A stretch of DNA of 63,860 nt, filler included. It is 4 parts of 4 records of this genome, joined end to end, with 100 filler letters (N's around TTAATTAATTAA, not from the genome) between each part and the next. Parts side by side here need not be neighbours in the genome. Positions count along the whole stretch, not along the records: positions 1 to 25,418 come from SRR2962707_2590; 3 more parts are not named here. The stretch is one strand, 5' to 3'. The notes under the pieces are model-generated. The model ran no database searches. It was not told where the DNA came from and was given only the letters and a program-made list of their open reading frames with translations. Shown here in pieces: positions 1 through 63,860 of this stretch. The position numbers and the translations under genes were made by a program. Numbering within the stretch: the stretch's first letter is position 1; every line of letters begins with the position of its first letter.

Positions 1-1946
1 TCGGCCCAGAACATCGGGCCGCCCTTGCCGACCGGAAAGGCGTAGCCATTGATCCAGACGATGTCGATGTCGGAAGGTCTCAGCGCAATGCCTTCTTCCA
101 GAATCCGCGCACCCTCGTTGATCATCGGATAGATTGTGCGTTCCACAATCTCTGTAGCGTCGATGGTGTGGCGGTTGACGCCCAGCGCCTTGGCCTTTTC
201 CTCGATCAGCGCATCAACCCAGGGGTCGGGCTTGGCATCGCGCGGCCCGTCCTCGTAGCTGTAAAACCCCTTACCGGTTTTCTGGCCGAAGCGTCCTTCT
301 TCGCAAAGCGCGTCAAAGATCACCGCAGTCTGGCCAAGCGATTTGCGATTGCGCCAGCCGATATCCAGACCGGCCAGATCGCCCATCGCAAACGGCCCCA
401 TCAGGAAGCCAAAATCGAGAAACGCCTTGTCGACATCGGATGGCGAAGCGCCTTCAAGCAGCAGCGGTTCGTTCTCCGCCGAGCGCGCCGAGAGCATGCG
501 GTTGCCGACGAAGCCGTGGCAAACACCGACGACGACCGGCACCTTGCCGACTTGCTTGCCGAGCGCCAGCGCGGTGGCGACGACATCGGGTGCTGTTTCC
601 TTGCCGCGGACAATTTCGAGCAGCTTCATCACATTGGCGGGCGAGAAGAAATGCATGCCCAGAACGTCCGACGGGCGCTTGGTCATCTGGGCGATTTCAT
701 CAACATCCAGATAAGAGGTGTTGCTGGCCAGAATTGCACCTGGCTTCATGATCTGGTCAAGCTTGCCGAACACGTCCTTCTTGACCGACATTTCCTCGAA
801 AACGGCCTCGATGACGAGGTCGCAATCGGCGACGTCGTCATAGCTTGTCGTGGTGCTGAGCCGTCCCAGCCGCTCGTCTGCCACGGCTTGAGAAATCGAG
901 CCGCGCTTCACCGAAGTGTCATAGTTGCGGCGGATCACCGCCATCCCCCGGTCGATGGCGTCCTGGCTCATTTCCAGAATTGTGACCGGAATGCCGCCAT
1001 TGGCCAGCGCCATGGCAATGCCGCCACCCATCGTGCCGGCGCCGATGACGGCGGCCTTGCGCACCTGGCGCGGCCGCACATCCTTGCCGATACCGGGAAC
1101 CTTGTTGGCCTCGCGCTCGGCGAAGAACAGATGCCGCTGGGATTTCGACTGGTCGCCATTCATCAGCTCGATGAAGATGTCGCGTTCCTTGGCAAGTCCC
1201 TCGTCAAACGGCGTTTCGAACGCGATGCGCACCGCACGCACACATGCGTGAGGTGCATCGAGACCGCGGGCCTTCTTGGTCAGAGTGGCAGCATGCGCAT
1301 CAAAGGCGGCTGGGTCGCGGCGCGCAGCTTCGAGCTTGTCTTCCCGGTCGCGCAGAGCCGACGGCATATTTCCAGCTGCAAGATCGCGGGCGAATGCCTT
1401 GGCGTCTTCGAGAAGATCGGTCTCTGAAATGCGATCCAGAATACCGACTTTCAGGGCTTTCTGAGCAGCAACCGGATTGCCTGCAACAATGACATCAAGT
1501 GCGGCTTCCGGCCCGATCAGGCGCGGCAGCCGCTGTGTGCCACCGGCACCGGGAATGAGGCCGAGCTTGACCTCGGGCAGGCCGAGCTTGGCATCAACCG
1601 ATGCAATGCGGCCATGGCAGGAGAGTGCAACCTCAAGCCCCCCACCGAAGGCGAAGCCGTGGATAGCGGCGACAACCGGTTTGCTCATGGTTTCGCAGCG
1701 TGTGTTGACATCAGGCAGCGATGGCTCGCGCGGCGTCTTGCCGAATTCGGTAATGTCAGCGCCGCCGCTGAAGGTCCGGCCGCCGCCGGTCAGCACAACG
1801 CTGGTCACAGTGGGATCGGCTTCAGCACGGTCCATGGCTTCAATGACGCCGCGTCTGACCTCAAACCCGAACGCGTTGACCGGTGGATTGTCGATCGTGA
1901 TGACGGCGACATTCCCGTCCACCTCGTAGTTTGCATCACCTGCCAT
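1..1946 (-). CDS. Bifunctional enoyl-CoA hydratase / 3-hydroxyacyl-CoA dehydrogenase (FadB/PimF-like); 3' end runs off the window
   Basis: Read manually on the minus strand from the ATG at 1946 (RBS GGAGGA): MAGDANYEVDGNVAVITIDNPPVNAF...FSGGADITEF...GFAFGGGLEVAL...GLPEVKLGLIPGAGG; later a GAGTMGGG Rossmann motif, GMHFFSPA and the C-terminal GYAFPVGKGGPMFWA. It is absent from the ORF track because it has no stop within the window. Confidence 0.93.
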   Translation of the reverse strand, partial: MAGDANYEVDGNVAVITIDNPPVNAFGFEVRRGVIEAMDRAEADPTVTSVVLTGGGRTFSGGADITEFGKTPREPSLPDVNTRCETMSKPVVAAIHGFAFGGGLEVALSCHGRIASVDAKLGLPEVKLGLIPGAGGTQRLPRLIGPEAALDVIVAGNPVAAQKALKVGILDRISETDLLEDAKAFARDLAAGNMPSALRDREDKLEAARRDPAAFDAHAATLTKKARGLDAPHACVRAVRIAFETPFDEGLAKERDIFIELMNGDQSKSQRHLFFAEREANKVPGIGKDVRPRQVRKAAVIGAGTMGGGIAMALANGGIPVTILEMSQDAIDRGMAVIRRNYDTSVKRGSISQAVADERLGRLSTTTSYDDVADCDLVIEAVFEEMSVKKDVFGKLDQIMKPGAILASNTSYLDVDEIAQMTKRPSDVLGMHFFSPANVMKLLEIVRGKETAPDVVATALALGKQVGKVPVVVGVCHGFVGNRMLSARSAENEPLLLEGASPSDVDKAFLDFGFLMGPFAMGDLAGLDIGWRNRKSLGQTAVIFDALCEEGRFGQKTGKGFYSYEDGPRDAKPDPWVDALIEEKAKALGVNRHTIDATEIVERTIYPMINEGARILEEGIALRPSDIDIVWINGYAFPVGKGGPMFWA

Positions 1947-2898
1947 GTTGTCCTCCCTGAAAATCTCTTGGTTCTCCGCTCCGTTTTTCGAACGAGTGGA
2001 GACAATCTGTGAGTGCGGCGTTGAAAGCGTCAGCTGCCTCGTACTGGACCCAGTGTCCGGCATTGCCAATCAGTTTGAACGGAGCGTCCGGGTCGCGTCC
2101 TGCTAGCCATTCACGCCGCTCGTCAAAATAGGGAGCGGCGAGTTGATCGTGCTCGCCCCAGATCGCGGCCAGCGGCACCTTGCTCTCGTCAAGCAGTCTG
2201 GTCAGCGGCCTTGTCTGTGCTGTCGGGCGCGTGTCGTGTCGTGAGCGCTCGGCGTTGGCCTGCTGTATCAGGATTGCTGTTTCGTCAATGCAGGCCGGAT
2301 CGGCTATCATGATGGCGAGCAGGTTTTTTCTGTGCATGTCGAGACGTGCGGGGACATCTGACAAGTGACGCCAGCTCGACAAATTGACCTTTTGCCTTCG
2401 GGCTTCGAAACCCACGCCGCCGACCATCACGAACCCGCTGAGACGGTCGGCGAGCAGCCGCGCAACATAGCCGCCGATGATTCCTCCATAGGAAAATCCC
2501 ACGAGATATATGGGCCTTTCAGTGGCAAGCCGGTTGATACCTGCGACAAGGATCCGGGCCATCTGATCAGGGTCTGCTTGAGACACACTGTCTGCGGAAT
2601 CGCCAAAACCGGGAAGGTCGGGCACGATCACCCGGTAATGTGCTGAAAATGTTTCGATCTGCCGGAAGAAGTGGCTCCAGGAGCCCGAGCCGCCGTGCAA
2701 CATGACAAGCGTGGGGCCGCTGCCCCATTCACGCCAGACCGCGAAGCCGTCTCGCGTGGATATTTCGAAGCGGCGGGATGCGCGGTCGAGCTTGAGGACA
2801 GGTTCGAAAGCAGCATCAACGGACCAGATCGGGGAGGGCTCGTTGGGGCCTTCTCCGGGAATTTCATGCAGGGTTCTGACCTCCTCAAGCGTTCGCAA
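1936..2898 (-). CDS. Alpha/beta-fold hydrolase
   Basis: HGGSG oxyanion motif, DLPGFGDS, nucleophile elbow GFSYGG and catalytic-His motif AGHWVQYE. The stop overlaps the start of the FadB-like gene. The start is uncertain: TTG at 2898 follows GGGAGG, while the ORF track extends to 2967. Confidence 0.85.
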   Translation of the reverse strand: MRTLEEVRTLHEIPGEGPNEPSPIWSVDAAFEPVLKLDRASRRFEISTRDGFAVWREWGSGPTLVMLHGGSGSWSHFFRQIETFSAHYRVIVPDLPGFGDSADSVSQADPDQMARILVAGINRLATERPIYLVGFSYGGIIGGYVARLLADRLSGFVMVGGVGFEARRQKVNLSSWRHLSDVPARLDMHRKNLLAIMIADPACIDETAILIQQANAERSRHDTRPTAQTRPLTRLLDESKVPLAAIWGEHDQLAAPYFDERREWLAGRDPDAPFKLIGNAGHWVQYEAADAFNAALTDCLHSFEKRSGEPRDFQGGQHGR

Positions 2899-2910
2899 AA
2901 AACCTCCCAG

Positions 2911-2925
2911 TTTCGCAATGCGAAA
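2911..2925. promoter_or_regulatory. Perfect palindrome TTTCGCA-A-TGCGAAA, probable IclR operator
   Basis: 15-bp inverted repeat in the divergent promoter region between the hydrolase and the IclR gene. Confidence 0.65.
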
Positions 2926-2996
2926 TTTAATTTTATTATTTGACCTCACTGCTAGAATGTGATGCATTGTTTGTCAACAAAGGGAGGAGCGGCTGC

Positions 2997-3908
2997 ATGA
3001 CAGCCAATGCACGTGGCGTCGTCGGTGACGTCGCCACTGACAAATCGAGCCATTCTCACGACGGTGACCGCAAGTTCGTAACCGCGCTTGCCCGGGGCCT
3101 TGAGGTGTTGCGCTGCTTCCATCCGCGTGACGGATTTCTGAGCAATCAGGAGATTGCCGAACGCACCGGGTTGCCCAAGCCAACTGTCACCCGGCTTACC
3201 TATACTCTGTGTGAACTCGGTTATCTGATGCAGATCCCCCGGCTCGGCAAATACCAGCTCGCGCCCGGCACCATCACGCTGGGCTATGCAGCGCTTGCCA
3301 ATCTCGGCATCCGCCACGTAGCCCGTGATTTCATGGACCAGGCAGCGGAGTTGCTCGCCGCTCCAGTTGCTCTGGGTGTTCTTGACCGCAACAAGGCGCT
3401 TTACGTCGGTATCTCGCGCGGTTCTGCGACGTTTACCGTGCAGCTTGAAATAGGCTCGCGCATTCCACTGGTCGAAACGGCCATGGGGCGCGCGCTGCTG
3501 GTCAGCCTGCCCGAGGCGGAGCGCGAGGAGCATCTGCTGCTTGCCGTCGAGAGGCATCCTGACAAAGGCATGCTGATGCGCAAGACAATGGACAAGGCGG
3601 TTGCTGACTACGAGCAATACGGTTTTGTCGTCTCCACGGGTGAGTGGCGGCCGGACATTTTCGCCGCCGGGGCTCCCCTCGTAGCCGCTGACGGGTCGGG
3701 AACCTACGCATTCAATTGTGGCGCGCCGCCGCATCACTTCCCGTCCGAGCGTCTTTACAATGAAGTCGGACCGGTGATGGCAGCACTTGTCAAAGTCGTT
3801 GACGATGCCCTGAACGGACGACGGCCACACAGACCTGATGAGAATTGGATGCCGCCAGCGAGAGCAGGCGGCTCACACGACAATAGACCGGAGCATGGAG
3901 GACCCTGA
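2997..3908 (+). CDS. IclR-family transcriptional regulator
   Basis: FVTALARGLEVLRCF...IAERTGLPKPTVTRLTYTL HTH and C-terminal GSRIPL.TAMGRA effector domain. RBS GGGAGGAG precedes the ATG at 2997. TGATG overlap with the next gene. Confidence 0.93.
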   Translation: MTANARGVVGDVATDKSSHSHDGDRKFVTALARGLEVLRCFHPRDGFLSNQEIAERTGLPKPTVTRLTYTLCELGYLMQIPRLGKYQLAPGTITLGYAALANLGIRHVARDFMDQAAELLAAPVALGVLDRNKALYVGISRGSATFTVQLEIGSRIPLVETAMGRALLVSLPEAEREEHLLLAVERHPDKGMLMRKTMDKAVADYEQYGFVVSTGEWRPDIFAAGAPLVAADGSGTYAFNCGAPPHHFPSERLYNEVGPVMAALVKVVDDALNGRRPHRPDENWMPPARAGGSHDNRPEHGGP

Positions 3909-4699
3909 TGCAAGCCCAAACCGCCAGCTCGCCACCCCAACTTGCCGTGCGCGACGTGGTCGTGCGTTTTGGAGGAATCGTTGCGCTGGATGGCATCGCC
4001 TTCGATCTGCACAAAGGCCAGATCCTCGGCCTGATCGGTCCCAATGGAGCTGGCAAGACCACGCTCTTCAATTGTCTGAGCAGACTCTACACGCCGGCGT
4101 CCGGTGACATTCTCTATGACGGCACCTCCGTACTCGCCAAGCGACCGCACCAGATGCCTGCCGTCGGGATTGGCCGCTCTTTCCAGAATGTGGCGCTGTT
4201 TCAGCGTATGACGGTACGTGACAATATTCGGGTCGGTGCGCATGCCACCAGCCGCAGCGATTTCCTTTCCGATGCGCTTCATCTGCCTTGGGTCCGGCGC
4301 CAGGAAGCCGAAGTTGATGCGACCGTCAGCGAATTGATCGACTATCTCGAACTTGGCGATGTTGCCGATCTGCCGGTGGACGGGCTTCCGTTCGGAACCC
4401 GCAAGCGGGTGGAGATTGCCCGCGCGCTGGCGGCCAAGCCGGGTGTGCTTCTGCTCGACGAACCGGCGGGCGGGCTCAACCATGATGAGGTCGGCGAACT
4501 CGGGCGTCTGATCCGCAGCATCCGCGATGACCGCGGCGTCACCGTGCTACTGGTTGAACACCACATGGGGCTGGTGATGTCGATCTCGGACAAGGTCGTA
4601 GTGCTCAGTTTCGGCCGCAAGATTGCCGAGGGCACACCGGCTGAAGTGCAGCAAAACCCCGACGTGATCGCCGCTTACCTGGGAGGTCCAGCCGAATGA
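3908..4699 (+). CDS. livG: Branched-chain amino acid-type ABC transporter ATP-binding protein (LivG-like)
   Basis: GPNGAGKTT Walker A, LLLDEPAGG Walker B, VEHHM and IAEGTPAEVQQNPDVIAAYLG. Confidence 0.92.
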   Translation: MQAQTASSPPQLAVRDVVVRFGGIVALDGIAFDLHKGQILGLIGPNGAGKTTLFNCLSRLYTPASGDILYDGTSVLAKRPHQMPAVGIGRSFQNVALFQRMTVRDNIRVGAHATSRSDFLSDALHLPWVRRQEAEVDATVSELIDYLELGDVADLPVDGLPFGTRKRVEIARALAAKPGVLLLDEPAGGLNHDEVGELGRLIRSIRDDRGVTVLLVEHHMGLVMSISDKVVVLSFGRKIAEGTPAEVQQNPDVIAAYLGGPAE

Positions 4700-5409
4700 G
4701 CATGCTACTCGAAGTCACCGGCCTGCACGCCTCCTACGGCGATTTCCGTGTTCTGCACGGCCTCGATTTCTCAGTGGAGAAGGGCGGCATCTCGACGCTT
4801 CTCGGCGCCAACGGTGCCGGCAAGACCACGACGCTCCGGGCCTTGTGTGGAATGATCAAGCGCTCCGGCAATATCCGCTTCGAAGGTGTCGATATCAGTG
4901 GCAAGGCGACCGAGGACATCGTTCGTCTGGGTGTGGCTCACGTTCCCGAAGGACGCGGGACCTTCACCGGTCTGACCACCGAAGAAAATCTGCAATGCGG
5001 CGCCATGACACGCCGCTCGCGTGCTGACATCGCGCGAGATCTCGAACAGGCCTACCATTGGTTTCCGCGGCTGCGCGAACGGCGCAACCAGCAGGCAGGC
5101 ACTCTTTCCGGCGGTGAACAGCAGATGCTGGCCATTGCCCGTGCGCTGATGCTGCGTCCGCGCCTGATGCTGCTTGACGAGCCGTCGTTCGGCCTCGCTC
5201 CGCTGATTGTCCAGGAAATGTTCTCGATCCTGCGCAAGGTCAATCAGGAGGAGCAGGTCTCCATGCTGATTGTCGAACAGAACGCCGGCGTGGTTCTCGA
5301 ACTCGCCGATACCGCCTTTGTTCTTGAGACCGGCGACATTGTGATGTCGGGAACCGCCGCGGAAGTCCGCGACAACGAAACCATTCGCGCCGCCTATCTC
5401 GGCTACTGA
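4696..5409 (+). CDS. livF: ABC transporter ATP-binding protein (LivF-like)
   Basis: GANGAGKTT, LSGGEQQMLAIARAL and LLDEPSFGLAP. Confidence 0.93.
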   Translation: MSMLLEVTGLHASYGDFRVLHGLDFSVEKGGISTLLGANGAGKTTTLRALCGMIKRSGNIRFEGVDISGKATEDIVRLGVAHVPEGRGTFTGLTTEENLQCGAMTRRSRADIARDLEQAYHWFPRLRERRNQQAGTLSGGEQQMLAIARALMLRPRLMLLDEPSFGLAPLIVQEMFSILRKVNQEEQVSMLIVEQNAGVVLELADTAFVLETGDIVMSGTAAEVRDNETIRAAYLGY

Positions 5410-5419
5410 GGGAGACACG

Positions 5420-6295
5420 ATGGAGCTTCTGGCACAACAACTCATCACCGGCATTGCAACCGGCGGAATCTATGCCTGCATGGCACTCGCCGTCGTGATG
5501 ATCTATCAGGCAATCCATCATCTGAATTTCGCCCAGGGCGAAATGGCGATGTTCTCCACTTTCGTCGCCTGGCAGATGCTGGCCTGGGGCGTTCCCTACT
5601 GGCTGGTGATCCCGTTGACGGTGGCGCTGTCTTTCGTCGGCGGCGTGGCAATCGAACGCCTCATCATCCGCCCGCTTGGCGATGCGCCGGTGCTCAGCCA
5701 TATCGTCGTGTTCATCGGCCTGTTTGCGGTTATCAACAGTCTGGCCGGGTTCATCTGGGATTTCACCATCAAGCCGTTCCCCAGCGCCTTTGGCGAAGGC
5801 TCACAGTTTGGTGGTCTGATCAGCAATCACCAGATTGGCATGATCGCGGTCACCATGACCGTGCTGGTGATGCTGTTCCTGTTCTTCCAGTACACACGGG
5901 TCGGCCTTGCGATGCGTGCCGCAGCAGAAAACCCGGCATCCGCCCGTCTGGTCGGAATCCGCGTTGGCTGGATGATCGCGCTCGGCTGGGGCATGGCGTC
6001 GGCAATCGGCGCTATCGCCGGAATTCTGATCGCACCAATTGTGTTTCTTGAACCGAACATGATGCTGTCGATCCTGCTTTATGGTTTCGCCGGAGCGGTG
6101 CTCGGCGGCCTGACCAGCCCAACCGGCGCCGTGTTCGGGGGCTTCATGGTCGGCATCATCGAAAACCTTGCGGGCACCTACATTCCGGAGATCGGCGGCG
6201 AACTCAAACTTCCCATAGCGCTGTTCCTGATCGTCACCGTTCTGGTGTTCAAACCCACCGGCCTGTTCGGCCGCACTGTCGTACAGAGGGTCTGA
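5420..6295 (+). CDS. livH: ABC transporter permease (LivH-like)
   Basis: Hydrophobic protein with LNFAQGE, TRVGLAMRAAAEN and KPTGLFG motifs. Confidence 0.92.
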   Translation: MELLAQQLITGIATGGIYACMALAVVMIYQAIHHLNFAQGEMAMFSTFVAWQMLAWGVPYWLVIPLTVALSFVGGVAIERLIIRPLGDAPVLSHIVVFIGLFAVINSLAGFIWDFTIKPFPSAFGEGSQFGGLISNHQIGMIAVTMTVLVMLFLFFQYTRVGLAMRAAAENPASARLVGIRVGWMIALGWGMASAIGAIAGILIAPIVFLEPNMMLSILLYGFAGAVLGGLTSPTGAVFGGFMVGIIENLAGTYIPEIGGELKLPIALFLIVTVLVFKPTGLFGRTVVQRV

Positions 6296-6298
6296 AAC

Positions 6299-7360
6299 AT
6301 GTCCGCAAACACCACCACCACCGGCGAGGGCCAGGCTGCAGCAAGTCCGGCTGCACCAAGCAAGGGCGTCAGCTTGCCTGAGCCCGCCGCAGCCACCAGC
6401 AACGCCAGGATCATGCGGACGGCGGGCGTTGTTCTGCTCGTAATCGGCATTGCAGCACCCTTCGTGGCCGGCAACTTCCTGATCTTCCAGCTCACCATGA
6501 TGTTGATCTATGCGATCGCCATTCTCGGGCTGAACATCCTGACCGGGATCAATGGCCAGTTTTCACTCGGTCATGGCGCCTTTTATGCGGTCGGCGCCTA
6601 CACAGCTGCCATCATGATGGACCAGTTTGGTATCGGCTATCTGTGGACACTGCCTGTGGCCGGAATAGTCTGCTTTATTGTTGGCTTTCTGTTCGGTCTG
6701 CCGGCGCTCCGCCTGGAAGGTGTTTACCTCGCGCTGGCCACCTTTGCGCTTGCCGTCGTCACGCCGCAGCTGTTCAAGCTGTCGCCGTTCGAGCACTGGA
6801 CCAGCGGCGTCATGGGCATTGTCATTTCCAAGCCTGAAGCCCCGTTCGGGCTGCCGCTCAATCCAGACCAATGGCTCTATTTCCTGACCTTTGCAGTGGG
6901 CCTGCTTGCTTATGTCTGTGCCAGAAATCTGGTTGGCAGCCGCACCGGGCGCGCCCTGATGGCAATCCGCGACAATCCGATTGCGGCCGGCTCAATGGGT
7001 GTGAACACGGCCCTTTTTAAATCTCTGGCATTTGGCGTCAGCGCTCTCTACACCGGCGTTGCTGGCGCGCTCGGCGCCATTGTCGTTCAATACATTTCCC
7101 CTGATTCCTTTACCTTCACGCTTTCCGTGGCTCTCGTGGTCGGCCTCGTCGTCGGCGGCGTCGGCTGGCTGCCCGGCGCACTGTTCGGCGGAGCCTTCAT
7201 CATGTTCGTCCCCAACATTGCCGAGGAGCTGTCCAAAGGCCTGTCGGGAGCGGTCTACGGCGCCATCATGATCCTCATGATGTACGCGATACCAACCGGG
7301 CTGGGAGGCCTGTTGAAGGCGGCGCTGACGGCGTTGTCCAAGCGGAGTAAGACTAGGTAG
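6299..7360 (+). CDS. livM: ABC transporter permease (LivM-like)
   Basis: GQFSLGHGAFYAVGAY, LRLEGVYLALAT and SRTGRALMAIRDN motifs. Confidence 0.92.
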   Translation: MSANTTTTGEGQAAASPAAPSKGVSLPEPAAATSNARIMRTAGVVLLVIGIAAPFVAGNFLIFQLTMMLIYAIAILGLNILTGINGQFSLGHGAFYAVGAYTAAIMMDQFGIGYLWTLPVAGIVCFIVGFLFGLPALRLEGVYLALATFALAVVTPQLFKLSPFEHWTSGVMGIVISKPEAPFGLPLNPDQWLYFLTFAVGLLAYVCARNLVGSRTGRALMAIRDNPIAAGSMGVNTALFKSLAFGVSALYTGVAGALGAIVVQYISPDSFTFTLSVALVVGLVVGGVGWLPGALFGGAFIMFVPNIAEELSKGLSGAVYGAIMILMMYAIPTGLGGLLKAALTALSKRSKTR

Positions 7361-7383
7361 TGCAACCTTAATGGGAGGAAACC

Positions 7384-8610
7384 ATGCACATGAGACGTAA
7401 CATACTGAAATATGTGGGGGCCGGACTTGTTGTAAGCTCCAGCCTGGCATTTCCTGCAATCGGCCAGGCAGCAGACATGCCCGGCGTCACCGACACCGAA
7501 ATCAAGATCGGCAATATCGCGCCCTACAGCGGACCGGCATCGGCCTACTCGACCATTGCCAAGACGATTTCCGCTTACTTCGACAAGGTCAACGAAGAGG
7601 GCGGGATCAACGGACGCAAGATCAACTTCCTGTCCTATGATGATGGCTACTCGCCGCCCAAGGCAGTGGAACAGGCGCGCAAGCTGGTCGAAAGCGATGA
7701 GGCGCTTTTGATCTTCCAGTCCCTCGGTACGCCATCGAATTCGGCCATTGAAAAATACATGAACATGAAGAAGGTGCCGCAGCTTCTCGTTGCGACAGGA
7801 GCCACCAAGTTTGGTGCTCCGAAAGACTTCCCGTGGACCATGGGTTGGCAGCCCAACTACCAGAGCGAAGGCATCATCTACGGTCGCTGGATAGCTACCG
7901 AAATGCCCGATGCAAAGATCGGCGTCATGTACCAGAACGACGATTTCGGCAAGGACGTGCTAGCTGGATTGAAGGTCGGACTTGGTGACAAGGCGGACAT
8001 GATCATCGCCGAGGCTTCCTATGAGGTTGCCGAGCCAGTGGTGGATTCGCAGGTCGTCAAACTCAAGGCCTCCGGCGCCAATGTGTTCGTCAACATTGCA
8101 ACACCGAAATTCGCCGCTCAGGGGATCAAGAAAGCCCATGAGATCGGCTGGGATGCAACCCAGATCGTAGCCAACGTGTCCAACTCGGTCGGCGCGGTTC
8201 TCACACCTGCCGGTCTGGAAGCCTCGACCGGTCTGATTTCGACTGCCTACCTCAAGGACATGCAGGATCCGCAGTGGGCGGACGATCCGGCCGTGAAAGA
8301 CTGGAACGCCTTCATGGACAAGTACTATCCGGACGGCAACAAGCTTTCGAGCTTCACCACCTACGGTTATTCGGTGGCACAGACCATGACGCATATCCTG
8401 GAACAGGCCGGCGACGACCTGACCCGTGAAAACGTGCTCAAGCAGGCTGCCAGCATGAAGGACGTCACGCTTCCTCTGTTCCTGCCCGGTATGTCGATGA
8501 ACACGTCGGAAACGGATTACTTCCCGATCGAACAGATGCAGTTGATGAAGTTCAACGGCGAGCGTTGGGAAAACTTCGGCGAAATCATCTCCGGTGAAGT
8601 TGGCGGCTGA
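7384..8610 (+). CDS. ABC substrate-binding protein (LivK / type I PBP fold; aliphatic/aromatic acid-binding subfamily)
   Basis: Signal peptide, GVTDTEIKIG, GGINGRKI and YDDGYSPPKAVEQARKL; last gene of the liv-like operon. Confidence 0.9.
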   Translation: MHMRRNILKYVGAGLVVSSSLAFPAIGQAADMPGVTDTEIKIGNIAPYSGPASAYSTIAKTISAYFDKVNEEGGINGRKINFLSYDDGYSPPKAVEQARKLVESDEALLIFQSLGTPSNSAIEKYMNMKKVPQLLVATGATKFGAPKDFPWTMGWQPNYQSEGIIYGRWIATEMPDAKIGVMYQNDDFGKDVLAGLKVGLGDKADMIIAEASYEVAEPVVDSQVVKLKASGANVFVNIATPKFAAQGIKKAHEIGWDATQIVANVSNSVGAVLTPAGLEASTGLISTAYLKDMQDPQWADDPAVKDWNAFMDKYYPDGNKLSSFTTYGYSVAQTMTHILEQAGDDLTRENVLKQAASMKDVTLPLFLPGMSMNTSETDYFPIEQMQLMKFNGERWENFGEIISGEVGG

Positions 8611-8636
8611 TCCGCTTTCAAAAGACCGAACTCAAA

Positions 8637-8669
8637 GCGCCGGGCTCCAGCAATGGGATCCGGCGTTTT
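8637..8669 (+). terminator. Putative intrinsic terminator
   Basis: GCGCCGGGCTCC-AGCAAT-GGGATCCGGCGT imperfect hairpin followed by Ts, just after the SBP stop. Confidence 0.5.
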
Positions 8670-8762
8670 ACGTGCAGGAGTTCTTGGCGAAATGGTCAAG
8701 CAGTCCGGGCCTCACATCTGCCCGTCTCGGGGAACCATGTGCAGCCATGGACCTTGAGTGAT

Positions 8763-9704
8763 TCATCCCATGGTGATGCCGTTCGCGAAAACATAGACTG
8801 CATAAAGTGATGTCGTGCCACAGATGAACAGCCGATTGCGCTTTGCGCCACCAAAAGTCAGATTGGCGACGATCTCGGGAATACGGATCTTGCCGATCAG
8901 CGTGCCGTCGGGATCGTAGCAATGCACGCCGTCAAAGGCGCTGGTCCAGATGCGGCCTTCGCGATCGACGCGGAAGCCGTCAAAGAAACCGGCGGTGCAG
9001 GATGCAAAAACGTCCCCGCCGCTGAGGGATCCGTAGTCTCCCACGTCGAAACGGCGAATATGGGCCGGTCCGCCCTGCAGGTGGGTTGCACCCGTATCGG
9101 AGATGTAGAGATGTTTCTCGTCCGGTGAGAACGCCAGCCCATTGGGTTGAACGAAATCATCCGTCATCTGGTGCCGGGGCCCGTCCGCCGGATCAATCCG
9201 GTAGACATGATTGCCTGTCAGCTCCGGAGTGCAAATGTCACCTTCATAATCTGTGAGAATGCCGTAGCTGGGATCTGAAAACCAGATCGACCCGTCCGAA
9301 TGCACAACCACGTCATTGGGCGAGTTGAGCCGCTTGCCGCCAAAGTTGTCAGCCAGCACGGTAATCGTGCCGTCATGTTCCGTGCGTGTCACACGACGGG
9401 TCAGATGCTCGCAGGTGACAAGCCTCCCCTGGCGGTCCACGGTGTTGCCGTTTGAATTGTTGGATGGCGACCGGAACACCGATGTCGAGCCGTCGGTTTC
9501 GTCCCACCGCATCATCCGGTTGTTGGGAATATCCGACCAGACCAGGTAGCGTCCGGCGGCAAACCACGCCGGCCCCTCACACCACCGCGCGCCGGTCCAC
9601 AGGCGTTCGACATGGATATGCGGAGCAAACAGGGCTGTAAAACGCGGATCAATCACCTCAAAGCCGGTCCCATCCAATGGGCCGATTACCGGATCTGTCG
9701 TCAT
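8763..9704 (-). CDS. SMP-30/gluconolactonase/LRE family protein
   Basis: WCEGPAW, SNGNTVDRQGRLVTCEH, LNSPNDVVV, PNGLAFSPDE and FDGFRVD motifs; RBS GGAGGA before the ATG at 9704. Confidence 0.92.
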   Translation of the reverse strand: MTTDPVIGPLDGTGFEVIDPRFTALFAPHIHVERLWTGARWCEGPAWFAAGRYLVWSDIPNNRMMRWDETDGSTSVFRSPSNNSNGNTVDRQGRLVTCEHLTRRVTRTEHDGTITVLADNFGGKRLNSPNDVVVHSDGSIWFSDPSYGILTDYEGDICTPELTGNHVYRIDPADGPRHQMTDDFVQPNGLAFSPDEKHLYISDTGATHLQGGPAHIRRFDVGDYGSLSGGDVFASCTAGFFDGFRVDREGRIWTSAFDGVHCYDPDGTLIGKIRIPEIVANLTFGGAKRNRLFICGTTSLYAVYVFANGITMG

Positions 9705-10097
9705 GTCGCATTCCTCCAATTCGCGGATCGCCACCCGCACTGCCGCGGGGGCAAGGCCTGGGCAGCCAATTTGGGACGTATGTCCAATTCCATGGTGAGT
9801 TTACCAGAGGCCTTGCCGGAGGAAAGAGCTCAATCCTGAGGGGGAGGATTACGTTGGAGCCTTATTCATCGCCTGACTGCACAGAGAACCTTGTTCAACC
9901 CAATCGATGTTGTCAAACTCCGGCGGCGGTCTTCGGCGGCCCAGGAGAACTGAATGTCAACGGCGAGCCCGCAATCCGGGCTGTCTTCCCTTTATAGCCT
10001 TCCGGGTGATTGTCGAATGTTGAGATTGTACAATTGCCACGAGCGTTGACATTTGCCTAGTATGAATACATTGTCGGTCCAGACAAGGGAGGCATCT

Positions 10098-11027
10098 GTG
10101 CGCAACGAACGTTCAACCGAAGACATCGCCATGGGAATCCGCAGACGGGTGTTCGAACACTCGATGCGCAACAATGGCGGTTATCTTAGCCAGGCCTGTT
10201 CAGCGGCTGAACAATTGGCGTTTTTGTACAATGAGGGCCTCAATCTCGGCGAGCCGGTGTTGCCCGCCGTCCCCAAGCCCTTTGCCGGCGTGCCGTCCGC
10301 CAACAATCCCGATTATGTTACCGGTGCCGGCTACAACGGCCCGTTCGAGCCGCAGTATGACCGCCTGTTCATCGCGCCGGCGCACTATGCGCTGGTCGCC
10401 TATGCGACACTGATCGAAACCGGCCGCATGGATGCTGAAGGCCTGGAAATGTTCAACAAGGACGGCTCGTCCGTGGAAATGATAGGCGCCGAACATTCGC
10501 CCGGCATGGAAGTCCACAACGGCACTTTGGGCATAGGCCTGTCGACCGGTGCAGGCCTCGCCTACGGCCGCAAGCGCCGCGGCGAGAGCGGCCAGACCTG
10601 CGTGTTCATGTCCGATGGCGAAGTTCAGGAAGGTCAGACCTGGGAAGCGGTCCAGGCCGCAGCCCACCACGGCATCGACAATCTCTGGGCGCTGATGGAC
10701 GTCAATGACCAGCAGTGTGATGGCGCGATGGATTCGGTCATGGAAGTCCGTGACATCGCCACCAAGTTCCGCGCCTTTGGCGCTGTCTGTGTCGAGATCG
10801 ATGCACATGACCTCGACGCCATGCGTCAGGCGAAGGCCGAGCCGCATGAAGGCCAGCCGCTGATCATTCTGGCACGCTCATCGCCGACAAAGGGCATGAG
10901 CTTCCTGCAGAAACGCTTTCCCCGTCTGCACTATGTGCGCTTCAAATCCGAAGAGGAGCGGGCAGAGATGAACATCTCGATTGCCGCCGAACTCGGTATC
11001 GACCCAATCGAACTGGAGACGCACTGA
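10098..11027 (+). CDS. Split transketolase, N-terminal ThDP-binding subunit (atypical active site)
   Basis: DRLFIAPAH, NGTLGIGLS and ThDP motif SDGEVQEGQTWEA...DVNDQQCDG. GTG start at 10098 follows GGGAGG. Confidence 0.9.
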   Translation: MRNERSTEDIAMGIRRRVFEHSMRNNGGYLSQACSAAEQLAFLYNEGLNLGEPVLPAVPKPFAGVPSANNPDYVTGAGYNGPFEPQYDRLFIAPAHYALVAYATLIETGRMDAEGLEMFNKDGSSVEMIGAEHSPGMEVHNGTLGIGLSTGAGLAYGRKRRGESGQTCVFMSDGEVQEGQTWEAVQAAAHHGIDNLWALMDVNDQQCDGAMDSVMEVRDIATKFRAFGAVCVEIDAHDLDAMRQAKAEPHEGQPLIILARSSPTKGMSFLQKRFPRLHYVRFKSEEERAEMNISIAAELGIDPIELETH

Positions 11028-12031
11028 TGGTTGAGATGGTCAGTCGCCCTTACGCCTCCGCATTCGAGGCCTTCGCGGTCAAGAATCCCGACGTCCTTTG
11101 CCTGTCCGCCGACCTGACCTCGTCCTGCGAGATCGACGGCTTCCGTGACCGGCATCCGGACCAGTTCCTGTCGCTCGGCATGGCCGAGCAGAACATGATG
11201 AGCTTTGCCGGCGGGCTTGGACTTGCCGGCTACCGGCCGTTCCTGCATTCCTTCGGCGTGTTCCTCTATCGCCGTCCTTACGATCAGTTGATGGCTTCCG
11301 TTGCCTATCCGCGCCGCAAGGTCCGGCTGATGGGTTTCCTGCCGGGCATCACCACGCCCGGCGGCATGACACACCAGGCCATTGAAGACATCGCCGTGAT
11401 GCGGTCGATTCCCAACATGTCGATCCTTGAGACCGGTGACGCGACCGAAGTCGAGAGCATCTGCGAAGCGGCCGACTCGATTGATGGTCCGGTTTACTGC
11501 CGGGTGCTGCGCGGCTCGGTGCCGCGGCTGTTTGACAGCCCGATCAAGGTCGGCGAGATGCGTGAGCTTTCCAGCGGCGCCGATGTTCTGGTGGTGACCT
11601 CAGGCATCGCCACCGAAGAAGCACTGCGCGCCCGCGACGCGCTGTCAAATGCTGGTGTTTCGATCAGGCACCTGCACATCCATACCATCAAGCCGTTCAA
11701 CGATCAGGCACTGCTCGACCATATTGGCTCGGTCTCGAAGGGTGTCGTGGTGCTTGAAAACCATGTCATCACAGGCGGCGTCGGGTCGCTGGTTGCCGAG
11801 ATCATGGCCGACAATGGTGTTGGCAAACCGCTGGTGCGACTCGGCCTCAACGACACCTACGCCCATGGCGGCTCGCGCGGCTATCTGATGAAGCATTACG
11901 GTCTCGACGCCGGTGCGCTGGTGCGCGGCATTGAGCGGGTCATGGGAATAGAGACCGGTATCGACGAGGAAGCTCTCGCCAGTGCCCGGGTTGATGCTGT
12001 GCACTCCGCCGTCAAGGCCGAGGCTCTCTAG
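11027..12031 (+). CDS. Split transketolase, C-terminal (pyrimidine-binding plus C-terminal) subunit
   Basis: ADL, GMAEQNMM, RRPYDQ, THQAIEDIAVMRSIPNM, TIKPF and ENH..GG.GS; translationally coupled to the N-terminal subunit (TGATG). Confidence 0.92.
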   Translation: MVEMVSRPYASAFEAFAVKNPDVLCLSADLTSSCEIDGFRDRHPDQFLSLGMAEQNMMSFAGGLGLAGYRPFLHSFGVFLYRRPYDQLMASVAYPRRKVRLMGFLPGITTPGGMTHQAIEDIAVMRSIPNMSILETGDATEVESICEAADSIDGPVYCRVLRGSVPRLFDSPIKVGEMRELSSGADVLVVTSGIATEEALRARDALSNAGVSIRHLHIHTIKPFNDQALLDHIGSVSKGVVVLENHVITGGVGSLVAEIMADNGVGKPLVRLGLNDTYAHGGSRGYLMKHYGLDAGALVRGIERVMGIETGIDEEALASARVDAVHSAVKAEAL

Positions 12032-12033
12032 AG

Positions 12034-13167
12034 ATGGCTGATGACACCCGGTTCCGTGTCCGCTACCGGCTGCTTGCGGACAGCCCGCAAGAGGCCGATC
12101 AACGTGCCCTCGGCATCGCACTGGAGCAGACCGTCGAGATCCCCGGCGACATCGTCCCGGCGGGCTATATCGCCGATGAGATCGTCGGCCAGATCGAGGG
12201 CGTTCGTCCACTGTCCGGCAATGCCTATGAGGCAGAGATCTCCTACAGCCCTGATAGCGCCGGTGACGAGGTCATCCAGCTGATCAACGTGATCTTTGGC
12301 AATTCCTCGATACAGCAGAATATCCGGGTCACCGGTTTCGAGCCGGGAAAGGTGATCCGGGAACGGTTCACCGGACCACGTTTTGGCATCGAAGGCGTTC
12401 GCGCCCGTTCGGGAAGAGCCAAAGGCGGCCTGATTTCGCCGGTGATCAAGCCGCAAGGTTCGAGCGTCAAGCAGCTTGCTGATATTGCTTACAGCTGCAC
12501 TCTGGGCGGCGCCGACATCATCAAGGATGACCACGGCCTCGCCAATCAGACATTTGCGCCGTTCGCAGACCGTGTAAACGTGATCAGCGAAGCAGTCGCA
12601 GACGCCAATGCAAAATCCGGCAATTCGGCGCTCTACTTCGTCAATGTGACCGGCCACACAGGTTCGCCCGTGGACGAAGCATTCAAGGCCAAGGAAGCCG
12701 GTGCCGGAGGCGTGTTGCTGATGCCCGGCCTGATGGGCTTCGGCGTGGTGCAGGCACTGGCGCGCGACCCGTCGTTTGATTTGCCGATCATGACCCACCC
12801 GAGCTTCACCGGCCCCTATGTGCTCACCCCCGAAACCGGGGTGGCGCACGCCATCATGTATGGTGTGTTCCAGCGTCTCGCAGGATCGGATATTTCGGTG
12901 TTCCCGAATGTCGGCGGCCGCTTCGGCTTCAGCGTCGATGAATGCCTTTCCATCGCCCAAGCCTGTCGTGATCCGGATGGGATCGGCCGGGCCATGATGC
13001 CGAGCCCGGGCGGCGGCATGAGCGTCGAACGCGCCGGCGACATGGTCTCGATGTATGGCGAAGACGTTGTCTTCCTGCTCGGAGGAAGCCTGCTGCGGGC
13101 CGGCGACGCTATCGGCGATGCAGTCCGCGCCATGCGTGACGCAATCGACAGTTTGAATACTGATTGA
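12034..13167 (+). CDS. RuBisCO-like protein (form IV RLP, KDDH type; probable 5-methylthioribulose-1-P / 5-deoxyribulose-1-P 1,3-isomerase)
   Basis: EQTVE, FGNSS, GPRFGIEG, IKPQG, GADIIKDDHGL (carbamylated-Lys motif with His in place of Glu), MTHPSFTG, FPNVGGRF, PSPGGG and LLGGS. Confidence 0.93.
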   Translation: MADDTRFRVRYRLLADSPQEADQRALGIALEQTVEIPGDIVPAGYIADEIVGQIEGVRPLSGNAYEAEISYSPDSAGDEVIQLINVIFGNSSIQQNIRVTGFEPGKVIRERFTGPRFGIEGVRARSGRAKGGLISPVIKPQGSSVKQLADIAYSCTLGGADIIKDDHGLANQTFAPFADRVNVISEAVADANAKSGNSALYFVNVTGHTGSPVDEAFKAKEAGAGGVLLMPGLMGFGVVQALARDPSFDLPIMTHPSFTGPYVLTPETGVAHAIMYGVFQRLAGSDISVFPNVGGRFGFSVDECLSIAQACRDPDGIGRAMMPSPGGGMSVERAGDMVSMYGEDVVFLLGGSLLRAGDAIGDAVRAMRDAIDSLNTD

Positions 13168-13195
13168 CCATTAAAGCTCTGTCCCTGAAGACTAT

Positions 13196-13225
13196 GGGGT
13201 TCGGTCGAAAGACCGGCCTTTTTTT
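13196..13225 (+). terminator. Intrinsic terminator of the transketolase-RLP operon
   Basis: GGTTCGGTC-GAAA-GACCGGCC followed by T7. Confidence 0.75.
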
Positions 13226-13248
13226 GGTCTGGGTACTGGAGGCCGCAC

Positions 13249-13279
13249 AAAAAAGGCCGCATCCGAGAATGCGGCCTTT
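13249..13279 (-). terminator. Intrinsic terminator of the sugar ABC operon
   Basis: AAAGGCCGCAT-CCGAGA-ATGCGGCCTTT hairpin with a preceding A run that reads as a T tract on the minus strand. Confidence 0.8.
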
Positions 13280-13303
13280 GCCATCCTGGGAGGATGTTGG
13301 GTA

Positions 13304-14359
13304 TTAGCGTGCAGGCAGCGGCATCCAGTCGGTCATGGCAACATCGGCATGAGCGAACTGAGGCATACTGGCCGACAGCTCTTCCATGTTCTTGATGTCG
13401 TTTTCAACCAGGAAGGACTGCGTGATCAGGGTTGGTGGCACCACGACCTGGGCATCCACATCACCACCGGTGAGCATGATAGCCAGAGCACGCACCGAGA
13501 CTTCACCGACAACGGCCGGATTGGTGGCAACAGTCGCTGCCCAGGCGCTGTCAGGCTCGCGCATTGCCGAGATGTCGGCGGTTGATACGTCAGCTGAATA
13601 GATCTTCACGTCCTGCGACAGACCGGCTTCATCAACAGCAATTTTCACGCCCTTGGCAAATTCGTCAAAGGGAGCAAAGAACACCGAGATGTCGGGATTT
13701 GCCTGCAGCACCGAACGGGCCTGGTTGGCGTTGGAGTTGGCGATTGGGTTGTCGAGCGTGCCCATCTGCGCCTTTTCGACGACGCCCGGATTGGCTGCCT
13801 TGAACTCTTCCCAGGCAACATGACGGCGGTCTAGCGGCGCAATGCCCGGCACATAGACATAGCCGGCATTCCACTCGGTGCCATTGTCCTTGGCCGCCTG
13901 TTCGAGCGCCAGTTTACCAAGCAGATAGTCCGACTGTTCGATCTGCGGAATTGCCGGGTTTTCAACATTCACGTCGAATGCGACGACCTTGATGCCCGCA
14001 TCGATGGCGCGCTGTGCGGCTTCCTGCATGGATTCGGTCAGGCCGTGCTGGATGATGATGCCATCAACGCCAAGCGCGATTGCCTGATCCACCATGTCTG
14101 CCTGCAAGGCGGCATCCTGACGGCTGTCGAGCACGCGCAGATCAACACCGAGTGCCGCGGCCTGCTTCTCAACGCCCGAAAGATAGGCCTGGAAGAAGTC
14201 GCCGGTGGAGAGATAGCGCACCAGCGCGATCTTCACGTCGCCGGGATTGTCCAGCGGTGCTGGCATGTCGGCAGCCTGCGCAAAGCCTGCGGGAAGGGTG
14301 ACGGCCGCGGCCGCAAGGCCTGCGAACAGGGCAAGTGCTTTTCTGCGTATGATTTTCAT
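13304..14359 (-). CDS. Sugar ABC transporter substrate-binding protein (candidate methylthioribose/deoxyribose binder)
   Basis: Signal peptide and RbsB-like type I PBP motifs (QADMVDQAIALGVDGIII, AGIKVVAFD). The ligand is inferred from adjacent mtnK/mtnA. Confidence 0.88.
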   Translation of the reverse strand: MKIIRRKALALFAGLAAAAVTLPAGFAQAADMPAPLDNPGDVKIALVRYLSTGDFFQAYLSGVEKQAAALGVDLRVLDSRQDAALQADMVDQAIALGVDGIIIQHGLTESMQEAAQRAIDAGIKVVAFDVNVENPAIPQIEQSDYLLGKLALEQAAKDNGTEWNAGYVYVPGIAPLDRRHVAWEEFKAANPGVVEKAQMGTLDNPIANSNANQARSVLQANPDISVFFAPFDEFAKGVKIAVDEAGLSQDVKIYSADVSTADISAMREPDSAWAATVATNPAVVGEVSVRALAIMLTGGDVDAQVVVPPTLITQSFLVENDIKNMEELSASMPQFAHADVAMTDWMPLPAR

Positions 14360-14391
14360 GCTGTTTTCCTCCGTTAAAGTATTGGTCTTGC

Positions 14392-15462
14392 TTAGTGGCC
14401 GCCGGCTTTTCTGGCCGACAGCGAAAAGGTGAAGACAAGGGCGATGACAAGCACCAGGCCCTTGATGAAATCCTGGGTGTAGTAGGGTGCGTTCATCATC
14501 GTCAGGCCCTGCAGCAGGATGCCGACGAACAGCGCGCCCATGGATGTGCCGAAAGCGTTCGGCTTGGCAGCACCCAGCACTGCGAAGCCGATCAACGAGG
14601 CGGCAACCGCATCAAGCAGCAGATTGGTGCCCGAGGCGATGTCACCGCGGCCCAGACGGGCAGCAAGCAGCATGCCGGCTATCGAGGCCAGGACGCCGGA
14701 GATCATGTAAGCCATGATCTTGTATTTGTTGACATTGGTTCCGGTCAGGCTCGCAGCCCGCTCGTTCGAGCCGATGGCATACATCAGACGGCCGTGGCGG
14801 GTGAGCTCAAGGAAAATCCAGACCAGAATGCCAATCGCAACAAGGAAGATGACCGGGGCCGGGAGCAGGTTTTCCAGCATGAAATCGAACCGGTGACGGC
14901 CAAGCTGCAGGAACAGCGGCGAAAAGGTGCCTTCGGCGGTGGTGCCGTCGGGCAGCGTCATGCCCATGGCGATCGAGCGGCCTTCGGTGGGAATCCGTTG
15001 CAGGCCAACCAGCAGGAACATCATGCCAAGGGTGGCCAGGAGATCAGGGACCTTGGTCTTGACGATCAGCAGGCCGTTGATCAGACCGATGACGGCGCCC
15101 ATGACGAGGCAGGCAACAATTGCGACGAAGGCGGATTGTTCCAGCACCACCATCATATAGGCCGCCAGCATCATCGACGAGGTGGCGACCGAACCGATCG
15201 ACAGGTCGAACCCGCCGACCACCAGCGTACAGGTGACGCCGAGCGCCAGAATGCCGGTAATGGCCACCGACTGGAAAATGAACACGGCACTGCGCGGGCC
15301 GGCAAAACCGTTGGCAAAGACCGAGAAGAAAATTACCAAGCCAAGCAGCAACGCCAAAAAGCCGTAACGGATAGCAATGTCGAGCAGGCCTGCTGATCGT
15401 GGCTGTGGTTTGCCTGCTCCAGGAGTGGTGCTGCCGGAAATGTCTGTCTGGTCCATGCTCAT
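14392..15462 (-). CDS. Sugar ABC transporter permease (RbsC-like)
   Basis: GGFDLSIGS, PDLLATLG and GRLMYAIGSNERAA motifs. Confidence 0.92.
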   Translation of the reverse strand: MSMDQTDISGSTTPGAGKPQPRSAGLLDIAIRYGFLALLLGLVIFFSVFANGFAGPRSAVFIFQSVAITGILALGVTCTLVVGGFDLSIGSVATSSMMLAAYMMVVLEQSAFVAIVACLVMGAVIGLINGLLIVKTKVPDLLATLGMMFLLVGLQRIPTEGRSIAMGMTLPDGTTAEGTFSPLFLQLGRHRFDFMLENLLPAPVIFLVAIGILVWIFLELTRHGRLMYAIGSNERAASLTGTNVNKYKIMAYMISGVLASIAGMLLAARLGRGDIASGTNLLLDAVAASLIGFAVLGAAKPNAFGTSMGALFVGILLQGLTMMNAPYYTQDFIKGLVLVIALVFTFSLSARKAGGH

Positions 15463-16991
15463 GCGTGTGCTGTCCTTGCGGCGCTGCCGTTATCTGCCGG
15501 CATGGCCCCGGTTACTGCGGTCAGGATCTCATTGAGATCCACGTTCTCGTTTCTGAATTCTGCCGAGACCGAGTGCTCGGTCATGACGATGATACGGTCG
15601 GCGACTTCAAGTGCCTCGTCGAGTTCGGAGACGAACACCAGCGTCGCGCGGTTTTTCGCGGTTTCGCGGATCTTGCGGCCAATGTCTCTGCGGGCGCGGA
15701 TATCGACGCCCTGGAACGGCTCGTCGAGCAGCAACAGCCGGCATTCCTCGGCCAGCCAGCGCGCCAGCATGACTTTCTGCTGGTTGCCGCCCGACAGCGT
15801 GCCGATGGAATCGGTCTCGCCCTGGCAGACAATCGACAACGCCTCGATCATCTCGTTGGCGGTGCGGCGCTCGTCCGAACGCTTGATGAACGACAGGTTC
15901 GAATAGCGCGCCAGGAAGGGCAGGGTGATGTTGCGGGTGATGTCGAAATCGGCAACCACGGCATTGTTGGCGCGGTCTTTCGAAGACATGAACACGCCAC
16001 TCTTGATGGCGGCTTGCGGACTTGTCGGCGCATGGTCCTGGCCATCGATCCGGATTCGCCCGCTTGCCGGACGCCCCAGCCCGAACAGGCTTTGTGCGAA
16101 AGCGCTCTTGCCGCTGCCGAGCAGGCCGGTCACTGCGACAATTTCATTTTCGCACAGATCGAAATCGAATGCTGCGCTGTTGGGAAGCAGTCGCAGATCG
16201 CTGACCTCGAGCACGCGCTTGCCGGGAGCAGGAATGGCGATGTCGACATCGGTCATCCGGTGGCCGAGCATCGCATTGACCGCGCCCTCGTAGTCGAGGG
16301 CTTCGCCTTCAAAAACGCCGGAGATTTCACCGTCGCGCATCGACACGATCCGGTCGGCGATACGGCGGATATCGGACATGCGGTGCGAGATATAAAGCAC
16401 AGCCACACCCTTGGCCGACAGTCGTTCGATCAGCAGAAACAACCGTTCGGCTTCCGAGGCTGACAGCGACGATGTTGGTTCGTCGAGAATGAGCAGTTGC
16501 GGATCGTGCGCCATGGCACGCGCGATGGCGATCAGCTGCCGGTCTGCAACGCCGAGTTCTGCAACGGATTGCCGGACATTGAGTGACAAGCCCATCTGGC
16601 TGGCAATGCGTTCCGCTTCGGCATAGTTTTGCTTGCGCTTGAGGAAGAAGCCGTAGCCCGGTTCTGCCAGCCGGTCGATCAGCAGGTTGGAGGCGACATC
16701 GAGATCAGGGATCACCCCATCATTGATGTTCTGGTGGACAGTTACCACACCGGCACGGATGGCTGCCGACGGGCTTGATGGTCGGAAATCCTTGCCAAGC
16801 AGGCTGATGGAGCCAGAGTCGAGTGCGTGCACACCGCTAAGGATTTTGACCAGAGTGGACTTGCCCGCGCCATTGGCGCCCATCAGCACAGTGACGGATC
16901 CCGCAGGCAGCGACAGGTTGAGCTGTTTGAGGACGCGATTGTCCCCGAACGACTTATCCACGCCCCGCAGATCGCAAAGAGTTCCGTTCAT
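15459..16991 (-). CDS. Sugar ABC transporter ATP-binding protein (RbsA-like, tandem NBDs)
   Basis: GANGAGKS, LILDEPTSSLS, YISHRM, LSGGNQQKV and DEPFQGVD. Confidence 0.93.
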   Translation of the reverse strand: MNGTLCDLRGVDKSFGDNRVLKQLNLSLPAGSVTVLMGANGAGKSTLVKILSGVHALDSGSISLLGKDFRPSSPSAAIRAGVVTVHQNINDGVIPDLDVASNLLIDRLAEPGYGFFLKRKQNYAEAERIASQMGLSLNVRQSVAELGVADRQLIAIARAMAHDPQLLILDEPTSSLSASEAERLFLLIERLSAKGVAVLYISHRMSDIRRIADRIVSMRDGEISGVFEGEALDYEGAVNAMLGHRMTDVDIAIPAPGKRVLEVSDLRLLPNSAAFDFDLCENEIVAVTGLLGSGKSAFAQSLFGLGRPASGRIRIDGQDHAPTSPQAAIKSGVFMSSKDRANNAVVADFDITRNITLPFLARYSNLSFIKRSDERRTANEMIEALSIVCQGETDSIGTLSGGNQQKVMLARWLAEECRLLLLDEPFQGVDIRARRDIGRKIRETAKNRATLVFVSELDEALEVADRIIVMTEHSVSAEFRNENVDLNEILTAVTGAMPADNGSAARTAHA

Positions 16992-17024
16992 GCTGTCCTC
17001 CCGCTATGATGAAAACAGCAGCAG

Positions 17025-17053
17025 TGACAAAAGTCAATACGTATTGACAAATG
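17025..17053. promoter_or_regulatory. Putative SorC-family operator in the ABC/mtnK divergent promoter
   Basis: TGACAAAAGTCAATACGTATTGACAAATG. It contains the perfect palindrome GTCAATACGTATTGAC and matches the reverse complement of 20505-20533 at 24 of 29 positions. Confidence 0.7.
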
Positions 17054-17114
17054 ATTGATACCGACACTAGGCTTGGTCAACGAGCAGCCTGGACTGTCAA
17101 CTGGGAGGATAGTT

Positions 17115-18377
17115 TTGAGCAACAACTACAAACCTTTATCGCCGGAAAGCCTGGGTCAGCGCCTGGGTGATCTTGATGTCATGAACAAGGCTGTCGGCAG
17201 CAATGTTGATGCCTGGACGGTACGGGAAGTCGGTGACGGCAATCTCAATCTCGTCTTTATTGTGGAAGGCGATGCAGGAAGCGTTATCGTCAAGCAGGCG
17301 CTTCCCTATGTGCGTCTGGTCGGTGACAGCTGGCCACTGCCGCTCAAGCGCGCCTTTTTTGAATATCATGCGTTGACCCGCCAGGAAGCTCGGGATCCGG
17401 GCAGTGTTCCCGAAGTCCTGCATTTCGATGAGGAGCAAGCGCTGATCATCATGGAACGCCTGCAGCCCCATATTATTCTGCGCCAGCAGACCATGGAAGG
17501 GCGCAAGGTTGCGGGACTTGGCAAGGCCTTGGGATTGTTTACTGCACGCACGGCGTTCCGTGGGTCGGATTTGTCAATGACGGCCGGAGACAAGAAAGCC
17601 GACGTCGCCCTGTTCGCCGGCAATGTCGAGCTTTGCGACATCACCGAGTCGCTGGTCTTCAATGATCCCTACTATGACGCGGAGATGAACCGGCACACCA
17701 CGCCGCAGCTTGACGGCATTGTTGCCGAACTGCGCAGCGACATCGCGCTCAAGGTGGAAGTCCAGCACATGAAGCGGGCGTTCACCTCCCGCGGCGAAAC
17801 CATGTGCCATGGCGACCTGCACGCTGGCTCGATCATGGTGACCGATAACCAGTCACGGATCATCGATCCGGAATTTGCCTATTACGGGCCTTTCGGCTTC
17901 GACATCGGCATGCTGATCGGCAATTACCTGATGGCCTATCACGCCATGCCGGCCCATATCTCCGATGCCGACGAGTGCCGGGATTTTCAGGACTGGATCC
18001 TCTCCGTCATTGCGGAAACCTGGTCTGTCTTCCGGGAAGAGTTTTTGCGCCTGTGGCGCACCGAGCGGACCGGCATCCTCTATCCGAAGGCGCTCTACGA
18101 GGATCAGGGGCATCACTTCGCTTCTGAAAGCGCTGCCGAACAGCTGCTGGGAGAGATTTTCCGCGATCTCGTTGGCTTCGCCGGTATTGAAATGCACCGC
18201 CGTATTCTGGGACTGGCTCATGTCGCCGAACTCGATACCATCGAGGACGAGGATCTCAAGGCGCGTTGCGAAGCCAAGTGCCTGAAGCTGGGGCAATTCC
18301 TGGTCATCAACAGAAATCGCCTGACGGGCATGGATGCCGTACTGGCAGCAGCGCAGCGCGCTGAAACGGGAGCATAA
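17115..18377 (+). CDS. mtnK: S-methyl-5-thioribose kinase
   Basis: [55 protein letters not shown] and [12 protein letters not shown] start at 17115 follows GGGAGG. Confidence 0.96.
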
Positions 18378-18379
18378 GA

Positions 18380-19483
18380 ATGAAGGTTGGCGATACAAAT
18401 TACCGATCGATATGGTTTGATGGTGAAAAGGCCAAGGTCCAGATCATTGACCAGCGCTGGCTGCCGCATGAATTCCGGGTGGTCGAACTCGACACGCTTG
18501 ACGAATTCGCAACCGCAATCCGCGACATGTGGGTGCGCGGCGCGCCGTTGATCGGTGCCACTGCCGCTTATGGCGTCGCCATCGAAATGCAGCGCGATGC
18601 CTCTGATGCGGCGCTCGACAATGCCTGGGAGCGGTTGCACGAGACCCGGCCGACAGCGGTCAATCTGCGCTGGGCGCTTGATGAAATGCGCCAGGCGCTT
18701 GGCGGTCTTGCCGAAAACGAGCGCGCGACGGCCGCCTTCCGCAAGGCTCAGGACATCTGCGATGCCGATGTCGAGACCAACCGGATGATCGGCGTTCATG
18801 GTCTGGAGATCATCAAGAAGATAGCGGCGACCAAGAAGCCCGGTGAAGCCGTCAACATTCTCACCCACTGCAATGCAGGCTGGCTGGCGACGGTGGATTG
18901 GGGCACTGCCACCTCGCCGATGTATCACGCGGCAACCGCTGGCATTCCCATCCATGTCTGGGTCGACGAAACCCGGCCGCGCAACCAGGGCGCACAGTTG
19001 ACCAGCTGGGAAATGAACAGCCACGGTATCCCGCATCATCTCATTGTCGACAATGCTGGCGGACATCTGATGCAGCATGGCGAAGTCGATCTGGTTATCG
19101 TCGGCACTGACCGGACCACGGCCTCGGGCGATGTTTGCAACAAGATCGGCACCTATCTCAAGGCACTGGCCGCACACGACAACAATGTGCCGTTCTATGT
19201 GGCCCTGCCTTCGAGCACGATCGACTGGACCGTCGATGATGGCGTCCGTGAAATCCCGATCGAGGAGCGTGACGACCGCGAGGTCACCCACGTCTTCGGT
19301 CGCCTGGAAGACGGCAGCGTCACTTCGGTGCAGATCTCGCCCGACGGCACGCCCGGTGGCAACCCGGCTTTCGATGTGACGCCGGCGCGGCTGGTCACCG
19401 GCCTGATCACCGAGCGCGGTGTCGCCGAAGCCACTCGTGAAGGTCTGTTGGGTCTGTTTCCGGAGCGCCGCAACGCTGCCTGA
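18380..19483 (+). CDS. mtnA: S-methyl-5-thioribose-1-phosphate isomerase
   Basis: [51 protein letters not shown] and NPAFDVTP. Confidence 0.97.
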
Positions 19484-19510
19484 GTGTCACTCGCCTGAGG
19501 CGTAGTTGTC

Positions 19511-20482
19511 TCAGGCGAGGTCCATCATCGCGGCTGCGCAACTCTGGTTCGTCACCACATGGGTGGCGTATCCACCCCGGATGGCGGCAACGGCAGCCGG
19601 CACGCGTTCCTCGCCCACCGACACCAGGATGCCCATGTCGCGGTGGCGCAATTCTTCGAGCTCGATGCCCATCATGCGGTCATCGAGGGGGCCGCTGACC
19701 GGGTCGCCCTTGGCATCGATAAAGCGTCCGCACATCACCCCGACCGCACCTTGCGCGATATAGTCTTCCAGCTCCTGCTGCGTGGCGACGCCGCTGGACG
19801 CGACATGACTGTCGGGATTGCACGAGCCGACGGCAAACAGCGTCTTGTTGCAGTCTCTGATGGCGTCGAGCTGCTTGGCGATCAGCGATTCCGCGCGGAG
19901 TGTGGCCGCGATTTCGGCGGTGCTCAGGATTGCCGGTACATGCAGGTTGATGCACTTGGCAGAGAATTTCCGCGCCACGTTGGAGGAGCAAACGTCAGCC
20001 GAGAAGCCGTAGGGCGTGGCCATCGAACCAACCAGTTGCAGCACCGTGAGATCGGGAATGGTGGTCTGCTCAAGCCGTTCGGCAACATCGTAGATGGTCT
20101 TGCCCCAGGCAACGCCGAGCCGGTCGCCCGGCTCAAGCAGGCTTGGTAGCCAGTCCGCCGCTCCGCGTATGATGCGGCTTGCGTGGTCGTCCTGGCCGCC
20201 CGTGCCATCGGGGAGGATATAGGCAGCCTTGAGGCCGAAACGGTCGCGCAGATCCAGCGCCGCGCGGTGCGTGTTGAAAGCTTCAGGCGACAGTTTGGTG
20301 TGGATGTAGCCGCGTTCCCGCGCTTCCTGCAGGTAATTCACCACGGTCGCCCGCGAAACCAGCAACTTGTTGGCTATCTCGCTTTGATTGAGTCCGTCGT
20401 GGTAATAAAGCCAAGCGGTTTCGACGACGATATCCTCGCCGCTGATTTGTTTGGTAGAGCGCCTGGTAGAGTTCTGAGGCAT
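19511..20482 (-). CDS. SorC/DeoR/LsrR-family sugar-binding transcriptional regulator
   Basis: AWLYYHDGLNQSEIA...VSRATVVNYLQEARERG HTH and a sugar-binding domain (GVAWGKT, GAVG..GRFIDA.G). Confidence 0.93.
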   Translation of the reverse strand: MPQNSTRRSTKQISGEDIVVETAWLYYHDGLNQSEIANKLLVSRATVVNYLQEARERGYIHTKLSPEAFNTHRAALDLRDRFGLKAAYILPDGTGGQDDHASRIIRGAADWLPSLLEPGDRLGVAWGKTIYDVAERLEQTTIPDLTVLQLVGSMATPYGFSADVCSSNVARKFSAKCINLHVPAILSTAEIAATLRAESLIAKQLDAIRDCNKTLFAVGSCNPDSHVASSGVATQQELEDYIAQGAVGVMCGRFIDAKGDPVSGPLDDRMMGIELEELRHRDMGILVSVGEERVPAAVAAIRGGYATHVVTNQSCAAAMMDLA

Positions 20483-20504
20483 TTCAATCCATCATCAATA
20501 TATA

Positions 20505-20537
20505 CATTTGACAATAGACAATGACTTTTGTCAAATG
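20505..20537. promoter_or_regulatory. Putative SorC-family operator between the regulator and the aldolase/SDR gene
   Basis: Inverted repeat CATTTGACAA-N13-TTGTCAAATG. It contains TGACTTTTGTCA, the exact reverse complement of 17025-17036. Confidence 0.7.
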
Positions 20538-20566
20538 AAGCAAGTTCACATGGGCAGGAGACGGTA

Positions 20567-22639
20567 ATGCGGCAAAACAGATGGAATGACAAGGAAGCCC
20601 AGGCGCGGGTTGATGCGGCGGGCTCTGATCCTGCAGACCAGACGCTGGCTTTGAGGGTCTACTCGTCCCGCATTATCGGCTCCGATCCGGACCTTGTCAT
20701 GCATGGCGGCGGCAATACCTCGGTCAAGACCCAGCGCAAGGATCTGTTTGGCGTCATGCAGAAAGTGCTGCACGTCAAGGGTAGCGGATGGGACCTCGAT
20801 ACGCTGGAAGCCCCGGGCCTGCCCGGCGTCCGGCTCGCGCCTCTGCTCGAGATGCGCAAGCTCGATGCCCTGTCCGACGAGGACATGGTCAACATGCAGC
20901 GTTCCAACCTGCTCGATTCGAGCGCGCCCAACCCGTCGGTTGAAACCTTGCTGCACGCTTTCCTGCCGCACACTTTTGTCGATCATACTCACGCGACGGC
21001 GTTTCTGGCGCTGGCAAACCTGCCGAATGCCGAAGCCGCGATCCGCGAGATCTTCGGTGACCGGTTGGCGGTTGTCCCCTATATCATGCCCGGTTTTGCA
21101 TTGGCGAAGAAGGCAGCCGAGGTGTTTGACGCAAACCCTGATTGCGAAGGTCTGATCCTGCTCAAGCACGGCCATTTCACTTTCGGTGACACTGCGCGGG
21201 AAAGTTATGACAAGGTCATCGAGCACACCAACATGGTCGAGGACTGGTTGGAGGCACGTGAGAATGGCCGCAAGTTTGATCTCACCGTAAACCGGAACCG
21301 CTCGCTGCCCGATTCCGATCTGGCAGCTTCCGTCCTGCCGGTTCTGCGCGGCGCCATTGGGCGTTTGCGCGGTGAGCATCACAAGGCTGCGCCGCGGCCT
21401 GTGGTGATGGACGTCAGGGTCGGCGAGGTAATTGACGCCTTTCTGAACCGCGCCGATCTGGAAGAGCTTTCGCAACGCGGCGTCGCTTCACCTGATCATG
21501 TCATCCGTACCAAGGGCCGCATGCTGGTTCTCGGCAAGGATGATCTCGCCAAGGGACGCGCCGGGATCGAAGCCAAGATCACGGAATTCGCCCAGGCCTA
21601 CCGCGCCATGTTCGACGCCCAGTTCAAGCGCGTAGGCGGCGGCAAGACCATGCTTGAGCCGCACCCTTGCGTGGCCTGGGTTGAAGGTCTCGGCATCATC
21701 GGCATCGGCAAGGATGCCTCTGCCGCTTCTGCAGCCGCGGATATCGCCGAGCAGACTGTCGAGGTGATGACGCTTGGTGAAGCTGCCGGCGGTTTTCATC
21801 CGATCGGCCCCGATGATCTGTTCGACTTGGAATACTGGTCGCTGGAACAGGCCAAGCTGGCCAAGGCTGCAGCCAAGCCCTTTACAGGACAGGTTGTCGC
21901 GGTGACCGGCGGCGCCGGCGCCATCGGGCTTGCCACTGCGAAGGCGTTTGCGCGTGAGGGCGCTGCGGTGGCGCTGATCGATTTCAATCCTGAAGCCTGC
22001 AAGGCCGCTGCCGCCTCGATCGGTCCAAACTGCCTCGCAGTGGTGGCCGATCTAACCGCAAAGGGTTCCGCCGACAAGGCGGTGGCCGAAATCGTCGACC
22101 GCTTCGGCGGGCTCGACGTGCTCGTCTCCAATGCAGGCGCTGCCATTCAGGGCATGCTGCTCGATCTCGACGAGGAGACGCTGCGCTCAAGCTTTGAGCT
22201 TAATTTCTTCTCGCATCTGGCTATGGCGCGGGCTGCGGCACAGGTGTTTGCGGCGCAGGACCATGGCGGGCAAATGCTGTTCAATGTGTCAAAGCAGGCG
22301 GTCAATCCCGGTAAGGGGTTCGGTGCGTACGGGCTTCCCAAGGCCACAACGTTCTTCCTCGTCAGGCAGCTGGCGCTTGAGCTCGGCGCTTCCGGTGTCC
22401 GGGTCAATGGCGTCAATGCCGACCGCATCCGCTCTGGCCTGCTGACCGATGACTTCATCAAGTCGCGTGCCGAGGCGAGGGGCGTTTCCGCATCCGACTA
22501 CATGGCGGGCAACCTGCTCAAGGCCGAGGTCGAAGCGCACCATGTTGCTGACGCTTTCATGGCGCTCGCCAGGTCAGAGCGGACAACAGCCCATGTGATC
22601 ACCGTGGACGGCGGCAACATCGAGGCAGCCCTACGTTAG
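20567..22639 (+). CDS. Bifunctional class II aldolase / short-chain dehydrogenase (rhamnulose-1-P aldolase/SDR-like fusion)
   Basis: HGGGNTSVK, PSVETLLHA..DHTHA and KHGHFTFG (class II aldolase); C-terminal TGGAGAIG, VSNAG and YGLPK (SDR). Confidence 0.92.
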   Translation: MRQNRWNDKEAQARVDAAGSDPADQTLALRVYSSRIIGSDPDLVMHGGGNTSVKTQRKDLFGVMQKVLHVKGSGWDLDTLEAPGLPGVRLAPLLEMRKLDALSDEDMVNMQRSNLLDSSAPNPSVETLLHAFLPHTFVDHTHATAFLALANLPNAEAAIREIFGDRLAVVPYIMPGFALAKKAAEVFDANPDCEGLILLKHGHFTFGDTARESYDKVIEHTNMVEDWLEARENGRKFDLTVNRNRSLPDSDLAASVLPVLRGAIGRLRGEHHKAAPRPVVMDVRVGEVIDAFLNRADLEELSQRGVASPDHVIRTKGRMLVLGKDDLAKGRAGIEAKITEFAQAYRAMFDAQFKRVGGGKTMLEPHPCVAWVEGLGIIGIGKDASAASAAADIAEQTVEVMTLGEAAGGFHPIGPDDLFDLEYWSLEQAKLAKAAAKPFTGQVVAVTGGAGAIGLATAKAFAREGAAVALIDFNPEACKAAAASIGPNCLAVVADLTAKGSADKAVAEIVDRFGGLDVLVSNAGAAIQGMLLDLDEETLRSSFELNFFSHLAMARAAAQVFAAQDHGGQMLFNVSKQAVNPGKGFGAYGLPKATTFFLVRQLALELGASGVRVNGVNADRIRSGLLTDDFIKSRAEARGVSASDYMAGNLLKAEVEAHHVADAFMALARSERTTAHVITVDGGNIEAALR

Positions 22640-22941
22640 GCGTTGATCGCACTCCGATTGATCCGGATCACCCGGAGCGCCGGCATTGCTAAAAACACGG
22701 CGCCGCGCATCGCTCGCTCCAGCGACGTCATACCGGCCCGGCGTTGATGTGGCTCGGCCATTTATCCACAGCGTTGCTTTCCGTGGCCTGCGGTTTGTCA
22801 GCTGGCTCAATGTCGCCTCCCGAATGGCGCATGTTGCCTTGAATTTATCGGGGAGGTCGGCTTCAAGTCGTAAGGGTTGGCTCACGGTTTAGGGGGCAAG
22901 GGCCGCCACTCTTTCGCGCATATCCGTTACGGTATGGGTCA

Positions 22942-22960
22942 GATATTGCATGGCAATATC
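22942..22960. promoter_or_regulatory. Inverted repeat GATATTGC-ATG-GCAATATC upstream of the formate dehydrogenase operon
   Basis: Perfect 8-bp arms about 60 bp upstream of the chaperone gene; the cognate regulator is unknown. Confidence 0.4.
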
Positions 22961-23016
22961 GAATTGCATTGCTTTGCACGCGGAAAAATGATCTTTTTGC
23001 ATAAGGGAGAAAGCAT

Positions 23017-23622
23017 GTGCTGAATCAACAAGCTCGTTCGACAGATCCAGTTGACGAAACCGATCAATCTCGGGTCAATGTCTACAGGCTTTTGGCGCGG
23101 CTTCTGCGTGAGCCGCCCGATGCGTCCCTGATTTCCATCCTGACGCAGATGACTGGTGATGAGTCGGAACTTGGGCAGGCAATCGCCGATCTGGCGAAAA
23201 CAGCAAGCGCTATGAGCCTGGCTGACGTCCGGGACGAATACAATGTCCTGTTCATTGGTTTGGGCCGGGGCATTTTTACGCCGTTCGGCTCTTATTATCT
23301 CACCGGTTTCATGCACGAAAAGCCGTTGGCCCGTTTGCGCAACGACATGCGCCCACTCAACATTGCCCGTAGCGATGACGTCAAGGATCCCGAGGATCAT
23401 GCTGCCGCGCTGATGGAAATGATGGCCGGGTTGATTGATGGCAGCTTCGGCGCTGCACAGCCTTTGTCTGTGCAGAAGACGTTCTTCGACAGTCATGTCG
23501 GCAGCTGGACGCCGCATTTTTTCAAGGATCTCGAGGCCTGTTCATCGGCCCGGTTTTTCAAACCGGTTGGCCGCATTGGACGACTGTTCATGGCGATCGA
23601 ACAGGGCGCATTCGAGATGTAG
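23017..23622 (+). CDS. TorD/DmsD-family molybdoenzyme chaperone
   Basis: EYNVLFIGLGRG..PFGSYYLTG, DPEDHAAAL and FFDSHVGSW; lies upstream of FdhA. Confidence 0.9.
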   Translation: MLNQQARSTDPVDETDQSRVNVYRLLARLLREPPDASLISILTQMTGDESELGQAIADLAKTASAMSLADVRDEYNVLFIGLGRGIFTPFGSYYLTGFMHEKPLARLRNDMRPLNIARSDDVKDPEDHAAALMEMMAGLIDGSFGAAQPLSVQKTFFDSHVGSWTPHFFKDLEACSSARFFKPVGRIGRLFMAIEQGAFEM

Positions 23623-23726
23623 TCCGCATTTGCGGTAAAGGTTGCGTAAGCGCGTAATGCAGTCCGGACAAGACGCCCGGCCAGGCTGCTGCAAAAGGTT
23701 CAAGGCGTCGAGAAGTGGAGACGAAA

Positions 23727-23924
23727 ATGAAGGCAAAGACCGAAGACGCCACGACCGACCGTCGCGGTTTTCTGAAGTTCGCCGGGCTGGGCACGATTGC
23801 CAGCGGGGCGGCTCTGGTCGCAGGCGGCGAAAGCCAGGCAGTCGAGATGGCCGAACTTCAGGGTGACGCTGGGTACAGGGAAACTGACCACATCAAGGCC
23901 TATTACGCCAGCACACGATTTTAA
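23727..23924 (+). CDS. Small twin-arginine protein of alphaproteobacterial formate dehydrogenase operons
   Basis: DRRGFLK Tat motif and C-terminal GYRETDHIKAYY. Confidence 0.85.
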   Translation: MKAKTEDATTDRRGFLKFAGLGTIASGAALVAGGESQAVEMAELQGDAGYRETDHIKAYYASTRF

Positions 23925-24005
23925 GGCTTAGAATGCCAGCACACGGTTCTGAGGAGAATCGGTGCTGATCGTCATTGCGACGGAATTTACCCAACGGAGG
24001 ATAAT

Positions 24006-25418
24006 ATGCTCAGGAAGAAGACAAATGGGGTTGCGCGAGGCCCCCGGCTGTCCTCGACGGTAGCAGAGCTCGGAGTGACGGCGATCGATCGCCGGACATT
24101 CCTCAAGCGTTCGGGTCTCACCATTGGTGGGGCTGCAGCCATTTCCACGCTTTCGGGCGGAATGGTCAAACGGGCAGAAGCTCAGACAGCCGCAGGCACC
24201 GGAAACGTCGAAACCAAGAAATCGATCTGTACGCATTGTTCGGTCGGTTGCACGGTGATTGCCGAGGTCGAAAACGGCGTTTGGACACGTCAGGCTCCTG
24301 GCTATGATTCTCCTTTCAATCTTGGCGCCCATTGCGCCAAGGGCGCATCCGTCCGCGAGCACGCGCACGGCGACCGCCGGTTGAAATATCCGATGAAGCT
24401 GGTCGGCGGAAAATGGCAGCGCGTCTCCTGGGACGATGCCATCAACGAGATCGGCGACAAGATGCTTGAGGTGCGTGAAGCCTCCGGACCGGATTCGGTC
24501 TACTGGCTCGGCTCCGCCAAGCATTCCAACGAGCAGGCTTATCTGTTCCGCAAGTTCGCGGCTTACTGGGGGACGAACAACGTCGACCACCAGGCCCGCA
24601 TTTGCCATTCGACCACGGTGTCCGGTGTTGCCAACACCTGGGGCTATGGCGCGATGACCAACTCCTACAACGACATCCACAAGGCCAAGTCGATGATCCT
24701 GATCGGATCGAACCCGGCCGAGGCGCATCCGGTGTCGCTGTTGCATCTTCTCAAGACCAAGGAAGAAAACAACGCGCCGATGATCGTTTGCGATCCGCGC
24801 TTTACCCGCACGGCGGCGCACGCCGATGAGTTCGTGCGGTTCCGGCCCGGATCCGACGTGGCCCTGATCTGGGGCATTCTCTACCACATTTTCGAGAATG
24901 GCTGGGAAGACAAGGAATACATCCGGACCCGCGTCTGGGGCATGGATCAGATCCGTGATGAAGTGAAGAAATGGAACCCGGCGGAAGTCGAACGGGTGAC
25001 CGGCGTTCCGGGCACACAGCTGGAGCGGGTAGCCCGCACGCTGGCTGACAACCGTCCCGGCACCCTGATTTGGTGCATGGGTGGCACGCAGCACTCCAAC
25101 GGCTCGTCCAATACCCGCGCTTATTCGATCCTGCAGCTGGCGCTGGGCAACATCGGCAAGAGCGGCGGCGGCGCCAACATTTTCCGCGGCCATGACAACG
25201 TGCAGGGCGCAACCGATCTGGGCGTGCTCGCAGATACGCTGCCGGGCTATTTCGGCCTGACGGCAGGAGCTTATGCACACTGGGCGCGCGTCTGGGGTGA
25301 AGATCTTGACTGGCTCAAGGGCCGTTTTGCCACCATGAAAGGCAAGGACGGAAAGAACAAGGCGATGATGAACGAGACCGGTATCCCGGTATCGCGCTGG
25401 ATCGACGGTGTTCTGGAA
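24006..25418 (+). CDS. fdhA: Tat-exported formate dehydrogenase alpha subunit (Cys type), truncated by the contig end
   Basis: DRRTFLK Tat signal, CTHCSVGC...HCAKG [4Fe-4S] motif, active-site DHQARICHS and RGHDNVQGATD. Confidence 0.93.
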
Positions 25419-25518
25419 NNNNNNNNNNNNNNNNNNNNNNNNNNNNNNNNNNNNNNNNNNNNTTAATTAATTAANNNNNNNNNNNNNNNNNNNNNNNNNN
25501 NNNNNNNNNNNNNNNNNN
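25419..25518. other. Artificial contig linker (N44-TTAATTAATTAA-N44)
   Basis: N runs flank a six-frame stop sequence; the genes on both sides are truncated. Confidence 0.99.
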
Positions 25519-26095
25519 CCTGCATGGCACGACGAATTTCTTCGTCCCGGCCAATGATCGGATCAATCTTACCTTCCTCGGCGTCTTGTGTCAGATCATG
25601 CGCGTATTTTTTCAACGCGTCATAGCTGTCTTCTGCGCTGGCGTTATCCGCTTTGCGACCTTTGCGAATATCGTTGATCGCTGCATTCAACGCCTGAGCG
25701 TTCACACCACCTGCGTCCAAAGCTTCTTTTGCGGGGGATTTGACCATGGCCAATGCCATCAGAATCCGCTCCACCGTGACAAAGCTGTCACCTGCCTTCT
25801 TAGAAACTTTTTCCGCCTCGGCTAAAACCTTGGCCGTGCTGTTGTCGAGATAGGTTTGCCCCGAATCCCCAGCGACCTTAGGTATTTTGGCGATTTTCCC
25901 ATCAAGGGCCTGAACAACGCGCTTGGCTTCACCACCCGACCTATTGATCAGATTGCTGGCCAATCCTTCTTCATCATCCATAAGTGCTTTTAACACATGC
26001 TCTGGGCTTAACCGTTGATGGTCTTCCCGCATGGCAATGGTTTGCGCGGCTTGAATAAAACCACGGGACCGTTCCGTGAACTTCTCTAAGTTCAT
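25519..26095 (-). CDS. clpB: ATP-dependent chaperone ClpB, 5' part only
   Basis: MNLEKFTERSRGFIQAAQ...GDSFVTVE...GKIDPIIGRDEEIRR. Confidence 0.96.
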
Positions 26096-26177
26096 GGTTT
26101 TCTCCTTCTATAAAGCGCCCCTTCATTGGTAGATGCGCCCGCTTTGCGGCACGCCCCTATTGTGGGCCTCGTAAAGA

Positions 26178-26206
26178 AAATGGCGATGACCAGTGTTCAG
26201 TTCAAG
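26178..26206 (-). promoter_or_regulatory. Candidate sigma32 (RpoH) promoter of clpB
   Basis: The minus strand reads CTTGAA-N17-CCATTT upstream of a heat-shock gene. Confidence 0.45.
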
Positions 26207-26393
26207 AGGTCAGGGCAAGAGAATCTTGTCAAAAAGGCTTTCTTTTTCCGTCGCCGTCTCTCAGAGGAACCGTTTAAAAAGATGTATATTCTTCACAAGT
26301 TAAGCCAACTTCAAACCCATATAGTCATCGCCTCTTTCCCAGTTCATGATGACTTAAAGCTTTGTGTGCAGACATCAGAAAAAGGGGGCCGAG

Positions 26394-26648
26394 ATGTTCA
26401 TAAATTCAATTGAGATTCGAGAGTTGGGCGCGTTGACGCCCTCTTATGGAATGGTGCGTGGCCTTGTGGCCTTCATGACCGATACAGCCACCATTCATGT
26501 CACCTGCCAAGCCCCCGCATTGGCCTATCGCACAGCCTGGGCCTTGCGGCGCAGGCTGGTCAAAGATGCCCTGCGGCAACTGCGTCGCATGCCGGAATTT
26601 CGATCTGGCCGGGCAGAAATTCGATTTTCACCAAGCCTAGAGATTTGA
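26394..26648 (+). CDS. Small hypothetical protein upstream of pyrF
   Basis: 84-aa ORF preceded by GGGGG; contains LVKDALRQLRRMPEFRSG; same orientation as pyrF. Confidence 0.65.
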   Translation: MFINSIEIRELGALTPSYGMVRGLVAFMTDTATIHVTCQAPALAYRTAWALRRRLVKDALRQLRRMPEFRSGRAEIRFSPSLEI

Positions 26649-26716
26649 ACCGGGCTTGACCCTTTTGTCACAAGCCGCAACAAGGGCCCGACATTCCACA
26701 AAACCGAGGGCCCACC

Positions 26717-27418
26717 ATGTCTGATGACCGTCTGATCCTTGCACTCGACGTGCCAAACGCCATTGCAGCAATGCATTTGGCCGAAACTCTTGGTGATGCC
26801 GTGTCCTTTTACAAAATTGGTCTGGGCATGCTGACCGGCGGTGGTTTGGCCGTTGCCAATGAGCTGAAGCAAGAACACGGCAAGCGTATCTTTCTGGACA
26901 TGAAGCTGTTTGACATCGGCGCGACTGTCGAAGCCGCGGTTCGCGGACTGGCTCAATTTGATCTGGATTTCCTGACGGTACATGGCGACCCCCATGTGGT
27001 TCGCGCCGCCAAAGAAGGCGCGTCTGGCAAGGACCTGAAAATTCTGGCTGTTACGATTTTGACGTCGCTGGACCGGCGGGATCTTGATGACGGCATGATC
27101 AAGGAAGGTGACATACCTGACTTGGTCGCGGAACGCGCAGGTCGTGCATTTGAAGCCGGCGCCGATGGCGTTATCGCGTCCCCGAATGAGGCGGCACTGA
27201 TCCGCGCCTTGCCCGAATCCAAAGGCCGATTGATTGTCACCCCGGGCGTGCGCCCGGTAGGCGCTGCTGCTGGGGATCAGAAACGCATTGCAACACCCGC
27301 TCAGGCAATCGCAAACGGCGCCGATCATGTCGTGGTTGGCCGCCCAATTTGGAAAGCCGCTGACCCGAGGAAGGCCGCCCAAGACATTCTGGCTGAACTG
27401 TCCGGCGTTCGGACCTAA
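26717..27418 (+). CDS. pyrF: Orotidine-5'-phosphate decarboxylase
   Basis: LILALD, FLDMKLFDIGATV, VTPGVRP, GDQKRIATP and VVGRPI. Confidence 0.97.
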   Translation: MSDDRLILALDVPNAIAAMHLAETLGDAVSFYKIGLGMLTGGGLAVANELKQEHGKRIFLDMKLFDIGATVEAAVRGLAQFDLDFLTVHGDPHVVRAAKEGASGKDLKILAVTILTSLDRRDLDDGMIKEGDIPDLVAERAGRAFEAGADGVIASPNEAALIRALPESKGRLIVTPGVRPVGAAAGDQKRIATPAQAIANGADHVVVGRPIWKAADPRKAAQDILAELSGVRT

Positions 27419-27433
27419 GCCCCGGTCTTGTGA

Positions 27434-27856
27434 TCAACTCGCGGAATGGCCACGGGCCTTGAGATAAGTGCTTAACTGAAGCTGAAAATGCGGGATCGCG
27501 TCTTGGTGCTTGAGATATTGCTCAGGCGCCATCAACTCCCAACATTGCCCTTCCTTGCCAAAAACGACGTCATTTTCCGCCACTTCAGGCAAATGAGCGG
27601 CGAAAAACCAACTTATCTTATTTGGCCGTTTTTGAGAGTTCTTCCAGATCAAATCTTCTTCGATCAAACGCAGTCCAACTTCTTCAAAGGTCTCTCGCAA
27701 CGCACAAGCCTCTGGAGTCTCGTCTCCATCGCGGCCCCCCCCTGGAAAGTCCAAATAATTTGGCCAGGGGATTGTCTCGATGTTGTCACGCCGGATTACC
27801 AAAACTTTCTGGCCGATAAACAAAATAAGTTTCGCGCCGGCAAAAGCGTCTGTCAT
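27434..27856 (-). CDS. NUDIX hydrolase
   Basis: Nudix box PGGGRDGDETPEACALRETFEEVG. Confidence 0.9.
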   Translation of the reverse strand: MTDAFAGAKLILFIGQKVLVIRRDNIETIPWPNYLDFPGGGRDGDETPEACALRETFEEVGLRLIEEDLIWKNSQKRPNKISWFFAAHLPEVAENDVVFGKEGQCWELMAPEQYLKHQDAIPHFQLQLSTYLKARGHSAS

Positions 27857-27923
27857 GATCTATAGCCTCGGGCGCGTGACGCCCTTATGATCCGGGGCAA
27901 CGCGCAATTTATGGTTTATAATA

Positions 27924-29177
27924 ATGCCCTCTCTATGTCGCGATTGTTTAACGGAGTTTCAAGATCGACCGCGCTGTCCGGTGTGCCGCAGCCCTCGAAT
28001 TGTTACCCACGACGAACTTTGGTCGCTTTCTATAGCACATATGGATTGCGACGCATTTTATGCCAGCGTGGAAAAACGCGACAACCCAGAATTGGCGGAC
28101 AAACCGGTCATCATTGGCGGTGGACGACGTGGTGTCGTCTCAACCGCATGTTATGTCGCCCGAATTCGCGGAGTCCGTTCCGCGATGCCTATGTTCCAGG
28201 CACTGAAACTCTGCCCCGATGCTGTCATCATAAAACCTCGGATGGCCGCCTATGTCGAAGCATCACGGGCGATCAAAGCGATGATGCAAGAACTGACACC
28301 TGCCATCGAACCATTATCCTTGGACGAAGCTTTTCTGGATCTGCGCGGCACCCAACGTCTGCACGGTCATCCCCCCGCCGTCATGTTAGCGCGCCTTGTC
28401 AAACGGATGCGGGATGAATTGGGGCTGACCGGTTCGATTGGATTAAGTCACAACAAATTCCTCGCAAAAATTGCGTCTGATCTCGATAAACCCAGGGGGT
28501 TCGCGGTTATCGGAAAAGCCGAAACGCAAAATTTTTTACGTCCCAAGTCCGTGCGTTTGATTTGGGGCGTTGGGAACGCCGCACAAGATTCATTGGAAAA
28601 AGCCGGAATCCGCACTTTCGAAGACCTTTGGCGCTGGGACCGGCGCGATCTATCTGCTCGTTTCGGGGGCATGGGCGAAAGGTTATGGTATCTTGCGCGC
28701 GGCGAGGACAAACGCCGGGTGTCGGCCAACGCCCCGATGAAATCGATCACCAATGAAACTACGTTTTTCGAAGACACAGGAGATGCCGACATTCTGGATG
28801 GGCATCTTTGGCGGATGTGCGAAAAAGTTTCCGACCGTGCAAAGGCCAAGGGATTGGCAGGCCGCGTTGTGACGTTGAAGCTCAAACGTGCGGACCATTC
28901 ACTGATCACCCGGCGGATCGCGCTGCGGGATTCAACCCAATTGGCCGACAGAATCTACCGGACGGCGCGCGCCCTGTTTGATCAGGTCGGCAATAAAGGG
29001 CCATACCGGCTTTTGGGCGCAGGCATTTCTGACCTGTGTTCCGCAGAAGACGCCGACCGAGCCCCCGATCTTTTGGACCCGGACGCGGCGAAACGCAGTG
29101 GAGCGGAGCGGGCTGCTGATTCCATCCGGGAAAAATTCGGACCCGATGCGATCCTGAAGGGGCGCGCTTTGCGCTAA
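27924..29177 (+). CDS. dinB: DNA polymerase IV
   Basis: HMDCDAFYASVE, SLDEAFLD and NKFLAKIASD; N-terminal CxxC...CxxC. Confidence 0.96.
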   Translation: MPSLCRDCLTEFQDRPRCPVCRSPRIVTHDELWSLSIAHMDCDAFYASVEKRDNPELADKPVIIGGGRRGVVSTACYVARIRGVRSAMPMFQALKLCPDAVIIKPRMAAYVEASRAIKAMMQELTPAIEPLSLDEAFLDLRGTQRLHGHPPAVMLARLVKRMRDELGLTGSIGLSHNKFLAKIASDLDKPRGFAVIGKAETQNFLRPKSVRLIWGVGNAAQDSLEKAGIRTFEDLWRWDRRDLSARFGGMGERLWYLARGEDKRRVSANAPMKSITNETTFFEDTGDADILDGHLWRMCEKVSDRAKAKGLAGRVVTLKLKRADHSLITRRIALRDSTQLADRIYRTARALFDQVGNKGPYRLLGAGISDLCSAEDADRAPDLLDPDAAKRSGAERAADSIREKFGPDAILKGRALR

Positions 29178-29495
29178 CTAAATCAGGTCGCCTTCTTCAT
29201 CTGCGGCTGACACGCCCAGCGCATCCAACCCATTTTCCAAGTGGTCCGACACATGCGGAGACCCCATAAGGTAATCAATTGTTGGTGTTGTTGCCTCTTG
29301 CTTGGCTGTGGCAAAGGCCTCGTCCCAATCGCTGGCATCAAAACTGTCGCGCCCGATCCACATGATCGCCACCAATGCGGCCAATTCATCTTCATTCAAC
29401 CGGTCTACAAAAGCACGTAACTCTGGTTCTGCCCGATCAAGTTCTCGGGACATCAAGATCACTTGGGCGACCTTTCTTGGGCTGATATGTTGCAT
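29178..29495 (-). CDS. DUF3775-like protein
   Basis: LNEDELAALVAIMWIGRD...YLMGSP..DHLENGL motif. Confidence 0.8.
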   Translation of the reverse strand: MQHISPRKVAQVILMSRELDRAEPELRAFVDRLNEDELAALVAIMWIGRDSFDASDWDEAFATAKQEATTPTIDYLMGSPHVSDHLENGLDALGVSAADEEGDLI

Positions 29496-29558
29496 GTCGC
29501 GTCTCCTTCTTTTCCTGCGACAAACAATGCGCCGATCCAGGAAGGAGCGTCTTTGATC

Positions 29559-30290
29559 CTAAGCAAATAGCCGATAGTAAATCGCGTTCGGCAAAAACTG
29601 CGCCAGACGAAACACCCAAGCGAAAGGAACGGGAAAGCTTCGGCTGAACTTACTTGAATTCATCAAAGTAAACACCTCATCCGCCGCGTCCTTCGGGGTC
29701 ATCAGCATCGGCATTTTGAAGTCGTTCTTGTCGGTTAAACGGGTTTTAATAAAGCCTGGATTGGCCAATTGAACGTCAACACCCGTCTGGCGCAGGTCGC
29801 AATACAGGCTTTCGGCAAGCGACATTACGGCCGCTTTGGACGCGGAATACCCAATGCTCCCCGGCAAACCACGAAACCCTGACAAAGAGCCAATGATCAC
29901 CACATGGCCATCGTTCTGACCAACCATCTTGGGCACGACGGCCCCCAAGACACGCACGGCCCCAAGGAAATTTACATCCGCCATAGCCAAGGCATGGTCC
30001 GTGTCCAAGTCTTTGGCGGTCATCGGCCAGTAAACACCGGCCAAAAACACCACACCATCGATTTCACCGATGTCTTGCCCTGCCAAAGCCACCGCTTCGG
30101 CGTCCGTCACGTCCAAAGGCAGGATTTCTGCACTACTGGGTAAATCGGCCTGAAGCTGCGCCAACCTGGCTTCGTCGCGCGCAGACAGGACCAGAGTTGC
30201 CCCCATCGCGCTTAGCTTATGGGCCAGCGCGGCCCCAAGTCCTTCGCTCGCCCCAACCAACCAATACCGTTTGCCGTGCCACGTTCTCAT
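29559..30290 (-). CDS. Short-chain dehydrogenase/reductase
   Basis: GASEGLG, YSASK and NPGFIKT. Confidence 0.92.
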   Translation of the reverse strand: MRTWHGKRYWLVGASEGLGAALAHKLSAMGATLVLSARDEARLAQLQADLPSSAEILPLDVTDAEAVALAGQDIGEIDGVVFLAGVYWPMTAKDLDTDHALAMADVNFLGAVRVLGAVVPKMVGQNDGHVVIIGSLSGFRGLPGSIGYSASKAAVMSLAESLYCDLRQTGVDVQLANPGFIKTRLTDKNDFKMPMLMTPKDAADEVFTLMNSSKFSRSFPVPFAWVFRLAQFLPNAIYYRLFA

Positions 30291-30853
30291 GCGGGTTCGA
30301 CACGACGCATGGTTGCAACGAGTTCAGCGACTTTCAGACCGTATTTGCGAAACTGGCTACGGTTCACAATTGTGCCGTTGGGGGCAAGATACATCCAGTC
30401 GGTGACGTTCAACACATGGCCGCCTGCGTCTTCTTCCAGACGAATTCGGTAACGAAGGTTAACCGCGCTGCCTATTTGCTCGCCCGTTCCGGCACCGACC
30501 AAATCAGAGGCCGTCGCCCGGATCTTTCCGTCATTGCCAACTTTCAACGCCCATTCGCGCAGCTGGACTTTGCCGGAATCATACTCGAAACGCTCCTTCA
30601 TGATCCCGCTATTGCCGTTCCAACTGGCGTCAAAATCTCCGACAAAGCGAGAAACGACCCGCCCTGTCGGACCGTAAAGCACCCCTTCGCATGCGATCGG
30701 TCCGTTAAGATGTTTGCGTAGATCGAATTGCTCCCCCGTATGAGAGGCATAGTCCGACGCCTTTTGCCCAGCAAAACCAAAAATGTTGCTCCGCACGAAT
30801 ACAAGGCCAGCAACAAGCGCCGCGCCCAGAATGATATAAAATAGTGGATCCAT
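30287..30853 (-). CDS. DUF3833-like protein
   Basis: FDLRKHLNG, ERFEYDSG, ATASDLVG and DWMYL..NRS; operon context with the DUF1365 gene. Confidence 0.8.
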   Translation of the reverse strand: MDPLFYIILGAALVAGLVFVRSNIFGFAGQKASDYASHTGEQFDLRKHLNGPIACEGVLYGPTGRVVSRFVGDFDASWNGNSGIMKERFEYDSGKVQLREWALKVGNDGKIRATASDLVGAGTGEQIGSAVNLRYRIRLEEDAGGHVLNVTDWMYLAPNGTIVNRSQFRKYGLKVAELVATMRRVEPA

Positions 30854-30937
30854 GTCAGGTTCCCTTTAATTTGTGCCCCGTCGTTCCGGGCGCTTGATTT
30901 GGCAGAAGTCAGTCTCAACGTTTGGTAGAACAAGCAA

Positions 30938-31690
30938 TTACGACACGTCGGACAAAGGCGGTTCTGGCCTTGACCGGTATCGCGCACCCTTGAACTTCAA
31001 CTTAAGGGCCTGCCAATAAATTAGGGTCAAAACGCGGCGGGATCCGAATGGGCGCCGAAGGAGTGAAAGTAGAATCGCCCGGTTGGTCAACGGATTGCGT
31101 GGTCCCGTCAGCGTGGCCATCACACCGTTTTCACCAGCAGAAAAGTCAATCCAAATCCCAATGCGGTCGTCACTGATATCCAGACGAAAGACATATTCTC
31201 CCCCGACAGGCTGAAAGGGAGACACATGAAAAATCTTGGCGGCTGATATGCGATCGCTCGGCGCAATCACAGACCGGTCGGGTTTTACACAAAGATAGGA
31301 ATGCCGATCTCCGAAAGTGTTGGACACCTCGGCCAACATCGCGATCAGCTGCATATCTGAATTGTGACACAGCCAAAAACTCACCGGGTTAAAAACATGG
31401 CCCAGGATACGCGGCTGAGCCAGCAAATATATAGGACCGTTCACCGGTATGTCATGGGTTTCGAGAACGTCCTTCACCCAAGCCACGCCAGTCCCTTTAT
31501 TCGGGGCGCCCCCGTGGTCTTTGTCGAACAGGGCAGCAACGTTTAACCTGTTTCGCGAGAACAGCCACGGTGTGGACTCTGTTTCTTCTGCGTCCAACAA
31601 AACGTAATCGACAGAGTAACGGAATTTATTATCCACGCTGCCCTTTCGACCATGCCAAGTTTGGCCGGCGATATGCTCTATTGGTTTCAT
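30938..31690 (-). CDS. DUF1365 protein (UfaO-like)
   Basis: PRILGHVFNPVSFW, EVSNTFGDRHSY, KIFHVSPF and IYWQALKL. Confidence 0.88.
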   Translation of the reverse strand: MKPIEHIAGQTWHGRKGSVDNKFRYSVDYVLLDAEETESTPWLFSRNRLNVAALFDKDHGGAPNKGTGVAWVKDVLETHDIPVNGPIYLLAQPRILGHVFNPVSFWLCHNSDMQLIAMLAEVSNTFGDRHSYLCVKPDRSVIAPSDRISAAKIFHVSPFQPVGGEYVFRLDISDDRIGIWIDFSAGENGVMATLTGPRNPLTNRAILLSLLRRPFGSRRVLTLIYWQALKLKFKGARYRSRPEPPLSDVS

Positions 31691-32982
31691 GCGGCTGTCG
31701 AAACCTGTGACCGAGCCGTGATTGCATCAGCAACTTCCAGACCACTGGATAGCCCGTCTTCATGGAAGCCGTTTTTCATCCAAGCACCACAGAACCAAGT
31801 GTGGGCCGTGCCGTTAAACGCCTGAACCGATTTTTGCGCGCCCAGGGCAGCCAGATCATAGACCGGATGGCGTAGAACAGTCTCGTCATAGATCATGTCT
31901 TCGCGAATTGTGCGCACGCTGTTCAAAGTCACAAACATTGGGTCATTTTTCGGTATCGGTTGCAGGCAATTCATCCAATACGTCAAATCGATTGTGTTCA
32001 TTTCTTTCTTACTATCTTCCGTGTAATTCCAAGCAGACCAACAAGCTTTGCGTTTTGCCATGACGCTACTGTCGGCATGCAATACCACTTTATTTGGTTG
32101 ATAGCGCACTGCACCTAGCGCAGCGGTCTCGTGTGGCTGTGCGTCACTTAGCAACCGAAGCGTATCGTCTGAGTGGGTAGCAAACACCACCTCATCGAAA
32201 GCCTGCCAGTCGCCACCGAACGCCTTGACCTCGGCCCCTCCAAGGGTCCGGCGCACCGCGTCGATTGGAGCGCCTAGGCGTGTCACAACGCCCTGCCGCT
32301 TCAAGGCCTTTTCCAAACGGCTGACATAGGCGACTGAACCGCCATCCACCGTATACCATTGATGCTGCCCTGTGTGGCTCAGCAATGCGTGGTTCTCAAA
32401 AAACTGAATCAACGCATGCGCAGGGAAGTTGAGTACCTGATCTGTCGGCGTTGACCAAATCGCTCCGGACAAAGGCAGCAGATAATAGTCACGGAACCAA
32501 GCCCCAGTACCCATGTTGTCCAAAAAATCCCCCAAGGACAGAGTTCTGTCATTGGCAGCGTCCAAAGCCTGCGCATTAAAACGCAAGATGTCGCGGATCA
32601 TGCCCAGAAAACGGGGATCAAAGGCATTGCGCTTTTGAGCAAAGACCGCACGCAAATTGGCGAGCCCGTATTCCATCGCCCCACCCTTGAGGGACGCCGC
32701 AAAGCTCATATCGCTTTTGACGACCGGCACGCCGAGGTCATCGAACAGGCGTGTCAGGTGCGGATAATTGGCGTAGTTGAACACGATAAACCCAGTGTCC
32801 ACCGGTTGGTCCCCGCGTTCTCCGGCGACGATTGTCCGCGCATGCCCACCCAAGCGTGGCTCCGCCTCAAACAATGTGACCTCATGATGCTCTGCCAACC
32901 TATGGGCAGCACCCATTCCAGAAATACCTCCGCCGATAACTGCAATTTTCCGAGAGTTTGGATGGGATGCTTCAAATGGCAT
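31687..32982 (-). CDS. FAD-dependent oxidoreductase, amine-oxidase-like (UfaD-like fatty acid desaturase)
   Basis: IAVIGGGISG, RLGGHART, VDTGFIVFNYANYP and GAWMKNGFHEDG; ATG at 32982. Confidence 0.9.
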   Translation of the reverse strand: MPFEASHPNSRKIAVIGGGISGMGAAHRLAEHHEVTLFEAEPRLGGHARTIVAGERGDQPVDTGFIVFNYANYPHLTRLFDDLGVPVVKSDMSFAASLKGGAMEYGLANLRAVFAQKRNAFDPRFLGMIRDILRFNAQALDAANDRTLSLGDFLDNMGTGAWFRDYYLLPLSGAIWSTPTDQVLNFPAHALIQFFENHALLSHTGQHQWYTVDGGSVAYVSRLEKALKRQGVVTRLGAPIDAVRRTLGGAEVKAFGGDWQAFDEVVFATHSDDTLRLLSDAQPHETAALGAVRYQPNKVVLHADSSVMAKRKACWSAWNYTEDSKKEMNTIDLTYWMNCLQPIPKNDPMFVTLNSVRTIREDMIYDETVLRHPVYDLAALGAQKSVQAFNGTAHTWFCGAWMKNGFHEDGLSSGLEVADAITARSQVSTAA

Positions 32983-33020
32983 TTCGAATTGGCTCCAGCG
33001 TTTAAGAACTATGCAAAGGA

Positions 33021-33046
33021 TACGGGGGGCCGGTTCAACTGGATGA
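33021..33046 (-). promoter_or_regulatory. Candidate sigmaE (RpoE-ChrR type) promoter
   Basis: The minus strand reads TCATCC-N16-CGTA, close to the TGATCC...CGTA consensus, about 40 nt upstream of the ufaD-like gene. Confidence 0.6.
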
Positions 33047-33245
33047 CTATTTTCTAAAGAAGCCAACTGTTTTGCAGTAACGGGTATGCGCCGGGTTTTG
33101 AATTCTGCGGTTTTCGATGGGTCCAATTCGTACCGGGTTACGCGTATCGGAAACATCTCGGACGCAAAAAACGACTAACAGGTCGGGATTGTTATTCTGT
33201 GCCTTCCAGAATTGTTTAGATATGCTGTCAGCAGGGAGACCCAAC

Positions 33246-36011
33246 ATGTCCGATACTATCCGTTTTACGCTTGATGGCGAAGAAGTCGAAGCGCGCAAGG
33301 GCGATACCATTTGGGAAGTTGCCAACGGACGTGGTCTTGTTATCCCGCATCTTTGCCATAAGCCCGCCCCCGGATATCGACCCGACGGCAACTGTCGCGC
33401 CTGTATGGTCGAAATCGAAGGCGAACGAACCTTGGCCGCATCCTGCATTCGCGAACCCAATGAAGGGATGATCGTTACGACACAATCCAACCGCGCCAAA
33501 TCGGCACGAAAAATGGTTGTAGAAATGTTGTTGGCTGACCAACCGGATCGCGATGTCGCCCATGATAAGTCCTCACATCTTTGGGACATGGCGGAATTGA
33601 ATGGCCTGTCAGAAAGCCGTTTACCCTCAATTGAGGCAGAGCGCATTCCGTTGCTCGACAACAGCCATGTCGCCATGAACGTCAATCTGGATGCCTGCAT
33701 TCAATGTGGTCTCTGCGTCCGTGCTTGTCGCGAAGTGCAAGTGAACGACGTCATAGGCATGGCGGGCCGTGGTCATGACGCTTACCCGGTTTTTGATCTC
33801 GCCGATCCGATGGGTGACAGCACCTGTGTTGCCTGCGGCGAATGTGTTCAGGCCTGCCCGACAGGCGCATTGATGCCCGCCACTGTAATGGATGAAGCTC
33901 AGACTGGCGACAGCGGCGATTTTGACTCCGAAGTCGACAGTGTTTGTCCGTTTTGTGGTGTTGGCTGCCAGATCAGTCTTAAGGTCAAAGACGGCCGCGT
34001 CAAATTTGTCGAAGGGATTAACGGTCCGGCGAACGAAGGGCGTCTCTGTGTCAAAGGCCGCTTTGGGTTTGACTACATTCACCACAACCACCGCCTGATC
34101 ACCCCGTTAATCCGACGCGACGACGCCCCTGCAAAGGGTTTGAATGTTGACCCAGCCAATTGGCAAACTCACTTCCGCGAAGCGAGCTGGGATGAAGCCC
34201 TGGAATTTGCCGCGAACGGTCTAAAAGGACGCGGCCGCGAAGTTGCCGGTTTTGGATCGGCAAAATGCACCAATGAAGAAGCCTACCTGTTTCAAAAAAT
34301 GATCCGGCAAGGGTTTGGCCACAACAACGTCGATCATTGCACGCGCTTATGTCATGCGTCTTCGGTTGCGGCTTTGATGGAGAATGTTGGATCCGGCGCT
34401 GTGACGGCCACATTTAACGAAATCGAAAACGCGGATGTTGCGATTGTCATCGGAGCCAATCCGATTGAAAATCATCCAGTGGCCGCCACCTACTTCAAAC
34501 AGTTCACCAAACGGGGTGGCAAGCTGATCGTGATGGATCCCCGCGGCCAAGCGCTCAAACGTTTTGCCAGCCACATGCTTCAATTCCGCCCCGGTGCCGA
34601 TGTGTCGATGCTCAATGCAATTATGCATGTGATCGTCGAAGAGCAGCTTTATGACAGGCAATACATCGAAGCCTATACAGAGAACTGGGAAACCGAAAAG
34701 GCGCATCTGGCTGATTTCTCACCGGAAAAGATGGCGGATATTTGCGGTATTGATGCAGAAACTCTGCGCGATGTTGCCCGCACCTTTGCTGGTGCCAAGG
34801 CGGGAATGATCTTTTGGGGCATGGGGGTCAGTCAACACATCCACGGCACCGACAATTCGCGTTGCCTCATTTCATTGGCATTGATGACAGGACAAGTCGG
34901 TCGCCCCGGCGCGGGTCTGCACCCGTTACGAGGGCAAAACAATGTGCAAGGCGCATCTGACGCCGGAATGATCCCAATGTTTATGCCTGACTACCAAAGC
35001 GTAACCGATGACGGCGTGCGCAGTGCTTTTACCGATGTTTGGGGAACTGAGGACTTTTCGTCTGAGAAAGGTCTGACTGTCACCGAAATTCTGGACGCCG
35101 TGCATGCGGGGGACATTAAGGCCATGTATGTGCTAGGGGAAAATCCAGCCATGTCTGATCCAGATGTTGAGCATGCCCGAGAAGCCCTAGCCAAACTGGA
35201 TCATCTTGTTGTTCAAGATATCTTTATCACGGAAACCGCTAATTTCGCCGATGTGATCCTGCCTGCGTCAGCCTTTGCAGAGAAATCCGGTACGGTCACC
35301 AACACCAACAGGCAGGTTCAAATGGGGCGCCCCGCAGTACCGCCTCCCGGTCTGGCCAAGCAAGATTGGTGGATCGAAGTTGAACTGGCCAAACGGCTTG
35401 GGTTGGGTTGGGCTTACGAGAGTCCGGCAGATGTCTTTGCAGAAATGAAACTGAACATGGCATCGCTGGACAACATCACATGGGACCGCCTGGAAGCCGA
35501 GAATGTCGTGACATACCCGTCGCTTTCCGCCACCGATCCGGGTCAGTCAATTGTATTCTCAGACGGTTTTCCCCGTGAGAATGGCCGAGCCAAATTTACG
35601 CCTGCGAATGTAATCGCGCCAGATGAAAGCCCGGATGCCGACTATCCAATGATTCTGACAACAGGTCGCCAGCTGGAACATTGGCACACGGGCTCAATGA
35701 CACGGCGATCAACGGTTTTGGATGCCGTTGAACCCGAAGCGAACTGTTCATTGCATCCCTCGACCCTTCGAAAACTCGGGGTTGAACCCGGTGGCTTAGT
35801 CCGTCTGACCACACGGCGTGGCTCTGTTGAGGTCATGGCGAGATCTGACCGTGCCGTTGCGCCCGATATGGTGTTTTTACCCTTTGCCTTTGTCGAAGCC
35901 GCCGCAAACATTTTGACCAATCCAGCATTGGACCCATTCGGCAAAATCCCCGAATTTAAGTTCGCTGCTGTAAAGGTCGAAAAGGCAGAAAATCAGGTGG
36001 CGGCCGAATAA
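33246..36011 (+). CDS. fdhF: Cytoplasmic formate dehydrogenase alpha subunit (FdhF/FdsA type)
   Basis: N-terminal [2Fe-2S] (IPHLC, CRAC), two CxxCxxCxxxC motifs, CPFCGVGC...LCVKG, HCTRLCHASS and LRGQNNVQGASD; RBS GGGAG before the ATG at 33246. Confidence 0.94.
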   Translation: MSDTIRFTLDGEEVEARKGDTIWEVANGRGLVIPHLCHKPAPGYRPDGNCRACMVEIEGERTLAASCIREPNEGMIVTTQSNRAKSARKMVVEMLLADQPDRDVAHDKSSHLWDMAELNGLSESRLPSIEAERIPLLDNSHVAMNVNLDACIQCGLCVRACREVQVNDVIGMAGRGHDAYPVFDLADPMGDSTCVACGECVQACPTGALMPATVMDEAQTGDSGDFDSEVDSVCPFCGVGCQISLKVKDGRVKFVEGINGPANEGRLCVKGRFGFDYIHHNHRLITPLIRRDDAPAKGLNVDPANWQTHFREASWDEALEFAANGLKGRGREVAGFGSAKCTNEEAYLFQKMIRQGFGHNNVDHCTRLCHASSVAALMENVGSGAVTATFNEIENADVAIVIGANPIENHPVAATYFKQFTKRGGKLIVMDPRGQALKRFASHMLQFRPGADVSMLNAIMHVIVEEQLYDRQYIEAYTENWETEKAHLADFSPEKMADICGIDAETLRDVARTFAGAKAGMIFWGMGVSQHIHGTDNSRCLISLALMTGQVGRPGAGLHPLRGQNNVQGASDAGMIPMFMPDYQSVTDDGVRSAFTDVWGTEDFSSEKGLTVTEILDAVHAGDIKAMYVLGENPAMSDPDVEHAREALAKLDHLVVQDIFITETANFADVILPASAFAEKSGTVTNTNRQVQMGRPAVPPPGLAKQDWWIEVELAKRLGLGWAYESPADVFAEMKLNMASLDNITWDRLEAENVVTYPSLSATDPGQSIVFSDGFPRENGRAKFTPANVIAPDESPDADYPMILTTGRQLEHWHTGSMTRRSTVLDAVEPEANCSLHPSTLRKLGVEPGGLVRLTTRRGSVEVMARSDRAVAPDMVFLPFAFVEAAANILTNPALDPFGKIPEFKFAAVKVEKAENQVAAE

Positions 36012-36030
36012 ACGCCACCCGACATTTCGG

Positions 36031-36312
36031 TTAGCCCAACAATTTGACGACAGAGCGACCGGATTTGTTTCGCAAGGCATGGACAGGCGCAAGCTCTGGA
36101 TCGCGGATCCAAGCTTTAGCGGCCTCTGTGTCCGGGAAGGACAGAACAGCCAACATCGACGGCAAGCTACTTTCGCCTTCTAGCAATGATGGATTGGGAG
36201 AGGCAGACACGAGGCTACCGCCATGTTTTGCAAGGGCCTCCCCAGCTTTTTCACGATAGGCGGCCAAGGCCACTTTGTTGGTGATCCACATTTCCACAGT
36301 TGCATAGGTCAT
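36031..36312 (-). CDS. DUF1330-like protein
   Basis: AYREKA...KHGG..LEGE...VLSFPDTEAAKAW...ALR pattern; divergent from the LysR gene. Confidence 0.8.
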   Translation of the reverse strand: MTYATVEMWITNKVALAAYREKAGEALAKHGGSLVSASPNPSLLEGESSLPSMLAVLSFPDTEAAKAWIRDPELAPVHALRNKSGRSVVKLLG

Positions 36313-36372
36313 CGTTTTCTCCTGATTTGATGATCAGAAAGTAGCTTGCGACACCTCACGCGAAAACGCGTG

Positions 36373-36397
36373 TTATTGCATTTGCGACATGCAATAA
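36373..36397. promoter_or_regulatory. LysR-type operator
   Basis: TTATTGCAT-N7-ATGCAATAA inverted repeat containing T-N11-A, in the divergent promoter. Confidence 0.7.
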
Positions 36398-36404
36398 TGC
36401 ATGC

Positions 36405-37274
36405 ATGGATGCACGATGGGACGATCTCAAAGCCGTTTGGCACTTGGTTCGCGAAGGCACTCTGGCTGGGGCCGCTGCGAACCTCGGTGTCGCCTATACG
36501 ACCGTTGCGCGGCGGGTGGCCCGGGCCGAAGCGGATCTTCAGGTTATCTTGTTTGACCGGCTGGCAGACGGTTACGTTGCCACAGAGGCAGGCAAAGATG
36601 TCGCCGGGTATGTCGCCCAAATGGCGGACCAGCAAACAGCACTGATGCGTCATTTGTCTGGGCAAGATCAAACACTGACCGGACGGCTCACGATAACAGC
36701 CCCTCAATTGCTCATCTCAACCTGCCTTTGTGAAGTTCTGGATGCCTTTTTAAACGTGCACCCGGACGTCACCCTGGATGTGCGCGCAACAAACGATTTG
36801 CTGGACCTCACGCGGCGCGAAGCGGACCTTGCCATTCGTATCAGCCATACCCCCGGAGATTCCCTGATGGGCCTGCGCCTGACCGAACAGTTTCAGGGCA
36901 GTTTCGCCTCGGTCGACTGGGCTCAAAAGTTGAAAAAAACTCCCCAAACCCGCATTGATTGGATCATGCATAATTCTGCTTCGGGTCCTCCCAAGGCTTC
37001 TTTGGTCACGCATCCAAATGCACGCGTGAAACTGATTTTCGATGACATGATCCCCATTTTGGGAGCCGTACAGGCGGGTATGGGTGTCGCGCGCCTGCCC
37101 TTGTTCTTGGGTCGCCGAACACCTGGACTGGTCCCTGTCCCACTTATGCCACCGCAACGCTATCAACCTATCTGGGTCGTTGCGCATCGTGACGTCTGGA
37201 AAGCCGCAAAGGTTCGCGCATTTCGACATAACCTTCAAAACTACTTTCGTCAAAACGCGGATCTGTTCATTTGA
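36405..37274 (+). CDS. LysR-family transcriptional regulator
   Basis: WDDLK...GTLAGAAANLGVAYTTVARRVARAE HTH; DLTRREADLAIR. Confidence 0.93.
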   Translation: MDARWDDLKAVWHLVREGTLAGAAANLGVAYTTVARRVARAEADLQVILFDRLADGYVATEAGKDVAGYVAQMADQQTALMRHLSGQDQTLTGRLTITAPQLLISTCLCEVLDAFLNVHPDVTLDVRATNDLLDLTRREADLAIRISHTPGDSLMGLRLTEQFQGSFASVDWAQKLKKTPQTRIDWIMHNSASGPPKASLVTHPNARVKLIFDDMIPILGAVQAGMGVARLPLFLGRRTPGLVPVPLMPPQRYQPIWVVAHRDVWKAAKVRAFRHNLQNYFRQNADLFI

Positions 37275-37365
37275 TCCCCCCTGTGAATTGACGGAACGTT
37301 TTGGCTGACAGGTGTCTCTGATCACCGCATAGTCTGAATAAGTTTCAGGGATCAGGAGAGTTTTC

Positions 37366-38544
37366 ATGTCAGATGATATCGTCATTCTGGACGGCGCGCG
37401 CACGGCAATCGGTACATTTGGCGGCGCGGTTGCGAACACACCGCCAATCACACTAGGGGCGACAGCCGCGAAAGCCGCTTTGGAGCGCTCTGGTGTTGAA
37501 GGTGGGCAAATCGGCCATGTTGTCTTTGGACATGTCATCAACACAGAACCTCGGGATATGTATCTTAGCCGCGTCGCAGCGATGGATGCCGGTATTCCGG
37601 ACACGACACCGGCGATGAACGTTAACCGTCTGTGTGGCTCTGGCGCACAAGCCATCGTGTCTGCGGTTCAGTCCTTGATGCTGGGGGATGCAGAGTTTGC
37701 ACTGGCCGGTGGTGCCGAAACGATGAGCCGTTCGCCTTTTATTATCCCGGATCAACGCTGGGGCGCTAAAATGGGGGACGTCCGCACGCTCGATATGATG
37801 CTCGGCGCGCTCAATTGCCCCTTTGGGACGGGGCACATGGGGGTCACAGCGGAAAACGTGGCGGCTGAGCATGACATTGCGCGCACCGAACAAGACGCCT
37901 TTGCGCTTGAAAGCCAGGTCCGAGCCGCCCGTGCGATTTCAGAAGGCCGTTTTGCCTCACAAATCACGCCGGTCGAGGTGCGCGTAAAACGCGACATGGT
38001 TGCTTTCGACACAGATGAGCATCCCAAATCCACAACGGCCGAGGCTTTGGCGGGGCTCCGCACCGTTTTCCAAAAAGACGGCACCGTGACAGCGGGGAAC
38101 GCCAGCGGAATCAACGATGGCGCGGCGGCAATTGTCATGGCAACGGCACAGGCCGCTGAAAAAGCAGGCCTAAAGCCCAAGGCGCGTGTGTTGGGCTACG
38201 CCCACGCCGGGGTGCGCCCCGAGGTGATGGGCATAGGTCCGGTTCCTGCTGTTCAAGCGCTCCTTGACCGAACGGGCCTGAGTCTAGACGATTTCGACGT
38301 GATAGAAAGTAACGAAGCCTTTGCCGCACAGGCGCTGGCAGTAAACAAAGAGCTTGGCCTTGATCCTGCCAAAGTGAACCCAAATGGTGGCGCCATTGCT
38401 TTGGGTCATCCCGTCGGGGCGACCGGTGCCATTCTGACCGTTAAAGCGCTGTATGAGCTCGAAAGGATCGGCGGTACCAAGGCGCTGATCACCATGTGCA
38501 TTGGCGGCGGTCAGGGGATCGCCCTTGCCATAGAACGGATCTAG
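37366..38544 (+). CDS. Acetyl-CoA C-acyltransferase (beta-ketothiolase, BktB-like)
   Basis: [27 protein letters not shown] and MCIGGGQG. Confidence 0.95.
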
Positions 38545-40571
38545 CGCAGCTCAATGTGCACGCGGTCTGATAAGCCGCGTGCATCAATCACCGAAAGCGT
38601 CGAAAACCCTAAACTGTCCACGGGCAAGCTGAACTCTGGGACCCGCACTCCAGTGGCAACAACGGCCCCGTTCGCCAAAACCGTAAAAGGCGGTGTGCCA
38701 TCCCGCAATTTTATGGGCACGTGCCCTTCGGAGGGCGCGAGGCGCGCACCGTTCGGCGGAAACACAAGGCGCACGGATTTGGTATGCTTCACATCGGCCC
38801 CACCAAAACGTCGAAGCGGTAAGGGTAGCTGGGCGTTGGACAACATCAACGTGTCTGATGGCGGCGGTGGCAAAGGGACCGGTGTTGCGCGGACCCGGCC
38901 CATAACATCGAACAAAAGCGGCGCGGCGTGATCGCCGCCAAAAGCCCCAGGAACCGGCGTCCCGTCTGGTCGCCCCAACCAGACCCCGACCACATAGCGC
39001 CCGTCAAATCCAATCGCCCATGCATCCCGATGCCCATAAGACGTGCCGGTTTTATAAGCCACGCGCCCCTTTGGCCCGGCGTGTTTCGGTGGGGAAATAC
39101 CGGCCAGAATATGCCCGACTTGCCACGCTGATCGAGCGCTCAGCACGCGTTCAATGTCATGGGGCTTTTCGCCTTTTCGCCAAACAAGAGGGCGTGTTGT
39201 TCCCAATTGCGCCAGCATGGCATAGCTTTGCACCAACTCCTTGAGTGTCAGGCCAACCCCGCCCAGCGCCACCGCAAGCCCCGGCTTTCCACCCGGCAAA
39301 ACCGGCTTCGCCCCTGTTTTGCGCAAAGCCGACATCAGATGTGCGGGGCCGACGGCTTCTGTCAGGCGCACCACTGGAATATTGAGGGAAAGTTGCAATG
39401 CCCGCGTGACCCGTAAATCTCCGCGAAACTGACCGTCGAAATTTTGTGGCGCATAATCCCCGAACCAAGCCGGTGTGTCTGAAATCAAGGTTTCTGGATG
39501 AGCGATGCCGCGATCAAAGGCCAATCCATAGACCAAAGGTTTCAACGTCGACCCGGGCGAACGCTTGGCATTGGTCATATCTACAAAGCCGGGGCGGCCG
39601 CGCGCCTCATCATATCCCGGAGATCCGACCGAGGCGAGGATTTCACCGCTGGTATGATCCGCCACAAGAATAGCCAGAGATTGCCGTGCGTCCTGTCCCT
39701 TCATGTCGCGTCGCGCCATCGTTTCCAAGGCTTTCTGCAACGTCTTATCAATCGTCAAGTCAAACCGCCCAGACACCTGTGTCACAGTGCGATCTGAAAG
39801 ATGCGGCGCCAATTGAGGAAACGGCAGGCGTTTGTTGGGCACGCGATCTGTCAAAGCGGCCAGCGCTGTGCCTTCATCCAGAAAATCATCGTCCAGAAGT
39901 CGGTGAATAACTCGGTCCCGGGCCAAATGTGCAGCCGACGGGAATCGATCGGGCCGACGGGTTTCCGGCGACTGTGGTAGGGCGACCAAAAACGCCACGT
40001 CCGCTGTGGTTAACCGTGAGGGCTCTTTCCCGAGATAGGCCAGCGAAGCGGCGCGAACGCCCTCAATATTCCCGCCATAGGGAGCAAGGTGAAGATACAG
40101 GGTCAGAATATCAACTTTGCTAAGCTGTCTCTCCATCGCCAAAGCCACCCGGATTTGCCGCAGTTTTCCGGCCCAAGCGCCCGTTCCGCTGTCCTCAGAC
40201 AGTCGGGCAACCTGCATGGTCAATGTCGACCCGCCCGACACAATGCGCCCATGCCACAGGGCCTGAATCGCCGCCCGGCTCATGGCAATGACGTCGATGC
40301 CAGAATGATCGAAGAACCGCTTATCTTCATAGGCGACCAGCATATCGACAAACCGGGGATCAACTTGCGGCAAAGACGTTGCCATACGCCAACGGCCCTC
40401 TGCCACCATATAAGGCCGCAAGAGCTCCCCATTCCGGTCTCGCACCTCTGCGGAGGTTTCAAAGATCAGAGACGGCAGTTCGGTTTGTGCAACCCAATCG
40501 TCCAAAGCATCCCGGGTCAGCGCTGTCAGGAACAGCGCCAGCACCCCCAGAAACAGCCAGCCCGGTTTCAT
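38541..40571 (-). CDS. pbpC: Penicillin-binding protein 1C
   Basis: EDKRF, GGSTLTMQVAR, SPGSTLKP, SLN and KTGTS; directly downstream of the alpha-2-macroglobulin gene. Confidence 0.95.
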   Translation of the reverse strand: MKPGWLFLGVLALFLTALTRDALDDWVAQTELPSLIFETSAEVRDRNGELLRPYMVAEGRWRMATSLPQVDPRFVDMLVAYEDKRFFDHSGIDVIAMSRAAIQALWHGRIVSGGSTLTMQVARLSEDSGTGAWAGKLRQIRVALAMERQLSKVDILTLYLHLAPYGGNIEGVRAASLAYLGKEPSRLTTADVAFLVALPQSPETRRPDRFPSAAHLARDRVIHRLLDDDFLDEGTALAALTDRVPNKRLPFPQLAPHLSDRTVTQVSGRFDLTIDKTLQKALETMARRDMKGQDARQSLAILVADHTSGEILASVGSPGYDEARGRPGFVDMTNAKRSPGSTLKPLVYGLAFDRGIAHPETLISDTPAWFGDYAPQNFDGQFRGDLRVTRALQLSLNIPVVRLTEAVGPAHLMSALRKTGAKPVLPGGKPGLAVALGGVGLTLKELVQSYAMLAQLGTTRPLVWRKGEKPHDIERVLSARSAWQVGHILAGISPPKHAGPKGRVAYKTGTSYGHRDAWAIGFDGRYVVGVWLGRPDGTPVPGAFGGDHAAPLLFDVMGRVRATPVPLPPPPSDTLMLSNAQLPLPLRRFGGADVKHTKSVRLVFPPNGARLAPSEGHVPIKLRDGTPPFTVLANGAVVATGVRVPEFSLPVDSLGFSTLSVIDARGLSDRVHIELR

Positions 40572-43500
40572 TCTGCGATCACGATCCGCCCCGTGTCTGT
40601 GCGGGCGCGATAACGCGGTCGATACATATCCTCAACCGACGCTGCCGGATGGTGATAGGTTCCCGGAGACACCGCCCTTACAATATAGGCCAATTGGAAT
40701 GGTTTCTCGCTCTGCCAATTTACCGCCGCCAAGAACCTATCTGAACGGAACTCGGTGTATTCGGCTTCAGCGGGTTTTAACCAATCCAAAGCGCGGATAT
40801 CGCCAGATCGCAGCAAATTGGGGTTGTCGATTTCGAACCCTGCGGGCAAAGGATCATTGACCATGAGTCTGGCACCTGTGCTTTCGGCTGGACGCACGGT
40901 CACCACAGTGACAAAGCGGTCTCCAACAGTAACCGCCCCTTCAACAGGCTGTCCTTCCATCGTGTAATACGCCCGTTCTACTGCGTAGCCGTATCCCCCG
41001 GCAGCTAAGGGCTGGTCCGGAACACCGATGGTGGTCAGGGTAATATCTGTCGGCAGGGTCGATGTGTTGCGGATCTCCATCGGTTGAAGGGACCGCCCTT
41101 CAATCCGACGCACAAAGGGCCCCGCTACTGCCGCTCCATCAAGCGTAATACCCGACGCATTCGGGTCTTGAACCAAGGCATGCGCTGCCAAAAGCGCCCA
41201 GCTTTGCTCTTGCGTCGACAACCCGCGACCCGGCGCAGAAAGTCGTGCGGTCAGAACATCTCGGTCAACGACCGTGCTGCCAGCTTCAACCGCCAGCGCC
41301 AAAAGGCCCGCAGCGTCACGCAGGTTGCTGCCATAGTCAGCCCGCCATTCCGTGGTTTCCGTTCCCAACGTTGGCGCAATGCGCCGCGCCGCCTTGGCAA
41401 ACATCAGATCGGCGCGCGTTTGATCACCATACATGGCCAGCGCCGCCCCTAGCTGAGCCTGCGCCAATGGGCTTGAAAAGGCATCGGCTTTGACATCCGC
41501 ATAGTAACGTAAGTCTCCCATCGAGGCGTGCCCTTCCCGTGCCAGGACCAAGAGAGCATAGGCGATGTCCGCGCCGCCTTTATCAAAGTCGGGCGCATAG
41601 GCGATCCGGTTGCGCAGATTGTCCATCGCATTGCGGAAGGCGAGATCGGGAATTTCATGTCCCTGCGCCCGCGCCCGGCTCAAAAAATCGCTGACATAGG
41701 CATCCAGCCAGAAATCACCAGACTGGGCCCGCCAAAGGCCAAATGCCCCATTGCTGGCTTGGCGCGTCATGATCTTGGTAACCGATTGCGCAATGCGCTT
41801 GTCGATTGAGGACGGATCGCCCAAGCCCATCGCTTCGGCAACCGACGACAAATACAACAATGGCATTGCTCCAGAAGTCACCTGTTCAGTGCAGCCATAG
41901 GGGTAACGATCCAGCGACGCGATTAACCCGGGCGCATCAAAACGCGCAAGCGGCCCGGCCGAGACCAGGGCTTGGGAGGACCCGTCTAAAAACCCATCAA
42001 AGACTTGGTCATCAAGCGTGAATGTAGCCGACGGGGCCAACGAAAACCGCCGCGTCTGAGAAATTTCGGGGTCATTTGCCCGCACCCCCAACGTCAGTGT
42101 CTTTTCCAACCGAGTACCATCTGGGGTGGTCAATGCGACCGTCAACTGATGATCCCCAACGTCCCGTGCCGTGATCGGCAAGGTCAGACGCAGGGATCCC
42201 CCCTCAGAAAGCGTGATCTTTTCAGGCATTTGTGACCCGTTTAGATCAAGCCCCGTCGCGCCGACCTCCAACACCATCTCACCCGCCGGTCCGTCACTAT
42301 GAACGATCTCTAGCAGCAACCGAGACTGATCTCCGGGCGCCAAAAACCGCGGAAGGCTTGCAGTTACCACAACCGGATCGCGGACCAAGACTTCCGCCTC
42401 AGCTTCGCCCACAGCGGTAGGTGACCAAGCAACGGCCATGAGACGAACGGAGCCGTTAAATTCCGGAAGGTCAAAATGCACATTCGCTGTGCCATCCGCC
42501 TGCACTTCGACCGGGCCAGAGAAGAACGCCACCAGTTCTTCGGTGGGAGGAGGGCTTTCCAAGCGCCCCTCCGCCGCCGCGTCTCCGCCCGAGCGGATGG
42601 TCCCCATCGCGCCGTCCATCCCGTTGATTAACCGCCCATAGATATCGCGGATTTCAACGCCAAGCCGCCGCTGTCCAAAGTAATGGTCAGAAGGGTTGGG
42701 ACTGTCAAAACGGGTCAGATTCAAAATACCGACATCCACAGCCGCAACCGTGACAAACCCTTTTTGGCCATTCAAACCATCGACAATCACTGTGGCATCC
42801 AAAGGACCACGGGGTTGGCTCTCTAACGGCGCGTCAAACCGCACGGACAACCTGCGCGCCCCGGGATCAATGGCGGCATGGGCCAGCCCCAGCGACCGTT
42901 GTGGATTTTGCCCTGCATCCGCATCCATAGGCCGAATGACCGACGCCGTCACATAGGCGCCGCCGCCCCAATCCTCTGTCACGTCCAAAGAGATAAGGTT
43001 CTCGCCCCCTGCAACGTCATAGGCTTGCATCGAAATCACGTGATCGCTCATCACCGTGACAAGGGCCTGACCTGCGTAGCGCGGCACAAGGCGCAGCACC
43101 GCCGTATCACCGCTTTGGTATTGAGGTTTGTCTAAGGAGAGCGCCAACGTATCCGGTGTCGACGACACATCCGCTGGTGCATACCAACCGGCATAAAGGT
43201 TGACGGAAGACGCGATATAGTCGTCGCCGAAATGCTCAACCACCAGCTCATATTGCCCCCATTCGACATCCGTTGAGAGTGCGAAAGCTGTATCCCCCAA
43301 AAGAGCTGTCCCACTGGTAGCTTTGCGTCTTGTGGTAATCGGTTCCCATCGCCATTGGCCATATTCCTGATACCATTGGTACCGCGTGTTCACACGGTTC
43401 AGCGTCCAGGTAACATTCATACTGGTCGGGGCCAGAGTCGGGCCAAAGGCGCTTAGCTCAAAGGCCGCTTGGCCGCCTTCTTGGACAACGCCGTCAAACA

Positions 43501-46000
43501 ATGGTTTGATCCCGATCATCGCTGTTTGCGGCGCGACCGTCCGGGTGATGCTGCGTTCGACCGGGCGCCCAGACCCTTCGGCCACACGTAAGAAGATCTC
43601 GGCTTGATGAGGACGTGCGATGTCATCAGACACCGGTAAATCAAGCGCCACCTGTAGCTGTCCTTGGGCATCTGTGGTCAAATCCTGTGGCAATGACCGG
43701 GTCTGAGTGGTGCGAGACGCATCATGTCGACCAAAATGATAGCCCGGCAAAGCATCGAGTACATCCAAAGGGCGTAAGCGGAGTTCACCCTCCGCAGGCA
43801 GATTGGCCCCGGGTGCCCCGAACAAATACCGCACCTTTGCCGTTAGAACCGGAGGGGCACTTGCATTGATGAACCCCTCTGGCAGATCCAAATCGAAATC
43901 GATCCGTTCTGGCACAAAATCTTCGACCAGAAAGTTCTGCGACGCCAACGCTGGCGCGTCTTGATCCGCAAACAAATCCAGCCGCCAGGTTCCCCGCGCC
44001 ACGGACGGGGCCAACGGCATTTCGAACACATGCCCCCCGGCAAAAGGGGTCGCGCTTAAATGCCGACTGTATTCCACACCGTCCGGTCGTTTCATTACGG
44101 CTGTTAATGGTACATCTTCTATGGCCGAAACACGTGAATCCCGCATCAAGGCTGTTGCAAAGACAGTTTCCCCTGCCCGATAGGCCCCGCGATCCGTGGA
44201 GACAAAGACATCAACCGGTCCCCCGGGGGAGCGCCCTTCGACGCCGCGATCCGACAAATCAAAAGCCGGGTCGGTCAAGGATAAGAAGGTGAAATCCTGA
44301 TCGGCTTGTTCTGCCATGACCATTGCAGGCGCGGCCCCGCCAGTGCCACGCATCAATCCGGGATCGAATAGCGCATGTCCCAAGTCATTTGTTGTGACAG
44401 TCCCAAGAACCCGATTGGTCCGAGACACCAGAGAGACCTTTATGCCCGACAGTGCAGTTGCATCCGTCAGACGACGCGCGAAAACGTGCAATCCGTCCGT
44501 ACCCGACAAGGTCGCCAAACCAATATCAGACAGGACAAACCATTGCGTCTGGCCCGGATCCACATATGGATCAGCTCCAGTCAGGCTTGCCGTAAGGGCA
44601 TAGATTCCAGCTGGCTGGTCTGCAATGACATCCCCAATTGGCAAGCGTGTCAGCATATTCGCATTCAGACGGTTTTCGACCTCACCAACCCCGGTCCAAA
44701 CCTCTTCTGCGATTTCACTGTTAAATTGCTGTTCTTCCCAATAGGACAACGGCCGTCCAAAGTAGCTGTCCTGAATTGCCCGCAGCAAATTGCGGTCACT
44801 GACCCGGCGGAGTTTCAGGTCCACGCGGTCGACATTCACAGTTTCGATCGGGATCCCTGCATCCGACGTTTTCGGCAACACATAGGCCCGTCCTGAAAAA
44901 CTGGCAGAGGGAGTCCGATCCGGCACATAGACCGTCAGCGAGACATCCTTGATCAAGGCTTCACCCGCGTCAGATGGCAAACCGGAACGAAACGTCAAGG
45001 TATAACGCTCACCATGATCAACGCCTGAAATGCAAATCCGGCGGTCGTCAGATTCAATGGCCAATGTCGACAGCGGCACCCGGACAAACGGAGTGTAATC
45101 CGCACCTGCCTTCACAAGGTCTTCGGAAAAGCGCGCACAAATACGCGGGCTTGCCAAATCTGACTCCACCTCGTGTTCGACAATCCGGAAACCATATTTC
45201 CCGATGGCATCTTCCAGCATCGCAGAAACTTCGGCCCGCGGCGCTAGGCTCTCAGCAAGCCGCAATGCCGGAATCATGTCGCGACTTCGGCCACTGTCTT
45301 CGAGCGCTTTGGCCAGTTGCATGAGCGATAAGATCTGAACCGGCGCGGCCTCTGCCCGTAAATAACCATTAACGGCGGCGCTAAGTGCGCGCTGCCGGAA
45401 ATTGCGCTTGTCCGTGCTTTTGGTCAGCGCGCCAGAATAGGCCAAGGATAGTCGTGCATAATCGACCCAAATATCCGACGCATCAGTTTGCGCCAAAGCA
45501 GCACCCGTCCAATGAACCGCATTGGCGAGATTGCCATTGGCTTCTTCGTTACGGGCGGCCTGAAGCAAAGCTTGTGGTGTCCATTGCCCCCCGGCATGGC
45601 GAACGCCCAACGCCGTGGCCTCGGCCAATGCCTGAGAAAAATCAGACGCTCGAAGAAACGAAAGCTCTGTGCGTCGCAAGGCAGCGCGCTCCAGAACAAT
45701 AGCGTTGGTGGTCAAAACCTCGCCGGAAATCGCCCCCTCGTATGGCTGTCTTTCTGTTACGGCCGACTTCGGAAAACACGCGTTGGAACGAGAGTTGAAG
45801 GTAAAGGCGCCACAGGAGGAATCATTTAGACAAAACTGGCGGCAGGCCGAAAGATTCGTGTCAAATAACGCCTGCAAATCCGCGCCATAAAAATCGACAT
45901 CGCGTGTCACAATAAATCGTTTGTCGGGAATGGCATCCTGAGCCCCTGCCGAAGCCGCAGAAAACAGAAACAAAATCATAAGGATAAGATAACGGCGCAT
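40568..46000 (-). CDS. Bacterial alpha-2-macroglobulin (YfhM-like) with an N-terminal PAN/Apple-like Cys domain
   Basis: Signal peptide MRRYLIL..., TDRGAYRAGE, thioester YPYGCTEQ and EDMYRP; paired with pbpC. Confidence 0.95.
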   Translation of the reverse strand: MRRYLILMILFLFSAASAGAQDAIPDKRFIVTRDVDFYGADLQALFDTNLSACRQFCLNDSSCGAFTFNSRSNACFPKSAVTERQPYEGAISGEVLTTNAIVLERAALRRTELSFLRASDFSQALAEATALGVRHAGGQWTPQALLQAARNEEANGNLANAVHWTGAALAQTDASDIWVDYARLSLAYSGALTKSTDKRNFRQRALSAAVNGYLRAEAAPVQILSLMQLAKALEDSGRSRDMIPALRLAESLAPRAEVSAMLEDAIGKYGFRIVEHEVESDLASPRICARFSEDLVKAGADYTPFVRVPLSTLAIESDDRRICISGVDHGERYTLTFRSGLPSDAGEALIKDVSLTVYVPDRTPSASFSGRAYVLPKTSDAGIPIETVNVDRVDLKLRRVSDRNLLRAIQDSYFGRPLSYWEEQQFNSEIAEEVWTGVGEVENRLNANMLTRLPIGDVIADQPAGIYALTASLTGADPYVDPGQTQWFVLSDIGLATLSGTDGLHVFARRLTDATALSGIKVSLVSRTNRVLGTVTTNDLGHALFDPGLMRGTGGAAPAMVMAEQADQDFTFLSLTDPAFDLSDRGVEGRSPGGPVDVFVSTDRGAYRAGETVFATALMRDSRVSAIEDVPLTAVMKRPDGVEYSRHLSATPFAGGHVFEMPLAPSVARGTWRLDLFADQDAPALASQNFLVEDFVPERIDFDLDLPEGFINASAPPVLTAKVRYLFGAPGANLPAEGELRLRPLDVLDALPGYHFGRHDASRTTQTRSLPQDLTTDAQGQLQVALDLPVSDDIARPHQAEIFLRVAEGSGRPVERSITRTVAPQTAMIGIKPLFDGVVQEGGQAAFELSAFGPTLAPTSMNVTWTLNRVNTRYQWYQEYGQWRWEPITTRRKATSGTALLGDTAFALSTDVEWGQYELVVEHFGDDYIASSVNLYAGWYAPADVSSTPDTLALSLDKPQYQSGDTAVLRLVPRYAGQALVTVMSDHVISMQAYDVAGGENLISLDVTEDWGGGAYVTASVIRPMDADAGQNPQRSLGLAHAAIDPGARRLSVRFDAPLESQPRGPLDATVIVDGLNGQKGFVTVAAVDVGILNLTRFDSPNPSDHYFGQRRLGVEIRDIYGRLINGMDGAMGTIRSGGDAAAEGRLESPPPTEELVAFFSGPVEVQADGTANVHFDLPEFNGSVRLMAVAWSPTAVGEAEAEVLVRDPVVVTASLPRFLAPGDQSRLLLEIVHSDGPAGEMVLEVGATGLDLNGSQMPEKITLSEGGSLRLTLPITARDVGDHQLTVALTTPDGTRLEKTLTLGVRANDPEISQTRRFSLAPSATFTLDDQVFDGFLDGSSQALVSAGPLARFDAPGLIASLDRYPYGCTEQVTSGAMPLLYLSSVAEAMGLGDPSSIDKRIAQSVTKIMTRQASNGAFGLWRAQSGDFWLDAYVSDFLSRARAQGHEIPDLAFRNAMDNLRNRIAYAPDFDKGGADIAYALLVLAREGHASMGDLRYYADVKADAFSSPLAQAQLGAALAMYGDQTRADLMFAKAARRIAPTLGTETTEWRADYGSNLRDAAGLLALAVEAGSTVVDRDVLTARLSAPGRGLSTQEQSWALLAAHALVQDPNASGITLDGAAVAGPFVRRIEGRSLQPMEIRNTSTLPTDITLTTIGVPDQPLAAGGYGYAVERAYYTMEGQPVEGAVTVGDRFVTVVTVRPAESTGARLMVNDPLPAGFEIDNPNLLRSGDIRALDWLKPAEAEYTEFRSDRFLAAVNWQSEKPFQLAYIVRAVSPGTYHHPAASVEDMYRPRYRARTDTGRIVIAE

Positions 46001-46130
46001 GGAACTCTCCCATTTCCAACGACAGTATGCTGACATGCGCAGGCCGGGCTGGCAACGATTCAGATACTGACGTTTTAAGCACTTATTCACGTCGATCTCG
46101 CAACGTCGCCTAGGATCAACGGAAACACGC

Positions 46131-48326
46131 ATGACAATCGCTAAAAAACTGGCGGAAGAACGACGAGCACGCCTGGCAGCAGAACGCTTGCTTGAACTAA
46201 AGCAGGCAGAGCTTTTCGCCGCCAACAGAAAACTTGGGCGACACGCCCGGCAATTAAGCCATGAAATCGTGGAAACCCGCGCCGAGGTCGCGACCGTCCG
46301 GAATGAGAATTTAAGGGTAAAATCTGATCTAACCGCCGCACATAACAAAATCGAACTCGTGGAACGACGGCTGTGGCAATCCGTTCAAACGATCCAAGAC
46401 GGTTTCGCAATCTATGACGAACAAAATATCCTGATTGCGGCCAATCGTGCCTATCTCAGCGTTTTTGATGGGTTGGACGAAGCCCAGCCAGGGATCAGCT
46501 ATCCGCGTATGCTTCAATTGCTTACCGAAGAAGGCATCGTTGACACAGAGGGAGAGAACCAAACCGCGTGGCGGGCCAAGATGATCACGCGTTGGCAATC
46601 TGCGCATCCGGAACCGATTGTCATACGCTTATGGAATCAGCAGTACATTAAGATGATCGACCAACGGGGAGTGGATGGTGATGTGGTCAGTCTGGCTTTG
46701 AACATCACTTCCACCGTTTTGTACGAAGCGCAGCTGCGCGAGGCTCACCAACGTGCCGAGGCGGCCAACCGCGCAAAATCTGCCTTTCTGGCAAATATGA
46801 GCCATGAGATCCGTACCCCGATGAACGGGGTTGTTGGGATGGCAGATCTTTTGAATGAATCGCCGTTGAGCAAGGAACAAAAGATTTATGTTGAGACGAT
46901 ACGCAATTCTGGTGAGGCCCTGCTGGTCATCATTAACGACATCCTCGACTATTCAAAAATCGAGGCGGAAAAACTCGAGCTTAATCCAGAGCCTTTTGAC
47001 CTTGAAAAGTCTGTCCACGACGTCGTGACTTTACTGCGTCCCGGCGCGCGTGAAAAAGGGTTAGAGGTGGCCATAGACTACGACATGTTTCTGCCGACCC
47101 ATTTTGTCGGGGATCCAGGGCGTATTCGGCAAGTCTTGACCAACCTTGTTGGAAACGCGGTCAAGTTTACATCACAAGGGCACGTTCTGATCCGGATTAT
47201 CGGTGACCCGATTTCAGAAACCCATGCAGCCATTCACATCGCCGTCGAAGATACCGGCATCGGCATCCCAAAAGCCAAGCTCGATCATATTTTTGGAGAG
47301 TTCAATCAGGTCGATGACGACCGGAACCGGCAATTTGAAGGCACCGGTTTGGGTTTGGCGATTTCCAAGCGTCTGATTGAATTGATGAACGGGACTTGCT
47401 GGGTAACCTCAACCGAAAATGAAGGGTCATGTTTTGGCTTTCGGATTGAATTGCCCAAAGCGAATGTCTCAGAGGCAGTAAACGGCTGCCACGCGGTCCT
47501 AAAAGGAAAAGCCGTGGTTATTGAACCCAGCGGCGTCAACCGGACTATTCTGCAAAAACAATTGAGCGCCTTGGGCTATGAAACCCGCTGTTTTGACACC
47601 TGCGATGAGGCTTTGGAAAACTGGTCCGAAGACAGCGGGCTGATCGTTGTGGACGCTTCCGCCTTTGATCCACCCTCTGGAACATCTCTTGAGCGCTTTT
47701 GCGGTACACATACCGACCTCCCTATTCTGCTCAGCACCAATGACTTCTCCGAAGTCCCATCCTGCATTGCAGAGGCCGCCAACCGATCGATGCTTCAAAA
47801 ACCGGTTCAACGTTCCGCTCTTAAAGACGAAATCATTCGGTTGCATACTTCATCGGGAAATGACGGCCCTGCACTCGGGGAAATTCGAACGCCAAATGAT
47901 CGTGATCCACGTTGTCAGGACACGGCATACAAAGTGTTGGTTGCAGAGGACAATGCAACAAACCGACTGGTTTTCAGCAAAATGATTGCTTCGCACTCCG
48001 CAGCTTTGAAAATCACTTTCGCCATGAATGGGGTCGAAGCCGTCAAATCCTACAAGAACAGTAAGCCCGACATTGTGTTCATGGACATTTCGATGCCCAA
48101 AATGGATGGTAAGGAAGCCACTTCGCTTATTCGGGCCTATGACCCAAACTCTGACACCCCAATTATTGCCGTTACAGCCCATGCATTGGCAGGTGACGCA
48201 AAGTCTATTCTGGAGGCAGGGCTGGACGATTACATGTCCAAACCCCTGCGCAAGGCAGAGCTGTTCAGTAAACTGGACATGCATCTCAATCTAAAAAGAG
48301 AGCCTACGCCTCAGCCGCGCTCCTGA
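46131..48326 (+). CDS. Hybrid sensor histidine kinase / response regulator
   Basis: H-box MSHEIRTPMNGV, NLVGNAVKFT, DTGIGI, GTGLGLAI and C-terminal receiver FMDISMPKMDG; PAS-like N-terminal region. Confidence 0.94.
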   Translation: MTIAKKLAEERRARLAAERLLELKQAELFAANRKLGRHARQLSHEIVETRAEVATVRNENLRVKSDLTAAHNKIELVERRLWQSVQTIQDGFAIYDEQNILIAANRAYLSVFDGLDEAQPGISYPRMLQLLTEEGIVDTEGENQTAWRAKMITRWQSAHPEPIVIRLWNQQYIKMIDQRGVDGDVVSLALNITSTVLYEAQLREAHQRAEAANRAKSAFLANMSHEIRTPMNGVVGMADLLNESPLSKEQKIYVETIRNSGEALLVIINDILDYSKIEAEKLELNPEPFDLEKSVHDVVTLLRPGAREKGLEVAIDYDMFLPTHFVGDPGRIRQVLTNLVGNAVKFTSQGHVLIRIIGDPISETHAAIHIAVEDTGIGIPKAKLDHIFGEFNQVDDDRNRQFEGTGLGLAISKRLIELMNGTCWVTSTENEGSCFGFRIELPKANVSEAVNGCHAVLKGKAVVIEPSGVNRTILQKQLSALGYETRCFDTCDEALENWSEDSGLIVVDASAFDPPSGTSLERFCGTHTDLPILLSTNDFSEVPSCIAEAANRSMLQKPVQRSALKDEIIRLHTSSGNDGPALGEIRTPNDRDPRCQDTAYKVLVAEDNATNRLVFSKMIASHSAALKITFAMNGVEAVKSYKNSKPDIVFMDISMPKMDGKEATSLIRAYDPNSDTPIIAVTAHALAGDAKSILEAGLDDYMSKPLRKAELFSKLDMHLNLKREPTPQPRS

Positions 48327-49077
48327 CGAAAACAGGTTTGTCAGCCACAGACAAATCGGCGCGATATGCGTATCCGCCCATGTCAAATTCCAAAAGCGCG
48401 TCTGCGTCCGTTAGTCGGTGTTGAACAATATACCGTGCCATTGCCCCGCGTGCGCGTTTTGCAAAAAAGCTGACGACTTTGGGCGTGCCGTTTTTGTCTT
48501 CCATGAAAACAGGCGTCACCAATTTGGGTTTCAACGTTTTCAAAGGGACTGCGCCAAAATATTCTTGACTCGCGCAGTTCACCAACACCTTGGCCCCAAC
48601 CGCCTCAGCCTGCGCATTAATGGCTTTTGTAATCGTATCGCGCCAGTAGCTGTATAGCGAAGGTCCCCGACGCGTCTTCAGACGACTGCCCATTTCAAGC
48701 CGATAGGGCTGAATCGCATCCAGCGGCCGCAGCAAACCGTATAGACCTGACAAAATCCTAAGATGATCCTGAGCCCATACCATCTCATCAACATCCAATG
48801 TCGATGCTTCCAAACCTTGATAAGTATCGCCGGCAAAGGCCAGAGCAGCGGGCCGCACAGCCTCTGCCGCAGGTTCGGCCTCAAAAGATCGGAACCGATC
48901 CCGATTTAGCCGCGCCAGATCATCGCTCAGATCCATAAGGGATTTTAGATTTCCAAGGGTCAGATTGCGCGCTGTCTTGACCAAACGGACCGCATCTTCC
49001 TGAAAATCCGGCTGCGTCACCTCATAATCCACTGCGTCCCAATCCAACCGTTTGGCTGGAGATATCACCACAAGCAT
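48304..49077 (-). CDS. yaaA: Peroxide stress protein YaaA
   Basis: ISPAK, LRILSGLYGLLRPLD, PYRLEMG, NCASQEY and AKRARG. Confidence 0.95.
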   Translation of the reverse strand: MLVVISPAKRLDWDAVDYEVTQPDFQEDAVRLVKTARNLTLGNLKSLMDLSDDLARLNRDRFRSFEAEPAAEAVRPAALAFAGDTYQGLEASTLDVDEMVWAQDHLRILSGLYGLLRPLDAIQPYRLEMGSRLKTRRGPSLYSYWRDTITKAINAQAEAVGAKVLVNCASQEYFGAVPLKTLKPKLVTPVFMEDKNGTPKVVSFFAKRARGAMARYIVQHRLTDADALLEFDMGGYAYRADLSVADKPVFVRSAAEA

Positions 49078-49105
49078 GGCCAGCTCCTCTTGTTCTTATG
49101 CAGAC

Positions 49106-51163
49106 CTAGGGCGCATCGTGCAAAACGTCCAGAAAGGCCGCGCCAAATCGTGCTGCCCGTTTGTCACCCAGCAACTTTTCCATGTCTGACATGCCCCCCG
49201 GTCGGAATTGGGCCACCTTCGCCAAGAGCGACGCAGAACAGCTTAAAGGTTTGTCCCCTCCTGCCGCACCACGCGAAAGATCGCTTTGAACCTGCAACAA
49301 GCGGTCATACACATCACCGGAAGCCTTCCCTGCCAACTTTCGTCGCGTTGGGTGCATGCCCTGCGCCTCACCGTTAATCACGGACAGAAAGGCATCGCCG
49401 TAGCGTTCGAGCTTTTTGGCCCCGACCCCATTAATCCGCGCCATGTCATCCAAAGAGTCAGGGCGTTTTTCAGCCATTTCAATCAGAGTCCGGTCCGGGA
49501 ATATGACATAGGCCGGGACGCGCCCTTCTTCTGCCAAGGCTCGACGCTTGGCTTTCAAGGCGGACAACAATGGTGCATCTTCTTCGGAAACCAACGTCTT
49601 GACTGCGGGCCTGCGTTCCCCCTTGGCGCGCGTGATACTATCTTTTCGCAAGGTGATACGCTCTTCTCCACGCAAAATCGGGCGCGCAATTTCCGTCATA
49701 ACCAACGCCCCATGGCGTTCGGTATCCGGGCGCATCAAATCATGGCCCATAATCTGGCGAAAAACGGCCTGCCATTCGCCCTTTGACAGATCTTTTCCAA
49801 CACCAAATGTCGGCAAGGCATCATGTCCGCGTTCCCGAATTTTGTCGGTGGATTTACCCATGACAATGTCGATGAGATGCCCAGCCCCAAAGCTTTCACC
49901 GGTACGCAAGGCAGCGGATAGGGCTTTGCGTACCGCATCCGTTCCGTCAAAAACCTCAGGCGGGGTGTCGCATAAATCACAATGACCACATGTGATCTCG
50001 GTTTCCCCGAAATAGCGCAACAAATTTTGGCGCCGACATTCCAGAGCCTCTGCCAAGCCCAGCAACGCATTTAACCGGCCATGATCGGCCGCACGCCGTT
50101 CCGGCGGGGCCAGACCTTCGTCAATCTGAGAACGACGCAAACGAATATCATCCGGGCCAAAAAGGGTCAGCGTTTCAGCAGGTGCACCATCACGCCCTGC
50201 CCGACCGATTTCCTGATAGTAGGCCTCAATCGATTTAGGCAAATCGGCATGGGCCACCCACCGGATATCCGGTTTGTCGACCCCCATCCCAAAGGCAACA
50301 GTGGCCACAACGATCAGGCCGTCTTCGGTGGCAAAACGTTCTTCCACGTGGCGGCGCTCTCCGGACTCCATGCCGCCATGGTAATAACAAGCGCTGTGGC
50401 CCGCTTCGCGCAGAGCCTGTGACAGGCCCTCAGTCTTGGCACGTGTGCCACAATAGACAATCCCAGACTGACCTTTGCGTGCTGCAGCAAAATCAAGGAT
50501 CTGACGGCGCGGACCGTCTTTGGCCGCAAAAGCCAAATGGATATTCGGCCGGTCAAATCCGCGCAAAAAGGTTTGTGGCGGTTGGCCATCAAACAGACGT
50601 GTTACGATTTCCTCTTGTGTCTCGCCATCCGCAGTTGCCGTAAAGGCTGCCAACGGGACGTCCAGTGCCCGCCGCAATTCGCCAATTCGAAGGTAGTCGG
50701 GCCGAAAATCATGACCCCATTGGCTTACACAATGTGCCTCATCCACCGCGATCAATGACACATTCGCCTGTGCCAGCAGGCGCTGCGTTCCCGTAGAGGC
50801 CAACCGCTCTGGGGCAAGATAAAGCAGTTTCAGACTGCCATCATGCAATTGGTCCCAAACGGCGTTGTTTTCTTCTTCGGTGTTTCCGGATGTCAGGGCA
50901 CCAGCCACAACCCCCGCTTCTTTTAACCCGCGAACCTGATCGCGCATCAAAGCAATCAAAGGGGAGATGACCACTGTCACACCATGGCGGATCAAGGCCG
51001 GAAGCTGAAAACACAGCGACTTGCCCCCGCCAGTTGGCATAATTGCCAACACATTGCGGCCCTTGGCGACAGCCTCCACTATTTCGCCCTGTCCAGGGCG
51101 AAAGGCGTCGAATCCAAAGACATCACGCAAAAGCGCGTCGGTGTCGGGTGTCTCGCGGGACAT
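49106..51163 (-). CDS. recQ: ATP-dependent DNA helicase RecQ
   Basis: MPTGGGKS, DEAHCVSQWGHDFRP, QEIGRAGRDG, RQC Cys cluster and HRDC domain. An alternative GTG start lies at 51184. Confidence 0.97.
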   Translation of the reverse strand: MSRETPDTDALLRDVFGFDAFRPGQGEIVEAVAKGRNVLAIMPTGGGKSLCFQLPALIRHGVTVVISPLIALMRDQVRGLKEAGVVAGALTSGNTEEENNAVWDQLHDGSLKLLYLAPERLASTGTQRLLAQANVSLIAVDEAHCVSQWGHDFRPDYLRIGELRRALDVPLAAFTATADGETQEEIVTRLFDGQPPQTFLRGFDRPNIHLAFAAKDGPRRQILDFAAARKGQSGIVYCGTRAKTEGLSQALREAGHSACYYHGGMESGERRHVEERFATEDGLIVVATVAFGMGVDKPDIRWVAHADLPKSIEAYYQEIGRAGRDGAPAETLTLFGPDDIRLRRSQIDEGLAPPERRAADHGRLNALLGLAEALECRRQNLLRYFGETEITCGHCDLCDTPPEVFDGTDAVRKALSAALRTGESFGAGHLIDIVMGKSTDKIRERGHDALPTFGVGKDLSKGEWQAVFRQIMGHDLMRPDTERHGALVMTEIARPILRGEERITLRKDSITRAKGERRPAVKTLVSEEDAPLLSALKAKRRALAEEGRVPAYVIFPDRTLIEMAEKRPDSLDDMARINGVGAKKLERYGDAFLSVINGEAQGMHPTRRKLAGKASGDVYDRLLQVQSDLSRGAAGGDKPLSCSASLLAKVAQFRPGGMSDMEKLLGDKRAARFGAAFLDVLHDAP

Positions 51164-51248
51164 GGGCGTGCCTGTTGTTGTCACTACATCTGCTCTGACA
51201 GCGACAATCCCATACTAACAGTTGGGGAACAAGAGGCCCGACGTGCTC

Positions 51249-51468
51249 TTAGTAAAACACTGCCGCGTTATTCGCGAGAATGATCCGAAGCGCATAAAGG
51301 CCAACCAAGAAAACCAACGGGGCCAAGTCGATCCCACCCATCGCGGGCAGGAAACTGCGGATGCGGGAATAGATCGGATCCAGAATGCGGTTTAATCCGT
51401 CCCAGATTTGCGCAACCAACGGCTGACGCAGGTTCAAGACCTGGAAATTGATCAGCCAGCTCATGATC
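51249..51468 (-). CDS. yggT: YggT family membrane protein, 5'-truncated
   Basis: MSWLINF...LDPIYSRIRSFLPAMGGIDLAP. Confidence 0.9.
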
Positions 51469-51568
51469 NNNNNNNNNNNNNNNNNNNNNNNNNNNNNNNN
51501 NNNNNNNNNNNNTTAATTAATTAANNNNNNNNNNNNNNNNNNNNNNNNNNNNNNNNNNNNNNNNNNNN
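51469..51568. other. Artificial contig linker
   Basis: N44-TTAATTAATTAA-N44. Confidence 0.99.
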
Positions 51569-52762
51569 GACGGCGCCGAGGATTTCAAGATCGTCACCGC
51601 GCCGATTGATAATCCCGGACGTGAAAACTGGCAGGATATCGTCCCCCACATGCCGGGAACACTGATCGTCGGCTTTGAGGTTTTTGCAGAGTATCTAGTC
51701 CGGCTGGAGCGGGTTGCAGCGTTACCACGCATTGTCATCCGCAACTGGGAGAGCACCGAGGAATTCACCATCCGCTTCGAGGAAGAAGCCTATGCCCTCG
51801 GTCTCGAGGGCGGATACGAGTACGCCACCCGGAAACTGCGCTTTTCCTATTCCTCGCCGACGACGCCGCGCCAGGTCATTGAATTCGACATGGCAAGCGG
51901 TGCGCGTACTCTGCTGAAGCAGGACGAAGTCCCCTCCGGGCATAATCCGGCCGATTACGTCACCCGTCGCATTCAGGCCGTCGCCACGGATGGTGAACTT
52001 GTGCCCGTGACGGTGCTCCACCGGGCTGATCTGGTTCTCGACGGCAGCGCGCCCGTGCTGCTGTATGGCTACGGCAGTTATGGCATGACCATGCCGGCAT
52101 CGTTCGTGACCCCGCGTTTGAGCCTGGTCGACCGCGGCTTCATTTATGCCATTGCGCATATCAGGGGCGGCATGGAAAAGGGTTATCGCTGGTACACGGA
52201 CGGCAAGCGCGAGCGGAAGCGAAACACCTTCACTGATTTCATCGCTGCCGCCCAGGCCCTGATCGCCCAGAACCTGGCCCGGCCCGGCGGAATTGCCATC
52301 CATGGCGGCTCTGCCGGCGGCATGCTGATGGGGGCCTGCGCCAACATGGCCCCTGAGCTTTGGCGGTGCGTCGTGGCCGATGTCCCGTTCGTCGATGTCC
52401 TGACCACCATGTGCGACACCTCGCTGCCGTTGACGCCGATTGAATGGCCGGAATGGGGCAATCCGATCGAAGACAAGGCCGCTTACGACTACATCCTGAG
52501 CTATTCGCCCTATGACAACGTCGAGGCCAAAGCCTATCCGGCATTGCTGGCAACCGCAGGGCTGACAGACCCCCGCGTGACTTATTGGGAGCCGGCGAAA
52601 TGGGTCGCGAAACTGCGTGATCTGAAAACCGACGACAATCCGCTTCTTCTGAAAACCAACATGAGTGCCGGGCATGCGGGCGCCGCCGGACGCTTCGACC
52701 GGCTTGAAGAACTGGCCTTCAACTACGCATTCGTTCTGAAAACTTTCGGTATCATGTCCTGA
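51569..52762 (+). CDS. ptrB: Oligopeptidase B (S9A), 5'-truncated
   Basis: YGYGSYG, AHIRGG, GGSAGG, VPFVDVL, DPRVTYWEPAKW and AGH. Confidence 0.95.
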   Translation, partial: DGAEDFKIVTAPIDNPGRENWQDIVPHMPGTLIVGFEVFAEYLVRLERVAALPRIVIRNWESTEEFTIRFEEEAYALGLEGGYEYATRKLRFSYSSPTTPRQVIEFDMASGARTLLKQDEVPSGHNPADYVTRRIQAVATDGELVPVTVLHRADLVLDGSAPVLLYGYGSYGMTMPASFVTPRLSLVDRGFIYAIAHIRGGMEKGYRWYTDGKRERKRNTFTDFIAAAQALIAQNLARPGGIAIHGGSAGGMLMGACANMAPELWRCVVADVPFVDVLTTMCDTSLPLTPIEWPEWGNPIEDKAAYDYILSYSPYDNVEAKAYPALLATAGLTDPRVTYWEPAKWVAKLRDLKTDDNPLLLKTNMSAGHAGAAGRFDRLEELAFNYAFVLKTFGIMS

Positions 52763-52765
52763 TTA

Positions 52766-53494
52766 TCAGGCCGACAGATCGATGAAGGCCCCGACCGGCA
52801 GGGCGCCGGAGATATTCGTCGTCGCTGCGATCAGCGACTGATCGAAGGCGCTGGTCTGACCCAGCGCCGATTGCAGTTGCACCAGACGGTTGATCCGCGA
52901 GCCCGCCGTATCAAAGGCGCTTTCGAGACGTGCCCGGCTCAGTTCCGCATCCGCTTGCGTTGAGACATCCAGATTGGCGAGGCCGAGCGAAAACGTATCC
53001 AGTCCCTGGGGCAGGATGTCGACGCTGCCGCCGTAGCGGCTTGTCTGAATCCGGATCGCCGGCCCTCCCCCGTCGATGAAATTTGCGTTCCCGACGGCGC
53101 TGGCGTCGACAAGGCTGTTGATCAGCGCCACAGCGCGGTCGAGCTGTGCCTGGATATTGCCTCGCGATACCCGTGTTCCGTCCGCGGACAGCAATTGCGT
53201 GCTGTTGGACGTCAGGCCACCGTGCGCCGCCAGAGATGCTAATCCCGCCAGCTCGGAAAGGGCCTCACGTATCGTCTGCGCGGCATAAACCGATTGCCGC
53301 AGCCCCTGGCGGGCGGTTTCCGTATTGATGCTGACCCGGCGTTCGACAAACCGGTTCGCCGCCGTGCCTTCGCCAAGCGCAAGCGCATTCGGCCCGTTAA
53401 GTGCCGCCGGGGACGACGGCCGCAGACGGCTTGCCGCTTCCGCGCCTGACAGCGCGAAGGAAACCGAAAACCCGGATGGGATGTCGAGCGCCAT
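52766..53494 (-). CDS. Hypothetical flagellin-related protein (D1-like helices, no canonical D0 termini)
   Basis: IREALSELAGLASLAAHG...RGNIQAQLDRAVALINSLVDASAVGNANFIDG...IRIQT...LDTFSLGLANLDVSTQADA...LESAFDTAGSRINRL resembles flagellin ND1/CD1 segments. Confidence 0.55.
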   Translation of the reverse strand: MALDIPSGFSVSFALSGAEAASRLRPSSPAALNGPNALALGEGTAANRFVERRVSINTETARQGLRQSVYAAQTIREALSELAGLASLAAHGGLTSNSTQLLSADGTRVSRGNIQAQLDRAVALINSLVDASAVGNANFIDGGGPAIRIQTSRYGGSVDILPQGLDTFSLGLANLDVSTQADAELSRARLESAFDTAGSRINRLVQLQSALGQTSAFDQSLIAATTNISGALPVGAFIDLSA

Positions 53495-53561
53495 ATCTGT
53501 GCGTTAAACTCCGAGGTTGATCCCCGGCTTTCTGCCTTAACGCATTATGATAGCATGATTT

Positions 53562-53765
53562 TCAATAATGTGGAGGGCGCTGGCTCGCTTCTTCCTCGGG
53601 CTCGATGTCCGCCTTTATTTCGTCCAGACGGCTGAGCTCACGCCTCAGTTTCTCGATCTGTGCCCACTGCTCGGTGATGACGTCGCTCAGCTGATGAATC
53701 GTCTGCTCCTGATGGGTCACCGTCATTTCAAGGTGCATGACCCGATCTTCAAGATCCTGGTTCAT
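53562..53765 (-). CDS. slyX: SlyX family protein
   Basis: LEDRVMHLE..HQEQTIHQLSDVI...C-terminal RPPHY. Confidence 0.93.
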   Translation of the reverse strand: MNQDLEDRVMHLEMTVTHQEQTIHQLSDVITEQWAQIEKLRRELSRLDEIKADIEPEEEASQRPPHY

Positions 53766-53778
53766 TTCGCCCTCCAGT

Positions 53779-54903
53779 TCAGCGGATCGCGCCACGTGCG
53801 GCAATTTCCCAAAGATCGACCACCCGCCCCCCCTGCACCACGACAAACCAGTCGTACAGGTTGACGGTGGGATCGCAGTGACCGGGGATCAGACGAACTT
53901 TTTCGCCGAGCATCACGTCCCGCGCCGCATCCTTGAGGATGAGTGTCCCGTGGTCATCCGACGGCCCCTGATAGCGGGCGCCCGGAATATCCGCGACCCA
54001 CGGCATGCCCTGGTCGTTCCCGAGCGCCTTGTGGCCGGCATCGACGACGGCGCGGCCCGGTTTCGTTGCGCTCATGACGGTGACCAGCACATGCAAGCTG
54101 TGGCGGAATTCGGTAAACGGGTCGCCGCGCTGATCCATGTTCTGGGCATAATCGGCATCCATGAAAATATACGAGCCGCACTGCATTTCCTGATAAATGC
54201 CGCTTTGCGCCTCGAAATGGAAGCTGCCGGTCCCGGCGCCGGTGACGATCGGCACCTCTATTTCCGCTGCCTGCATCGCTTGCAGTGTCTGTTTCACCTT
54301 GTCACAGGCGCCGCCGATCGCGGCACCGCGTTCATTGGCGGTCCGGATATGCTGGGCCGAGCCGTGGTATGCCTGCAGACCCGCGAAATTGAGACCCTCT
54401 TCATCCAGAACCGCGCGTGCAAGCGTGACCGCGGCCTCGCCCGGCTCGACACCGCAGCGGCCCGCGCCGACATCGATCTCGACATAGACATCCAGCGTCG
54501 TTCCCGCATCGCGGGCTGCCTGTGCCAGCTCATGAATGTTGCCGGCATCATCAGCCAGAACGCCGATGCGCGCGTTTTCCGCCAACGCCGCCAGCCGGGC
54601 GAGTTTGCTCTCCCCCCAGATCTGGTTGGTCACCAGCACATCCCCGATCCCGCCTGCAACCATGGCCTCGGCCTCGCCAACTTTCTGGCAGCAGATCCCG
54701 ACGGCCCCGGCGGCGATCTGGCGTCTGGCGATTTCGGGGCACTTGTGCGTTTTCGAATGGGCCCGGAGCCGCATCCCGTAGTTGCTCACGGTCTTCGCCA
54801 TGGCAGCGACATTGGCCTCGAAGGCATCAAGATCGATCATCAAAGCCGGGGTGTCGACATCCTGCATGTCGTCGCCGATTTCGGCGGGAGGCGGTTGCGT
54901 CAT
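53779..54903 (-). CDS. DSD1-family PLP enzyme (D-threonine aldolase / 3-hydroxy-D-aspartate aldolase-like)
   Basis: DTPALMIDL, RAHSKTHK, GRCGV, LQAYHGSAQH, GSYIFMD and PGHCDPTVN. Confidence 0.92.
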   Translation of the reverse strand: MTQPPPAEIGDDMQDVDTPALMIDLDAFEANVAAMAKTVSNYGMRLRAHSKTHKCPEIARRQIAAGAVGICCQKVGEAEAMVAGGIGDVLVTNQIWGESKLARLAALAENARIGVLADDAGNIHELAQAARDAGTTLDVYVEIDVGAGRCGVEPGEAAVTLARAVLDEEGLNFAGLQAYHGSAQHIRTANERGAAIGGACDKVKQTLQAMQAAEIEVPIVTGAGTGSFHFEAQSGIYQEMQCGSYIFMDADYAQNMDQRGDPFTEFRHSLHVLVTVMSATKPGRAVVDAGHKALGNDQGMPWVADIPGARYQGPSDDHGTLILKDAARDVMLGEKVRLIPGHCDPTVNLYDWFVVVQGGRVVDLWEIAARGAIR

Positions 54904-54972
54904 GTTTAACTTCCTGAATTGTCTCTGTGCGCGGAGCTTAGCGGGCAGCGGGACCGGTTGTCACGGACTTGA

Positions 54973-55001
54973 CTTGAGGGCCCGACGCTCCAAATCTATA
55001 T
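54973..55001 (+). promoter_or_regulatory. sigma32 (RpoH) promoter of the sHsp gene
   Basis: CTTGAG-N16-TCTATAT, matching the alphaproteobacterial RpoH consensus. Confidence 0.7.
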
Positions 55002-55116
55002 GGGAACGCCGGATGGCCCAAGTGGGCATTCCGGGAACGGGCGCCTGACTTATTCTTCGTGAATTGTTTATGGGCCCATGATCTGCCTCGCCCTTTGGGG
55101 AGGCCGGGAGGTGAAT

Positions 55117-55560
55117 ATGGCGATTTTCAATAATCCGCATCTGCTCGGATTCGATCACATCGAAAGAATCCTCGACCGTGCCGCAAAGGCATCCGGTGAG
55201 GGATATCCCCCTTACAACATCGAACAGACCGGCGAGAACGATATCCGCATCACGCTGGCGGTGGCTGGTTTTACCATGGATGACCTGAGCGTCGCCACCG
55301 AGGACAATCAACTCGTGATCCGCGGCAAGCAGGTCGATGACAGTGCCGAGCGAATCTTCATTCACCGCGGCATTGCCGCCCGGCAGTTCCAGCGTTCGTT
55401 CGTTCTGGCGGAGGGCATCGACGTCACCGGCGCAACCCTCGACAACGGATTGCTGCATGTGGACCTGCACCGCGAAGTGCCGGAGCCCGAAGTGAAGACC
55501 ATCAAGATTGAAAGCCCGAAGGGCAAGGCTCAGACCATTGATATGGACCCGGATTCCTGA
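55117..55560 (+). CDS. Small heat-shock protein (Hsp20, IbpA-like)
   Basis: LLGFD, YPPYNIE, ITLAVAGF, HRGIAARQFQRSF and LDNGLLHVDL. Confidence 0.95.
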   Translation: MAIFNNPHLLGFDHIERILDRAAKASGEGYPPYNIEQTGENDIRITLAVAGFTMDDLSVATEDNQLVIRGKQVDDSAERIFIHRGIAARQFQRSFVLAEGIDVTGATLDNGLLHVDLHREVPEPEVKTIKIESPKGKAQTIDMDPDS

Positions 55561-55615
55561 TCCGTCTGATCTCTGACCGATCCGATCCCTGATCGGTTAG
55601 CGTGCCGCCGAAAAA

Positions 55616-56080
55616 TCAGGCTGCCCGGGTTTCCTGGGATTCCGTCATGATCGCATAGAGCGCATCGGCTTCACCCGTCGCCCGCAGCTTGTCGCAGATA
55701 TCGTGGTCGCGCAGCAGACGGGACACGCGGGCCAGAGCCTTCAGGTGATCGGCGCCGGCTTCTTCCGGTGCCAGCAAGACGAAGATCAGATCGACCGGCC
55801 GGTCATCGATGGACTGGAAATCAACCGGTTTTTCAAGGCGCGCAAAAATCCCGTAAAGCTGGTCGAGATCGGCAAGCTTGCCGTGCGGGATCGCAATCCC
55901 GGAACCGACGCCGGTCGTCCCCAGACGTTCCCGATCCATGAGCACACCGAAAACCTTTCGCTCATCAAGGCCTGTGACGTCGGCAGCTTTCCGTGCCAGC
56001 TCCTGTAGCGCCTGCTTCTTGCTGGTCGCACGGAGATTGGCAACGATACTATCGCTGTCTAGGAGATCACTGAGTTCCAT
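55616..56080 (-). CDS. ptsN: PTS IIA-Ntr
   Basis: RERLGTTGVGSGIAIPHG, DDRPVDL and HLKALARVSR. Confidence 0.96.
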   Translation of the reverse strand: MELSDLLDSDSIVANLRATSKKQALQELARKAADVTGLDERKVFGVLMDRERLGTTGVGSGIAIPHGKLADLDQLYGIFARLEKPVDFQSIDDRPVDLIFVLLAPEEAGADHLKALARVSRLLRDHDICDKLRATGEADALYAIMTESQETRAA

Positions 56081-56160
56081 CGTCTCTTCCTGTCCAACAC
56101 GGGCTTTTTAGGCCGATCCTCTACGGGACCAGTGCTTGCTTCTTTTCAGATACGCCGTCT

Positions 56161-56745
56161 CTAGTCGGTGGCGCCACTCGGCGTGGGATCGATCCACCCG
56201 ATATTGCCGTCCTTGCGGTGATAAACCACGCTGAGCGCATTGGTTTTGACATTGCGGAACATAAGGACCGGCAAATCCGCGAGGTCCATATGCATAACGG
56301 CTTCGCTGACCGAGAGCGTTGCAATGTCGGTCTGCATTTCGGCGACAATGATCGGCTGGGCGTCGACTTCGACTTCTTCCTCGCCGGCATCGCCCTGGAT
56401 AACGTATTGCTGGGCCAGAACCACATCATCATTGGCGGCGCGGCGACGCTGGTCCCCGACAAGGCGGCGCTTGTAGCGGCGCAGCTGTTTTGCAATCCGC
56501 TCGAGCGCGGCATCGAACGCCGGATAGGCTTCACCCGCCTCGCCACGGCCCTGAACGACCATGCCGCGCGGCCCCGGATGCACGGAGATATCCACATGCA
56601 TCATCGCGCCTTCACGCGAAACCGTCACATGAGCGTCGATCGCCTGATCGAAATATTTTGTGACCGAATCGGTCAGTTGCTCTTCGGCGTAGGTTCTGAA
56701 CGCATCGCCAACATCAACATGTTTACCGGAAACGGAGATTTCCAT
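56161..56745 (-). CDS. hpf: Ribosome hibernation promoting factor (long HPF/RaiA)
   Basis: SGKHVDVGDA, KQLRRYKRRL and VVYHRKDGNIGWIDP; located between rpoN and ptsN. Confidence 0.95.
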   Translation of the reverse strand: MEISVSGKHVDVGDAFRTYAEEQLTDSVTKYFDQAIDAHVTVSREGAMMHVDISVHPGPRGMVVQGRGEAGEAYPAFDAALERIAKQLRRYKRRLVGDQRRRAANDDVVLAQQYVIQGDAGEEEVEVDAQPIIVAEMQTDIATLSVSEAVMHMDLADLPVLMFRNVKTNALSVVYHRKDGNIGWIDPTPSGATD

Positions 56746-56846
56746 GCCTGAGTCACGCCTTTAAGTAATTGATTTTATTTATTTCTTCTGCCATGTCTGC
56801 GAAACGGGGCATAGCATACAACGGCCCCTCAGCAAACGGTGGGCGG

Positions 56847-56875
56847 ACCCTAGTGAGATGGCCCTGCGAAGTCAA
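56847..56875 (-). promoter_or_regulatory. Candidate sigma70 promoter of hpf
   Basis: The minus strand reads TTGACT-N17-TAGGGT. Confidence 0.5.
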
Positions 56876-56973
56876 TACGCGAAGCTGTAACATACCCTGA
56901 TCATACTTCGGATCGTTGCAAATGTCATCACAAGGAATAAGGCGAACCGTCCGCTTGCGGACCTATTCTTGAT

Positions 56974-58405
56974 TCATTTCGGTGGGGCCTTTTGCCGCCG
57001 CCGTTCGACGGAGGAGCCTATTTTCAGGGATTCCCGGTACTTGGCGACGGTCCGCCGCGCGATATCGTATCCATCGGCAACAAGCAGCTTCACCAGCTTG
57101 TCATCAGAAAGAATTTTCTTGGGGTCCTCGGCATCGATCAGTTCCTTGATCCTGTAACGCACCGCCTCGGCTGAATGTGCTTCGCCGCCGTCCGTGGCAC
57201 CGATCGAGGACGAGAAGAAATACTTGAGCTCGAAAATGCCGCGCGGCGTGACGATGTACTTGTTGGACGTGACCCGGCTGACGGTGCTTTCGTGCATTTC
57301 AATTTCATCGGCGACATCGCGCAGCACCATCGGCTTCAGGTGGGATATGCCTTTTCGGAAAAAAGCGTCCTGACGGCGCACGATCTCGGATGAGACCTTG
57401 AGGATCGTCGTCGCCCGCTGGTGCAGGGCACGCACCAGCCAATTCGCCGACTGCAGTTGTTCCGCAAGGTACTTGCGGTCTTCCTTGCTCATCGGCTTTT
57501 CCTGAACCCGGGTGTGGTAGCTTGAATTGACCAGCACCCGGGGCAGTGTGTCCGAATTCAGCTCGACCACCCAGCCGCCCTTGGGATGGCGAACCATCAG
57601 CACATCGGGGATGATCGGCTCGGCCGTATCCGCGGCAAAAGCCAGACCCGGTTTCGGATCAAGCTCGCGCAATTCAGCGAGCATGTCCGCAATGTCTTCC
57701 GCATCGACACCGCAAAGTGCCGAGAGTCTGGAGAATTCCCGTGCCGCAACTAGGTCGAGATTTTCAACGAAGGTCTGCATCGCCGGGTCCAGCCGGTCCC
57801 GCTCTTTCAACTGCAGGGCCATACATTCGGCAAGATTGCGGGCAAACACGCCGGTAGGCTCGAAGCCCTGCAGAATCTGCAGGACCCGCTCGATATCAGC
57901 GGGTTCCGCACCAAGCAGTTCCGCCGTATCTTCTAGGGACGCGCCGAGATAGCCACTGTCTTCCACCTGATCAATCAGGTATGCGGCGATCAATGTGTCT
58001 TCGACGGAAAGATGCGCCATTGAAAGCTGCTGCGTCAGATACCCCCGCAGGGTTTCGGTCTCAGCCAGGGTTTCTTCAAGCCCTGGCAGATCCGGATCGT
58101 ACCCCCCGCTTTCAGACAGGCCTGTGTATTGTCCAACGGTGACGGACCCGTCTTCATAAGCGCCCCCCATGTCGGCATCGAGATCGCCCGCCGTCTTCAT
58201 TTCACTTTCGGCAGGCTCACCCAGATTCATTTCATCGAGCGGCGCATCCTCAAAATCATGGTCACTGTCGCTGTCGCGTTCAGGAGTCTCCGCAGGCGCA
58301 GTTTCGTCACGCTCCAGAAGCGGATTGGCTTCCAGTTCGCTTTCGACGAATTCAGACAGTTCCATGTTTGAAAGCTGCAGCAGCTTGATCGCCTGCTGCA
58401 ATTGC
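56974..58405 (-). CDS. rpoN: RNA polymerase sigma-54 factor, 5'-truncated
   Basis: QLQQAIKLLQLS, HESTVSRVTSNKY and RpoN box ARRTVAKYRE. Confidence 0.97.
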
Positions 58406-58505
58406 NNNNNNNNNNNNNNNNNNNNNNNNNNNNNNNNNNNNNNNNNNNNTTAATTAATTAANNNNNNNNNNNNNNNNNNNNNNNNNNNNNNNNNNNNNNN
58501 NNNNN
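58406..58505. other. Artificial contig linker
   Basis: N44-TTAATTAATTAA-N44. Confidence 0.99.
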
Positions 58506-58542
58506 AAAAAAAAAAAAAAAAAAAAAGTGCGCCGCTGCGAGA

Positions 58543-61410
58543 ATGCGGCCGTTGGCAGTGTTGTCGCTGCTCGTGGCCGCGGCCGTGTCGCTCGAAACCA
58601 CGACTCCGAATGTACCTCGAACACCGGTGATTGATCCGTTTGCCTCCGCGTTCGTGAAAGCCCTTCCTCTGAACGCCGACTACACGGCGCTGAATCATTA
58701 CGGGCTGAAACTGCGCGACATTGCGAAATTCATCGCCGGAATCAGCTCCTCCTCGCCCCGGTTTACGGCCAACAGCTACTCGTGCAAGCGGCTGTGGCTG
58801 TCGTTGAAGGCCGACGAGCAGATTGCGCAGTTGGCGGAGGCTCTCCGCAACCACTGCCGTCACAACTTGCTCTCGATCGCCCACCTCGGCTGCGCTGGCA
58901 TTCTTGCCCAGCTGACCGCGAATGCTACGGCTGAGGAAATGTTGCAAAGCGGGTTCTTTGAGCCGTCTCAGGTTGCTACAATGGCCTGTGCTGTGCACAA
59001 GTTCGTCAATACTCGCCACTTCCCGCCGCCAACGTCAGAAATGATGGGTGCTGCGGCGTTTGTGCGGGCGTTTACGGCTGGGCACAACCAGTCGTTGTGT
59101 CTTGATAGAGAGGTTGAAAAGTCGACCTGCATCGGCGACTATTATTCGGGCCAGGATTTTTGCAATGGTCCAGGTGCCAGGGCAGGCTGCTGCGCGTAAG
59201 TGCCATTTGAGTACAGTGTACACGAACCATGAACTCTTTGGATTGCGTGCTATTTCGTATTCAACAAACGGTTGATTCGATTTGCAGATGTGGGGGGGGC
59301 TACAGATTCGAAGGTGAACGCCTCAAGTACGAGCAGTTGAAGGACAAAACAATGGTTTTCATTGGTGGTAAGATTTGCGCCTGCCCAGTGGCATACACTT
59401 CGGGCACCTGCTTGTGTGGAACTTGTGTGTTGGAATCATTGACACGGCACGTGTTCTCTGGCCTTGCTTGAAGGTTCTCAATTCTCTGGAACTTCAATCA
59501 TGAAGCAAATTCTGGACAGTAGTCCGCTTGTGTCTGTGAGTTGCGTCAAAAATTGTTAGCGGGTCTTGCATTTTGTTGATTTTGTTTTCCGAGTCGATGC
59601 CGTTCTGCACATGCCCTCACCTGTGTCAACATCCCACGCAGACTTTTCATGATACGGGTGTCCCCGAAGATGAAGGACAACACCTGCAAGACGTTTTTGA
59701 CGATGGGCCCTTCATTGGTGGTTTTGAATTTGGTTGCCATCCCGAAGCATACATTTCGCCCAATTCGTCGCTGTTGTCTCCGGCCTCCAAACGGAGGCTG
59801 TGGTTGGAATGGGCTCGATGGTGGAACCCGTACGTCCCACCGACGAAAAAGAAAAGAAAAAGAAAAAAATATTAAAGTGCAGGAAAGTTGCTTTGGTCGT
59901 TCACATCTGCGCATTGCGTGCCGACAAAGGTTCAAATCAGTACTGGTCGAGAAGTCGCCAACGAACATTGCTCGACTGGAGTTTCTGCAGTCGATGTTCG
60001 CTGATGCTAAACGGACCGTGTTTCTCATTTTGATGAAACATCCGCTGGCCATTTGGATTGCCCACGTATGCTATTTCAACGTTCCGTGTGCAAACAATTG
60101 CCGCTCAAGAACCGGCTGTCATTATTTGGTCGACTGAGCTGTGACTTTTTTGTCGTTGCTTTTGGTGCGATTGCCAGGCACTCCATGAACACAAAACGGT
60201 GCTGGAAGCCTATGATCAAGATCGACTGCGAAAACACATGCATAATTTCTTGCAATGCTGGTTTAATATGTATGGCCGGCTTCGAAAAGTACGCCCGTGT
60301 TTGCTCATGCACCGGTGACATTGTAGATGTTGGAAGCATCGTCATGCTTTTCACCTCAATTTTGTGCTGATGTGTTATCTATGTGCAGCCACTGCACAAC
60401 TTGAAAGAATTTCGCCTTATCCGGCTGGAGGAGTTCATGGTTGATGTGCAGCGGGGTCTGGTACGTTTGCGGTGACGGTGGCAGCAGCAAGGGGTGAACA
60501 ATGCCGCAGACGATGCGAATAATTGGAAACACGAATGTTGGCATCGGTATTGATGGAATGTAGGCTGATTTGGAGTCCCTACTCGATCTTCCTCCACTCA
60601 ACGTCACAATTGACAACCGCACGCTTGACAGACAGGCACTCCGGTTTCGCTACACGCCATCGCACACGCGTGGAGCCTTTGAGCTGCATCGCCCTGCAAA
60701 AGCAGCGCATCACCGCCCATTGGTACCTCAGCGAAACTTAGTGTTGCATGGGAGTCGACAGTCAGTTTCGGTCGAGACCGGCCTCGCCTTTGACTGGATT
60801 CCAGCGTGAGTTGCACGCACAGCATGCATACTGTTGCGCAGGCGGCGTGGTTGCAGTGCTGTCTCGTGCGATAAACTGCGATGGCAAACTATGCGTCTGT
60901 TGCAGATGGAATCAAATCCAGCAAACTCGGAGACTGTGGGAGAAAGATCCAGCGAACCATACCAGACCTGATGACAGCGTGCGATTTGCTTGAATGCGGA
61001 GCGGCAAAGCCGGATTGTGAGCTCGTCTTGTGGATGTCGCGCCGCACGCCTTGTCGTTGCTGTGATAGCTGGTGGCTGTTCTGCGATGGTTGTTTGGCGC
61101 AGGACTGGGCCAACCAAACCCTTGAAACAAAGATGGCCATGATGCTCACGGAGGATTTACTGGCAGAACTTCAAAAAAAGTGCAACCCGTAAGTACGGGC
61201 AGTACATGAATTTACACCTTGCTTTTTTCACAGTGCATCTTGGTTTTGAAGAGCGTATGCATGTGCCATTGTATTTGATTCAGGTACGGGTACAACATTC
61301 GGTCTCCTCGTGTGTTTGACCGTATCACTGGCTATCCCGTTCTCAGCAAAGGCGGTGAAGTTGTGTGGGGAAAGGGTGCAACAACTCAAAGTCCTTCGAG
61401 ACAAAAGTAA
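58543..61410 (+). CDS. Eukaryotic 11-exon gene: signal-peptide-bearing PAPS-dependent sulfotransferase
   Basis: Manually spliced exons 58543-59195, 59288-59367, 59474-59535, 59642-59829, 59930-60065, 60178-60288, 60389-60460, 60564-60805, 60906-60978, 61103-61188 and 61284-61410. All introns are GT..AG and keep one frame, giving VFIGGSQFSGTSIMKQILDS (5'-PSB loop), TGVPEDEGQHLQ, VLVEKSPTN, LMKHPLA, IRLEEF and C-terminal PYGY. Confidence 0.8.
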
Positions 61411-61532
61411 AAGTTTGGGGACACGCGCGTATTCTTTATCTTCGTTCAACAAAACAATGGAGCAGCTTCGTGTGGGCGTTTCGCGGTGACAAACGATATC
61501 AACAACACTTTTATTCGCCATCATTAGTGAAG

Positions 61533-62555
61533 TCAGTTTTGCTTTCCCGTGACACTGCTGGAGCTGTCGCAACAACACTTTTTGTACCCAGTCGCGCACC
61601 CATTCCCATAGTCGGTCACATCGCCCTCCTCGACATTGAAGCACTTTCCACTGCCACAATCCGAGCAGGAGGCACCGCAGAAAGGTGCTGTTCCAATCAC
61701 TTTTCCATTTCCAAATCCACCGGACTGGCAGAGGTCCGCACACGTGAATGGCGATGGAAGTTGTGAAGGAGGGTCGAGCTGCTCATTCGTGTATTTCCAG
61801 TCGTTCATAACACTGCGGGAAGGTGCAGGTTGTGCACAGCAGCACACCTTGTCTCCTGTGGCACATCCAGCACCGTAGTCACTGAAAAAGTCATTTGCGA
61901 CAGAGCAAACTCCCCCTTGGCAATCGTTTTCACAAGTTGCACCACAGGCTGGCGCGGTGCCGATGATAAAGCCATGGCCAAACCCGCCGTATTGGCACCA
62001 GGTGTCACAACTCGTTGAGCCAGGTTTTGTTGGTTGAGTTTTCTTCTGGTACGAATCCTTGCGCGGTAAGCGTGTCGCGCAGCAACAAGCCTTTCCTGCT
62101 GAAGTAAATTCTATCTGCTTGTAAAGGTCCTTGAGTGTCTCATTGTGATGAGCCAGGCGGGCTGCAAACACATCAATAGCAACATCGAGCGCCTCGTTCA
62201 AGCACAAGTTGCCTGCATCGGGCATGAAGTCAGTGTTGGCATTCCCAGGGATGTGGTCAAGGCACGCTCTTCCGGAGCACATAGCATCGCAGGTGGCTTC
62301 GCAAATGGGGGCGGTCCCGATGACGTATCCATCCACAAACCCGTTCCAAGAGCACAGACCACTGCAACCTGCGGCGTGGACTTCTGCCATTTGCTCGTTG
62401 ATGCTCAAGTGAGCGGGCCAAATGGGGTCCACTGCATCAGTCATCACCTTCACTTTGGCTGCGCAACAACTGCTGCTGCAAGAAAACACTGCCAGCGCGC
62501 CAACCAAGGTGGCTCGTGACGTCATCATTGTGTTGCTGCTGGCCTGAGGATCCAA
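61533..62555 (-). CDS. Secreted cysteine-rich protein with three roughly 58-aa IGTAPxC repeats
   Basis: Hydrophobic N-terminus; three repeats C-x3-C..GF..G..IGTAPxC.A.C...C..G.C...D.G..C..G.K.CCC; AATAAA on the minus strand at 61510-61515, downstream of the stop. Confidence 0.75.
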   Translation of the reverse strand: MDPQASSNTMMTSRATLVGALAVFSCSSSCCAAKVKVMTDAVDPIWPAHLSINEQMAEVHAAGCSGLCSWNGFVDGYVIGTAPICEATCDAMCSGRACLDHIPGNANTDFMPDAGNLCLNEALDVAIDVFAARLAHHNETLKDLYKQIEFTSAGKACCCATRLPRKDSYQKKTQPTKPGSTSCDTWCQYGGFGHGFIIGTAPACGATCENDCQGGVCSVANDFFSDYGAGCATGDKVCCCAQPAPSRSVMNDWKYTNEQLDPPSQLPSPFTCADLCQSGGFGNGKVIGTAPFCGASCSDCGSGKCFNVEEGDVTDYGNGCATGYKKCCCDSSSSVTGKQN

Positions 62556-62667
62556 TAATCCCTAATAAGTACCTTCAGTTCAAGTCACTTCAAAATCGCT
62601 TCCGTTGACACTCCACGGACTTTCCGAGACGCCGGAGGGGCGAACGGAACACAAACCGACCGAAGAG

Positions 62668-62725
62668 AAAACAAGAAGAAGAAGAAGAAGAAAGAAAGAC
62701 AGAAAGAAAGACGACAGAGAGAAAA
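62668..62725. repeat. Purine-rich (AAG)n/(AAAG)n low-complexity microsatellite
   Basis: AAGAAGAAGAAGAAGAAAGAAAGACAGAAAGAAAGAC... Confidence 0.75.
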
Positions 62726-63837
62726 AGACACCGCCGCCACAGACACCGCCAACAACAACGGCGTCTCAGCTCTCGACAAAGAGCTGCGCGCTCGAGCGTG
62801 TATGTGCACGTACGACGTACTTCGTGTGCGTGTGCTTCGTGTTCGCTGTGTCCTCAGCCAGGTGAGTCCCCAAGGTGTTGTTGTTGTTCAGGTGCAACAA
62901 TAGAACCAATGCCCAACGATCGGGATCCTATGACCTATGACCTGTTACATTTTTTTTTTATTTACCGGTAATCAATAAAATTACCGGTGGATACCCCACA
63001 ACGCAGTCATTGCGTCATTCCAGACAACAGGAAACCAAAAATGGAAACGACCAAAGCCGTGAGTGAGAATGAATGGAATGAATGGGCCGAACGCGAGTGA
63101 GAGACTGAGTGAGTGAGCGAGAGGGCGTGGCATACAGTACGATTTCACGATTTTGAAAACTTGGGCATCTGCAAAACACAGCTTTCTCTCCGTCCGTAAT
63201 TCATTAAAACCCTATCCACTGACGAAAACCACGCTCAAAAACGGCGTATTTAGCACAACGCAACCATCTAGCTCCGTGTTCCCTGAAAAGTCCGGGCAGA
63301 ACCAACAACCGACACGCCATTGCAGGACGAAGAACAGCGCCGATACTTAGCCACCACTACACCGAACAATCATCGATCAACTAAGGCTTGACCACACACC
63401 CAAGCGATGTATGTACAATCACTAATATAACGAAATATATTGTGCCCGTTAAACATGGCATAAGCCAATCATAAACGATTTGTGCACTAAGCACGCAACG
63501 GGGGACGACTCGGGCTGGGTTTGCAGCCTGTGGCTTTGGAAGCCCAAGGACTGGGGATGAAGGCGGGGAAAATGCTGCACTAGCGTCGCAGGACGCTGGC
63601 TCCCGCTCAACCAGGTGCTGCACAAGGCGCGCGGGGTGGGTGTTCCTCGTGTGGGTGGTAGTGAGGTGGAAGGCGATCGACAGTGGGCACGAGAGGCACG
63701 CGTGAATGTCTTGAAAAGTTAGATTGTTCCTGGAGAGGGCACAGGCAGGCGCTGAGCCCTCTCGTCTGCGTTTTCAGCGACGTTGTTGTCGTCGCGAGAG
63801 CGGGTGATTGATTGAGTGTGGGTGAGTGAGGGGGCGG

Positions 63838-63860
63838 GAGTGAGTGAGTGAGTGAGTGAG
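63838..63860. repeat. (GAGT)n microsatellite at the window end (also around 63060-63120)
   Basis: GAGTGAGTGAGTGAGTGAGTGAG. Confidence 0.8.

Follow-up and report, generated by a model that had tools for sequence, protein, structure and literature searches.

A marine bacterial gene cluster joins a RuBisCO-like protein to a remodelled split transketolase-type enzyme and probably serves the breakdown of S-adenosylmethionine-derived sugars

What is the role of a RuBisCO-like protein (RLP) that is encoded beside a split transketolase, in a gene cluster that also carries methylthioribose genes and a sugar importer? The cluster lies in a 63,860-nucleotide stretch of DNA from a marine bacterium, which was analyzed as a whole and is referred to here as the window. 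Domain and family profiles placed tktN-tktC-RLP, a ribose-type ABC importer, mtnK-mtnA, a SorC regulator, and an aldolase-SDR fusion within positions 10098-22639. A sequence-only reading had proposed nine linked genes and a SorC regulator here, and all ten were found where it had placed them by ORF calls together with Pfam and NCBIfam profiles. ORF annotation that included the flanks revealed no cupin, MtnB, MtnC, or MtnD inside or beside the cluster, as had also been proposed. The genes overlap or adjoin each other in an operon layout, and a terminator-like hairpin with a T-run (13201-13225, plus strand; stem 13201-13216) closes the tktN-tktC-RLP unit 3' of the RLP gene. The flanks carry an SMP-30/gluconolactonase-like gene, a branched-chain-type ABC system, a TorD-like chaperone, and a molybdopterin oxidoreductase.

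The importer is encoded on the minus strand. It consists of a periplasmic sugar-binding protein of the ribose (CUT2) type (13304-14359; Peripla_BP_4, 119 bits), a permease (14392-15462; BPD_transp_2, 146 bits), and an ATPase with two ABC domains (15459-16991; ABC_tran, 2 stretches, 171.7 bits). On the plus strand, mtnK for 5-methylthioribose kinase (17055-18377; TIGR01767, 484 bits against a cut-off of 275) precedes mtnA for methylthioribose-1-phosphate isomerase (18380-19483; TIGR00512, 435.5 against 279), and both proteins exceed their equivalog cut-offs by wide margins. MtnK is probably also a 5-deoxyribose kinase. The genome-wide searches used related genomes as stand-ins for the host genome, and neither MtnP nor MtnN gave a match above cut-off in five of them. 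Together with MtnK and the importer, this would fit the use of sugars from outside the cell.

Two further genes encode a SorC/DeoR-type, sugar-phosphate-sensing regulator (19511-20482, minus strand; PF04198 Sugar-bind, 196.7 bits, plus HTH), which scored 204.5 bits on the DeoR model, under its cut-off of 420, and a class II aldolase-SDR fusion (20528-22639, plus strand; Aldolase_II 74 bits, adh_short 125 bits). The fusion has the same two-domain architecture as the rhamnulose-1-phosphate aldolase/dehydrogenase family TIGR02632 (RhaD aldolase-ADH). However, it remained under the cut-off of that model (467 against 567.75), passed instead the model NF006192 of unnamed function (886 against 639), and is linked to mtnK and mtnA rather than to rhamnose genes. 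We infer a ribulose-1-P aldolase, which would yield DHAP and an aldehyde, coupled in one protein to an aldehyde oxidoreductase.

The motif TTGWCRAATG, a candidate shared operator or -35 element, is present in the tktN promoter region (10010-10019, plus strand) and in the divergent ABC/mtnK promoter region (17044-17053, plus strand), where it is kept at the matching place in loci L001-L006 and L010. In the divergent sorC/aldolase-SDR promoter region, it forms an inverted pair (CATTTGACAA ... TTGTCAAATG; 20505-20537); the first half-site of this pair is kept in L001-L004 and the second was matched in L001, L003, and L004. All four matches in the 63.9-kb window fall inside the three promoter regions of the cluster, a count that is partly circular because the motif was derived from those same regions. 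The SorC-type repressor probably controls all three.

The linkage of these genes was surveyed in 80 loci with an RLP relative, with genes counted within the stored flank of up to 10 kb. TktC was found in 68 of the 80 loci, TktN in 63, MtnA in 52, and MtnK in 46; the importer was represented by the binding protein (49), permease (49), and ATPase (48), and the aldolase domain was present in 32, with many copies cut by the locus edge. The RLP is thus co-conserved with the transketolase pair, MtnK/MtnA, and the aldolase, as the sequence-only reading had anticipated, and the linkage is far beyond chance. Loci in which TktC adjoins the RLP come from Pseudomonadota, Chloroflexota, Bacillota, and others; of these 68 loci with the transketolase, 49 also carry MtnK or MtnA. 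The entire cluster recurs on the Brucella anthropi plasmid pOANT04. The cluster had been called self-contained, which does not strictly hold: in 9 of the 47 loci with full coverage, the tktN-tktC-RLP trio stands on its own, and neither an aldolase nor MtnK/MtnA is nearby. In five loci with full flanks, no transketolase adjoins the RLP, and two of the genomes concerned lack an orthologue altogether.

A different partner accompanies the RLPs of the Rhodospirillum arrangement, to which the RLP studied here is ~36% identical. Among alphaproteobacterial RLPs at 35-39% identity, 16/16 have an adjacent cupin gene and 0/16 have a transketolase, MtnK, or MtnA. Conversely, a profile search detected the RLP-adjacent type of cupin in 0/4 related genomes of the transketolase type (positive control 1.6e-80), and no TktC relatives of >36% identity were found in five cupin-type genomes. 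In the tree, transketolase-linked and cupin-linked RLPs formed separate clades, divided by a long branch with 100% support. The earlier assignment of the RLP to the R. rubrum type is therefore not upheld, as it is not a close member of that clade.

Fusion proteins, which are algal-type and mostly unnamed metagenome predictions, connect the two partners. Five are RLP-TktN-TktC fusions, one of them from the diatom Thalassiosira profunda, and they show the same substitutions as TktNC except that position 100 is Leu rather than Met. Another 25 join the RLP to the cupin. No other RLP domains are closer to those of the transketolase fusions than theirs, and in the tree they fall on the transketolase-linked side. 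A single clade for all cupin partners was rejected (AU test, p 1.7e-9), with the group named after the tree was seen. The fused cupin matched the profile of the bacterial RLP-adjacent cupin with 99.2% probability. Because closely related RLP domains are fused to either partner, transketolase and cupin appear to be interchangeable, which would fit the earlier proposal that the transketolase takes the place of the cupin.

With moderate confidence, we read the cluster as a regulated uptake and processing set for 5-methylthioribose and/or 5-deoxyribose, with one exit through the RLP and TktNC and another through the aldolase-SDR. The importer would take up either or both sugars, MtnK would phosphorylate them, and MtnA would isomerize the product to the ribulose-1-phosphate. 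In the first exit, the class II aldolase domain would split the ribulose-1-phosphate into DHAP and 2-(methylthio)acetaldehyde or acetaldehyde, and the fused dehydrogenase domain would convert the aldehyde, in a variant of the DHAP shunt. In the second, the RLP would shift the carbonyl, like its counterparts in R. rubrum and R. palustris, giving 1-methylthio-xylulose-5-P or, from the deoxy sugar, 1-deoxy-xylulose-5-P; the latter conversion, given as established in the sequence-only reading, is taken here as a proposal. TktNC would then assume the role held elsewhere by the cupin methylsulfurylase. Its retained Arg, Ser, and Arg would grip the 5-phosphate, while a pocket in which Met and Tyr replace His100 and His26 would house the non-hydroxyl C1 group. 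Cleavage of C2-C3 would free glyceraldehyde-3-P, and the ThDP-bound C2 unit would either leave as an aldehyde or beta-eliminate methanethiol to give acetyl-ThDP. The earlier choice of catabolism over methionine salvage is not supported as worded: methanethiol may still be released and reused, and the transketolase pair of one lineage has an O-acetylhomoserine sulfhydrylase gene as its neighbour. It counts against the proposed scheme that a single intermediate would have two seemingly redundant exits.

The second exit depends on TktNC, a remodelled split ThDP enzyme. Its N-terminal, diphosphate-binding subunit is encoded by tktN (10098-11027, plus strand; Pfam Transketolase_N, 62.4 bits). The tktN ORF is open from TTG 10053, but GTG 10098, the start proposed earlier, is likelier, as it sits ~6 nt 3' of the Shine-Dalgarno sequence AAGGGAGG and relatives start near the same point. 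The tktC gene (11027-12031, plus strand), whose start overlaps the tktN stop, encodes the pyrimidine-binding and C-terminal subunit (Transket_pyr 86.8 bits, Transketolase_C 66.5 bits). Among solved structures, both subunits best match the split-gene transketolase of Carboxydothermus hydrogenoformans (PDB 6YAK for TktN, aligned over residues 101-289 only, 118.6 bits; 6YAJ for TktC, E 7.9e-56), which has the same two-subunit architecture. In contrast to that enzyme, the TktNC family replaces His26, His100, His461, and Asp469, contains a 27-residue insert, and fails the NCBIfam transketolase cut-offs, with TktN far short at 133 against 488.

In the alignments, His26 is replaced by Tyr44 and His100 by Met143 in 62/62 TktN family members, Asp469 by Gly in 65/65 TktC family members, and His461 of the phosphate site by Leu in 9/9 aligned TktC representatives. 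Residues for the cofactor, catalysis, and phosphate binding are kept, the ThDP and Mg ligands among them: TktN retains His66, His261, Asp155, and Asn185, and TktC retains Glu411, His473, Ser385, and Arg520, with Arg or Lys at Arg358. By this comparison, the phosphate site is largely kept and the enzyme is atypical exactly at His100 and His26, which read the terminal hydroxyl of the donor, in line with the earlier description of an atypical transketolase. In ordinary transketolases, Asp469 binds the glyceraldehyde-3-P hydroxyl neighbouring the aldehyde group. Because of Asp469 to Gly and His461 to Leu, a xylulose-5-P-like substrate of TktNC would fit less well. According to the accessible part of a study of engineered transketolases (bioRxiv 10.1101/719906), His100 and His473 of the E. 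coli enzyme hydrogen-bond the donor terminal hydroxyl, Asp469 is an acceptor hot spot, and H100L/F/Y variants take pyruvate, a donor without a terminal hydroxyl. As far as this account extends, changes at positions 100 and 469 admit donors without a terminal hydroxyl and unusual acceptors. TktNC resembles these E. coli and G. stearothermophilus variants (H100L/F/Y, H102L/F/T, and D469 variants) in the hydrophobic residue at position 100 and the loss of Asp469; however, they are laboratory variants for synthesis with pyruvate, whereas TktNC is a natural conserved family that has also changed His26 to Tyr and His461 to Leu.

The same substitution raises the alternative that TktNC acts as a carboligase rather than a lyase, which we consider unlikely. 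It would join a non-hydroxylated donor (pyruvate, the donor of DXP synthase, or the aldehyde made by the aldolase) to a phosphorylated aldehyde acceptor, before or beside the RLP, possibly clearing toxic (methylthio)acetaldehyde. A hydrophobic residue at position 100 is the change that enables a pyruvate donor in the engineered enzymes, in the part of that study available (bioRxiv 10.1101/719906), and an aldehyde would arise from the cluster should the aldolase domain function as proposed. DXP synthases are the next-best solved relatives of TktC, which scored 161.6 bits on their model TIGR00204, but this is far short of the cut-off of 465.95. Condensation of the aldehyde with glyceraldehyde-3-P would only remake the RLP product, and the loci with the trio alone have no nearby aldolase or MtnK/MtnA. 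Moreover, the known pathway places the step of the cupin behind that of the RLP, as described in the accessible text (PMC5893883), and since the cupin is the alternative fusion partner of closely related RLP domains, the transketolase would also act after the RLP.

The RLP itself (12034-13167, plus strand; Pfam RuBisCO_large, 71.6 bits) is a form IV protein of the transketolase-linked subclade, with 3qfw as its best solved structure (243 bits; next 142). In the favored reading, it would be a 5-methylthio/5-deoxy-ribulose-1-P 1,3-isomerase. Its product may differ, because it is only ~36% identical to characterized members and its clade has nine clade-specific switches and a 6-residue insert with a conserved His. 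Even less likely than carboligation is that the subclade departs from the R. rubrum 1,3-isomerization and catalyzes, for example, enolization or another tautomerization of a methylthioribulose-1-P derivative, perhaps supplied by the aldolase-family domain or the dehydrogenase, with TktNC cleaving the resulting different ketol or diketone. The long, fully supported branch and the best NCBIfam match of the RLP, the MtnW enolase model (under cut-off), point in this direction, as does the membership of MtnB dehydratases in the Aldolase_II family, and the missing Asp469 and His461 of TktNC hint that its substrate differs from xylulose-5-P beyond C3. On the other hand, 64 invariant positions are common to both clades, including K139, K164-D-D166-H167, H255, N292, and R296, and the aldolase-SDR is missing from many trio loci. 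RLP domains on the transketolase side are, furthermore, fused to the cupin family of R. rubrum-arrangement RLPs, which argues that they make the substrate of the cupin.

It is very improbable that the MtnK and MtnA names mislead and that the cluster is devoted to some other pentose or to a signal sugar (ribose, AI-2-like), with the transketolase and RLP in ordinary pentose-phosphate chemistry: the importer parts look like ribose, arabinose, and AI-2 systems and the regulator scored 128 bits on the LsrR model, but MtnK and MtnA are well over their cut-offs, the binding protein is far short of every named sugar model (e.g., RbsB, 57.8 bits against 337), the transketolase lacks the His100 and Asp469 needed for ordinary ketose donors and acceptors, and related genome G001 has full-length canonical transketolases elsewhere.

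Regulated use of 5-methylthioribose and/or 5-deoxyribose, the reading we prefer, has several known counterparts. In Synechococcus elongatus, a step on a 5-deoxyadenosine-derived sugar is reportedly carried out by an ordinary canonical transketolase; in contrast to the present cluster, neither an RLP nor a dedicated enzyme is known to take part. The available text on this organism describes 7-deoxysedoheptulose, a bioactive sugar, formed from 5-deoxyribose by promiscuous enzyme activity (PMC8102628). The MTA-isoprenoid shunt of Rhodospirillum rubrum and Rhodopseudomonas palustris comprises MtnP, MtnA, the DeepYkr RLP1, and a cupin methylsulfurylase, as given in the accessible portion of the report (PMC5893883). 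Like that shunt, the present cluster has MtnA followed by a form IV RLP, with 3qfw as the best solved relative and the K/KDDH/H/N/R positions in common. It differs in entry by importer and MtnK rather than MtnP, in the separate RLP clade, in the remodelled split ThDP enzyme with no cupin in the cluster or in four related genomes, and in the proposed product, a triose phosphate rather than DXP. The DHAP shunt, or 5-deoxyribose salvage, uses MtnK or DrdK, MtnA or DrdI, and the class II aldolase Ald2 or DrdA, and growth on such by-products has already been proposed in print for E. coli, in those parts of the papers that are open (PMC6079011, PMC10986504). Within that coverage, a clustered kinase, isomerase, and class II aldolase domain are common to both systems, whereas the SDR-fused aldolase, the attached ABC importer and SorC regulator, and the RLP/transketolase trio as a second exit set the present cluster apart.

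Overall, the sequence-only reading stands in its co-conservation, its cupin-free cluster, and its atypical transketolase, and falls short in the close R. rubrum type, self-containment, and catabolism in place of methionine salvage. No description of an RLP paired with a transketolase was found in the searchable literature, with key subscription papers beyond reach. A RuBisCO-like isomerase acting with a re-tooled transketolase-type enzyme would thus be a route without a match in that literature, in a real and widely conserved cluster through which this marine bacterium probably imports and breaks down sugar leftovers of S-adenosylmethionine.

The gene order at 10098-22639 began with a split transketolase-type pair on the plus strand. 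Its first member, tktN, lies in a frame open from 10053, with GTG 10098, preceded by AAGGGAGG, as the probable start; the second, tktC, spans 11027-12031. The gene for the RuBisCO-like protein (RLP) followed at 12034-13167 (+; PF00016, 71.6 bits against a cut-off of 30.1), with a hairpin and T-run on its 3' side. A ribose-type ABC importer (binding protein, permease and double ATPase) occupied 13304-16991 on the opposite strand and was followed by mtnK (17055-18377, +; TIGR01767, 484 bits against a cut-off of 275) and mtnA (18380-19483, +; TIGR00512, 435.5 against 279). The last two genes encode a SorC-type regulator (19511-20482, -; PF04198, 196.7 bits against 27, with additional HTH matches) and an Aldolase_II-SDR fusion (20528-22639, +; NF006192, 886 against 639). 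This is exactly the gene list proposed by the sequence-only reading.

The cluster genes overlap or almost abut, and their nearest protein relatives bear Hoeflea names, with identities of up to 95%. The kinase and the isomerase, which both exceeded their curated cut-offs, are of the MtnK and MtnA types used in the DHAP shunt and in 5-deoxyribose salvage. The aldolase-SDR protein contains an Aldolase_II domain (74 bits against 22.2) and is akin to the rhamnulose-1-P aldolase/dehydrogenase fusion, yet it scored under the cut-off of that model. The SorC regulator combines an N-terminal HTH with PF04198 and reached neither the DeoR nor the LsrR equivalog cut-off. Elsewhere in the window, G+C drops from ~0.60 to 0.51-0.55 at 24000-37000, 44000-52000, and 58000-62000, and a 1926-aa ORF lies at 40568-46348 (-).

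The degenerate 10-mer TTGWCRAATG was present in four copies in the window, all of them in the three promoter regions of the cluster, from which the motif had been derived. For the ABC/mtnK and sorC/aldolase-SDR regions, related loci have the motif at corresponding positions. When TTGACAAATG was searched with one mismatch allowed, no enrichment was observed in the window (6 matches, with 5.13 expected). Only the placing of the degenerate motif is suggestive. Because it was derived from these same regions and overlaps a -35-like TTGACA, TTGWCRAATG is regarded only as a candidate operator.

The conservation of the linkage was examined in a scan in which each prokaryote species was represented by one genome and which yielded 80 loci with RLP relatives of 42-90% identity. 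Partners at a threshold of at least 40% identity were TktC at 68 loci, TktN at 63, MtnA at 52, the binding protein at 49, MtnK at 46, the aldolase domain at 32, and SorC at 21. The recurrent co-occurrence of the RLP with the transketolase pair, mtnK/mtnA and the aldolase domain, put forward from the sequence as a point to check, was thus borne out. The transketolase was missing from six loci with sufficient upstream DNA; six more loci without it were too short to judge. Five of the six transketolase-less genomes were searched as a whole (that of L076 was left out): a TktC 75-83% identical was located elsewhere in three (L008, L009, and L020), and no TktC orthologue was found in two (L043 and L044). 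MtnK or MtnA accompanied the transketolase at 38 of the 47 transketolase loci with the full 21 kb. The remaining nine, among them those of a Syntrophomonas and a Thiohalocapsa genome, carry the tktN-tktC-RLP trio alone, which makes this trio the conserved core, and the importer, kinase, isomerase and aldolase set a frequent add-on. The gene cluster is real and strongly conserved.

The complete ten-gene arrangement was also found on plasmid pOANT04 of Brucella anthropi ATCC 49188 (positions 1-12107 of locus L110), where the RefSeq names of the three core genes are only generic. This plasmid is 57 kb long and predicted to be non-mobilizable. RLP relatives of 32-53% identity are encoded on 25 other plasmid records, including ones from Ensifer, Rhizobium, Shinella, and Ponticoccus. 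The 25 of 26 plasmid matches listed did not include one from R. etli, and the type of RLP studied is not stated in a paper on the Rhizobium etli RLP (PMC8914248). Two loci depart from the common layout. At L044 (8952-12701), an RLP of 53% identity from the transketolase-linked side of the tree lies between a gene for a xylose-isomerase-like TIM-barrel protein and one for an FGGY sugar kinase; in this genome without a TktC orthologue, the RLP may have a different job. In the Chloroflexota version at L062 (Anaerolineales, 4060-18562), mtnA is present as two paralogues, a short-chain dehydrogenase is encoded on its own, and the RLP is followed by an additional binding protein of the SBP_bac_1 family. 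Two apparent features of the loci were discarded. RLP ORFs of 514-703 aa that resembled TktC-RLP fusions proved by BLAST to be over-extended ORFs in another frame, and a 167-aa ORF recurring in 26 loci is an antisense frame of the aldolase-SDR gene.

The type of the RLP was assessed by models, structures, and phylogeny. All NCBIfam RuBisCO and MtnW models remained below cut-off. The best solved relative was 3qfw (243 bits), which we take to be R. palustris RLP1, followed by 4nas (142) and MtnW structures (130-134); by the 3qfw score, the RLP is nearer to the RLP1-type structure than to other RLP types. Of 401 alphaproteobacterial genomes sampled, 18 gave an RLP match: two close ones (90%, which is the proxy for the window's genome itself, and 60%) and sixteen at 35-39% identity. 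None of TktN, TktC, MtnK, and MtnA was found near any of these sixteen RLPs. A homologue of one small cupin lies beside the RLP in all sixteen, and the RLP-adjacent ORF passed Pfam Cupin_2 in 10 of the 10 tested. This corresponds to the arrangement in R. rubrum and R. palustris where, according to the available text, a DeepYkr RLP isomerises methylthioribulose-1-P and a cupin then frees methanethiol and DXP (PMC5893883).

The sixteen cupin-linked RLPs grouped in a single clade (SH-aLRT 100), and a long branch lies between it and the 81 rows that include the window's RLP. The latter, at its 35-39% identity to them, is not inside this clade of the characterised type. Between the two clades, 64 positions are invariant and identical, including K139, K164-D-D166-H167, H255, N292, and R296, and the active-site motifs K-P-x-G, K-D-D-H, H-P, and P-N-x-G-G-R are common to both; the roles of these residues are presumed from RuBisCO motifs. 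Nine fixed positions distinguish the clades, as does an insert of six residues that contains a conserved His. Because of the separate clade, the nine fixed differences, and the insert, the window's RLP is a sister type that falls outside the characterised group. For it, too, the chemistry of a methylthioribulose-1-P 1,3-isomerase is plausible.

TktNC, the enzyme predicted to be formed by TktN and TktC, failed all curated transketolase and DXP-synthase cut-offs. Its best transketolase model, NF004559, describes the full-length enzyme and gave 133.3 bits for the N subunit and 184.3 for the C subunit against a cut-off of 488. Among solved structures, the split transketolase of Carboxydothermus hydrogenoformans is closest to it. 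For a residue-level comparison (E. coli numbering), the RLP-linked proteins were aligned with E. coli TktA, four other full-length transketolases, and three split paralogues from trio-bearing genomes. The Mg ligands Asp155 and Asn185 are retained in 62 of 62 sequences, His66 in 61 of 62, Glu411 in 64 of 65 (with one gap), His473 in 65 of 65, and His261 in all nine aligned representatives. The phosphate residues Arg358 (as Arg or Lys), Ser385, and Arg520 are also retained.

Other positions are consistently replaced. His26, which like His100 binds hydroxyl groups of the ketol donor, is Tyr, and His100 is Met, in 62/62; both His residues are present in 8/8 comparison transketolases. Asp469, the residue that recognises the 2-hydroxyl of the acceptor, is Gly in 65/65, and His461, which belongs to the phosphate site, is Leu in 9/9 representatives; both are retained in the five full-length transketolases and the canonical split paralogue (L103). 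Two other split paralogues (L104 and L108), from Chloroflexota and Syntrophomonas genomes, also have no equivalents of His461 and Asp469, so remodelled split transketolases are not confined to the RLP-linked family. These two paralogues keep His26, His100, and His261. In addition, a 27-residue insert at TktN ~66-92 (window 10250-10340), with a consensus around PxPFxGVPSxxNxxxxTGAGYNGP, is present in the whole RLP-linked TktN family, including diatom fusions, and absent from all comparison transketolases. In the diatom fusions the replacements follow this pattern as well, except that position 100 is Leu.

In E. coli transketolase, the terminal hydroxyl of the donor is held by His100 and His473, H100L/F/Y variants take pyruvate, with a methyl group in place of the hydroxyl, and Asp469 is a hot spot for acceptor specificity, as described in the accessible part of a preprint (bioRxiv 10.1101/719906). 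Judged by this residue pattern, a hydrophobic residue 100 together with an intact phosphate site would fit a phosphorylated ketose without a C1 hydroxyl. The 1-methylthio- or 1-deoxy-xylulose-5-P proposed by the sequence-only reading would answer this description. With Asp469 and His461 lost, the fit to a xylulose-5-P-type substrate is poorer, and the actual substrate could differ somewhat.

The cupin step that follows the RLP in the MTA-isoprenoid shunt has no counterpart at the cluster: neither a cupin nor mtnB/C/D was found among the ORFs of the cluster or its flanks. Because a generic Cupin_2 search of three proxy genomes (relatives of the window's genome) was uninformative, with 11-21 matches each, it was replaced by a profile built from ten RLP-adjacent cupins. 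This profile detected the RLP-adjacent cupin type in 0 of 4 transketolase-type proxy genomes, three of which are titled 'complete genome' (control genome, 1.6e-80), and a single-sequence cupin query matched in 0 of 5 proxy genomes. Conversely, no TktC relative above 36% identity was found in five cupin-type genomes.

A search for longer proteins returned 39 fused RLP forms. Five are RLP-TktN-TktC proteins of 1135-1185 aa, one of them named from the diatom Thalassiosira profunda; 25 are RLP-cupin proteins, and nine have other or unknown extensions. The fused cupin matched the bacterial cupin profile with 99.2% probability. A joint tree placed the fused RLP domains, with one exception, in a clade of 38 (support 98), with the five transketolase fusions nested among cupin fusions (7 rows, support 99). 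The fused group lies on the transketolase-linked side, away from the bacterial cupin-linked clade, and a single clade for all cupin-partnered RLPs was rejected (AU test, p 1.7e-9; the group was named after tree inspection). Since the fusions nest together, closely related RLP domains join either a cupin or a transketolase. These fusions are the strongest evidence here that the cupin and the transketolase are alternative users of the same RLP product. Among the other extended forms, seven (P0121-P0126 and P0131, about 680-756 aa) have an N-terminal extension of ~280-350 residues, which gave no Pfam match in the five scanned apart from one below threshold, and P0152 is an RLP fused to DUF5714.

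In the pathway that we propose, the sugar would be taken up by the ABC system and converted by MtnK and MtnA to the ribulose-1-phosphate, from which two exits would lead. In the first, the aldolase-SDR protein would yield DHAP and an aldehyde, which the fused dehydrogenase would convert. In the second, the RLP and then TktNC would produce glyceraldehyde-3-P and a ThDP-bound C2 unit. A more specific version of the second exit, which we consider unlikely, is that TktNC is a new ThDP lyase replacing the glutathione-dependent cupin. It would split 1-methylthio-xylulose-5-P to glyceraldehyde-3-P, and the ThDP-bound 2-(methylthio)-1-hydroxyethyl unit would lose methanethiol by beta-elimination, giving acetyl-ThDP and then acetate or acetyl phosphate. 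The elimination would resemble the loss of water by phosphoketolase. Such a thiol-cofactor-free route would recover all five methylthioribose carbons and also the sulfur, the latter as methanethiol that could go into methionine. Its users would range from Chloroflexota through marine alphaproteobacteria to diatoms, in which RLP, TktN and TktC are united in a single polypeptide.

In two related genomes of one lineage, the immediate upstream neighbour of tktN-tktC encodes an O-acetylhomoserine sulfhydrylase (TIGR01326, 643 bits against a cut-off of 495; L113:5683-7077, -; L011:4720-5991, -); in one of the two, the tktN-tktC pair is unlinked from the RLP. The sulfhydrylase gene is a weak hint of methanethiol reuse. 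In the five proxy genomes (G001, G002, G003, G413, and G414), TIGR01694 for MtnP, the MTA phosphorylase that opens the MTA-isoprenoid shunt, was over cut-off in none (best 102 bits against 274.85), MtnN (MTA/SAH nucleosidase) had no cut-off pass, and no acireductone dioxygenase was found. This negative result, which is that of relatives and not of the window's own genome, fits the scavenging of an outside sugar.

Methylthioadenosine and 5'-deoxyadenosine arise from S-adenosylmethionine in every cell, and work on what becomes of their sugar moieties is still under way. Routes known so far comprise canonical salvage, the DHAP shunt, and the isoprenoid shunt. No paper treating RLP and transketolase jointly in methylthioribose or 5-deoxyribose metabolism was found by full-text search, which did not reach the founding R. 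rubrum pathway papers and RLP reviews, where an earlier mention of the neighbourhood is possible. Papers containing both 'rubisco-like' or 'RLP' and 'transketolase' treat the terms separately in the parts available (PMC7895386, PMC11267869, PMC6389311). Growth of E. coli on 5'-deoxynucleosides via the DHAP shunt has already been published, according to the accessible text (PMC10986504), so 'eating' S-adenosylmethionine by-products is not in itself new. The cluster is a variant of known S-adenosylmethionine by-product salvage, and within the reach of this search a new one.

The RLP and transketolase module would represent a further branch of by-product sugar handling, spread over several bacterial phyla, with copies on rhizobial and Brucella anthropi plasmids and, as one fused protein, in a diatom. 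It would give a function to many proteins annotated as 'RuBisCO large subunit C-terminal-like' and 'transketolase', and would offer a natural transketolase that takes non-hydroxylated donors, so far built by protein engineers. The marine bacteria with this cluster apparently have the importer and MtnK without MtnP and MtnN, and these sugars may therefore be public goods exchanged between algae and bacteria.

Follow-up and report, generated by a model that had tools for sequence, protein, structure and literature searches.

The window, a 63,860-nucleotide stretch of DNA, encodes on its plus strand a transketolase-like N subunit with the thiamine diphosphate (ThDP) diphosphate-binding PP domain (10098..11027; 309 aa from GTG 10098) and a C subunit with the Pyr and C-terminal domains (11027..12031; 334 aa), followed by a RuBisCO-like protein (RLP, form IV; 12034..13167; Pfam RuBisCO_large). 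The mechanical ORF start of the N subunit is TTG 10053, and its residues are counted here from GTG 10098, with a Shine-Dalgarno sequence, AAGGGAGG, 6 nt ahead at 10085-10092. The N-subunit TGA and C-subunit ATG overlap by one base (TGATG) and the RLP starts 2 nt past the C-subunit stop, so the three genes are coupled. A ribose-type ABC importer lies beyond them on the minus strand (13304..16991), with ORFs for a binding protein (13304-14359), a permease (14392-15462) and a double ATPase (15459-16991). MtnK (17055-18377; TIGR01767, 484 bits, cut-off 275) and MtnA (18380-19483; TIGR00512, 435 bits, cut-off 279) are encoded on the plus strand, a SorC/DeoR-type regulator on the minus strand (19511..20482; Pfam Sugar-bind, 197 bits) and, divergent from the regulator gene, a 703-aa fusion of a class II aldolase and a short-chain dehydrogenase on the plus strand (20528..22639; NF006192, 886 bits, cut-off 639), which contains an Aldolase_II domain. 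Across the whole window, CATTTGACAA was not enriched (8 matches versus 6.0 expected).

MtnK, MtnA and a class II aldolase domain recall the DHAP shunt (MtnK/MtnP, MtnA and the class II aldolase Ald2); here, however, aldolase and short-chain dehydrogenase form one protein, and the cluster adds the RLP and the transketolase-like pair. The genome-wide background was read from five genomes that carry the cluster. Neither MtnB above cut-off nor ARD dioxygenase was detected in these five genomes, and the classical methylthioribose salvage route was not found in them. We note that the aldolase-dehydrogenase fusion could already remove methylthioribulose-1-P, in which case it is not explained why a second route should be needed.

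A remodelled active site on a transketolase fold

Canonical transketolase features are present in the pair, namely the ThDP/metal motif, the cofactor Glu, and PP, Pyr and C-terminal domains distributed over two chains. The N subunit matched Pfam Transketolase_N at 62 bits over profile positions 54-241 only, and the C subunit matched Transket_pyr (87 bits) and Transketolase_C (66 bits). For both subunits the best match was the split transketolase of Carboxydothermus hydrogenoformans (6yak N chain, E 3e-33; 6yaj, E 8e-56), with DXS chains as the second-best PDB group for the C subunit. The AF2 model of the N subunit (pLDDT 86) aligned to 6yak with a VIA Z of 30.9 (rmsd 2.7 over 266 residues, 32% identity), to other transketolases with Z 26-28 and to DXS with Z 22.5. 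The Carboxydothermus enzyme has the same two-chain layout, PP versus Pyr + C (6YAK/6YAJ; PMC7661550), and has in common with the pair the ThDP motif, the cofactor Glu and the equivalents of His66, His261 and His473. It is, however, an ordinary transketolase with canonical GH, GHP, TH and EDG where the pair reads GY, MI, FL and PG, and it lacks an insertion of ~27 residues found past the first helix of the pair.

The first-pass annotation had read four unusual motifs, GGYLSQ, APAH, VEMIGA and TPGGMTHQ, together with an intact ThDP motif and catalytic Glu (GMAEQ). All four are present where it placed them, with codons verified, and Asp173, Asn203 and Glu54 are retained in the alignments. Residue numbers below are those of E. 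coli, verified on the tktA sequence, with yeast numbers for the same sites (His30, His69, His103, His263, His469, Asp477, His481), which we take to be their equivalents. GGYLSQ corresponds to N-subunit residues 27-32 and puts Tyr29 (10182..10184, plus strand, as are all codons given here) at the position of E. coli His26 / yeast His30, a pairing on which phmmer against 6yak, MAFFT of 80 sequences and hhalign (probability 100, E 3e-70) agree. Tyr29 occurs within the motif RNNGGYLSQACSAAEQLA in 80/80 loci, and Tyr is found in every fused form as well. The subfamily-specific insertion follows past the Tyr29 helix (roughly residues 48-84; 10239..10349, approximate); it appears as an hhalign gap against canonical transketolases, and the AF2 model shows it mainly as coil, with block pLDDT values of 68-87. 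A MAFFT alignment of close homologues plus E. coli placed E. coli His26 inside this insertion and was discarded, as the diverse MAFFT and hhalign alignments concur otherwise.

In APAH (residues 93-96), His96 (10383..10385) is the retained equivalent of His66/His69 in 80/80 loci, with its flanking residues changed, and His278 (10929..10931) likewise retains His261/His263 in 80/80. VEMIGA (residues 126-131) stands at the place of the LQGHP segment, within a loop, Glu127-Met128-Ile129-Gly-Ala-Glu-His133 (10476..10496), that replaces (L/P)(Q/G)GHP and is invariant in 80/80 loci. Here Met128/Ile129 take the position of His100/His103: the partner of His100 is Ile129 in diverse MAFFT and hhalign, Met128 in other alignments, or a gap between the two in phmmer against 6yak, and no alignment of the N subunit has a His there. 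Confidence in the AF2 model is lowest at this loop (pLDDT 49 for the block of residues 121-130). His133, the AEHSPG histidine that the first-pass annotation raised as a possible substitute, is invariant in close relatives and near the altered loop, and might reach the active site; it becomes R, Y, F, T or G in more distant members. The ThDP/metal-binding motif SDG-X28-N (Asp173 and Asn203; residues 172-203; 10611..10706) is intact.

In the C subunit, TPGGMTHQ spans residues 110-117, and its Pro111-Gly112 align with Glu468-Asp469. Within Pro111-Gly112-Gly-Met-Thr-His116 (11357..11374), Gly112 replaces Asp469 (yeast Asp477) of the EDG motif in the window and His116 retains His473/His481, both in 77/77 loci. 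The cofactor-activating Glu54 of GMAEQ (11186..11188), equivalent to Glu411, is also retained in 77/77. Leu105 (11339..11341) takes the place of the phosphate-site His461/His469, as seen from 6yaj 'tHag' against 'fLpg', from FLP in every fused form and from an invariant MGFLPG; this further substitution is absent from the first-pass list. The other phosphate-site residues comprise Arg162 (Arg520) and Ser33 (Ser385), both retained, and Arg7, which is very probably the equivalent of Arg358, the MAFFT register there being one residue off; with that assignment three of the four residues are kept.

As judged from the alignments, the changes His26 to Tyr, His100 to Met/Ile, His461 to Leu and Asp469 to Gly all lie at substrate-recognition residues, with the catalytic machinery intact. 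In the pair the equivalents of His26, His100 and Asp469 are replaced, which bears out the reported loss of substrate-binding residues as far as Tyr29, Met128/Ile129 and Gly112 are concerned. However, the APAH and THQ histidines are retained, so the losses are fewer than the original list suggested, and the canonical donor-site set is incomplete at His26 and His100 only, with His66, His261 and His473 in place.

Retention of the fold, of the ThDP motif with the catalytic Glu, and of three residues at the phosphate site would suit an ordinary xylulose-5-P:ribose-5-P transketolase paralogue that tolerates its substitutions, but this is very improbable given that three of the seven substrate-recognition residues named in PMC3352088 are changed, as is His100. 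The best NCBIfam scores, on NF004559, were 133 bits (N) and 184 bits (C), far under the cut-off of 488 for a model that spans the full-length 627 positions, and no other NCBIfam transketolase cut-off is approached either. Moreover, each of the five cluster-carrying genomes already encodes a full-length canonical transketolase (445-469 bits), so the pair is an extra enzyme. No model named for the apulose-4-phosphate transketolase AptAB or the sulfo-transketolase SqwGH was among the NCBIfam matches.

DXS belongs to the same ThDP superfamily, makes or binds a 1-deoxy-ketose-5-phosphate, and carries Phe at the transketolase His100 position, where the histidine binds the C1 hydroxyl; H100F/L mutants of a Geobacillus transketolase gain pyruvate use (PMC7661550). 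The first-pass suggestion that a hydrophobic residue at the His103 position suits a C1 methyl group thus finds a parallel in Met128/Ile129 and the DXS Phe with its C1-methyl donor. The pair could itself be a DXS-like carboligase, decarboxylating pyruvate or another 2-oxo acid and joining the resulting C2 (or longer) fragment to an aldehyde such as glyceraldehyde-3-P or one released by the neighbouring aldolase. The hydrophobic residue at His100, a C-subunit score of 162 bits on the DXS model TIGR00204, the DXS chains among the PDB matches and a report that some split transketolases accept pyruvate (PMC13663882) would agree with this. We nevertheless consider it quite unlikely: DXS is a single chain with His26 and Asp469 equivalents where the pair has Tyr and Gly in alignment with E. 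coli Dxs, the TIGR00204 score is below its cut-off of 466, the model lies closer to transketolases (Z 26-31) than to DXS, and the cluster has no 2-oxo acid source. The gene fusions described below also better suit a ketose-consuming enzyme, the fused isomerase having relatives that produce a ketose-5-P.

Conservation and linkage to the RuBisCO-like protein

The signature residues are identical in 80/80 N-subunit and 77/77 C-subunit homologues from other genomes (73-99% identity), and the remodelled pattern is therefore not a matter of chance. Sequences of 34-55% identity carry the same substitutions, and so do, at 46-55%, fused proteins of other lineages, one of them from a diatom. The Tyr-bearing sequences, the pair among them, form one distinct clade within the split transketolases, so the proposed new ThDP subfamily holds. 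Relatives of the pair were found in 297 candidate stretches of a species-level genome collection and in diatom transcripts. Although several catalytic-site histidines are lost, as might be expected of a decayed, non-catalytic remnant or a scaffold, such an origin is scarcely credible: identity over the 80 genomes, which represent several alphaproteobacterial families, exceeds that of the neighbouring RLP and MtnK, the cofactor-binding residues are invariant, and the signature is kept out to diatoms.

The RLP is directly downstream of the pair in 75/80 loci. Its best PDB match is 3qfw (243 bits), and it falls below all NCBIfam cut-offs, including that of MtnW. MtnK accompanies the pair in 65/80 loci, MtnA in 67/80 and the SorC regulator in 60/80, and importer genes lie beside it in similar numbers (binding protein 64/80, permease 69/80, ATPase 68/80), a few matches of ~30% identity among these probably being other ABC systems. 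The aldolase-dehydrogenase fusion is present in 38/80 loci (24 at full length, 14 cut by the stretch end). Natural fusions join the RLP to the N subunit (P0001, 730 aa) and, in the diatom Conticribra weissflogii, to both subunits (P0156, RLP + N + C, 1130 aa).

To our knowledge, the one partner known for RLPs of this type is the MTA-isoprenoid shunt cupin. RLP matches were detected in 17 of 301 sampled alphaproteobacterial genomes, 15 of which were tallied for cupin versus pair, the two distant ones being left out. Thirteen have RLPs with 33-38% identity by tblastn (35-39% in a separate comparison) and a cupin just downstream in 13/13, whereas the remaining two, at identities of at least 60%, have the transketolase pair instead. 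A query with the cupin of those 13 loci found no homologue in any of the 80 transketolase-pair loci. Here the cupin's place as RLP partner is taken by a ThDP enzyme whose donor pocket has been rebuilt. Of the shunt's parts, the cluster has MtnA above cut-off; its RLP is related to the isomerase that produces 1-methylthio-xylulose-5-P and may be of the R. rubrum/R. palustris RLP1 (DeepYkr) type. The window's RLP has KDDHG, HP..G, GGRF and other core motifs in common with cupin-linked RLPs, and matches 60 of 102 positions invariant in them; given the 33-39% identity between pair-linked and cupin-linked RLPs and differences at the other 42 positions, the product of pair-linked RLPs may differ. 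In R. rubrum and R. palustris the cupin methylsulfurylase takes 1-methylthio-xylulose-5-P (PMC5893883), so that the pair, in the same place beside a related RLP, would by inference receive the same substrate. The two are unrelated in fold and chemistry, however: the cupin reaction is a glutathione-dependent desulfurisation to 1-deoxy-xylulose-5-P that involves neither C-C cleavage nor ThDP.

Two of the 80 loci (L068 and L077) carry the pair with all signature residues and lack the RLP, and none was found elsewhere in their genomes (RLP query, E <= 1e-10). These loci count against an obligate RLP link, and suggest either that the substrate can arise without an RLP or that it is not an RLP product. 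In both, the pair lies beside a SorC regulator, a 221-aa class II aldolase, a Zn-dehydrogenase, an FGGY kinase, a molybdopterin oxidoreductase and a TauA/NMT1-type ABC system, with a sulfatase in addition in L077; the window cluster, too, encodes both enzyme types, class II aldolase and dehydrogenase, in a single fused protein. The pair may accordingly act on another ketose phosphate supplied by several feeder routes, of which the RLP is only one, with a class II aldolase-type protein, a dehydrogenase and a SorC regulator as its constant partners. That substrate might be a pentulose phosphate, possibly sulfur-bearing, which an FGGY kinase would form when given an oxidised polyol. We regard this as rather unlikely, since loci of this kind are only 2/80 against the 75/80 with an adjacent RLP, and RLP and transketolase also occur fused in one protein. 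Moreover, if a kinase made a 1-substituted pentulose-5-P, this would be of the same substrate class, and in that respect the alternative partly merges with the reading preferred below.

A possible role in methylthio-sugar breakdown

The association and fusion with the RLP point to a so far undescribed step in the breakdown of sulfur sugars. We see about an even chance that the pair acts as a ThDP lyase/transferase on the product of the RLP, 1-methylthio-xylulose-5-P (or 1-deoxy-xylulose-5-P), and splits it into glyceraldehyde-3-P and a C2 unit. The 1-deoxy/1-thio ketose donor proposed in the first-pass annotation is in keeping with this, as the gene context (RLP, fusions and the cupin's place) offers such a substrate; the substrate itself, the bond that is cut and what becomes of the C2 unit are as we infer them. 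In this scheme methylthioribose, and probably 5-deoxyribose, would enter through the neighbouring ABC importer, be phosphorylated by MtnK and be isomerised by MtnA to the ribulose-1-phosphate, which the RLP would convert to 1-methylthio-D-xylulose-5-phosphate (or 1-deoxy-D-xylulose-5-phosphate from 5-deoxyribose). The two transketolase-like genes would yield an alpha2beta2 ThDP enzyme of transketolase fold that has given up ordinary 1-hydroxy ketoses as substrates. Its retained Arg7/Ser33/Arg162 site would hold the 5-phosphate, and the C1 methylthio or methyl group would sit in a pocket formed by Met128/Ile129 and Tyr29. Cutting of the C2-C3 bond would then free glyceraldehyde-3-phosphate and leave the C2 unit on ThDP.

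In phosphoketolase and sulfoacetaldehyde acetyltransferase, a C2-ThDP intermediate loses its beta substituent (water and sulfite, respectively) to give acetyl-ThDP. Provided that cleavage occurs, there is somewhat less than an even chance that the C2 unit behaves similarly, losing methanethiol to form acetyl-ThDP as phosphoketolase loses water; these two enzymes are a mechanistic precedent only, and we claim no family membership. Release of the protonated unit as 2-(methylthio)acetaldehyde or acetaldehyde is a realistic, only slightly less probable fate, and transfer to an acceptor aldehyde an unlikely one. The complete reading by this analogy, a methanethiol-forming ketolase that releases glyceraldehyde-3-P from 1-methylthio-xylulose-5-P and whose C2-ThDP expels methanethiol to give acetyl-ThDP and then acetate or acetyl phosphate, is a speculative possibility. 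Such an enzyme would provide oxygen- and glutathione-independent recovery of all methylthioribose carbon and sulfur, widespread in marine and freshwater bacteria and RLP-fused in diatoms. More generally, cleavage of the RLP product would be a new reaction in the recycling of S-adenosylmethionine by-products, with a bearing on marine sulfur cycling through methanethiol, and the pair would be a natural transketolase scaffold for 1-deoxy/1-thio ketoses, so far sought by engineers via His100 mutation. In searches of largely non-subscription literature we found no paper that connects a transketolase with an RLP or with the metabolism of methylthioribose; matches to combined terms were proteomics lists or unrelated.

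The first-pass argument that loss of the Asp points to an unusual or absent acceptor was overstated. Asp469/477 also lines the aldose part of the donor, and because the site holds both this part and the acceptor, its loss alone is no argument for an absent acceptor. Loss of Asp469, which DXS retains for glyceraldehyde-3-P, and of His461 means that binding of the triose-phosphate part is altered as well, which counts against the preferred reading.

A split transketolase-like enzyme with remodelled substrate residues

The N subunit (10098-11027, + strand) most likely starts at GTG 10098, where the first-pass annotation had placed it, with AAGGGAGG six bases before this codon; the mechanical open reading frame begins at a TTG at 10053. 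Its TGA shares a base with the start codon of the C subunit (11027-12031, + strand) at 11027 (TGATG), so the two genes are translationally coupled, and a RuBisCO-like protein (RLP) gene (12034-13167, + strand) begins with an ATG two bases past the C-subunit stop. Pfam assigns Transketolase_N to the N subunit (profile positions 54-241 only) and Transket_pyr plus Transketolase_C to the C subunit, and both score far under all curated NCBIfam transketolase and 1-deoxy-xylulose-5-P synthase (DXS) cut-offs. Among solved structures, the nearest relatives come from the split transketolase of Carboxydothermus hydrogenoformans, one chain for each subunit (phmmer; 6yak, E 3e-33; 6yaj, E 8e-56). The N subunit, modelled with AlphaFold2 (pLDDT 86, pTM 0.89), has its closest structural match in 6yak (Z 30.9, rmsd 2.7 across 266 residues), followed by other transketolases (Z 26-28), PDH E1 (22.8) and DXS (22.5).

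Reference tktA and dxs sequences were taken from the E. coli K-12 record, and TktA His26, His66, His100, His261, Arg358, Ser385, Glu411, His461, Asp469, His473 and Arg520 were confirmed on the tktA sequence; we take their yeast equivalents to be His30, 69, 103, 263, Arg359, Ser386, Glu418, His469, Asp477, His481 and Arg528. In yeast transketolase, the C1 hydroxyl is bound by His103 and the acceptor C2 hydroxyl by Asp477. PMC3352088 lists seven substrate-recognition residues for the yeast erythrose-4-P complex (equivalents of His30, His263, Arg359, Ser386, His469, Asp477 and Arg528), the phosphate being held by His469 together with both arginines. According to PMC7661550, the donor is bound by His66, His100, Gly114 and His473, the His100 position is consistently Phe in DXS, and pyruvate use by a Geobacillus transketolase is raised by H100F or H100L.

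Three kinds of alignment were compared: phmmer to 6yak and 6yaj, MAFFT (the window protein, 77 database homologues, TktA and Dxs) and profile-profile (12 variant versus 13 canonical sequences; probability 100, E 3e-70), the last also showing that the variant carries an insertion of ~27 residues following the Tyr29-bearing helix. His26 is replaced by Tyr29 in the N subunit, and His461 and Glu468-Asp469 by Leu105 and Pro111-Gly112 in the C subunit. The His100 position holds Ile129 or Met128, with a one-residue register difference between methods and His in none of the alignments, in keeping with the hydrophobic residue proposed there previously. Retained are His66 (His96), Asp155/Asn185 (Asp173/Asn203) and His261 (His278) in the N subunit, and Glu411 (Glu54), Ser385 (Ser33), His473 (His116), Arg520 (Arg162) and very probably, from the alignments, Arg358 (Arg7) in the C subunit. 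Alignment to E. coli transketolase showed that the four motif readings of the first-pass annotation were all correct and that the ThDP motif (Asp173/Asn203) and catalytic Glu (Glu54) are intact, as it had stated. Its account of residue losses needs amendment: the motif changes are present, but APAH and THQ retain the catalytic histidine, and the loss of His461 had been overlooked. The remodelled residue pattern is confirmed, with the cofactor site intact, the distal phosphate site largely retained and the C1 pocket hydrophobic. In our alignments, the His100 column holds Phe in E. coli Dxs, which retains equivalents of His26, His66, His261, Asp469, His473 and Arg520; the pair is thus DXS-like in its hydrophobic C1 pocket, and unlike both transketolase and DXS at His26, His461 and Asp469.

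A scan for relatives with one genome per species returned 297 stretches, the best 80 of which (78-98% identity) were retained; these come from Hoeflea, Maritalea, Pannonibacter, Paracoccus and many other Rhodobacterales and Hyphomicrobiales, Hoeflea being nearest to the window. Among these 80 of 297 relatives, all named signature residues are identical in 80/80 N subunits and 77/77 C subunits (78 matches, one left out for coverage under 85%), and both subunits are more conserved across the 80 loci than the adjoining RLP (51-93% identity) or the methylthioribose enzyme MtnK (51-96%). Of 1.84 billion cluster representatives searched, 6086 matched at E ≤ 0.001, 93 of them at E ≤ 1e-30. Eighty sequences were aligned (77 matches of 255-340 residues, the window protein, TktA and Dxs), and after removal of 5 gapped at one of three key columns, the remaining 75 were analysed with FastTree. 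The 33 sequences carrying Tyr all group in a single 38-leaf clade free of His-His-His sequences (support 0.75), with the window protein in a 27-leaf subclade (support 0.94); the His100 position varies among subclades (Ile/Val, Ser or Ala). This single clade agrees with the earlier suggestion of a new ThDP subfamily, and the pair represents a new subfamily of transketolase-like ThDP enzymes with a predicted role. His133 (in AEHSPG), raised as a possible stand-in for a lost histidine, does not vary among the 80 close relatives; clade members farther away have Arg, Tyr, Phe, Thr or Gly instead. It aligns with a variable canonical column. Confidence in the N-subunit model is lowest at residues 121-130.

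Association with a RuBisCO-like protein and sugar uptake

The best solved relative of the RLP is 3qfw (243 bits), a Rhodopseudomonas palustris RLP, and the window RLP scores under the MtnW enolase cut-offs. RLP matches (E ≤ 1e-20) occur in 17 of 301 sampled alphaproteobacterial genomes. In two of them (60% and 89% identity) the transketolase pair lies upstream, 13 (35-39% identity, or 33-38% when measured by tblastn) have a Cupin_2 protein just downstream in 13/13 cases (tblastn), and the remaining 2 are distant and outside the partner count. Pfam recognized cupins in 6/10 downstream open reading frames scanned, the other four being wrong frames, and a homologue of that cupin was found in 0/80 transketolase loci. 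An RLP beside a cupin is the layout found in the MTA-isoprenoid shunt, where, according to PMC5893883 and PMC6302742, the RLP converts methylthioribulose-1-P to 1-methylthio-xylulose-5-P and 1-methylthio-ribulose-5-P in a 3:1 ratio, and the cupin yields 1-deoxy-xylulose-5-P (DXP) by taking off the methylthio group. Window-type loci differ in that the transketolase pair, rather than the cupin, adjoins the RLP. Of 102 positions that do not vary among cupin-linked RLPs, the transketolase-linked ones share 60 and differ at 42; motifs common to both groups include KDDHG, HP..G, GGRF, P.P.GGM and L.GG.LL. Natural fusions tie the RLP and the transketolase-like enzyme together: P0001 (730 aa) joins RLP and N subunit, and P0156 (1130 aa, from the diatom Conticribra weissflogii) joins RLP, N and C, while P0003, P0006 and P0010 are N-C fusions. 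Signature residues are the same in all fusions except P0003 (Lys for Arg7, Gln for His96), and database names for these proteins read only 'transketolase'.

On the 3' side of the RLP gene, a ribose-type ABC importer is encoded on the opposite strand (13304-16991), followed by MtnK (TIGR01767, 484 bits versus cut-off 275), MtnA beside it (TIGR00512, 435 bits versus 279), a SorC regulator and, divergent from the regulator, a 703-aa class II aldolase/short-chain dehydrogenase fusion (20528-22639, + strand; NF006192, 886 bits versus 639). Neighbours were counted over the 80 loci by tblastn (E ≤ 1e-20, at least 60% of query): the C subunit was found at 78, RLP at 75, MtnA at 67, MtnK at 65, ABC components at 64-69 (a few matches at ~30% identity probably being other systems) and the regulator at 60. 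Contig ends account for both missing C subunits (L006, L071) and for three of the five missing RLPs (L006, L017, L071); L068 and L077 have room, yet no RLP. The aldolase-dehydrogenase fusion occurs in at least 38/80 loci, a lower bound because 14 of these are truncated where the fetched sequence stops.

Five cluster-bearing genomes (G001-G005, those of L007, L011, L021, L041 and L029) each also encode a canonical full-length transketolase (445-469 bits). MtnB, MTAP and MtnN over cut-off, and ARD, were each found in 0/5, so the classical methionine salvage pathway was not found in those five genomes. Together with the importer, this suggests that the cluster uses external methylthioribose or 5-deoxyribose.

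Predicted reaction

As the simplest reading, we infer that the pair would cleave 1-methylthio-xylulose-5-P, or DXP from 5-deoxyribose, between C2 and C3, giving glyceraldehyde-3-P and a C2-ThDP adduct. This prediction rests on the largely kept phosphate site, intact cofactor site and hydrophobic C1 pocket, and on the joining of the pair to an isomerase whose relatives make 1-methylthio-pentulose-5-P, where it replaces the enzyme consuming that product. The adduct could eliminate methanethiol to form acetyl-ThDP, a fate slightly favoured because the pair displaces the enzyme that frees the methylthio group, because release of 2-(methylthio)acetaldehyde would duplicate a possible job of the cluster's aldolase fusion, and because β-eliminating ThDP enzymes are known (phosphoketolase and sulfoacetaldehyde acetyltransferase). 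The conserved polar residues Tyr29, Gln32, Tyr97, Glu127 and Gln206 are new, lie close to the altered loop and, as guesses, are candidates for the needed proton transfers. The earlier proposal of a 1-deoxy or 1-thio ketose donor is partly supported: the hydrophobic C1 pocket and RLP context speak for it, while substrate and reaction stay at the level of prediction. A literature search, with most subscription journals outside its reach, found no publication linking a transketolase-type enzyme to an RLP or to methylthioribose metabolism.

Two points weigh against this reading. Asp469 and His461, both kept in DXS, are lost, so the triose-phosphate part would be held differently from known enzymes. 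The same pair also lies in a different, RLP-less cluster at L068:398-10605 and L077:2152-13633, so the enzyme is not tied to an RLP, and none was found in either genome with the window RLP as query. Neighbours there include SorC, a 221-aa class II aldolase, a Zn-dehydrogenase, an FGGY kinase, a molybdopterin oxidoreductase and a TauA/NMT1-type ABC system, with a sulfatase in addition at L077. The FGGY kinase could make a pentulose-5-P directly, making these loci compatible with the same substrate class. Class II aldolase and Zn-dehydrogenase are separate genes at these loci; given the fusion elsewhere, an aldolase-type protein and a dehydrogenase may consistently accompany the transketolase pair.

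Regulatory sites and flanking sequence

Related AT-rich sites occur in all three cluster promoter regions (10008-10034, 17020-17053 and 20505-20537) and are probably the SorC operator. One is a near-palindrome, CATTTGACAATAGACA / TGACTTTTGTCAAATG; the site just 5' of mtnK reads TGACAAAAGTCAAT...ATTGACAAATG and that 5' of the transketolase gene ATTGTCGAATG...ATTGTACAATTG. With one mismatch allowed, CATTTGACAA has 8 matches in the window, 4 of them in cluster promoter sites, a window-wide count not above chance. The space between the RLP and binding-protein genes, which converge, holds two overlapping inverted repeats, rich in GC and bordered by A and T runs (13214-13279), probably a two-way terminator. 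In 26/80 loci (L025:9405-9899, L016:13056-13571 and 24 others), an RbsD/FucU-type sugar mutarotase gene separates the binding-protein gene from the transketolase or RLP genes; the window, where only 136 bases separate RLP and binding-protein genes, has none.

Upstream of the pair, the interval 3908-9740 holds a branched-chain-amino-acid-type ABC system (two ATPases, two permeases and a binding protein) and an SMP-30/gluconolactonase-like gene (8763-9740), the latter placed outside the cluster because it is beside the pair in only 1/80 loci. Directly after the cluster (23000-37000, across a join of two records), G+C falls from ~0.60 to 0.53-0.55 and gene fragments appear. Encoded here are a TorD-like chaperone (23017-23622), an N-terminal fragment of a formate-dehydrogenase-type molybdoenzyme (486 aa; 24006-25466) and one of ClpB (210 aa; 25463-26095), and the region looks like a rearrangement or an inserted island.
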